Position numbers and translations under genes: made by a program | Notes under the pieces: model-generated | Database searches by the model: none | Told to the model about the DNA's origin: nothing | The model's input: the letters and a program-made list of their open reading frames with translations, nothing else | DNA from: Euglena gracilis | Taxonomy: Eukaryota | Direction: 5' to 3' | DNA: 64,000 nt | NCBI GenBank assembly: GCA_039621445.1 | Contig: CP154954.1 | Location: 29,645,411-29,709,410 of the forward strand | Shown: in pieces, positions 1 to 64,000 of the stretch | Numbering within the stretch: position 1 is the first letter of the stretch | Layout: each line of letters starts with the position of its first letter

Positions 1-535
1 TCCGGTATCTCCCAGCCCCGCCCTGTTGGATGCGCGAAGGTTTGGCGGTGTGGTGAGGACAACATGCCATTGTGGCAGCAGTGGCACCCACAGTGCTAAT
101 GCGACCGCGACCGCATGCTGGGAGAGTGAGGCATCGTGCATCGTTTTCTGGGCGTTCGTCACAGACGTGGTTTTTTGCGCCTCCGGGCGGTAAATGCTGC
201 TTTTTTTTGCACGGCGGCCGCGGCGGAAAAGGGGTCACCGCGTCCGCGCCCATTTTGCTGCTTTTTTCGCATGCCTGACGGGGCGGAAAAGGGGTCTCCG
301 TGTCCGCGGTCCTTCACAACAATCAGGTGAAGGCTTTGCAGGCCACCCCCCCCCCCCACCTGTCGTGGGCTCTTTCTCTGCAACGTACCTGCAGGTCAAC
401 CCGGGGGCGATGGCCCAGCGGGTGGCGGACTGCTACGGGCCAGCAGCAGAGCGGTGGGTGCACGACGCCCCCGCCCACATCGTGCCCCAGACGCCCGCCG
501 ACCTCCAGCGCTACATCCAATTCCTGGGCCTGTGA
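1..535 (+). CDS. 3' exons of upstream tandem copy of the GDSL/SGNH esterase-like gene (exons <1-125, 292-326, 395-535)
   Basis: Near-identical to 24296-24829. GT-AG introns 126-291 and 327-394 give ...TACWE/RVSVSAVLHNNQ/VNPGAMAQRVADCYG...IQFLGL*. Confidence 0.7.
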
Positions 536-740
536 CGCCCGCCGCGACGTGCTCAACCTCTCAATTGTGCTCTCAACTGCATTGAGTGCAGGTGCACAAA
601 CGTCCATTTTTCTGGTGTACATTACGCCTATTTGGCCCCCTCGCACAGCACTTTTCTTCTTCTTTCCACACTCTTTTTCTGCTGTCTGTTTGCTTTTATA
701 ATTTCCTGGAATTTTTTTCAGTCCTCACCTGGATGTGGAA

Positions 741-1016
741 CAGGGTTTTTTTTTTTTTAGGCTTGGACCCTCTCCCCTGGGGGGGGGGGGGGGGTGGGTG
801 GGTTCCTTGGACCCCCCTCCGCGGGGGGGTTGGGGCTGGTGGGTATATCTTTTTTGGCGCCGAAAATTTTGAAAACGGTGCTATTTTTAGCATTTTCGAG
901 CAAAAGTGGGTGGTCCCCCAGGATCCCCCCCCCTGGGGGGCCCCACCTCTGGGGGTGGGTGGGTGGGTGCCGACCCCCCTTCCCTCCTCCCCCCCCGGGC
1001 GAAAAAAAAAACCCTG
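741..1016. mobile_element. hAT-like MITE (copy A of 25034-25308)
   Basis: CAGGGTTTTT...AAAAACCCTG termini; flanks ATGTGGAA / CCGTGGAA (6/8). Confidence 0.75.
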
Positions 1017-2724
1017 CCGTGGAAGCCCTGAGTAGGCTTCTGCTTAAGAAATATTGGTGCCTCCAGGGGGAACTGCAGCTGGCCCAAAGTCAGGGATCTG
1101 TTAGGCGCTGGGGAGAAGTTCTTGACCCCCAACCCAAAATGCCCTAAATGCCCATTTTTGGCTTTTTGGGGGGGGGAGCAACCAACAAAAATCTTTAAAC
1201 GTTTCAGCCCCCCCCCCCCCAACGCAAGGTATTAAAAAAAAGTGGGTATTGACTAGTTTTTGGCTCCAAACCCCCCCACCCAGTGGGCGGTCGGCCAGGA
1301 TTGGCTGAAAGTGACCACCTGGCACCAAAAGGCCAATTTTGGGGGGATTTTCCACCAAAATTCTTTGATTTTTGGCCATTTTTGTCCGACTGGCCAAAGT
1401 GACCAACCTCTCCCCCCCCGCCGGGGGAAGTGGGTGACTGGTTTTCGAAAAGTGACTGACAGGTTTTTGAAAGTGGAAAGTAACCCCCCAGGGGAGGTTG
1501 GTAAGCAGTGGTATGGTTCCGACCTGGGGGGGGGGAGACCCTCCCTCCTCCTCCCCGTTCACTCAATACCCTGCCTCCAAGAGGGAGTTTCTAGCTGGTG
1601 GACTGCCTTCAGCTCAGTCCAGTGGACCCCAGGGGCCTTGGGCAAAGGCCTGGCCCTGAGTAAACCCTTTAGAAGGAGCCGAGACAAGGATTTCAAGTAA
1701 GTTTGAAGGAAGACATCAGCAAGCGTGCATGCACATGGAGCTGCACACATCACCACCAATGGCGAAAGAGGGTTTCACAAAAGAAAGTGCACGGAACCGT
1801 CCCAACAATAAAACAGCAGAACCATTTTGAGTTCAGGAATTTGTGAAAATGAATCATGAAGACCCGATCTCACAACTGAAAGAGAGAATCTTGCGAAGCA
1901 AGGCTTTGGTGCATTGGTGCGAGAGTATATCTGAAGGCAGGGCTGACCCCCCTGGGGCTCCCTGCCTGTCAGGCATAACTGTTTTTGAAGGCGAAAAATT
2001 TCAAAAATTTAGGTTTTAAGGGTTTTTTCGGGCATGGTTGGTTTGCTAAGTTGCCTGCTTGTATTAATGTAAGGGTGCCAAAGCAAAACGACAAATATCA
2101 ATAAATGCTTTTGTTTTCTCCTCTTTGAGCTAGAATTGCACAAACAGGTCACCAATTTTGACCAAACCGGGGGGAGGGTGCTTCAGACACCAAATAGGCC
2201 CAAATTAAAGCCAAAATGGGGTTTGCAACCCAGCTTAAACCCCCAAGACCACTCCCCATGCTAACTCAACTCCTACAACCAACCCAAATCCCAACAGCAA
2301 TCGTGGGAAGGGTTCAGGCTGCTGGGACTCCTATGGGTATGACTGGGGGGGGGCACAGGCACTAATGTGAAGCTGTCATTGTTAGGTAATTATTCACATT
2401 TCTTCTCATTTTCTTTTCATTTTATTTCAAATGACATTGTACCTACATGTATTGTATTGTATGCATCTTGAGAATTTTTATGAAGTAATAAGGTGTCTAT
2501 TTTCCAAGGGCAGTCAAAGAGCTGGTTCTTTTTTGCTCGATATTCGAAAAATTTTCCGGGGCGTATTTTTTGCGGATTTTTCAGGGTTTTTTTCAGGTTT
2601 TCAAGGCGCCTTGAAAAAATAATGCCTGCTGCCTGTTGGGAGCAAATTCTGGATGACCCCCAACTCGGAGGGGCACAACCTTCGGCTCAGTGCGGCCCCA
2701 TTGGGAAGGAGGGGGCTCTTCCCC

Positions 2725-2740
2725 GCGGTGTTCCCCCCAG
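2725..2740 (+). promoter_or_regulatory. Putative spliced-leader trans-splice acceptor (ttccccccAG) 8 nt before the ATG
   Basis: Pyrimidine tract plus AG just upstream of the start codon. Euglenozoan mRNAs are SL trans-spliced. Inference only. Confidence 0.35.
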
Positions 2741-2748
2741 GGCCCCCC

Positions 2749-2830
2749 ATGGGCCGCTGCGGCGTCGCAGCGCTCCTGGCGGCCCTCCTTTCGGTGCTCT
2801 TCTGCCCCGGGGCCTCGGGGGCAGCCGTCT
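2749..2830 (+). CDS. GDSL exon 1, signal peptide MGRCGVAALLAALLSVLFCPGASGAAV
   Basis: ATG 2749, basic N-terminus, hydrophobic core and A-S-G-A cleavage region. The 3' boundary is inferred (T|GC gives Cys in frame with 3374). Confidence 0.65.
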
Positions 2831-5800
2831 GTTTCAGGAAGGCACGCCCCCCCAAGGCTTGACTTGGGTGGCATGAGAAGGGAGGGGGACAGGCAGGGTT
2901 GATCCCCCTTTCAAGGAGGGCCAGCTTTTCGGGCTTTGGAGGTTATTGTGGTGCAGTGTACCCCTGGCTCCCTGCACCCACCAACGGTTAGATTGCCAAA
3001 CTAAATTTTGCTTTCCGTTTTTACCGCCCGTAGATCGCGTTGGTATGGGTGGTGCACACAGACACGCTTTTCCCCGCCACAGTTATCGGCCCGATCAGTT
3101 TCCTGGATTTAACTAAAGAAGCAGCCCCCTTTTCAGTCCCTTTGATATCGGTGTCATTTTTCACCCCGGTTTTCACATTGTTTTTCCACTCTGTGGTGGC
3201 GCAGGGTGCTTGAGAAGGTCCATTCTCATGGGAAATATGGTGTGTGGCTCTGGCCAGCCATGACCAACCATGGTGTGTGGCTCTGGCCAGCCATGACCAA
3301 CCCCGAAACCATCCCCGAAGGCAGGCACCCCGTAATGCGAGGGTGACACTCCCCAGCTGGGAAACAGAAGCCTGCTCGGGGGTGGGCGACGACTGCCTGG
3401 CGACCCGGCGGGTGGTGGTGTTTGGGGACTCGCTGAGCAGTATCGACGCGGGGCGGGTGTATTCGGTGGCCCGGAAGAGCAATGGCAAGTTGTGGGCCAG
3501 GGAGACCCGGGGGTGGGTGGAGGACGTCCTTGTGGGTCTGCCAGCGGCCTGGGGACATGAATGTGTGCACGTTTCTGCTCTTCCGCAACGTATGTTCCCA
3601 AAGGTTTGGATGGTGGTAATGTCGTGCTCACACCGTAAGAGCCAGGGCTGCCTGGTTGCCGGAGTTTTTTCTACGAATGACCACAACACGCTGAAGACAT
3701 CTGACTAAAAGTGGAAAATCTGATATTCCGCATCATTTTCTTTTCCCCCCTCGGAATAGCACTGGAAAGTTTGGTTCCTATGCCCCAAGCCTGAGAAGAT
3801 TTTTCTGGCAACCTCTGCCAATGGTGGTCTGTTGACTCCAGCTGGTTTACATTTTCCCGGGTGTCGTCCAAACTTCCTTTTTGAGAAAGAACAATGATCG
3901 GTCAAAAAAAAGAAAAAGAGGCATTCCCTCCAACCTTGACCCTTGTTTGTTTGTGGTAATTTTAAAGAGCAAACAAATAAAATCAATGAAATCAATAAAA
4001 TAAAATAAATAAAACACGCTTGAGTTCTGCATCCAGCTCAGGGGTGTGAGACACTTTTTTGGGGAGGGTTGGGTCAGCCCCGCACCGCTGGGGCGTCGGG
4101 GCTCCCTGCCACCGGTGGAGTACGCCGACCTGCCCATGCTGACGGACCTCGCCCTGGCCGGGGCCACCGCCACCGTGCAGTGCGCAGGGTGGGTCTTCAG
4201 GTTTTTATTATTATTGATGGCCGCCCTTGCGGACCACCCTTGAGGACCGCCCTCGAAAGCCGGCCAACAGCTGGTGTGGGGCCCGAACGGGGTCGAAAAC
4301 GAAAAGAAAAAGTGAAAAAAAATTTTCTTTTGGATGGGCGATGGCACGAAGATGCGATAAACCAACCCTGTTGTCGACCTGCTTTCGCCGAGGAAAGGTC
4401 GATTTCCCCGCCGCTTTGGAATGTGCTGAAACAGGGGTTTCCCTCGCCAAGGATCACCCTGGCCGCACGCCTCCGCCGCCATCTCCGCCACGGCGCCGCT
4501 CAGGCACAGCCCTTGGGCTGGGACCGACCCCCTCCCCCTCCCTCCGCCGACCCGTTGGCTGCGGCTTCAGCGGATCATGCCAGGCCCTCCTGCCCGAGAA
4601 CACGGCCGTGTCCCTGTCAGCTGCTTCACCACCGCTCTTTTTTTCCTGGTGCCGGGTCAGTACTGCCCAGCTCTGGGTGAGGTGTCTGCTGGGCCCCCCC
4701 TCCCCGCGATGTGCCGTCAGCCGCGCCGTCCCCAACCCCCGCCGAGCCCTCTCCGGCCAGCTGCAGCAGTACCTGTCTGCCAGCCCCCCGGACTTGAACT
4801 CCAGTCACCCCGCCTCTTTCACCGCCTGCCCGGACAGCTGGGGCTGTAACCCTGGCACCTCGAGGCGGGGGGGGGGGGGGGGGGAAAAAGTTGGTTTCGG
4901 GCCCCCGGGCCCCCGCCGGGGTATTTGGGGTGATGATTGCAATTCCTCTCTTCCCATTGGGCATCCCACTTCTGGTATTGTGCGCCGGTCTGCCCACAGG
5001 TGTGTAACTTGGACCGCCATGGGTTGGATTTGGGCATTTGGTGCCGTGCCACCCAACCACCCAGCCGACCGGTCAGGTCGCAGTCCTGGGGGGGAGGGTC
5101 AGATTAATACGATGAGGCTATGCTCAAGAATTTTCAAGGGCTAGGGAAATTCTAAGTTGATCGTATAAGCTCCCCTCCCCCCGGTTTCACTAAGGTGACA
5201 AAAATTGCGGTGGGGTTTTATTGGACAGCGGTCTCCAAAAAAGGCCGCATTCCACTCATGGCTGCGAACAGGGGTGTTTGTTGGAACAACCAGGGTGTTT
5301 GTTGGGCGCGGGGTGTACGCACTCATTCAATTAGAAGTTCCCCACAACCTCACGGAGGAACAGCCTTGCATTGCATGCGAAATGACATCTTTTACGTCAG
5401 TCCATTCATCCCATGGCCTTCAGAATTCCATCCTGGTCACACTCCAGTCGCTGTCAGTAATGTGCAATCCAAAGACGAGGAACGTTGACGACCTTGCACC
5501 TTCCCGACCCTGTCTGGTCCAGGGGTCAACCCTTATGAGGTCAAAGTTGGGCAGGATTTTTTGGGCCACAATTTTCGCCAAAACAGTGTCCCAAAAGCAC
5601 ATGTCGGTCAATTTTGGATTTGGCGGGGGTCAGGCTTGTTCACTTGGCCCTGCAACCTTTCAGGAAAGGGTTTCCTCCCCACTAAACTGAGGGGGTGAGT
5701 CCAGCGAAAGGCGTGGGTGCGGCCAGCTGCTTCGTCGTCTTCATCGGGCAGAACGACATCAGCTACACCGCGGGGCAGCTGCTCAAGAGCAACTCCGACG

Positions 5801-8800
5801 CAGCCGTCATCATCGTGAACATCCTCACGGACATCGTGGGGGCGGTGGCCCGGCTGGCGGCGCGGGGGTGTGCGCCGCCCCAACACGCAAAAGGCCCACC
5901 GCGCCGTGCGAGATGGGCCGCCACCCAACTTCACTGGTTGCCCATCTCGCACTTAAGCTTTTTTTGGTCGATGTGCGCATTTTCGCACATCGACCAAATT
6001 TTGATTTGGGCGCCGGCATAACAAGGGGCGAGAACGAGAGGGAGCAAGATTGGACAAAATACGGGCGATTTCTCATTTTTGGGCACCGGCTCTCCGGGGA
6101 ATTGCATATTTTTTTTGCCGTTTTTTTTTTGAAGTCGGAATTGCGCGAAGACCCCCGGACCTATCCCCCCAAAGTGAAGAAACACCGACGAAAACACCAA
6201 AACCCCGGTACTGCAACCCCCCATTTTGTGCGATGCGGCTCTGCTCGCCGGTTGTTGGTGGCCCTGGCTGGCTCTCTCTGGGGGTTTTGGCGCACTGTTT
6301 TGTTTTTGCAAGCCTCGGTCTTGTGTTCTTGGATGTTTGCCGGAGGGCGGGGAACAAGGATGGGGGGGTTAGGGTGGGTCTAATCGCGTCACTGGACAGG
6401 GACACAGAAAGGAAGGTGTGCCTGGGGAAGGTTGCCTGGGGATTTTGCAGGTGAAGGGAAAGTGGTTTTAAGGGGAGGGAAGGGTCGCACGTCCTCACCG
6501 AACTTACAGTGGGGATATGTCCCGCCAAATTGTGTCGTGATGAAACGGGAGAGGGTATCACACAAATTTCAATGGAGTGATATATTACAGCCATATTTAG
6601 AAAAGGAATAATGTCGATGTGCGCAATTTCGCACATCGACCATTCAATGGTTCCCCTGAAGAACGACCATAAACACCACAGAATTCGTTTTGCTGAATGC
6701 GGTGCGACAAATACCAATGAGTTTGGGACAGAAGATGGGGTCGCTTTGTGCAAATGCGCACACCGTCAATGTGTGCGCATTTGCGCAAACCGACCCCATG
6801 TGTATTTGTGAAAGGGATGCGAACAAGTATCATGGCACATAAACAGGCCTCGCTGCCTTGAGTCTTTTGACACAACAATAGCTGGAAGGGCCTACGACGA
6901 TTGCTCTGAAAACAGACAGAAATGCAATGAAAAAACATATGTACCAAGTACCAGGTCGGAATGAAAAAAGTGGTCGGTTTGCGCAAATGCGCACATGGTC
7001 GGCGTGACACATTTTCACAAACCGACCACGGGCATAAAGATGGACGTCGTCGGAGTGCAAAATGGTGACACCACGATGTGCACACCGACCACGATAGCAA
7101 AATTTCGGACAACACATCAAACACGACCCCAGACATCACCAGCAGTGGCTGCTTCGGTGTGCAATTTCAGCTGCCACACACCTCCACCACGAGCTTTTTT
7201 CAGGGCCGATTCTTGCCCAGTGACAGGTCCAGGTCCATTTGGAGACTGCAGACCTCTAGTAGATGGTCCGCCGCTGGCACGTCGTGGCACACGTGTAACG
7301 GCGCCGCTTGGGCAAGGGGTGGCCCTCGAAAACCCCCACCACTTGCCCCATGGCTTGTGTTTTGCTGCAAAAGTCACATCAGGTGATGATAGGTGGTTGC
7401 ATTTAAGCATCCACAAGGCTGTCATTAACCCCCCTGGTTCATCCCCCACAACCGGGACGGGGGGCGGGCATGCTGCGGGTCGATGGAAACAATAGTAAAT
7501 GGGAGCGTCTTAAATGTGGCCACAAAGCTCACTGTTTTGGAGGGAGAGAATATTTAATGTTTACACCTGGTTGAGTTGCGTGAAAGTATTGGGCCTCGGC
7601 ACCCTGATGTTGTGTACAAAAACTGGTGTGCTGCATGTTTTCTGAGGGAAAAACGAGGCATCCGTGTGGTAAGAATGGAAAAACAATTCCCGGCCGAGGC
7701 ATCAGGAAGATTACACATGCGTAATTTTGCAATTTTGGAAGTCGTTATTTTTGATGAAAGTGTCCAGCAATCACGGGGGGTTGCGCGCCATCAATTCCTC
7801 CTGCGCAACTTCCAAACTGATGACGTGAAAACGATTGGTTGTGCGGGTTGGAAATAAGACATTGAAACCTGCCTATGGAGCAGACAAACTTTTTCCTGTC
7901 ATAGAGCGTGTTCTTTACATTTCGCTTTACCAAAAACCAGATTTCGTCACCACACTTCAAAAGTTTGTCGTCCACAATGGTCGGTATGTGCAAACGTGCA
8001 CATCAACTGTTAAGGACGAAGAGCACACCATAATACGGAGGTAAAACAAAGGTAACCCCCCCAAATATAAAGCCCCCCCAGGGGGTTTGGTTTTGCCGCC
8101 TAAATGTAAAGCCCCCCCTGACGTGGAGCCAGACGCTGGTGTCATTCAAGAAAAAGTTTGAATTTTTGGGTGGATACAATATTTTCCTCTCCAGAGATGC
8201 TGCATTTGGGATAAGAATTGCACATTTCTGCGAAAAATTGGAGGTACACAACGAAAATATGGCATAAAATTGGTATTTGGCCACAATCGAAGGCCGTTGA
8301 AGGTCATAGAGGCCACCCAAAAAAGTTTGATTCCCCCCCAAATATAAAGCCCCCCCAAATATGAAGCCCTCCCTGAGGGTATTGAAATCCTGTCCAAATG
8401 TAAAGCCCCCCCCCCCCGGCTTTATATTTGGTGGGGGGTTTATATTTATTAGCCACCGTTCTTTGTCGCACATTGCAAACAGCACCCCTTCAAAACCCTT
8501 GCCCGAACCTTTTCTTCCAGAGCCAAGAAAAGGCAGGTGTTGTGTTTCATGTGGCAATATAAAAAATGTGGAGGATATTTCACAAATTCCAGCCCCGGAT
8601 CCCCCCTCCCCCCCTATCCCCCCCAGAGGGGTCCAGCCAGCAGCTCATTTCCAGCCAGCAGCCTTTTTGCCAGCTGGACCCCCCCCCCGGGGGTCCTTAA
8701 GAAAACCCCTGTGGGGTCACTATTCGGAACGTTGGTCGAAAACCGGGGGGACTTCTATTCGGGGGGTGGGGGGCACTATTCGGGGGGGGGGGGCTTCTAT

Positions 8801-11800
8801 TCAGGGGGGTTTATGGCGGGTTGCACTGCAGCCATTCCAAGATCCGCAAGCTGGGGGGGACGCCAGAAGCAACTATTCAACAATCAACAGGAGCAAAAAA
8901 AGAAGGTTAGCTACTAGCGCCAACGGCCGCAAATGCATTCTGCACAAAGCCATTTGCAAACAACCACATGTGCATCTGTTGCACCCTTCGCAATGGATGC
9001 CAAACCACAACGTTTCCTAAAAAGTTGGAGCAAATCACCACCCATCAAGCAGCTGGGCATGGTGATGGGTTGAAATCATCTGTCTTGTCTGAAGATTTAT
9101 CGAATGAGCTGTTTCCACATATTTCTTTCTGCAATTTCTGAGCCCTCCCCCCAATGGTATCTCTCATCTTTTGCCATCGTGTGGGCTGTTCTGGGCTGTT
9201 CTGTGACGTGCTGTGGTGTACGTTATGTGTTATGTGCCCCTCTGCCAGGCTTCTGCTTAAGGGTTTGCGGTGCCCCCTGGTGGGGGGCTCGACCCACAAG
9301 TCCAAATTTGGCTGGTGGAAATCCCAGTGGATCCCGAGTCATGGCACAAAGTGGGGCCCCCCCATACCCCCCCCCCCATACCCCATACCCCCCCCCCCAT
9401 ACCCCCCATACCCCCCCATACCCCACACCCATACTCCCCCCAAACCCCCCCATACCCCCCCATATCCCCCCATACCCCCCCATCCCCCAAAATTTTTTTT
9501 TTGCCCGGAAGCGTTTTTTTTTTGGCCTCCTGGACCCTTTTGTGGTCAAATCACGCGACGTATGCAACTGTTCGAGTGCCCGGGGGGGGGGGGGGGGGCT
9601 CCCGCCCCCCCCCCCCCCCCGGACCCCCCCCGGCAAAAAAAAATAACCTCATCCTTGTCTACCGATCTGTTTTGTGGTCAAATCGGTGCCCGGGGGGGGG
9701 GGGCTCCCGCCCCCCCCCGGACCCCCCCCGAAAAAAAACTCACCTCATGGTTGTCTACCGATCTGTTTTTGTGGCCAAATCGCGCTTTGTGGTCAAATCG
9801 CGCGATGTATGCAACTGTTCTAGTGCCGGGGGGGGGGGCTCCCGCCCCCCCGGACCCCCCCCCCCGGCAAAAAAAAATAACCTCATCCTTGTCTACCGAT
9901 CTTTTTTTGTGGCCAAATCGCGCTTTGTGGTCAAATCGCGCGATGTATGCAACTGTTCGAGTGCCCGGGGGGCGCTTCCGACCCCCCCCCCGGACCACCC
10001 CGGCAAAAAAAATAACCTCATCCTAGTCTACCGATCATTTTTTGTGGCCAAATCGCGGTTTGTGGTCAAATCGCGCGACTTGTGCAACTGTTCCAGCGGC
10101 CATAAACCTCATCAACAACACCTCCAAACCCTTCCCCCATACCCCCCCATACCCCCATACCCCCCCCATACCCCCCCATACCCCCCCATACCCCCCCATA
10201 CCAGGGTGTGACGTAGAGCTGAGCTCTTTGGGAGACCACCCCGGCGGCCCGGCCGGCGGCCCGGCGGCCCGGCGGCCCGGCCCGGCAGCCCGGCACGGCC
10301 GGCGGCCCGACGGCCCGGAGGCCCGGCCCGGCCGGCGGCCCGGCGGCCCGGTCCGGCCCAGGAAAAAACGGTCATTTTCGGTTCAAAAACAGGTTTTTCG
10401 GGTCTGGGAGGCCAGGCCTAAAGACATCGTTTTTGGCAAATAAAAAAATAATAAAAAATTTTCGATTTTTTCGACTTTTTTGGCCCAGTTTGATTCAAAG
10501 TCAATGGGTGGGCGGCCCAAAACGGCGCGCTGGCGGGTCGAAAAACGCTCATTTTCGGCTCAAAAACAGGTTTTACGGGTCCTGGAGGCCCAAAAACATT
10601 GTTCTGGGCCAAAAAAAAATTTCGATTTTTTCGACTTTTTTGACCCAGTTTTGACCTAAAGTCAATGGGTTGGCGGCCCAAAACGGGGCGCTGGCGGGTG
10701 GAAAAACGCTCATTTTTGGCTCGAAAACACTTTTTTCGGGTCCGGGAGGTCAAAAATCATGGTTTTAAGCAAAAAAAAAATTTCAATTTTTTTCGACTTT
10801 TTGACCCAAAAATGGCTAAGTCCACCGGCCAGGGGCGGGCCCCAGCCAGAGGGGGGCAGAGGGGGGGGGGTCCGGGTCGGAAAATTTTTTTTCACTCAAA
10901 AACACTTTTTTTGATGTTCTGAAGTGAAAAAAGGTGTTTTTGAGCGAAAAAAAATTTTTCAAAATTTTGGGTCCCGACCTGCCACCCGACCCCCCCTCGC
11001 CCAGCCGCCTTCGGACCCCTGCAGGGGCCCCCAAACATCCAAAACTGGCCCAAAGTCGCGCAGCCAGACCCCGGGAACCCCAAAAAACGGTCAAAACCCC
11101 CCCTTAAACCTAATGATTGACCCCCTGGTTTGGGTCCCAACTCCCCGTCTAGCCCGAGATACGGCCAATTTACGGTTTCGGGCCCCGAATGGGCCCGAAA
11201 TGGCCAAAACTGGCCAAACTGGCCCAAAACCCCAAAACGGCCGTATCTCGGGCTAGGCGAGGAGTTGGCCCATACCGCGCATACCGATCGATCGGGCGTC
11301 CCAAAGTTGTGGAATGACGTCCTCTTTAATTTTTCTCAACTCCGCAGCGTTTTCGAGATATTTCGAATTTTTCGATTTTTTGACCCCAAAATGACCCTGC
11401 AATTTCCCGGAAAAAAAACGGTAGACAACTTTTTTGCTCGGCCTAAATCTCCAGACTGGCGGGGAGTTGCGGGTAACCCAAGGGCTCTGGAGAAACTAGG
11501 GACCCTCTCCTAACCTATAGGCTATTCACTTTGGGGGCCCGGAAATCCAATCACATCGATAATCCTCGGGTGGCCGGACCTACTCAGGGAGGGGGGGGGC
11601 GGGGGGCGGGGGGGGCGGGTGGGGTCAGGGGGGGGGTTTCGGGGGGGTGGTAAGCTTCGCTCTTACTCTAAAGAGATAAGAGCTCAGCGACCAGGGTGTG
11701 ACGTAGAGCTGAGCTCTTTGGGAGACCACCGCAGCCCGGCCCGGCGCCCGGCGCGGCCCGGCCCGGCCGGCGGCCCGGCGGCACGGCGGCCCGGCAGCCC

Positions 11801-14800
11801 GGCGGCCCGGCCGGCTGGCGGGTCGAAATACGCTCATTTTCGGCTCAAAAACAGGTTTTACGTGTCCTGGAGGCCAAAAAACATTGTTCTGGGCAAAACA
11901 AAATTTTTCGATTTTTTCGACTTTTTTGGCCCGGTTTTGATTCAAAGTCAATGAGTTGGTGGCCAAAATGGGGCACTGACGGTGGAAAAACGCCCATTTT
12001 CGGCTCAAAAACAGTTTTTCCGGGTCAGGGAGGTCAAAAAACATGATTTTGGGGCAAAAAATTTTTTTCGATTTTTTTCGACTTTTTTGGCCCGGTTTTG
12101 ACCCAAAGTCAATGGGTTGGCGGCCCAAAACGAGGCGCTGGCGGGTCGAAAAACGCTCATTTTTGGCTCGAAAACACTTTTTTCGGCTCCGGGAGGTCAA
12201 AAAACATGTTTTTGGGCCAAAAAATTTTTTTTGAATTTTTTCGACTTTTTGACCCATAAATGGCTATCCACCGGCCAGGGGGGGGGGCAGGCCACAGCCA
12301 CGGGGGGCATGGGGGGGGGTCCGGGTCGGAAAATTTTTTTCGCTCAAAAACACTTTTTTTGATGTTCTGAAGTGAAAAAAAGTGTCAATTTTCAAATTTT
12401 TGGGTCCCAACCAGCCAACCCGACCCCCCTCGCCCAGCCGCCCTCACAGCGCCTGCAGGGGTCCCCGAATACCCAAAACTGGCCCAAAATCGCGCAACCA
12501 GACCCCGGGAACCCCAAAAAACGGTCAAAACCCCCCCCTAAACCTAATGTTTGACCCCCTGGTTTGGGTTCCAACTCCTCGTCTAGCCCGAGATATGGGC
12601 AATTTACGGTTTCTGGCCCCGAATGGGCCCGAAATGGCCAAAGCTGGCCAAACTGGCCCAAAACCCCAAAACGGCCGTATCTCGGGCTACGCGAAGAGTT
12701 GGCCCAAACCGCGCATACCGATCGATCGGGCGTCCCAAAGTTGTGGAATGACGTCCTCTTTAATTTTTCTTAACTCAGCAGCGTTTTCGAGATATTTTGA
12801 ATTTTTCGATTTTTTGACCCCAAAATGACCCTGCAATTTCCCCGGAAAAAAAAACGGTAGACAACTTTTTTGCTCGGGCCATATCTCCGGACTGGTGGGG
12901 AGTTGCAGGTAACCCAAGGGCTCTAGAGATACTAGGGACCCTCTCCTAACCTATAGGCTATTCACTTTGTGGGCCCGGAAATCCAATCACATCGATAATC
13001 CTCGGGGGCCATTGCCTACCCAGGGGGGGGGGGCGGGGGGGGGCGGGGGGGGCGGGTGCGGCGGTGGGGGGCGCGGGGGGGATTTGGATTTGGATTTGTT
13101 GTGCCCCGCGTTGTTGCGCAGTGCCTCCAGCCGTGGGCGTACACAAGCACCACTCTGGAGGGCACCCCCGGAGCCCGGGCATTGCAATTTGATTTGGGAG
13201 TTTGGGATTTGGTTGGGGGTTCGCCTGTGGGGGTGTGTGGGGTTTGGTGTCCAGGGGGCAAATAGAGTGAGGCCGGGATGGTATGATGGGGGGATGAGGG
13301 CGTGCAAGCTGGGGGGCAGAGGCTGGGGGAATGAGTGGGAATGGGGGGCACAAATCGGAATGATGTGATGTTCCCACCGGACCGGGGCCCTCTTCCCGAG
13401 GGTCGGTCAGGGTAGAGGGTGGGGAACGCAGAAATGATGCAGAAAAAAAAATAGACCAAGCTGGGTGCACCCTGGTCGCCGTACCCCCGGGGTGATATGG
13501 GGTCCACTCCTCTCCTTCGCCCCAGAGCGGCTGTGCTCCGTCACTGAGTGGGGGGGTTGATCCCCGCTACCTCGAACCTGAGGGGGGGCCGAAAATTCTT
13601 CTTTCATGGACGGGCAAAGGGCCGGAAATCGGCGTTTGATTGCGTTTATCCCAAATTTCGAACAACAGGACCAACACGGGGTGGTTGTGGTAATCTACAA
13701 TTCGGTGGGTGGGAGGCCATGGGTTGGTTAGGATGTTCCAGAAGTTGGGGGCGGAACACTGGGGTGGGAGGTCAGGCAGTCGGCGTGTAGAACACCCCGG
13801 GGAGGGATTGAAATTGTATGGAAGTTTGGCGGGTGGAAGTTCAGCGGGTTGGACACCGCCAGGCGGTTGGGGTTATTCCGAGGTTTGGTGGTTACAACAC
13901 CGGGGTGGTTGAGGGAGGCCTGGTAAAGCAGGGGGTTGGATGTCACAGGGTGTTCGAGGTGGTCCGGAAGCTCTGAGGGCACAGGGTGATTAGGGTTATG
14001 TGGAAGCTCGGTAGGTGGGTTTACGCGGGAGTTGGAAGGGTAGCACACCATGGTGGGCCATCAGGCTGAGTAACTGAGAAAGTTGATGGGTCACCCGGAA
14101 ATTTATGGGGTAAAGCACCGCATTGATTATGATGTCCGGAAAGATGGTGGGTAGGATGGGATGGTCCGGCAGCTGATTTTGAACACCACGTGAGGTGGTT
14201 GGTGTGCAGTACACCATGGTTGTGGGGTTATCCAGGAGTTTGGTAATGGGGTGGGAGAGACACCAGGGGAGAGTTCTGGTTATGCAGAAGTTTATGGTCC
14301 ATTGAGTTTCCAGAGGTGAGATGTGTGGAAGGCCACAGGGGGGGGGGCCCAGGTTTCAGCGGGTCGAACACCATGGGTTGGTCGGGATTATCGGAATTTC
14401 GACAGGTTAGACTCCGCAGGGTGGCTGGGTTTGTACCGAAGTTCGGTGGGTGGTGAAAAACTACAGAGGGGTTGAGGCAAGCCTGAAATGCAGCGGGTTA
14501 AATATCACGGGGTATTCGGAATGGTCCGGAAGCTCGGTGGGTCAGACACCATCTGGGCAAGGGGGTTATCCGTAGTTCAGAGTTCTGCACCAACGGGCTA
14601 TCAAGCTTATTCGGAAATCGGAAAGAACACCGTGGGGGTTGGGTTATCGGAAGGATCGGTTGGTTGTGGTTATCCGGAGCGTTTGGGGGGTCCGGGCAGT
14701 CGGCGTGAAGAACAGTACGGGGGGGGGGGGGTTGGGCTGTTCAGAAGTTCGGCGCGTAGCACGGAAGTTCGGCGGGTTGGATGCACTGGGGTGGTTGGGG

Positions 14801-17800
14801 GTGAAACGAAAGTCGGTGAGTAAGACACCATTGGGGGGGGGGGGTCCACAAGTTGGGGGGGTTGAACACCACAGGGTGGGTTTGGGGGTAAAACAAAATA
14901 GATGGGGTATGGGGGGTAGTTGAGTTTTGATGGGTCGGAAACCATGGATGAGGGTGTCCAGAGGTTCGTGGGAGAGACACCATGGATTTTTGCATTATAA
15001 ATATATCATGGTGGGCAGGGCGGAATACATTGGGTGCCCGGAAGTTCGAGGTTGAACACTGTGGGGTGGAGGGAATTTCGTGGGTGAGATACACAAGGTG
15101 GTTGGGGTTATCCGGAAGCTCGGTGGGTCAGGTAACGCGGGTTGATTTGGGTAGTCTGCGAGTCCTGAAAAGGGGAAAGAATGGGGTGGTTGTGTTATAA
15201 ATGGAACAAGATGGGTGAGGGTTGAAAATTTCGCGAGGCAGCAGAAGAAACTATGCATTGGATGGTGCATGCAAAAAAAAAAAATATGCTTGCATGCTGA
15301 TGTCAGGCTGTGAAAAAAAAATCGGCACAAATACAACAAACCACGGAGAGAGCTGTGTCTCACCATGGTCTGGAGGGGGCATGGGGCTGGGGAGGTGAAC
15401 TGCACATGGTGGTGCATGTAAGAATGGATGAGAGACTGGTGTCATAAAAAATGGGAAGGCTGGGAATGCAAGAGGCGCTAATGAAAAACTGTTTTCTCCT
15501 GGGTGCTCCTTTTTCCTTTCCATGATATTTGGGAATGTCAATCTTACTAACTCAAGTGGGTTTCTACCACAATGGGGTTTCATTTAGAAATTGGGGGTTC
15601 GCAGTGCAGACTATTTGGGCCCCAAAGGTTTTTTAGTGTGTACTGACTTAGATGAGCTGCAAGAGAAATTTGTGGATGATAATAAAGGAAGGGGTTAAAG
15701 CGGCGGATGCAGGTAAATGGTTGCACTTAAGCAGGCTTGAGCCACGTTCAGACAAAGCGGAGGGAAGAAGAGGTTCTCAAATTCTTAAAGGTTAGGGTGT
15801 TCCTGGTGTGTGGGGTGGTTACGGTGGATAGTGGGTGGAGGCAGAGTCGGGGCAGGGTTCCCGGGTGGAGGCCGGATGGGGGGTGGCGGCGGGGGGGGGG
15901 GGGGGGTCGGCGTCCACCATTCTCGGCGGAGAGCTGGTGGGTAAGCTGGGGGGGGGGGCAGGGGCTGGCAGAAACACAGTGCCAGGCCCATAATGACCGG
16001 TCCAGGAGGCAGCAAAAGAAATCATAAAATGGTTGGTGCACACAAAATGTGTTTGCATGCTGACGTAAGGCAGTGAGATACATCAGCACAAATTCAACAA
16101 ACCGCGGAGAGAGCTGTGTCTCACCGCGGTCTGGATGAGGGCGTGCACTGCTGCCACATTTGAATGCATGGGAGAAAGAAATTGGGCCTGGTGTCATGAA
16201 AAACGGGGAGGGGGCTGGGGCTGGGGGTGCGGGGAGCACCAATGTGGATTTATTTCTCCCGGGTGTTTCCCAGCCTTTCTTTATGTACTGAAACTTAGAA
16301 ATGTGATTCTCTCATGTTTTATGTGAATTTCTACCACGATGAGCGTTATTTTGGAAATTTGGGGGGTTCACAGCGAATAGTATTAGGGCTGCTCCACGGG
16401 TATGTCAGTGTGTACTGACTGAAATGAGCTGCAAGAGAAATTTGCAGGTGAGAATTAATGGAGGGGTAAAGCGGCGGTTGCAAATAAGTGGTTGCACTTC
16501 AGCAGCTTGAACAAAATTTAGACAAAGCGGGGGGAAGAGGTCCGCAAAATCTTGAAGACTAGGGTGTGGTGGGGGGGGGGTGGGTGTGGTGGGTAGTGGA
16601 GGCACAGCTGGGGCAGGGTTCCGGACAGAGGGTGCCGGGGGGGGGGGGGGGGGGACAGACAGGAGGCTTCAGTGCAACAAAGGGTGGGGAGTCTGCGCCC
16701 ACCATTCTCGACTGGGTGAGCTGGGGGGGGGGTGGCGGAGAGGGTTGGCAGAAACACGGCGCCAGGCCCACTAGAGGATAATGACTGGTCCAAGAAGGGG
16801 GGGGGGTTCAAAAATAGGAGAGGCAAAAAAGAAACCATCAATTTGCAGGTGAGCTAAAATATGTCTGCATCTGATGTCAGGCAGTGAGATACATCAGCAC
16901 AAATTCAACAAACCGCGGAGAGAGCTGTGTCTCACTGCGGTCTGGATGAGGATGGGGCATGCACTGCTGCCACATTTGAATGCATGGGAGAAAGAAATTG
17001 GGCCTGGTGTCATGAAAAACGGGGAGGGGGCTGGGGCTGGGGGTGCGGGGAGCACCAATGTGGATTTATTTCTCCCGGGTGTTTCCCAGCCTTTCTTCGT
17101 CCTGAAATTTAGAAATGTGATTCTCTTATGTTTTATGAAAAATTTCTACCACAATGAGTGTTATTTTGGAAATTTGGGGGGTTCACAGCGAAGAGTATTT
17201 GGGCTGCTCCACGGGTATGTCAGTGTGTACTGACTGAAAAGAGCTGCAAGAGAAATTTGCGGTTGAGAGTTAATGGAGGGGTAAAGCGGCGGTTGCAAAT
17301 AAATGGTTGCACTTCAGCAGCTTGAACAAAATTTAGACAACGCGGAGGGAAGAGGTCCGCAAAATCTTGAAGACTAGGGTGTGGTGGGGGTGGGGTGGGT
17401 GGGGTGGGTAGTGGTGGGGTTCGGTTTTCGCGGTGAATTTCACCGCCGGACGCTATGCGGGTTCCTCAGGGACCGGAGTCCCTGGGAATTGCCCACGCCC
17501 GCTCAGGTGGGCGGGCCCTCCGCAGCTCTGCCGTGTTCCGCCGGCCGGCGCACGCGTGGCTGGAGCCAGACCTGCAAAGATGCCTGCCGCTTTCGAGGAT
17601 GCTCCTCCTGCTCCCGCAGGGGGGGGAGGGGCTGCCGAGTGGGGGTACCTGGGAAGCCATGCAAGGAGGGCAGGCAGACAGGCATGGGGACGGAGTCCCC
17701 GTCCTCCGGGGGTGAGGGTGCTGGCGGGCTCCCCAGGGGGGCCAACGCCAAGGCTGCTGGTGAGCCTCCTGTTGGCGGCTGGTTTCTGAGCCGCTTGGCG

Positions 17801-20800
17801 GGCGCTGCACCCGTCCGCCGCTGGCTTGGGGTACCTAGAGTGGCGGGCGGGGGAGCGGGAAGGCGTGCTGGGGGGAGGGCCGAGGCCGAGGCCGAGTCCG
17901 CCTGTGGGCGCCCGGCCGCTGGTCCAGTCCTCCGCCGCTTGGCTAGCGGTGGGCCAGGGGTGGCGGCTGGACCGGGGCAGAGGGAGACGACGAAATGCCT
18001 GCGACATTGGGGACAGAGGAAGCCACGGCGGCGATGCTGCCAGAGCTGGCCGCGGCCAAAGAGAGGAGGAAAGCGTTCCACCTCTCGGTGAATGCCCGTT
18101 ACCACGGGGCGCGGACCCCCTCCGGCGTTGGGGCCAGCCGCACCGACCAGCGGCGGGGTCGAGACGGCGGGAGGCCCGGCGCCAGAGGGGACGCCATCTC
18201 TTTGGACATCTCTTTGGAGCCACGTTCCTCGTCGCCGGCGACAGCGGCCTGCAAGTGCTTGGTGAATCCGGCGATGTTGTCCCGCACAGCCCTGGGGAAT
18301 GGGCAGGCATGCTCAACTTCCCACAACAGCAGGAGGGCCATGGCGGACTCCCCCTCTTCGGGAGGGGCTGGCCACAGGAACCGGTGTTCCCGGATCCACC
18401 GCCCGAGGCCTGCATTAGCCTCGGCCATCTGTGTGCGGAGGACAGGGGAGTATGAGGGCCCCTGTGGGGACCGCTGCCAGGTCCCCAAGTCCAGAGAGAC
18501 CCTGGGGACCCTATTGTATAGGAGCCTGTTGGACTTGGATACACACAGGAGAGGGGGAGACAGGGCCACCGCAGGGCCAGCCTCGATGAGCTGGCGGAGG
18601 GCGCGGCCCAGTGCCACAGTCCGCTGGGTGAGGCCGGCCCCTGGGGTGGAGGTGAGCGGCTGCCCGGTGGCCCGCTCAAACACGGCCAGCAGGAGGGCAG
18701 CTGTGGAGCCGCAGGATGGAGGATCGTTGTCTCCTGTTGGAGTACGGAGACCAGCTGTTTTCGCAAGCCGGCGGAGCGTTGCGGACCGCACGCCGGCAAC
18801 GAGGAAGGCGGTGTGGGTGGAGGTGGAGACGGCAGCGGTGGAGCCTGGCGGCGTTCCACCTCTAGGCGGCGGAGGTCAGCCACCGTGGGTTGGCGTTCCG
18901 GTGGCCTTGCCTCCGCTGCCCTGAACGCCAGGGGGCTGGGGAGGACGAGTCCGGGGAGAGAGAGTGGAGGGGGGTGGCTCTTGGAGGGTGCCCCGGCGCC
19001 GCATCCACTCCGCGAGGCGCTCCGCCAGCAGGCGGTGCAAGGCCGGGAGGAAAGCGCCCAGCGTCCGCTGGTTGCAGCGGGGAGTGCGACAGGCAATCGG
19101 AGGGAATCAGGGCGGCCGCCAGCAGAAGGAGGTGGGAAGTGATCCAGACCTCCGGTGGCGGTGGGATGGAGCAGCGCACTTTGGAGCCCGCCGAGGCCCA
19201 CAGCTCCAGAAAGGAGGGGATCACGTCGGAGGAGCCGATGGATGAGCACCCGGAGAGGATATGCTCCTCATCCTCCACCGGAGCGCCACAGCCCAGGCAG
19301 GCGGGGGAAGAAGGGCCCATGCCGTGGCGAAACAGGCAGTCCTGCGGGCCAGGCAGCCCCCTCGGACCCGGGCGACCCATTTGATGGTGGCTGGGGGCAC
19401 CAGGTGGACGAAACCGTCGACACCGGCAATGGCCCGGTGGAAACCACCGGTGGATGCTGCCCAATTTATATCAATGGCCACGGGGAAGAGGGGGGATAGT
19501 CTGCACTGGCGGGCACCGGTGTGCCACGCCCGCCGGGAGCGGAGCCACCATGCCGAGGGGAAGGAGGAGGACACCTGCAGGACGACGGAGCCCGACGAGT
19601 CGAGGAGCTCCACCGCATCCCCGAACTGGGCTGCCGGCGGCCCCCAAAACTCGGATGCCTCTCCGCGGGCAGCCTTCTTGGCCCACCCGTCGACAATGTC
19701 GTTGCGGGGGGCAGCCACACTGCAGGCCATCCTCGTCGTGCGCCCGCACCTTCTCCAGGATGGGGGGCAGGTCGCAGTCCCGCGTCGATGCGATGACCTA
19801 TCGTACCAGGGAGGTCGGAGGGGGGCGGGGGGGGGGGGGGGGGTGTCGGCGTCCACCAGTCTCGGCGGAGAGCTGGTGGGTGAGCTAGGGGGGGGGGGGG
19901 GGGCAGGGGCTGGCAGAAAAAAAAACGGTGCCAGGCCCATTGTGACCGGTCCAAGGTTTAAAGTCCAAGAGGCTGCAAAAGAAATCATGAAATGGTTGGT
20001 GCAACACAAAATACATTTGCATGCTGACGTCGGGTTGTGAGACAAATCAGCACAAATTCAACAAACCATGGAGAGAGCTGTGTCTCACCGCGGTCTGAAG
20101 GAGGATGGGGCGTGCACTGTCGCCACATATGATTGTAAGGGAGAGGGAAATGGGCCTGGTGTCATGAAAGGTGGGAGTTGGCTGGAGGTGAAGGAGGCGC
20201 TGATGTAAATTCATGTTTCCGAGGGTGTTCTCTAGCTTTTCTTCTTTCCCTGCAATTTGGGAGATGCTGTTCTTTATGTTTTATGTGAGTTTATAACACA
20301 GTGGGTCTTATTGCGGAAACTTGGGGGTTCGCGGTGAAGAGGATTTGGGCTGCCCCACTGGTGTGTTTTGACTGAAATGAGCTGCAAGGGAAATTTGTGG
20401 ATGAAATTTATGCGCAGAATTAAAAAGGGTGTTTAAAGCAGCGTTTGCGTGTAAGTGGTCCTGCATAGAAATGGTTTCATTTCAGCAGCCAGCACCAGAT
20501 GGATGTAATGCAGGGGGAGTTTCCTGATAGCTTAAATGGTGGGGCATTTGTGCGTGAGTGGGGTGGGTAGTGGGTGGAGGCAGAGTTGGGCAGGATTCCC
20601 GGGTGCCGGACAGGGGTTGGCAGGGGGGTGAGTAGTGGGCACCATGCTTGGCGGGTGGTGGGGGATGGGCTGGGCGGGGCTGGTCGAATGGGGGGGGGGG
20701 GGGCAAAATTCCGAGAGGCAACAAATCAATTTGCTAGTGCATGCAAACCACGTTTGCATGCTGATGCCAGGCTGCGAGATAAAATCAGCACAAATGCATG

Positions 20801-22800
20801 ATTCGGGGCTGGAGCAAGCAAAGGCCAGGTACCGGGTTGGAGCTGGCCTTTGAATGCAGGGGCAACGGCGGGCAGCCAGGTGGCTACCGTGTGAGTGTGG
20901 GTGCTGTCCGGTGGGGACGGGGGGGGGTGCGCCCAATGTGCTGTCGTGCCGTGTCTGGGGGTTTAGGGTGGGGGGGGGCGTGTGCGAGGAGCTCCGGGGG
21001 GGGTGGGGGAGGAAAATGGGCCGCCGCGAGCGTTGGCGACCGGACCCGATCTCCTTGGTCCGTGGCCCGTTCATAGGCTGGGGTTGGGGCCGGGCCAGGA
21101 CAGTAGAGCGAACGCCGGCGCTGATGCCCGGCACGAGCCAAGCACCCACACACAGGGTGGGGGGGTGTCTGTCGGGGGGGGGGGGTTCCGCATGCTGTGA
21201 GGGGCCCGTCTCTGGATTTTTGCAGCAAGTGCGCGGGGGGGATCGTGTGGGGTCGGGGGTGGGGTGAGGGTGATCTGAGTAGGGGGGGAGTTAATGGGCA
21301 CAAGGACTGAGCGGTGCCAGACCGTGGAAAGTCAGGAGGGGGGGAGCCTGGCGCAGGGGTGGGGGATTTGTCCCAGAGGGCTGGTGTCGCCCCGGTCAAC
21401 CCAGTTGGTGGTACTGCATGATGATGCCAGGGGTGGCCCGGCACTCTCAGAGGAGGACTGGCGGGTGGCTATCAAAGAAAGGAATAAATATGCTAAATTT
21501 TTATTTTAAAAAAAAACAGAGGAGCCTGAGGTTGGGGTGGGGGTGACTGCCACTGTGCACTCGCTGGGGGGGGGGGCGTTGTGTGCCTCCGAGGGGTTCT
21601 TCATGTAAGCACTAACCTCAGGTAGGGGTGAATGCGGGTAGGGGGTGTCTGGGTCATTCGGGGCTAGAGCAAGCAAAGGCCAGGTACCGGGTTGGGGCTG
21701 GCCTTTGAATGCAGGGGCAACGGCGGGCAGCCAGGTGGCTATTGTGTGAGCGTGGGTGCTGTCCGGTGGGGGACGGGGGGGGGTGCGCACAATGTGCTGT
21801 CGTGCCGTGTCTGGGGGTTTAGGGTGGGGGGGGGGGCGTGTGCGAGGAGCTCCGGGGAGGGGGGGAGGAAAATGGGCCGCCGCGAGCTTCGGCGGCCGGG
21901 CCCGAGCTCATTTCTCTGGTAGGTGGTGGGGTGGTCCGGACCCCCCGCGGGCCAGGAGCGGGGGGGGGGGGGGGGGCGGCGATGCCGGGGCCTGCTTGGG
22001 GCATCACAGAAAGAGAGGGGGGTGGGGGGGGGGGGGGAAAAAAGCGTCCCCGGGGGGGGGCCGAGGGTTTTGGCTGTGTGGCGGGTGGTGGAAGGGCCGG
22101 ACGTGGGGGGAGTGCCGGTCGCGAACATCGTACGATGATCCCGCCGAGCGTGAAGGGCAGGGAACAGGGCCAGGGCGACGAGGAGGGGGTCGTCTGCGGC
22201 GGTGAACTTCGTACGAGGATCCCGCCGAGCGCGAGGAGCAGGGAACAGGGTCAGGGCGACGAGGGAGGGGGTCGTCTGCGGCGGTGAACTTCGTACGATG
22301 TGCACGCCATGTTGAACGGCAGGGTTGATGATGAGGGCGATGGGCGAGGTGTCCTGGGGCAGAGGCGAAGTACTTCGTATGATGACCTCGCTGCGGGGAA
22401 CAACAGGGAGGGACAGGATGGCGACGAACAACAGGCTGAGTCGTCGGTGAACTTCGTACGATGACGTTGGGAGGCAGGGGATGGGGGCGACGGTGGCCCG
22501 GGGCGGGAGGTGGATGAGGGCGTGCCCGCTGGGGGGGCAGAGGCCGGGATGGAATGATGGGGGGATGAGGGCGTGCCCGCTGGGGGGCAGAGGCTGTGAT
22601 GGGGGATGAGGGCGTGCCCGCTGGGGGTTAAGTCGGAAGGGACCCCGGGGGTACCACCAGTTCACCATACCTAGGTGTGTCGTCGAGTCCTGGGACCTAT
22701 TCCATCATTTGTCCTCCTATCCTAATATAATACACTTTTGTTGTTTTCGGAGCCTGACAACGCACACAGAAAAGGTTATTCAAAAAGCAAAAAAAATTCG

Positions 22801-22831
<31 letters not shown>

Positions 22832-24829
22832 CATTGTTGTTCATGTATGTACTTATGTAAGTGATGTATGTATGTATGTATGTATGTATGTATGTATGTA
22901 TGTATGTATGTATGTATGTATGTATGTATGTATGTATGTATGTATGTATGTATGTATGTATGTATGTATGTATGTGTGTATGTATGTATGTATGTATGTA
23001 TGTATGTATGTATGTATGTATGTATGTATGTATGTATGTATGTATGTATGTATGTATGTGAGTGTATGTATGTGTGTATGTACGCATGTGCATATGTATA
23101 TATGTATGTGTGTGTGTGTGTGCGTGTTCTTAACAATTTATGTGATTCTTTTTTGGTGGATTGCGTTAATTTGAGTTTCATTTTATTGCTGGACAGGATT
23201 TTTTGACAGAAAATATGCAGTTAAGCAAAACACAACAAAATTGATTTTTGGTTCTGATACCACCTGAGGTTTTTCCTATCAATGATTTCTATGCAGAGAT
23301 GAGCCCATGTTTGGCGGTCAATTCAAAGCCCCTTAGGCCGTTTAAAAAATTGGGGGGTTTAGTTGTCCTTTTTTGCAGCTAAATTTGTTGCTTCCCTGCT
23401 CAAATTCGACATTTTTAAAGCTTCTTGGAAGCACATCTGAGGTTCCATTTCGGGTGCGAGAGTTTGCAGCCAAAAGTGCCATTTTGTGCACTTTTTGGGC
23501 AAAAAATTCTCAAAAATGAAAAAAAAAGCAAAAAGCGCCGGAAGGAAAATTTTGACCTTTTTGGGTGGGGTCCATCCCCCTCCCCTCTTGTTTTGTCCGG
23601 ACCCCCCACCGGTTTGGGGAGGGACACCCTCCTTATATCGAACCCTGCCCAATCAAATGTGCAAATAAAGCCCTGGCACTAAAACCAACCCGAGCGATGC
23701 TGTTTGGATCGGCATGGCCCAATCCATATGGTGACACGGTGACAGGCGTGGCCGACCTGGGGGATGTGCTGAAGGAAGGCCAGGGTTGACTGACCTAACC
23801 GCTTTGTCCTGCAGACCCCCTTTCTTTTCACCTGTTTTGATGACGATAAACTTGACAGGCAAAAAATTCTAAATAAACACAATTATTTGTTCTTCCTGAA
23901 TTGTTCGCCATTCTGTTTTGGCCGGTTGGGATTTGCGTTGGTATTTGTGATGAAATCTGTGTTGTGATTTGTGTTGGGATTTGTGTTGAAATTTGTGTTG
24001 GGATCTGCGTTGGCGTTTATGTTGAAATTTGCGTTTTTTTGGGATCTTGTTGGGATCCGAAGGGTTACCCCCATTTAATACCTTTTCCCAGCTGGTTGGC
24101 TGGACCCCCCTGGGGGTTAACTCATGGTGGGGGGTTAAGAATTTCCCTGTATGGCATTCCCAGGGTCCTTTTTCACACCAGGCTTATAATCGTTGCAAAC
24201 AGCTGCCCACCGCACCTTTCTTGCGCACACTTCGCATTCTCCGTCAGCCATGAAGGCGGTTCCCTGAGGACGCTGCATGTGTACTCCCTGCAGGATCCGG
24301 TATCTCCCAGCCCCGCCCTGTTGGATGCGCGAAGGTTTGGCGGTGTGGTGAGGACAACATGCCATTGTGGCAGCAGTGGCACCCACAGTGCTAATGCGAC
24401 CGCGACCGCATGCTGGGAGAGTGAGGCATCGTGCATCGTTTTCTGGGCGTTCGTCACAGACGTGGTTTTTTGCGCCTCCGGGCGGTAAATGCTGCTTTTT
24501 TTTGCACGGCGGCCGCGGCGGAAAAGGGGTCACCGCGTCCGCGCCCATTTTGCTGCTTTTTTCGCATGCCTGACGGGGCGGAAAAGGGGTCTCCGTGTCC
24601 GCGGTCCTTCACAACAATCAGGTGAAGGCTTTGCAGGCCACCCCCCCCCCCACCTGTCGTGGGCTCTTTCTCTGCAACGTACCTGCAGGTCAACCCGGGG
24701 GCGATGGCCCAGCGGGTGGCGGACTGCTACGGGCCAGCAGCAGAGCGGTGGGTGCACGACGCCCCCGCCCACATCGTGCCCCAGACGCCCGCCGACCTCC
24801 AGCGCTACATCCAATTCCTGGGCCTGTGA
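2749..24829 (+). CDS. Multi-exon secreted GDSL/SGNH esterase-lipase-like gene (gene span)
   Basis: Signal peptide, block I VVFGDSLS, SNGKLWVEY, block II LAGATA, SLSGQLQQY, block III FIGQND, RRLLV and a block V-like LHNNQVNP occur in the correct order across exons. Joining the 5' half (2749-6285) to the 3' half (23690-24829) is inferred, and at least one middle exon was probably not found. Confidence 0.75.
3374..3494 (+). CDS. GDSL exon 2 (block I: RRVVVFGDSLSSIDAG...RKSNGKLW)
   Basis: Canonical GDSL motif followed by the SNG-x-x-W motif. Confidence 0.85.
3495..4113 (+). other. Nonconventional (non-GT-AG) intron
   Basis: Starts GGC-CAGGGAG and ends CTCCCTG-CCACC (7-bp perfect stem, CAG +4..+6 / CTG -8..-6). 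Removal gives TG|G GTG GAG TAC = SNGKLWVEY. Confidence 0.85.
4114..4181 (+). CDS. GDSL exon 3 (WVEYADLPMLTDLALAGATATVQ; block II)
   Basis: AGATA oxyanion-hole block, GC3-rich codons, bounded by two nonconventional introns. Confidence 0.8.
4182..4466 (+). other. Nonconventional intron
   Basis: Starts GCG-CAGGGTG and ends CACCCTG-GCCGC (7-bp perfect stem, extendable). Y|R...Y|R junctions, and T|AC continues a GC3-rich frame (YASAAISAT). Confidence 0.7.
4467..4860 (+). CDS. GDSL internal exons (~4467-4495, ~4563-4615, ~4750-4858); boundaries unresolved
   Basis: GC3-rich segments YASAAIS, GFSGSCQALLPENTAVS and LSGQLQQYLSASPP...; joining the last two gives the GDSL-like VSLSGQLQQY. No GT-AG pairs fit. 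Confidence 0.5.
5722..5870 (+). CDS. GDSL exon with block III (SCFVVFIGQNDISYTAGQLL...VGAVARLAARG)
   Basis: IGxND motif and the following amphipathic helix ending L-x-x-x-G. Ends approximate. Confidence 0.85.
6244..6285 (+). CDS. GDSL exon (RRLLVALAGSLW), approximate
   Basis: Matches the G-A-R-x-hydrophobic strand that follows block III in GDSL proteins. Confidence 0.5.
8053..8442. mobile_element. MITE-like element with AAATRTAAAGCCCCCC repeats
   Basis: The motif occurs five times in direct orientation and once inverted at the right end. Confidence 0.5.
9358..10200. repeat. ~120-bp tandem repeat (about 4-5 units) bracketed by (CCCCCCATA)n tracts
   Basis: Recurrent TTGTGGTCAAATCGCGCGATGTATGCAACTGTTC and TCTACCGATC. 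CCCCCCATA arrays at 9358-9485 and 10135-10200. Confidence 0.9.
10202..13005 (+). mobile_element. Two head-to-tail copies (10202-11691; 11692-~13005, 3'-truncated) of an unclassified non-coding element
   Basis: Both start CAGGGTGTGACGTAGAGCTGAGCTCTTT and align along their length. Unit 1 ends GTAAGCTTCGCTCTTA...AAGAGCTCAGCGAC. Confidence 0.8.
13690..15200. repeat. Degenerate GT-rich minisatellite (~40-45 bp period)
   Basis: Recurring CGGAAGTTCGGTGGG and AACACCATGG-like motifs. Confidence 0.65.
15240..20860. repeat. ~800-bp tandem repeat (4-5 diverged units), interrupted at ~17420-19810
   Basis: GGAGAGAGCTGTGTCTCAC recurs near 15345, 16106, 16917 and 20070; GAGCTGCAAG-GAAATTTG recurs near 15655, 16426, 17241 and 20379. 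Confidence 0.9.
17430..19810 (-). mobile_element. Decayed, 5'-truncated non-LTR retrotransposon fragment (RNase H C-terminus, CCHC zinc finger, long C-terminal region)
   Basis: Across frameshifts: LEKVRAHDE...NDIVDGWAKKAA (RNase H KVxAH...NxxxDxxAK) and CLGCGAPVEDEEHILSGC (C-x2-C-x7-H-x4-C, zf-RVT type). Abrupt GC-rich insertion into a tandem unit. Confidence 0.75.
20805..21915. repeat. ~250-bp direct duplication (20805-21060 and 21660-21915)
   Basis: GAGCAAGCAAAGGCCAGGTACCGGGTTGG...AAAATGGGCCGCCGCGAGC is present twice. Confidence 0.85.
22120..22630. repeat. Short tandem repeats (GAACTTCGTACGA ~84-bp units; GGATGAGGGCGTGCCCGCTGGGGG x3)
   Basis: Seen directly; the second motif also occurs near 13290. 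Confidence 0.7.
22801..23125. repeat. Compound microsatellite (TTG)n, (TATG)n, (TG)n
   Basis: Seen directly. Confidence 0.97.
23690..23765 (+). CDS. Candidate GDSL exon (AMLFGSAWPNPYGDTVTGVADLGD), approximate
   Basis: Coding-like composition. The following GTGCTGAAGGAAGG is 11/14 complementary to CCTTTCTTGCGCAC before the next exon, and the join is in frame. No conserved motif. Confidence 0.4.
24229..24829 (+). CDS. GDSL 3' exons (~24229-24420, 24587-24621, 24689-24829)
   Basis: ...SLRTLHVYSLQDPVSPSPALLDARRFGGVVRTTCHCG...CWE / RVSVSAVLHNNQ / VNPG...FLGL*. GT-AG introns are phase compatible, and CTGAC precedes the 24586 acceptor. Confidence 0.7.
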
Positions 24830-26339
24830 CGCCCGCCGCGACGTGCTCAACCTCTCAATTGTGCTCTCAACTGCATTGAGTGCAGGTGCACAAACGTCCA
24901 TTTTTCTGGTGTACATTACGCCTATTTGCCCCCTCGCACAGCACTTTTCTTCTTCTTTCCACACTCTTTTTCTGCTGTCTGTTTGCTTTTATAATTTCCT
25001 GGAATTTTTTTCAGTCCTCACCTGGATGTGGAACAGGGGTTTTTTTTTTTAGTCTTGGACCCTCTCCCCCGGGGAGGGGGGTAGGGTGGGTGGGTCCCTT
25101 GGACCCCTCCCCCCCGGGGGGGTTGGGGCTGGTGGGTATATCTTTTTTGGCGCCGAAAATTTTGAAAACGGTGCTATTTTTAGCATTTTCGAGCAAAAGT
25201 GGGTGGTCCCCCAGGATCCCCCCCCCTGGGGGGCCCCCCCTTTGGGGGGGGGGGGGTGGGTGCCGCCCCCCCGTCCCTCCTCCCCCCCAGTCTAAAAAAA
25301 AAACCCTGATGTGGAAGCCCTGAGTAGGCTTCTGCTTAAGAAATATTGGTGCCTCCAGGGGGAACTGCAGCTGGCCCAAAGTCAGGGATCTGTTAGGCGC
25401 TGGGGAGAAGTTCTTGACCCCCAACCCAAAATGCCCTAAATGCCCATTTTTGGCTTTTTGGGGGGGGAGCAACCAACAAAAATCTTTAAACGTTTCAGCC
25501 CCCCCCCCCAACGCAAGGTATTAAAAAAAAAGTGGGTATTGACTAGTTTTTGGCTCCAAACCCCCCCACCCAGTGGGCGGTCGGCCAGGATTGGCTGAAA
25601 GTGACCACCTGGCACCAAAAGGCCAATTTTGGGGGGATTTTCCACCAAAATTCTTTGATTTTTGGCCATTTTTGTCCGACTGGCCAAAGTGACCAACCCC
25701 TCCCCCCCCCCCCCGGGGGAAGTGGGTGACTGGTTTTCGAAAAGTGACTGACAGGTTTTTGAAAGTGGAAAGTAACCCCCCAGGGGAGGTTGGTAAGCAG
25801 TGGTATGGTTCCGACCTGGGGGGGGGGAGACCCTCCCTCCTCCTCCCCGTTCACTCAATACCCTGCCGCCAAGAGGGAGTTTCTAGCTGGTGGACTGCCT
25901 TCAGCTCAGTCCAGTGGACCCCAGGGGCCTTGGGCAAAGGCCTGGCCCTGAGTAAACCCTTTAGAAGGAGCCGAGACAAGGATTTCAAGTAAGTTTGAAG
26001 GAAGACATCAGCAAGCGTGCATGCACATGGAGCTGCACACATCACCACCAATGGCGAAAGAGGGTTTCACAAAAGAAAGTGCACGGAACCGTCCCAACAA
26101 TAAAACAGCAGAACCATTTTGAGTTCAGGAATTTGTGAAAATGAATCATGAAGACCCGATCTCACAACTGAAAGAGAGAATCTTGCGAAGCAAGGCTTTG
26201 GTGCATTGGTGCGAGAGTATATCTGAAGGCAGGGCTGACCCCCCTGGGCTCCTGCCTGTCAGGCATAACTGTTTTTGAAGGCGAAAAAATTTCAAACATT
26301 TAGGTTTTAAGGGTTTTTTCGGGCAGGTTGGTTTGCTAA
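24296..26339. repeat. Segmental duplication, copy B (matches 1-2049)
   Basis: Offset about 24.3 kb, same orientation. Confidence 0.95.
25034..25308. mobile_element. hAT-like MITE, 8-bp TSD ATGTGGAA
   Basis: CAGGGGTTTT...AAAACCCTG with perfect direct repeats at 25026-33 and 25309-16. Confidence 0.85.
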
Positions 26340-27377
26340 CCCGTGTTCCCAAAGCCCGAAACCACATCACAGCGGTGCACGACTCGGATTCAAGGCAGGC
26401 AAACAACAGGCCACACCCAGTGCGTCCTTCAACATCAATGCGCGTGTGCGCATTCCCTCCTTCCCACAGCCTGTGTCTATTTCCAAAAAATGTGCAGGCG
26501 CATTCTTTGAGGTTTCAAGAAATGCGCAGGTGCGCATTCTTCGGCCTTGATACTCAGTGACACCCCTGTTGTTTTGACCTTGGGAGGGCTGCGTCTCCAT
26601 GGCTGCAAGGTGCTCCTTCCCATGCTCATCCTGGGTTCACCAGGCCCTGCCCCCCCGGAAGCCATCAGCATGCATCGGTGAACACAAGGTAGCACACCCA
26701 GGTCCAGGTTGTCCTGCGTTGTCCGTGTTCCGCGTGCCGTGTGGAGTGTGCCGAGTGTGTGTCCAGCCACGCACTGTACCACAGTCGTCGGGAAACAGCT
26801 GTAAACAGCATGATACGTAGTTGAACCAGTAAACAGGGGGTAGTCCTTGTGGTCGTGTAATATCCAAACAGCTCATTTTTGTGGTGTTTACACCCAGTTT
26901 GAAAGAGACATCAAGCCATCTAGAATGCGCACCTGCGCACACCGCTTCCGAAATGCGCGGATGCGCATGTTCACTAAAACTGTCAGAATTTTGTAACTCG
27001 ACAAGAAAAGTGCACTCCCGGCCGTCTAAGTTGCACAGCACATTTTGAGTTTTCAACGTTTCTAGATTTCTGATGCATTTCTTGCAATCCGCATGGCCTG
27101 CTGGATCGGGGCAGGGGAAAGGGTTCTCGACTGACCCGGGACACCCGCGATGATCCTCACCTGCCCCTCTTGTCTAAGAACCAGGAAAGGAAAGCAGGGG
27201 ACTTTAAGGGACAGGAAAGGTTTTTTTTATTTATTTTCTTAAGGACCTTCCCCGTGCCGCGGAACCTTCCTTTTGGTCCCGCGGCACCGGGGAACCTGAG
27301 AATTGGCCCTCTTCAGGGACCAACTTAGGCCAGAGGTTAGGTTTCGTTTTGGGAAGATTTTTGAGTCGTCCGTTGGC

Positions 27378-27423
27378 CAGGGTTTGATATAAGGAGGGCG
27401 TACATGGTTTAGGTGGGGGGGGT

Positions 27424-27456
<33 letters not shown>

Positions 27457-27826
27457 TTGCCCGCAGGGGGGACGCCGCACCCCCCCCCCCCCCCACCTGC
27501 CAGGGGGTCCGGACCGACCCTCGGGGGGGTTCCCGGGGCCCCCCCCAAAAAGGGTCAATTTTTTCCTCCGGCGCTTTGCGCCAAAATTTTTTTGCATTTT
27601 TGGCACATTTTTGCCCAAAAAGTGCCCAAAATGGCACTTTTGGTCGTTTTGGGGGGTCAAAAATTTTCGGCCCGGCGCTTCGCGCCAGGCCGAAATTCGG
27701 TAACCCAGACCGCGCACCTGTTTAGGTGGGGGGGTGTGCCCCCCCCCCCCCCCCGCCGCCCCCCCCTCCTGGCCCGCAGGGGGGGTCCGGACCTCCCCCC
27801 CCCACCTGTCCTTATATCGAACCCTG
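27378..27826. mobile_element. hAT-like MITE, 8-bp TSD CCGTTGGC
   Basis: TIR CAGGGTTTGATATAAGG / CCTTATATCGAACCCTG (16/17); perfect TSD. A solo right TIR of this family lies at 23631-23647. Confidence 0.9.
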
Positions 27827-28519
27827 CCGTTGGCCCCAAAAATGCCTGAATTCGGCCTAAATTCGTCCGCGGCCTCACTTCACCTTCACTTCACTCACTT
27901 CCCCTCACTCCTCCTTCGAAGATCGGGGAGCCCGACGGGAGGCCGATCGTAACCCTAACCCTATTTCAATCAATAACCCCGACTTTCCCCGGAAGGTTGG
28001 ACCCAGGTCCCACCATAACCCGCCCCCCTTGTCCAACGACCGGGCTTGTCTAACGACCACCCCCCCGGTCAGAGACGATCTTTTTGTATACTACGTTGGT
28101 TTGGCCAAAATTGCTAAAAAGTTGGTTAAAAAACAGTCAAAAATAGCCCAAAATGGCCTAAAATGGCCAAAGCCCCCCCCCCCCGATCCAACTATATGCC
28201 ACCCGTAGTTGGGAGCTGCCTCATTTTTTCCCCGATGTTGACCTGTTCTCGCCGAAAAATGCCAAATTTCCTTACCCATTTTCCTGTGTATCTTTCATGG
28301 AATGTGCTGGGACAGCAAAGGTTGTTTTTTTTTTTTCATTTGAGGACCGCCCTGAAGGAAAGAGGGTGCTGAACTGAACCTCGTCGAACAGAGGGGCTGC
28401 TCGGAAAGCTGGAAAGGGGGCGAACAAGTGGCCGCCGGGAGCTTTGCAGCCCAACTTCCCTGTCAGAAAGCCCCCGCCCCACACCCATCCATTCGCATTC
28501 GCCACGCGCACCGCGTGGC

Positions 28520-29226
28520 GGACCGCGTTCCCCGGGTGTGCCCCGCGCCGCAGCGCCCGGGACACGCCGCGCGACACCGCCCCGGGCCCGCCCGCCAGGC
28601 CGCGGCGGCTGACCGCGGCCTCCGCGGCGGAGGCGGGCGACGGCGGTCTGCCGGCCCTGGCCGGCCCCGCGCCGCTCATGCGCCGGCGGCTGCGCCGGAG
28701 CTGCGACCTGGGGGTGCGGATGCCGTCCACCGACATGCTGCCCCCCGCCCGGTGATGGCCCTGTGGCCCGGCGCTGTGGTTGACCCCCCCCCCCAACCCT
28801 CCCCCTGGTGCGTGGGGGCGGACTGGACCTCCCCCCTTTTCCAAATTTCTGGGGCGATTTTTTGGGTCAAATGTTACTTTGCCCAGTGCCATGGTGGGCA
28901 GGGGACCTCCCCCCCCGAGAAACTGTCATTCGTGTAAGTATGTTCAGTGTGCCTGCAACTGCCTGGTCAGGTTTGGTCCCAGTGTTCCGGTGGGATGGGA
29001 ACGGTGCCGGTGCCAGGGGTTGACCTCTGGCCGCCACCGCCGGCGTCTGCCCACCGCCGTCCGCCCGGATCTCGGAGCGGCGGCCGGCGGCTGGTGGTGG
29101 GCGCCCGCCGTGGATGGGTTGGTGGATGACGAGAAGGTGTTCGTGCTGACGCGCACCGCATCCGGCCGGTGCCGGCGGCAGATGCAAGGCGGATCCCGCC
29201 CTGCGCAGGCGGGCCGACCGCACGAG
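28520..29226 (+). CDS. Candidate exons of an unknown gene (~28520-28751 and ~29020-29226)
   Basis: GC3-rich frames LMRRRLRRSCDLGVRMPSTDMLPP and VDGLVDDEKVFVLTRT, each followed by GT. No recognised domain; junctions unresolved. Confidence 0.35.
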
Positions 29227-29330
29227 GTTCTGGGTCCAACTCATCCCCCCCCCCCCCCCTGGACAGAGCACAACCACTCCCAAAAGCCTTCATTTCTACC
29301 GTGCTTTACGCCTTTCTTGGAGACAGGAAG

Positions 29331-29637
29331 CAGGCTGTATTTTAGCCAAGTGCCGCCCCCCCGCCCCCGGGGGAGGTCCCTGCCTGGGCAGGCCCTCCAA
29401 GCCCCCAAAATCCGACCCCGCACCGGGGGGGGGGGCAGGGCACTCCGCCAAAAGTGCCTAGCAGGCACTCCGGCACCGAAGGTGCCGGAAGGCTTTAAAA
29501 AGGCCTATTTTCAAGGGAAATGGCCTATTTTCTGAGGAAAGTTCCTGGGCACAGGCCGAAATCCAACCCGGGGGGGGGGGGTAGTGCCTGCCTGGGCAGC
29601 ACCCAAGGGCACTCCGGACCCGGTAAAAAAAAGCCTA
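29331..29637. mobile_element. hAT-like MITE, 8-bp TSD ACAGGAAG
   Basis: CAGGCTGTATTTTA / TAAAAAAAAGCCTA imperfect TIR; perfect TSD. Confidence 0.85.
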
Positions 29638-32397
29638 ACAGGAAGTTAAAGACGGGTGTGTTTTGCACGGCCTTTCTCAAAGCGATGGCATTAAGTGCAT
29701 CACAGGGCCGGTGCCACTCCGATCCGGCTTTGGTTTGGCGGATGGCCCCCCTGGCCCCGCCGCCAAGCCCAGCATCCCGGTGTGACGCTTCTCGCTGCCT
29801 GGGCCCCAGTCCCCCCGGCCCAGCAGCTGCCTCCCTCTAGCGAACTGCCACCCAAACGGCGGCGGCTGCAGTGTGCCCCCTATTTCAATGGATGTAATGG
29901 ATGTTCTGTGCATTGGTTTGCCATTCATTCTCAGCGATTCTTGCGGTGCATCTCCGGGGCCCAATCTCCCACCTCGTCTCTGGCCCTCTTCATGGGAGAG
30001 AGTGGACAGCAGTGTCCAATGAACACCCTGTGTCTCCCCTTTGTCTAAACACCACCCATGCTAAGTGCCAACCCCCCAGTCCTTACCCATCTTGTTACAG
30101 GTCATCTTCTCGGGGAGGCGTCTTTTGTGTGTGTTTTTAAGAAATATTTCTCGGAAATTTTCAATTATAAGAATTTCTGAAAACTTATTTGGTGAGGTAT
30201 TGTTAATTTTTGATTCCAATTGCCAACTGTGGACTCCAAAAATAAAAGATTTGATTTGGATTTGGATTTGGAACGGATGGCCTCCAACGCCCAAAGTGGG
30301 CAGTACGTCCATCCCGGAAAATATTGGGCAAAGGGAGTGGTAGGGGAGAGGGAAAGGGTAAGCGGGACAGGTGTATAATCGGAAGTGGGAGTGGATTGGC
30401 TTCAACTGACACCCAACCACCAACCTCAGATCCATACAAAGCGTAGACAAGAGAATGCAGGCAAAATGTGATTGTGGTGGGTTATGAAAGCGAAAATTGT
30501 CACACTCAGATAGCAAAGTTTAGATGGCATTAATAACATGGCGAAGGCAGTCAAGCGAGGGCAGTGACTAGCACTCAGGCCATCAAATGACCCTGTCTTC
30601 CACAATCAACCGAATATGGGAGGACGCATAGTTGACAGTATCGGAATGCAAGCAAACCGTCCGTGCATGGGGTGTGTTCATGGGATGTGGTGCCACCTCC
30701 CCGGCCAAGACTACAGACACATCACTGGATGGTGCATGCCAAGGGGGGCTGATATCTGGGCACACACCATCGTAGCTTCCCAAGACACACGTCAACAAGC
30801 AAACCCACCAAGCATCTGCATCAAAAATGGCCACCATGGGGACACGCATGAGAGTGGCTGGCACACCTTTGAGAATGGCGGAACAAAAATTGGTGACATA
30901 CTTCACAGAGATTTGCAGACCTTTGTGGTCAAAGGCGAACCACAACCAAAAAAAAAAACCAGGCCCGAAGCGCTCACAACCAAGCCTGGAGGACACACAA
31001 TAGGGTCCAGGATCATCTTGAAACATGGCACCAGAGGTTTCCACTCCAGTGGCCAAGAGACCCAGCGGCGTGATGGTCACAGACTCAGAGTTTAGCTCAT
31101 GAAGCCCTGATAGAAACACAAAAGCCGAGGCAGCTAAAAAGGGGGGGGAATGGCGAAATGGAAAGGCCAATGAAAGGCCTCAAGCTTACAAAATGGACAC
31201 TTCGCTACGTCCAAAAATAAAAGAAGTAGTTCTTTTTTTGTGTGAAGCGTTGTATTTTTTTGCGGTTTCTTACCCATACCTTGGCGAAATGAGCACCCCC
31301 CCCCCCCGGTTCTTACCCATCTTTTCTAGACAGGGGGGAAACCTCATAGGTCCATAAGCAGCTGCTGCTTGACTGCCATGGATAATGTGCAGCTGTCAAA
31401 TGAATACGGAGCCATAGCTGCCTGTTTTCCTGCTGCATTTTGTGGTAGTAGTGGGCCTCTTCGTCATATAAAGTCATACCTCGGCCGCTTTGTCAAGCCC
31501 TCTTTTGCATGCCTGATGTCCATTGCACCCGGAGCAGTTGTTTTATTTAAGTTTTGTGACCCAATGGATCCTGGCCGAGCCCCAACCTCGGGTCCCTGAG
31601 TGGTCCCCTGAGTGGGTACCCACCGGAAGCGGGGTTTTGTTCTATTTTCGGCAAGAAGCGCCGGAAAAAATTTTTGGACCCCAAAATTGAACCCCAAAAG
31701 TGGGTCCCCGAGCCCCTCCCCCTGGTGGGCCTGGACACCCCACAGAAAAGGTCCTAAAAGACCTCTGGCCGGAGGAGGGTAACCCCCCAAAGCATTAACC
31801 CCCAGCATTATATTTGGATGGGATTTCAAGACCCTCGGGGGTATTTGTGGGGGATCAAGTTTTGGATTGCCTCTGTGACCTTCGCGTCAAAATGAGTCAA
31901 ATACCAAATTCATACCCAAATTTCAGTTGTACATTTCCTGGTTTCACCAAAGTGCGCATTTTTTTTGCCTAAAAATGGAGGATACAATCATTTGGTTGTT
32001 TGGTGGGCGTTACACTGCGGGGTTTCTATTTGCAGGGGTTAAGGCGTTGGTGGCTGGTTTGATGAGGGTGGCCACATTGCAATTGCTCACCCCGCCAAGT
32101 TGCCCATGCGAACTCCTTGCGCCACGTATGCTCAGGGATGTGTCTGGATGCATACGTCATCATTGAGAAGCGTGCATGAGCATGGAGGGGCAAGGAAGCC
32201 TGTTGACTTTTTCCAATCTCGTACGCATTTGCATATTTCTCATGCCTTGAATGCATATGGCTAAGGTGCATCCAAACACATTCATTTTTGGGTGAGGGCG
32301 TGTATGGGCCAGTCCGGGTGAAGTTAAGATACATGCAGGTTAAGGATGGTGCTCCATACCACGAATTGCGTCGTCCTTCGAACCAAGTATTCATACA

Positions 32398-32538
32398 TAC
32401 CTCCCCCCCCCCTTGTCTAAGGACCCCCCTTGTCTAAGCACCACCCCCCTGGTTCTTACCCATATTTTGGCAAAATAAGCACCACCCCCCCGGTTCTTAC
32501 CCATCTTTTCCGGTGCTTAGACAAGGGGGGGTGAGGTA
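32398..32538. mobile_element. TA-flanked MITE
   Basis: TACCTCCCCCCCCCTTGTCTAAG / CTTAGACAAGGGGGGGTGAGGTA TIR. Related fragments near 28016 and 31290-31345. Confidence 0.75.
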
Positions 32539-33545
32539 ATCAGAACTCCATACTGAGTACGATGAATGCATTTCCCTTGGTGCCCACCGCCGTGAGCAAC
32601 CACGCACTGGATACTCAGCTTGCACGCACAATTCAGAGGGCCGACAGGGGCGAGTGTTGCTCTCATCGAACCTCTGCCAACGAGTTGTCCATTCGAGGCT
32701 GTGGTTGCATCTCTTTGTGGAAGGTGCTGCCCTGTCCACCATTTTCCCTCCCCGCTCCCTCGCCCACTTTCAGGCAGAGGGCAACCAATGGAAGACCCAC
32801 ACCCCCTTGGGGCAGCCAACATGGCTTTCGCAGTTGCAGGTCCAAAGAAGCTGGTTTTCTTTTTAGATTTCTTTGTCACGTTGTCATGGATAGACCACCT
32901 TTGTACATGCTTGATGAATGCAGATCTGTGGCGAGGGGTTCCCCCACCGGTGTGGGGTGGTTTCTCCCGGTCACCCTATAAATTTTAAATACAAAATGTT
33001 GAAGATGCCAAACTGAGATGAATAACAAAAAGTGATTTGCACAACATTGGATATATAGTTGTATTCGGACGCCCAGAGTTATTGGGTTTTTTTTTCCACA
33101 CTCATGCTGTTGATGTGGCATTGTGCCACAGAGGATATGCTGTTGCCACGTGCATGCCGTGGGTGTGTATTCCGCATGCATCTCTGTGTGTTTGTGTTTT
33201 CAGTGTACACTCTCTCCTACCACTGCTGCCGTCCCCTCGCACTGTTCTCTTCTCGCAAGGAATGAACATATAGCTACCAGGAAACTTATAGCTACTACCA
33301 ACAGGATCCTTTTTTTTGCTTCTTAGGGGAAACCCACCACCCCCGTATCCCCAAATTGTTTGCTCATCGTTGCTGCAAGTTTTTGTTTTCTGCGCTACCT
33401 AGTTGGTTGATCTTACATTTCAGCTGTTTCATGGCCCTTGTCTAATTGCACAAATTTCCAAGTTCCAATTTTTTTTCATTTTCCGGGTTAGTTCCAGGAC
33501 TTTTGAACTGCGGTTACACGCCGGCACTCTGTCGGCTCTGTAGAT

Positions 33546-33607
33546 CAGGTGTTTTTTTTCAGTCCAAGGACCCCACCCTCCCCCCCTGGTCTTAAAAAAA
33601 TCCCCTG
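33546..33607. mobile_element. 62-bp hAT-like MITE, TSD CTGTAGAT/GTGTAGAT
   Basis: CAGGTGTTTTTTT / AAAAAAATCCCCTG termini; 7/8 TSD. Confidence 0.65.
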
Positions 33608-36183
33608 GTGTAGATCTTCACCATCTTATGCAGACAAACCCTGGGGAAAGGCAAAAATTGGTTTTTGGTTCTCCAATTTTGGTGGTTTTGGTTGGTGGGT
33701 GGTGGGTGGTTTGGGGGGGGTTGGTGGGGGTGGGTGGGTCGACTTTAGGTCATGAGTGTGGGTAGGTTTGGAAAACTTCCCGCTGGGGGTAGGTTTTTTA
33801 AAAAACCGGTCTCTGGTGGGGATAGTGCACCCCCGGACCCAGGTGGCCAACTCGCACTGGGGAAGATTTTTTTCTTGTCAAGTTGCGCAATTGCGCTGTT
33901 TTTTTTCAAATCCCTTGAGCATCAGCGCGGCACTTCAGCTGGTTATAAAACAAAATATGCAATGCACATCTCGCAGTTCACATTAAGAAACACGAAGGTT
34001 TCGAACTAGTTATTCTAACTCTGCAGGCAGATTCATGTTCTTGTCTGGAGTCTGTCAAAATCGGTGGGTTGCACACTCTGCGGGGGGGGGGCGGGGGGGG
34101 TGGGGGGGAGGGGGGGGGGTGGGCGGGGTGGGGGGGGTGGGTGGTGGGTGGGCGGGGGGGGGTAGGGTGTGGAGTTTTGTTTTTTGTTTTTTTTTTTTTT
34201 TGTTTTAAAACAAAAAACCCCTGGTGTAGATATTTACACCATTTCTTTGCCGGGTGCTGCTGGATTACCTGTTGATGGGGGACCATTTTTCCACCATTGG
34301 ACAATGTCATGTTTGCACAATTTACATGAGCTCGGTTTGTGCAAATCTCCAGCAATTAACATTAAGAAACGTTCCGACGTTTGTCGAACCAAGGTTATCT
34401 AACTCTGCCAAAGCAGATTCATCCTCTGTCCCCAACTCACGGTCTTTGCCGCACCCTAGAAGCGTGAAAACCTAGGGTAATTATGACTGTTGTTCAGGGG
34501 AACCCAGGAGTGTTTGATGTGCAAAATTGCGTGCACCAACGTGCTCTTTGTTCCGCCATGGAAGCATGAATCGTTCCCAGAAGTTGTTTGCGCACCCTCT
34601 CGCGCGGTCGCAGTTCAACAATTTGGCCGAACACAAGCCCTCTGAAAGTTTGGTGGGAGTTCCCGACCAGAGGAATTCGATCTTTTTTTAAAGTTTGTGC
34701 GTTTTGTTGGACGGTCACCAAATCCCCAACTGACCCGCTGGTTGGGGGGGGGTCCCGCCGATACCCCCCCCCCCCAGGGGGGTATGGGCATCAGTGGGTC
34801 CCCCTGCATGGGATACTTTTGGAGAGTAGAGCCAAGTTGAGATTTGCTTTGCCCATTAAAAGAATAAAATCCCTTCCTATGGGGGAGATGGGCCCTACTC
34901 GGGAAACTGGTCGTCTGACGTGTCATCCCTTCCCGGGGAAAGCCACCCCCCTGCACCATGTAGGTAAGTGCATTTGTCGCCCTTTGCGCAACTGCACACA
35001 CTGCGTCAATTAGGCATTTTTCATTTTTTTTTGCAAAAAACCTGGAAAAAGCGGATGGTACCGTGCAGACTTGGTCTGCATAACCTGCCCTGGAACGTTT
35101 TTGTATCGCCAAGTTGATTTTTGTCTCGGCGATTGGAAGGGGGTTTCCCAAACACACATTCCAGTGCGTGCGTTGTGCCCCGCATGCTGTGCCAGGGACA
35201 CCTGTCTCCGGGCATTCCTGGGGTTTTTTCCGTGCTTTGCAGTTTTTTGCAAGCATTTTTTTTGCTTGCATTTTGCGACTTGCATAATTACTGGGGTCCC
35301 CACCGGGGCACACTGCAAGGGACCACCTCTGATTGCATTGTACGGGTTTTTTGATCCCAAGTGGGGTGTTTGCCTGAATTTTCTGATTAGGGGGGGCATT
35401 CTGGGTGCATTCCCGGAAACTTGGTCACCTAGGGGGGGGAGATCTGAACTCTTCCTTTTTGACTGGTCATGTTGGAAAGTTCATTGCACCATGCACCTTG
35501 GGAAGTGCATTGTCAAAAGCTGCGCCTACAACTTGCCTGGGGGGAGATGTCCAACGAAGTGATGGTGTTTCGAGGCGCTGGCCCCCGAAACACAGTTTCC
35601 TCGCCCGGGCATGCAGCAACCCTGCCCTGCCCGCAGAATTGCGTTTGCAGCGACCACCTCTTGCAGCAATTTACTTTGGAATCCGGAAGCGTTGCGAAGG
35701 GTCATCTCGCCCTCAACCTGCTGTTCCGTTTTTCTGGGTTGTAACCTGAGTTGCACAGTGGTTGTCCCCAATCTTGTAATCACTTTAGGGATGGCATGGG
35801 TTCCATTTTCTTTTTGCTGCCATCCAAACAAATGAATATTTTGCATATTTACAGTGGTTTTGTATCCGCAAATGAACATTTTTGGATGGTCATTATTTGG
35901 AGTAACAGGGAAAGGGTTTCATTAAGTAATGAATTCTTGAGCAATGTTTTGGGCCGGCTGATTGGGAGCATGACAATGCCCAATAGGAGCAGTTTGTGCC
36001 TGCAAATTCGAAACAGCGAGTGCATGGTATGTGCTGCGAGCAGTGAAACTCATGAAGTACAATTGTGTGCCATAACAATTGCATTGCTGGAATATTCAGG
36101 CAGATGGCCACAAAGATGACACGAAGATGGGACACATGGAACGCAGGTCCGCATGCATATTCGAAACGAAGGAATCCCTGCAG

Positions 36184-39100
36184 TGTTGACGAGATGGCCC
36201 TCTGCCCGTTTTGCTTGTGTCGCTTTGTCCCTTTGCCGCTGCCGCCACGTTGTCCGATGTGTTGCAGGGCCTCAGGTGACTGGAAGTGCCCTTCTCCCCT
36301 CTTCCTGTCCCGCTCTTGTGCTGGCCCGACCTGCCGGGGCTCGGAACTGATGGGGCCCTGCACAGTGCGGCCAGGTTGCCGTGGGGGCTGGAATCATGGA
36401 AAGTGGACGCGCTTTTGGCACCTTGTTGGGTTCCCCCTGTGTATTAACCCTAGTTGGGCAGGATGGATTATTCTTAAGCGGAGATTTTCAAGCTTTTTTT
36501 ATTTTATTTTTTGAGGTTTTTTTTGTTGTCTCTTCAGGTAATTTGATGTTTTTTTTAAAAAATTAGGGCGGTCCAAGGATTGTCTGGGCATCGACCGTTC
36601 AAAATCAAAAAAAAAGTAGAATTTTTTTTTGAGTTTGGTTGGATAGAGAGCATTCCAGTGATGCCGAAAGCATGTTTTCCCCTGGAGTTGGCCTTTTTCA
36701 CCGAGATTTTGCAATTTCAATTTTGCTGTTGGGGAAAAAAATTTTGCCAGTGATTTTTTGAAGGTTTTGAAGGTTTTTTAAAAAAATTCTAAGGCATTTT
36801 GTCAAAATTTTTGGGTTTTTGAGGGGTTTCAAAAGGTTTTCTTAAAGATTTTTAAAGCCTCGAAAATGAGAAAACGGAAGGGGGGCGAGTAGAGCGGGGG
36901 CGCCCATTTTGCAGCTCTTTGGATTCACTGGCATCCTTGAGGGGGCAAACTATTAAACAAATATGCACACACAATGCAACTGCAATTTTTTACGCTTCTA
37001 GACCCCTCCTTACATGCCCTCTTGGCCCTCCTAAGGTTGGCCCCCTGGCCTTACCTTCAATCATGGACAGGCCAAGCGCCCCGGGGGGGGGTACCCAACT
37101 TCGTCATTGGTTCTTGGCATTCGGCACCCGATGAGCATTTTGCCGTTGTGTCTTCTGAAGGGCCCATCCGACCTTGACTGGTGTGCCAAACCCTGGCCTC
37201 CTTTCTGCGATTGCAGGCCCAGCGGCCGAAGCGCATTTGCCTTCGCTGTACGATGCCAACAAAAGGTACCACGAACTCACACACACGATGTTCACAGTCG
37301 ACACAATCTGTCCCGGGCGCAGGATCCTGCTTGCTTTCAGCATCTCCCAACTGTGGTTTACGGAATGAAACAATGCCGAAGCTGAAAGATGAAGATGATT
37401 TGACACCTCGATTGGGGTTCGTGAACAAACGTTAACTGATGGTTCATCTGTCCAGAATGGTGCCGTCCCAAGTTTTGATAACAGCTTGATGCGGATACCC
37501 AAAACAATAACTCCGCCGGAAATGTCTCGTCCACGCAACGGTTGGAAACCCATCCAGAGGCATTTGGATCCGGCAGGGGGTGTGGGGTTTGCCATGGGTG
37601 CACCGCGGGGACTTGGGTCCGCGTTCCAGAGGTTTGAGGGGCGGGTGGCTGGGAGGGGGTTGCTGCCGCCCACTCCGGCCGCCCTTCCCCCTTCAGGCAC
37701 CCACCGAGGCACTCCGCGCCTGGTGGGGCTACCGCCACGCCGGCCACATGGTTTCCTGCTGCCCCGGCCCCGGCGGAGGAGGGGTCCTCGCCCCTCCGTC
37801 TCCCCGCCCACCGCTCGCCCCCGCATCCCATGTAGGGTTCGATATAAGACCCCCATCACCCCCCGGGTATCATTTTTCGCCTGAAGTCCCGGCCCGAGGG
37901 GGGGTACTATTTAGGGGGTATTTTTTTCTTCAAATTTTCGAATTTTTTCGAAGATTCATAAAGGCTCAAAATAGCACCCAAAACCACCCTTTTTAGGGCA
38001 ATTTTGCAGTTTTCACAATATTGTCCTTTTTGGAGGCCAGATGGTCACAAAAATATTTTTGTTTGTTATTTATTGCGTTAATCCTGTTTTTCAACCACAT
38101 TTTTTCGGGCGAAAATCACGGTCAGCGGCCCAACCAGGCTTGTGCTTAGTCGGGTGCCTACCCCACGGGGCGGGGGGTGCTAGGGGCAGGCACCCCATGG
38201 CACCCGATCCGACCCCCCCCCCCCGGGGGGGGGGGAAGGGTTTTGGGGGGTGCCTGCCCCTAGCAGGCACCCCCCTCCGACCCCGGCACCGAAGGCGCCG
38301 GGGGCCCGGAAAAGGCCATTTCCAATGAAAATTTTCTGGGTCCCCCCGGACCCCTATCCCCCCGGGGGGTGTGTGCCTGCAAGGGGCAGACACCCTATAG
38401 CACCCACCCACCCCCTCCCCCCCCGGTTGGTAAGCACAAGCATGGGCCCAACACTCAGGGGTGTATTATTTTTTTCGATTCAAGGGAGGGGGGCTGTTAT
38501 TTGGCACATGCATTATTATTTGGGTGGTATTATTTGGTTGAGGGTTCAGATAACCCCTCCCCGTGGTCACGAACCCCCTGTCCTTACCCGCCCCCCCCCC
38601 CCGGGCAATTGACGCCCCCGGGCAATTGTCACCCCTGGCTGTGCCGCCCATTTGTCACCCCGGGAAATTGTCACCCCCTTCCGTGCTGCCCAATTTGTCA
38701 CCCCCCCCCCCACAGAAGATGTTTGTGAACTTTTTTTCGCCGGCACGACTCGATTGATCCTCTATTTTGCTACAACGTGCTGAGAAATGTCACATTCCAA
38801 ATGCTCTGCACAATATCACAACCATCGCTGCATTTTTGCTTGTTCACTGGTGTTTCAGATGGTGTTCTTGGTCATTTGGATTTAATGTGGCCTACATGGG
38901 TGGGCATTTGACGCCCCCGGGGAATTGACGCCCCCGGGCAATTGACACCCCCGGGCAATTGACGCCCCCGGGAAATTGTCACCCCCCTCCGTGCTGCCCA
39001 ATTTGTTGCGTGACAATTGCCCGGGGGGGGGGGTATGTCAAACCCTGGTCCCATGCCTGGCGTGAGGCACTGCACCCCCTGGCGCTGGAGGCCCCCTGGT

Positions 39101-41347
39101 CGCCTTCTGACCCGGCACTGCTCTTCCGCTGGTTCAATGGCTGCTCAGCGGCGGCCATCCCGACTTGTGGGCCCCCCCGAGACTCTGCGCGGGGTTTGGC
39201 GGGGGTGCTTGGCCCCCGGGTCTTGCCTGCAACTGCGGAGGAGGGCGCCGCTCCCCCAAGCGCCAAACCCAGGCCCAGTCTCGGGGATTCCATCCCCCTT
39301 CCCATCTATCCCTTCCCTTCCCTTCCGTCTCCTTCACACTTTGTCTCTCTCTGGCCCCTCCCAGACCTTTGCTTAAGGATTTGCACAGTGGTCACCCCCC
39401 TCTCCCCGGGACAGCTGGTCCAAAGTCGGCCAGTCCATTTTGCAGTACCCCTGGGGAGGGGGGGTTGCAAAATATTCCAGGTGGGGGAATTTTTTTTCCA
39501 GTGACCGATGCGAAGCGCCGGATTTTTTTTTGGATCCCCAAAACGTGCCGGAAACCCTCATTTTGACGTTTTAGGAACAAAATCAGCAGAACACACCCGG
39601 TCAAATGCAAAGCGCCATGGGGGATACATTTTATTTTCCGGCAAGGCCCCCCAGACCTCCCTGGGGGGAGGGGGGAGGGGTCCCATTACTGAGCTTTCCC
39701 CAGTCGGTCAGTCCGTGACAGTCTCCCGCCCGTCGACCGGCCGGGGTCCTTCAGCCAATGCCTGGCCCCTCCCCTCCACCCGACCCGCCCCCTGGGGCGC
39801 CGTCCCAGGGCCCCCACCCCGGGCGGCCGAGGGGGGCCAGCGGGGGGCCGGCATCCCGCCCAGATTTTCATTTTGTGCGTTGCAGAATTTTTGTGACCGC
39901 GTGCGCCGCGGAATTTTTTTTCTGTGCGCCGCCGCAAACTTCGTCGCGGTGTACTAATTGAAAGTCTGGTCCCGCCGCCGCCCTGCTGGCCCCCTGTCCC
40001 GCTCACGCGGTGCGCCTTGCCCTACCTCAAACGCTTTGGCATTCCGGTGGCCTATGGCTTCCAGCACAAGTCTGGGCTGGGGCAGCTGCTGCAGGTCGCG
40101 TTTGCGGGTGCGTTGCGTCTGGGGCCCGCTGTCACCTCCGGGGAGGTCGTGGGAGGCCTCTGCTTCTGCTCACTGGCCTCCAGAGCGTGAGCATTGGGGG
40201 GTTGGCTCAGTTGTCCATTTTCCTGCACAGTATTGAAGCCCAGATAAAAAGAGAAATTGATTTCATTTATCTGGGTGAGCTTTCTGCCCCATATGGTTCA
40301 AAGCACCCACATTCAGGTTAGTAGGTGTCGGGTGCTGTGGAGGAGGGGGTGGGTATGGTGGTGTTCAGAGTTTGAAGAGATGTGGGGGATTGGGGGATTT
40401 GTGTACAGTTTTTTTGTTGTGCTTTTTTTTGGTTTTTTTTACAGTGAAGGGGAATGTCCAAGAAGTGTTCACCACCCGAGGCACAGGAAAGGAAATTTGG
40501 GGAAATTTGGTCCCCAACACACAGAAGGGAGTTGTGATTTAGGGGAAGGATCCGGGGCTTCCCTACCCCAATGAGGCCGAAGATCAATTCAGCATTTGGA
40601 CCAGGCTTATACTATGTTTGACACATTTTCCAAAAGCTTGAGTGCCAAACGCCAGAGGGGGCATTCAAGCTTTCGGAAAATGTGTCACAACCTCCTGCTT
40701 GCATGCAAACTTTTACCCTGAAGTTGTCCCCCATTCCTGCACCCCCCTCTTGCACAACAAGAGTACCGCCCCATCCCTCGAAGCAGAAGTGTGGGCAGCA
40801 ACCTGCCCTCCTGGGGGGGGCTTGGGACATGATCTGATGTGTGGCCGGGAGACCAAATCCATACATTGCAAACGTTGGCCAAAAAGCCTGACCTGTCTTT
40901 GGCCCCTGCTCTCGGGTAGGACACGCCCTGAAGGGGGCAGGGGCGTTGAATGATCCATCCCCCGGTGGAACCACCCCAATCCCTGCAGCTCCCCACTGCG
41001 GCTGCCAAGGCTGCCAGGGTTTCGCCACCCCGGGCAACGGTGTGCACCGCTCCGCTGCAGCGCTCCGGGCTTCCTGGGGCCTCTCGACGGGGCGGGCCCG
41101 TCCTGTACATACCAGGCTTCTTTTTATGTCAGAAGACCCCCCCCAGGGGAGGGGAGGTGGGGGGTCCGGACCGGACCCCCCCCCCCCCCGGGGGTCTTAA
41201 AAAGAAGCCTGGTACATACCACCCCTGGCCCCCCTCCCTTCCTGCTACTGCAGTTGCTCCTCTGTGCTCCCTCGTCCCATTCACCGCCGGACCGCATTTT
41301 CCTGGCCACCCCGTTCACCGAGGACCGCATCTCTGGCCACACATATG
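36184..41347 (+). CDS. Candidate exons of an unknown multi-exon gene (~36184-36275, 37697-37750, ~39053-39150, ~40000-40094, ~41030-41085, ~41283-41347)
   Basis: Short GC3-rich islands, several with cag| acceptors or |gt donors: APTEALRAWWGYRHAGHM, ALHPLALEAPWSPSDPALLFRWF, PYLKRFGIPVAYGFQHKSGLGQLLQ, DRIFLATPFTEDRISGHTY. Frames and connectivity unverified. Confidence 0.4.
38135..38444. mobile_element. hAT-like MITE, 8-bp TSD GGCCCAAC (nested)
   Basis: TIR CAGGCTTGTGCTTA / TAAGCACAAGCATG (13/14); perfect TSD. Confidence 0.9.
38585..39035. mobile_element. TA-flanked MITE (Tc1/mariner-type ends), GGGCAATTGAC family
   Basis: TA-C(n)-GGGCAATTG inverted ends; second copy at 58763-59249. Confidence 0.8.
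41113..41211. mobile_element. 99-bp hAT-like MITE, 8-bp TSD GTACATAC
   Basis: Perfect 14-bp TIR CAGGCTTCTTTTTA / TAAAAAGAAGCCTG; perfect TSD. Confidence 0.92.
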
Positions 41348-43070
41348 GTTTTTTGACTCCGCCCTGTCGTGTCCCAGAGACGACTTTGCGGCCACACGGG
41401 AAGGTGTGTGCTTCGCTCATCGTGTGGTTGCAATATGCAAAGCAACGTTTGAAAACCGGGAGCAGTTTTCTAAGAAAGGTGGCAACGCAAAATCACAATG
41501 GAGACACGTCAGGGATTTCGGAGCATGCCCCAGAAGGCTCCTGATATTCCTGAACAGAAGAAGTTGGGGTTGCACATATTTGGGTGTATCCACTGGGGCG
41601 AGTCAATTTCAAAGCGTTGCCCCCCCCCCCCCAACGGAGCGAGCGTCCACGTCAAGAGCCTTGCTGTTTGGTTTCACAGGTTTCGCCGGGCCTCTGCAGA
41701 GGCTCCACCGCCGTTTGCTAATTGCCCTCGATGGTCTGAAAATTTGGAACCTTCATGTTCATTGTGTGTGTTCATTGTTCGGTTCGTGTTCATGCATTCC
41801 GGCTGTTTAAAGAGGATATTTAGGGGATCCGAAAGAGTTGCCTAATTAGATTTCAAAACATGGCGTGGCACCGAAGGTAAAAAGAAAGCAAGCCCCCCCC
41901 CCCCCCCGGAGTCCAGGAGTCCAATTTTGCAGGGAAATCACAAAATGCGCAAAGAGAAGGCAGAGACCCCACAACGAATGAAGAGACCCATTGCAAAATT
42001 CTATGAAGGGAGAAACACTTCGGCATAAACAAGGGCAACAGAGGTCGGATTCCCCCATTTCCGCCGAGCCAAAAACTGTTCGCACCTTCTGGAAAGGTAC
42101 CTCTCTTATCCTCCATCATTTTCACTTTTCTCATTTTCCTTTGGTTCCATTGTTTTGGTCGAATGGTTTTTTTCCATCCATTGAAACATACTCTGTTTTT
42201 CTATCCATCGAAGTGAAACACGGTGAGTGCTCTTGGGGGGGGGGGGGCAACGGTTCAAATTTTGAGACCAGGGCGAGTTTTAAGAAGCCCCCCCCCCCAA
42301 TGGTCGCGCTGGCCCTCAACTGCCATTTCTTTGTGAAACTGGTGCCCATTCTGTTGCTTGGTTCTCTGGGAGGGGAGCCCCCAGCGCAGTTTACAGATGT
42401 GAACTATTTCAGAATAGCAAGTTTTTTTCAACGTCGAATGGGAAGCACGTGAATGGAAAACACATTTTTTATGATCATCAAGTGGCGGCCTATAACAACA
42501 ACCTTGCCCCCCCCCCCCCAGGCCCGAGTAGTTGAATTGGGGGGGGGGGTCGTATGGCGGGACCGGGTTCCACTTTCCAGATTTTTCGGCCTGGTTTGCG
42601 AAAAAAAATCATTTTTGAATACACAGAACACCGGAGCCAAGAAAAGCGATTTCCCCCGTTCGATTTTGGAGGGAACAAAACAGTGGGAGTTTTCTCAGGG
42701 ACCCCAAACGCTCAAAGGTGCCATTGTGCAGCTTTTCCCGTGACTTTCCGTCCTTTTGTGGCAGACACTTTTGGGCTGGCTGGGGGGCTCCACCGCCAGG
42801 CTGGTCACTGACGCCCGGGGAAACGGTGCTGTAGGGGGGGGGGGCAGAGTCCAGCCCCAAACCCCGCCCTCTCACCAGTTGCCGTTGCGACCAAAATGAA
42901 ATGATGTGCACGGTTTCCCGTCAACTTGAGTTTGCCCCGGTTCGGGGAACAGAATCCACTCGGGGGACAGAAACCATGTCACTGCTGGTGGGAGTACCTC
43001 AACCCACCGATTTCTCCGGGCGACTCCGCGGGCGGGTCCGCCCAGCCGCTGTCCTCCCCCTCCCCCTGCC

Positions 43071-63494
<20,424 letters not shown>

Positions 63495-64000
63495 CTGGGG
63501 CCCCCCCTGTGCCCCCCCCCCCCTGCCTGGCCCTCACCCCCCCTACACCGCGCCGCCCAACCCTCATCTGGGGTTGGCAGACCTCGGGGTATTTTTTAGT
63601 CTGGGGGGGTGGATCGTGAGCAGCCTGTTCACAATTTACAGGGCGTTGTATTTTGGGGGTTCAAGTAATGCCCTGATAATCGTGAACAGAAACCGTTTCT
63701 ACAAAAAAACCCACATCGGGATCCAGGATTCTGTCTTGGAAACCCAGAAAACAAGAGATGGGCTTAAGTCCAAGCTATTGGGGGGCGCTTTTGGGTTTGG
63801 GAGGGGGACCCGAAGGCGACGGTCCCGCCCCCCCAAAGGCCCCCACAATGCTTGGACCAAAGGCGATTTTCGGTTTAGAGCCTAAGGGTGGATTCCGTTC
63901 AGTTCACCATACCATTCCATCGTGTTCCATTCTGTTTTAATTCTGTGGCCATCTGTTGAAAGCCCTTTGGACGAGTTGCAACAGAGCAACTGAACTGAAT

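Follow-up and report, generated by a model that had tools for sequence, protein, structure and literature searches.

In Euglena agilis, nonconventional introns are reported to account for 71.8% of all introns. To our knowledge, the origin of these euglenid introns and the reason for their 3/5 spacing have been unsettled since the 1990s. Their splicing code has been defined experimentally as N3-CDG...CH'G-N5-6 followed by a purine as the first exon base (PMC12501133). According to the available part of that paper, mutagenesis demanded a 5' spacer of 3 nt and a 3' spacer of 5 nt, which the final code widens to 5-6, and CAG, CTG and pairing of the bases after CAG with those before CTG were needed for splicing. 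Five wholly synthetic 50-bp sequences that obey these rules were spliced from EgGSL2 (PMC12501133), so the code is sufficient. An element with CAG...CTG terminal inverted repeats (TIRs) satisfies it.

A transposon origin of these introns, which a sequence-only reading of the DNA studied here mentioned as an older suggestion, is indeed in print: a MITE-like origin, with CAG/CTG as TIR and "TSD-like" repeats at the junctions, has already been proposed (PMC3935182, PMC11282704, PMC12501133), initially when no transposable elements were known in euglenids (PMC3935182). In E. agilis, a strain-specific, newly gained nonconventional intron of gapC carries eight-nucleotide direct repeats, for which Milanowski et al. 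2016 proposed break repair as the source (PMC4770533). Full-length circular RNAs from nonconventional introns have been reported as well (as cited in PMC11282704 and PMC12501133). The portions of this literature available to us identify no transposon families with such ends in a Euglena genome and state no 8-bp target-site duplication (TSD) for them; nor do they link 3 + 5 to the TSD length or describe an intron that is at the same time an element bounded by a TSD.

Introners, described from Micromonas, Aureococcus and others (Huff 2016 and Gozashti 2022, as summarised in PMC11282704), are likewise non-autonomous DNA transposons with TIRs and TSDs that become introns upon insertion. Their TSD gives part of the removed stretch, and splicing removes the element together with the duplicated bases. 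However, introners are spliceosomal, with GT/GC-AG borders and one site co-opted from a 3-nt TSD (PMC11282704), whereas the system considered here is without GT-AG, has an 8-bp TSD and takes a 3/5-nt ruler from paired CAG/CTG ends.

We analyzed a single 64-kb stretch of DNA (the window), which is nuclear DNA of the Euglena gracilis type and matches E. gracilis transcripts. Short non-autonomous DNA transposons have inserted into it independently at least 14 times, and their ends fall into several sequence families. The sequence-only reading had listed nine of these elements, and all nine were recovered at the same positions with inverted-repeat ends, starting with CAG (one TAG) and ending with CTG (one CTA, one ATG), and with TSDs that agree at 8/8 positions in seven cases and at 7/8 in two. 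Five further elements (at 1970, 2822, 39362, 39861 and 56679) extend this list; over the 14 elements, TSDs are 8/8 in 11 and 7/8 in 3.

1970-2628 (1962-2636 with TSDs), no strand assigned: further element, TSD CTGCCTGT, 8/8
2822-3374 (2814-3382 with TSDs), + strand: further element of 553 bp, CAG...CTG, TSD CTCGGGGG, 8/8
25034-25308 (25026-25316 with TSDs), no strand assigned: listed element, TSD ATGTGGAA, 8/8
27378-27826 (27370-27834 with TSDs), no strand assigned: listed element, TSD CCGTTGGC, 8/8, ends CAGGGTTYGATATAAGG
29331-29637 (29323-29645 with TSDs), no strand assigned: listed element, CAG...CTA, TSD ACAGGAAG, 8/8
33546-33607 or 33546-34223 (span 33538-34231), no strand assigned: listed element, TSD CTGTAGAT/GTGTAGAT, 7/8
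37833-39047 (37825-39055 with TSDs), no strand assigned: listed element, TAG...CTG, TSD ATCCCATG/GTCCCATG, 7/8
38135-38444, no strand assigned: listed element nested inside 37833-39047, CAG...ATG, TSD GGCCCAAC, 8/8
39362-39764 (region 39354-39976), no strand assigned: further element, TSD GCCCCTCC, 8/8
39861-39968 (region 39354-39976), no strand assigned: further element, TSD ATCCCGCC/GTCCCGCC, 7/8
41113-41211 (41105-41219 with TSDs), no strand assigned: listed element of 99 bp, TSD GTACATAC, 8/8
56679-57052 (56671-57060 with TSDs), no strand assigned: further element, CAT...ATG, TSD ACCACTGG, 8/8
59760-59976 (59752-59984 with TSDs), no strand assigned: listed element, TSD ATGGGGGT, 8/8
61239-62043 (61231-62051 with TSDs), no strand assigned: listed element, TSD CTCCCAAA, 8/8

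The right end of the element at 33546 falls at either 33607 or 34223, with GTGTAGAT following each of these two candidates. The elements at 37833 and 27378 belong to the same end family. In a metagenome scan with the end CAGGGTTYGATATAAGG, 78 loci matched once each and no locus had the two ends together; we take these matches as chance. The element at 25034-25308 has a second copy at 741-1016, within a segmental duplication, and is located about 200 nt downstream of an upstream gene's stop codon; an ORF entering this element was rejected as non-coding, with the true stop codon about 200 nt before the element. The element at 1970-2628 is located upstream of the start codon of a lipase gene and has a segmental-duplication boundary (2049) inside it.

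The repeat length was compared with chance expectation. Immediately next to TIRs of at least 11/14 whose ends start with CA or TA, 9 exact direct repeats were found at k = 8, compared to 1, 0, 0 and 0 at k = 6, 7, 9 and 10; all k = 8 matches amounted to 17, whereas five Markov shuffles averaged 0.4 and never exceeded 1. A relaxed search (YAG heads, at most one TSD mismatch, TIR of at least 10/14) yielded 13 pairs at k = 8 and 3, 2, 0 and 0 pairs at k = 6, 7, 9 and 10. The base preferences previously counted in the TSDs of the nine listed elements could be reproduced (T at position 2 in 6/9, A at position 7 in 6/9, purine at position 6 in 8/9). Across the whole set, T2 was found in 9/14 and A7 in 6/14, a combined 15/28 that exceeds the expectation from base composition (binomial P = 5e-4, in a small sample). 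The purine preference fell to 10/14 (P = 0.09) with the five added elements, and its equivalent on the other strand, a pyrimidine at position 3, was found in 3/9 of the listed and 7/14 of all elements. Therefore, the purine bias looks like chance, or like a strand-specific effect. Terminal duplexes were better than all 200 shuffles in 9 of the 13 elements tested, and RNA of the 99-bp element 41113-41211 folds into a single hairpin in which CAG pairs with CTG (-79.9 kcal/mol, z = -5.96, 0/200 shuffles as good).

Introns were mapped in two genes by use of transcript-derived proteins, with exons located by a GC3 window filter (period-3 spectra gave weak peaks only). This resulted in eight non-GT-AG introns (J1-J5, I2, I8 and I9). 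The first gene encodes a GDSL lipase, and none of its five introns is GT-AG.

2749-5868, + strand: 5' half of the GDSL-lipase gene, P0004 (eukprot EG_transcript_10818, PF00657)
2749-2820, 3376-3495, 4115-4180, 4469-4486, 4734-4805 and 5725-5868 (about), + strand: lipase exons, from P0004 matches
2819-3379, + strand: intron J1 by the published code, GGG+CAG...CTG+CTCGG, then G
3498-4108, + strand: core of J2, GGC+CAG...CTG+CCACC, then G; ends CAGGGAGACCC / CAGGGAGCCCC; repeat in the 5|3 register 2/8
4185-4461, + strand: core of J3, GCG+CAG...CTG+GCCGC, then A; repeat in register 5/8
4806-5719, + strand: core of J5, AGT+CAC...GTG+CGGCC, then A; repeat 4/8

The element at 2822-3374, with its 8/8 TSD copies at 2814-2821 and 3375-3382, coincides with J1, the first intron of the lipase gene. 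Its CDG/CH'G motifs lie 3 nt from the donor and 5 nt from the acceptor, the first exon base is a purine, and the junction is fixed by P0004. Across this site P0004 reads ...LFCPGASG|VGDDCLATRR..., in frame and lacking the element plus one TSD copy, and its residues 23-24 match both TSD copies. Taking out the element and 8 nt exactly restores the frame and the junction between signal peptide and mature protein; if the element is retained, the frame stops at 2874-2876 (ORF 2484-2876). A GT/GC-AG pair is found in none of the nine equivalent registers at J1. A second copy of the gene, P0003 (98% identical, genomic or unspliced), also has the element end at the same site, and the insertion is thus common to diverged copies of an expressed gene. 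The ends of J1 are complementary at 12 of 14 terminal positions; in the terminal duplex CAG pairs with CTG at a modest -15.6 kcal/mol (22/200 shuffles as good), and in the fold of the whole intron the ends are unpaired. One end of the element (CAGGCTTCTGTTTC) resembles the ends of element 41113 (CAGGCTTCTTTTTA). No second copy of J1 was found within the 64-kb window, and one internal J1 reading frame had no match in the protein database.

We propose, with a probability of roughly 65%, that transposons with CAG...CTG TIRs and an 8-bp TSD become nonconventional introns by being spliced scarlessly according to the 3/5 rule. An insertion would carry in CAG, CTG and the stem together. The nonconventional splicing machinery cuts 3 nt before CAG and 5 nt after CTG if both pair in a stem, with a preference for a purine at the start of the following exon. 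The 3 + 5 nt lost along with the element would amount to precisely one TSD copy, and the message would therefore read as it did before the insertion, whichever strand the element lies on. Exonic insertions would thereby be nearly harmless and could persist as new nonconventional introns, in which the intronic parts of the duplication would decay and selection would keep the stem. The 3 + 5 = 8 arithmetic put forward by the sequence-only reading is sound and is tied to the experimentally defined code (PMC12501133). Its broader claim, that the intron class was generated by such elements, gains a worked example in 2822-3374 and is otherwise generalized from this one case plus geometry; the transposon route probably accounts for much of the class.

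We infer that the elements are of hAT type, judging solely by how long the TSD is, by the end motif and by the target preference. The accessible definition of hAT-superfamily MITEs comprises an 8-bp TSD, YAG-starting ends and NT....AN targets (PMC3014272), and the present elements share with them the TSD (the sharp peak at k = 8 relative to the other lengths and the shuffles) and the T2/A7 target bias (15/28). All 28 termini begin with C or T and 25/28 with YAG or YAA, in agreement with YAR, whereas the full five positions of the hAT motif YARNG are present in 10/28 (failures: CAGGC, CAGAC, CAGAT, CAGGT, CAGCC, CAGGA, CATGC and CATAC). Many ends thus differ from those of hAT MITEs at the fifth position (CAGGC, CAGAC, CAGAT), although one listed hAT family also begins with TAGGC (PMC3014272). 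The ten longest ORFs gave no match against Pfam. The hAT definition makes no mention of removal as an intron; imprecise splicing of Ds occurs in maize.

The same mechanism could operate with another superfamily that leaves 8-bp TSDs, the elements being Merlin or P-type derivatives rather than hAT, which we consider unlikely. P-type ends likewise begin with CA. PMC8101967, the only paper found for Euglena, hAT and transposase, describes two Merlin families of E. gracilis that make 8-bp TSDs; the 8-9-bp TSD of Merlin agrees with the elements here, and the low share of full YARNG ends also speaks for this possibility. However, Merlin ends have a conserved terminal GG (PMC8101967), and a GG start is found in 0/28 termini, Merlin TIRs being compared by their description in the available text. 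The T2/A7 bias and the ends CAGGGG.. and TAGGCTT.. agree with hAT families in the table of PMC3014272.

We further infer that the absence of element 2822-3374 from P0004 reflects RNA splicing at the locus. In exons 1, 2, 4 and 5, and for residues 63-84 within exon 3, P0004 and the window are 100% identical. The transcript may nevertheless derive from another allele or a paralogue, an element-free allele included, because exon 6 matches at 93.9% by tblastn with two internal amino-acid differences, and lipase residues 163-330, from the 3' half of the gene, were not found within the window. These discrepancies would also fit an account that we rate as slightly less probable still than a Merlin or P-type origin, in which the CAG/CTG ends are merely shared by coincidence, P0004 comes from an uninserted allele or paralogue, and the junction repeats stem from double-strand-break repair, as suggested for gapC. 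Yet the element meets every item of the experimentally sufficient code, is present at the same site in two diverged copies, and its removal with 8 nt restores the reading frame exactly. Moreover, break repair predicts neither TIRs nor a constant 8-bp length at 14 non-intronic elements.

The repeats of the older introns bear on this account as well. The second gene with mapped introns encodes an oxidoreductase.

43137-63512, + strand: zinc-type oxidoreductase (MDR family) gene, P0001 = eukprot EG_transcript_24767 (PF00107, PF08240)
43137-43151, 45546-45680, 48716-48769, 49114-49299, 51638-51691 and 56559-56639 (about), + strand: oxidoreductase exons
58609-58644, 60065-60118, 60283-60441, 61019-61081 and 63417-63512 (about), + strand: oxidoreductase exons, continued
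45683-48709, + strand: core of I2, AGT+CAG...CTG+AGGGC, then A; exact 3/5 geometry; repeat in register 3/8
60119-60282, + strand: I9, 164 nt, 5' end CGG+CAGGCCTCC, 3' end degenerate

In this gene I1, I3, I4 and I7 are GT-AG introns and I2, I8 and I9 are not; an exon for residues 146-157 was not found. The sequence-only reading had described the local nonconventional introns as 3 nt + CAG...CTG + 5 nt. This holds exactly for four of the eight (J1, J2, J3 and I2), each followed by a purine; with putatively pairing ends, they obey N3-CAG...CTG-N5|R like the euglenid nonconventional introns described so far (Milanowski 2014/2016; PMC12501133, 2025). J5 keeps the 3/5 geometry with a compensated end motif, CAC...GTG, outside the published code, I9 conforms on its 5' side only, and J4 and I8 do not conform. 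The terminal duplex of J2 reaches -31.8 kcal/mol (0/200 shuffles as good). The older code-fitting introns retain 2-5 of the 8 repeat positions, and J2, J3, I2 and J5 together match at 14/32 positions at register 0, compared to about 8/32 as the mean of 16 shifted registers. The repeats of J2 and I2 are at chance level, which favors the coincidence account; the junction repeat of I9 (ACCGG, 5 nt) lies outside the 8-nt register.

None of the nine listed elements matches an intron on its own. Element 56679 is located within the GT-AG intron I7 of the oxidoreductase gene and element 59760 within the larger intron I8. Element 61239 starts about 160 nt beyond the probable end of exon 11 and therefore lies inside the next intron. 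No gene was found in the DNA around the other seven listed elements, and the flanks of elements 39362 and 39861 have no coding look. Three listed elements, 29331 (CTA), 37833 (TAG) and 38135 (ATG), have ends of kinds that were non-functional in the mutagenesis reported in the accessible part of PMC12501133. For 16 candidate elements, ORFs across the "restored" junctions were examined as well, but the high GC content of this DNA made them uninformative.

The reverse direction, with introns as the primary form that spread as RNA by re-insertion of excised circles and intergenic CAG...CTG elements as escaped introns, can draw on the full-length circular intron RNAs mentioned above but is highly improbable, as the constant 8-bp duplication, the nesting of 38135 in 37833, the TIR families and the nT....An bias are signatures of cut-and-paste DNA transposition for which we know of no RNA-mediated route.

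Under the proposed conversion of transposons into introns, the 3-nt/5-nt ruler might itself be tuned to the 8-bp staggered cut made by a hAT-like transposase, and every exonic insertion would therefore be erased scarlessly from the message. Euglena genomes contain hundreds of thousands of CAG/CTG introns, the majority of which would then be insertion fossils. We regard this extension as possible, at somewhat less than even odds. In a bolder version, the cutting and joining machinery would recognize the transposon-end hairpin because it is descended from, or has co-evolved with, the transposition apparatus.

The loose idea of a "MITE-like origin" is turned into a specific mechanism by three points: concrete families of transposons that end in CAG...CTG and make an 8-bp TSD, the coincidence of one such element with an intron, and the equality of 3 + 5 with the TSD length. 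From this mechanism follow expectations for the length and register of the repeats, their decay with age, a transposase partner and knock-in behavior. It would represent a second, non-spliceosomal route from transposons to introns at a genomic scale, and would explain how such genomes tolerate massive insertion into their genes.

All nine elements of the sequence-only reading, here named by their start positions, were found with the ends and duplications it had described. The TSDs match 8/8 in seven (25034, 27378, 29331, 38135, 41113, 59760 and 61239) and 7/8 in two (33546 and 37833), and the exceptional ends were also reproduced: 37833 starts with TAG, 29331 ends in CTA and 38135 ends in ATG. 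This observation is thus confirmed. Element 38135-38444 is nested within 37833-39047. For 33546, the right end may be at either 33607 or 34223; the same 8-mer follows both.

We scanned without bias for exact direct repeats, of a given length k, adjoining a terminal inverted repeat (at least 11/14). There were 17 matches at k = 8, nine of them with ends starting CA or TA; such ends gave 1, 0, 0 and 0 matches at k = 6, 7, 9 and 10. At k = 8, five Markov shuffles averaged 0.4 matches. When YAG heads were required and the TSD could mismatch at one position, 13 pairs were detected at k = 8 versus 3, 2, 0 and 0 at k = 6, 7, 9 and 10. The scans contributed five additional independent elements (1970-2628, 2822-3374, 39362-39764, 39861-39968 and 56679-57052). 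The terminal RNA duplex was better than all 200 shuffles in 9 of 13 elements, and the 99-bp element 41113 is predicted to form a single hairpin pairing CAG with CTG.

The TSD base counts reported for the nine elements were reproduced as well. T at position 2 and A at position 7 remain enriched over 14 elements (15/28, P = 5e-4). The purine at position 6, seen in 8/9 of the listed set, reaches only 10/14 over 14 elements (P = 0.09), and the equivalent count for genes of the opposite strand is 3/9 or 7/14, respectively; we do not regard this bias as established. All three 7/8 TSDs (33538-33545/33608-33615, the latter also as 34224-34231; 37825-37832/39048-39055; 39853-39860/39969-39976) mismatch at position 1, where the right copy has G just after the CTG of the element. 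Given hAT chemistry, this may be a flanking nucleotide brought along from the donor site.

A copy of 25034 (741-1016; right TSD since diverged to 6/8) lies within a 2-kb segmental duplication (1-2049 and 24296-26339, 98.1% identity). The duplicated segment also takes in the last exon of an upstream gene, whose stop codon lies near 535 and 24829, and element 1970-2628 spans its boundary (2049/26339). On the minus strand, a perfect CAGGGTTCGATATAAG end at 23632-23647 has no matching left end nearby and probably belongs to a third, truncated member of the 27378 family. The window also shows a strong + strand skew of G over C (14000-24000, up to 0.43), self-similar blocks at 15.5-20.4 kb (77-92%) and an (ATGT)69 array at 22843-23121.

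The window sequence contains no N and has a GC content of about 0.42-0.68 (2-kb windows). In this GC-rich window, exons were hard to recognize from long ORFs, Pfam or period-3 spectra; a filter for very high GC3 (windows of 25 codons) located them, and exon maps were drawn from two transcript-derived proteins. The translation of a 63-residue exon is 100% identical to the protein of E. gracilis transcript EG_transcript_24767, and a second exon matches EG_transcript_10818. The mapped genes are:

43137 to beyond 63400, + strand: MDR-type oxidoreductase, gene 1 (introns labelled I)
+ strand: GDSL lipase, gene 2, with five mapped introns (J1-J5)

The nonconventional introns had been described as 3 nt + CAG...CTG + 5 nt. 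This holds exactly for 4 of the 8 mapped, and one more shares the geometry. In the lipase gene, where 0/5 mapped introns have GT-AG ends, J2 reads GGC+CAG...CTG+CCACC|G and J3 GCG+CAG...CTG+GCCGC|A, while J5 (AGT+CAC...GTG+CGGCC|A) keeps the geometry with a different motif. In the oxidoreductase gene, I1, I3, I4 and I7 are GT-AG introns, I2 has the exact geometry (AGT+CAG...CTG+AGGGC, then A), and I9 (164 nt) fits at its 5' end only (CGG+CAG). J4 (4487-4733) and I8 (58645-60064) lie outside the 3/5 code, being neither GT-AG nor CAG/CTG; they have other terminal complementarity (ACGGCGC/GCGCCGT and GGCTGCC/GGCAGCC, respectively), with spacers that do not sum to 8. Elements 56679 (within I7), 59760 (within I8) and 61239 (within the intron after exon 11) are passengers of larger introns, not introns themselves. 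A stretch of 430 bp from the right-hand interior of 37833-39047 (38598-39033) recurs as a copy in I8 (58813-59243; 85%), with 17-bp and 43-bp tandem units. A (GT)151 array (49333-49633) lies within I4 and a 253-nt T run (54982-55234) between exons 5 and 7, an interval (51692-56558) in which no exon for oxidoreductase residues 146-157 was found.

The lipase intron J1 coincides with the TIR element 2822-3374. Exon 1, whose beginning resembles a signal peptide, terminates within the left TSD copy (CTCGGGGG, 2814-2821), and exon 2 opens within the right one (3375-3382) and leads into the lipase FGDSLS block. P0004, the protein from EG_transcript_10818, reads ...LFCPGASG|VGDDCLATRRVVVFGDSLS... across the site, its residues 23-24 mapping onto both TSD copies, exactly as expected if the element and one TSD were removed. 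By the published code J1 is 2819-3379 (GGG+CAG...CTG+CTCGG, then G); none of its nine equivalent registers offers a GT/GC-AG pair, and if kept in the message it would bring a translation stop at 2874-2876. One end of the element, CAGGCTTCTGTTTC, is similar to both ends of 41113, CAGGCTTCTTTTTA. P0003, a 98%-identical unspliced or genomic contig ORF, reads from the element end through exon 2 into J2, so a second, diverged copy has the element at the same site. No second J1 copy was present in the window, and one of its internal reading frames had no match in a database search. The terminal duplex of J1 is modest, and the whole-intron fold leaves the ends unpaired.

The evidence for J1 removal comes from a protein sequence. 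Within its 93.9% tblastn match, exon 6 has two internal amino-acid differences between P0004 and the window, and the P0004 transcript may derive from another allele or paralogue, since the window has no exons for residues 163-330: no + strand exon for them was found by tblastn over the whole window (at least 55% identity) or by a finer peptide scan of 5800-24300. The match of the lipase copy at 2749-5868 ends after residue 162, and this copy may be a truncated paralogue or reflect an assembly break.

We compared the 8 nt preceding the 5' motif with the 8 nt that follow the 3' motif. Identities were 8 (J1), 2 (J2), 5 (J3), 4 (J5) and 3 (I2). When J1 is left out, 14/32 positions match versus a mean of about 8/32 in 16 shifted registers, which is no more than suggestive of excess identity in these older introns.

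According to PMC12501133, the 5' spacer is necessarily 3 nt and the 3' spacer 5 nt, given as 5-6 in the final code; CAG, CTG and pairing are needed, a purine is favored at the first acceptor-side exon base, five synthetic 50-bp introns were spliced, and 84.4% of introns have junction repeats. There, a CTG-to-CTA mutant retained the intron, and the transcript of a CAG-to-TAG mutant was undetected, which was ascribed to its premature stop. Judged by this mutagenesis, splicing should fail for three of the nine listed elements on account of their ends. A MITE-like source was considered possible from inverted repeats in the discussion of that paper and proposed in PMC3935182, when transposons were not known in euglenids; in PMC11282704, CAG/CTG is taken to be a TIR and TSD-like repeats are noted. 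In PMC8101967, E. gracilis is reported to have two Merlin families whose TSDs are 8 bp long, Merlin ends having terminal GG; PMC3014272 counts 8-bp TSDs and YARNG ends among the hallmarks of hAT elements and lists ends starting CAGGGG and TAGGCTT with NT....AN targets; and PMC11252322 mentions neither hAT, MITE nor introns. Within the literature searched (main texts of openly readable papers), we found no statement of an 8-bp TSD for Euglena MITEs or of the link 3+5=8, and no element coinciding with an intron. PMC4770533 describes eight-nucleotide direct repeats at a new, strain-specific intron of E. agilis gapC, for which double-strand-break repair was proposed.

The proposal that hAT MITEs generate this intron class is partly supported. 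RNA-level removal at the J1 locus, the generality of the route and hAT membership are putative, and three of the nine listed elements have ends at which splicing should fail. The mechanism is coherent, is built on a code that experiments showed to suffice, and is exemplified once in this window, by J1, alongside an independent published 8-nt repeat.
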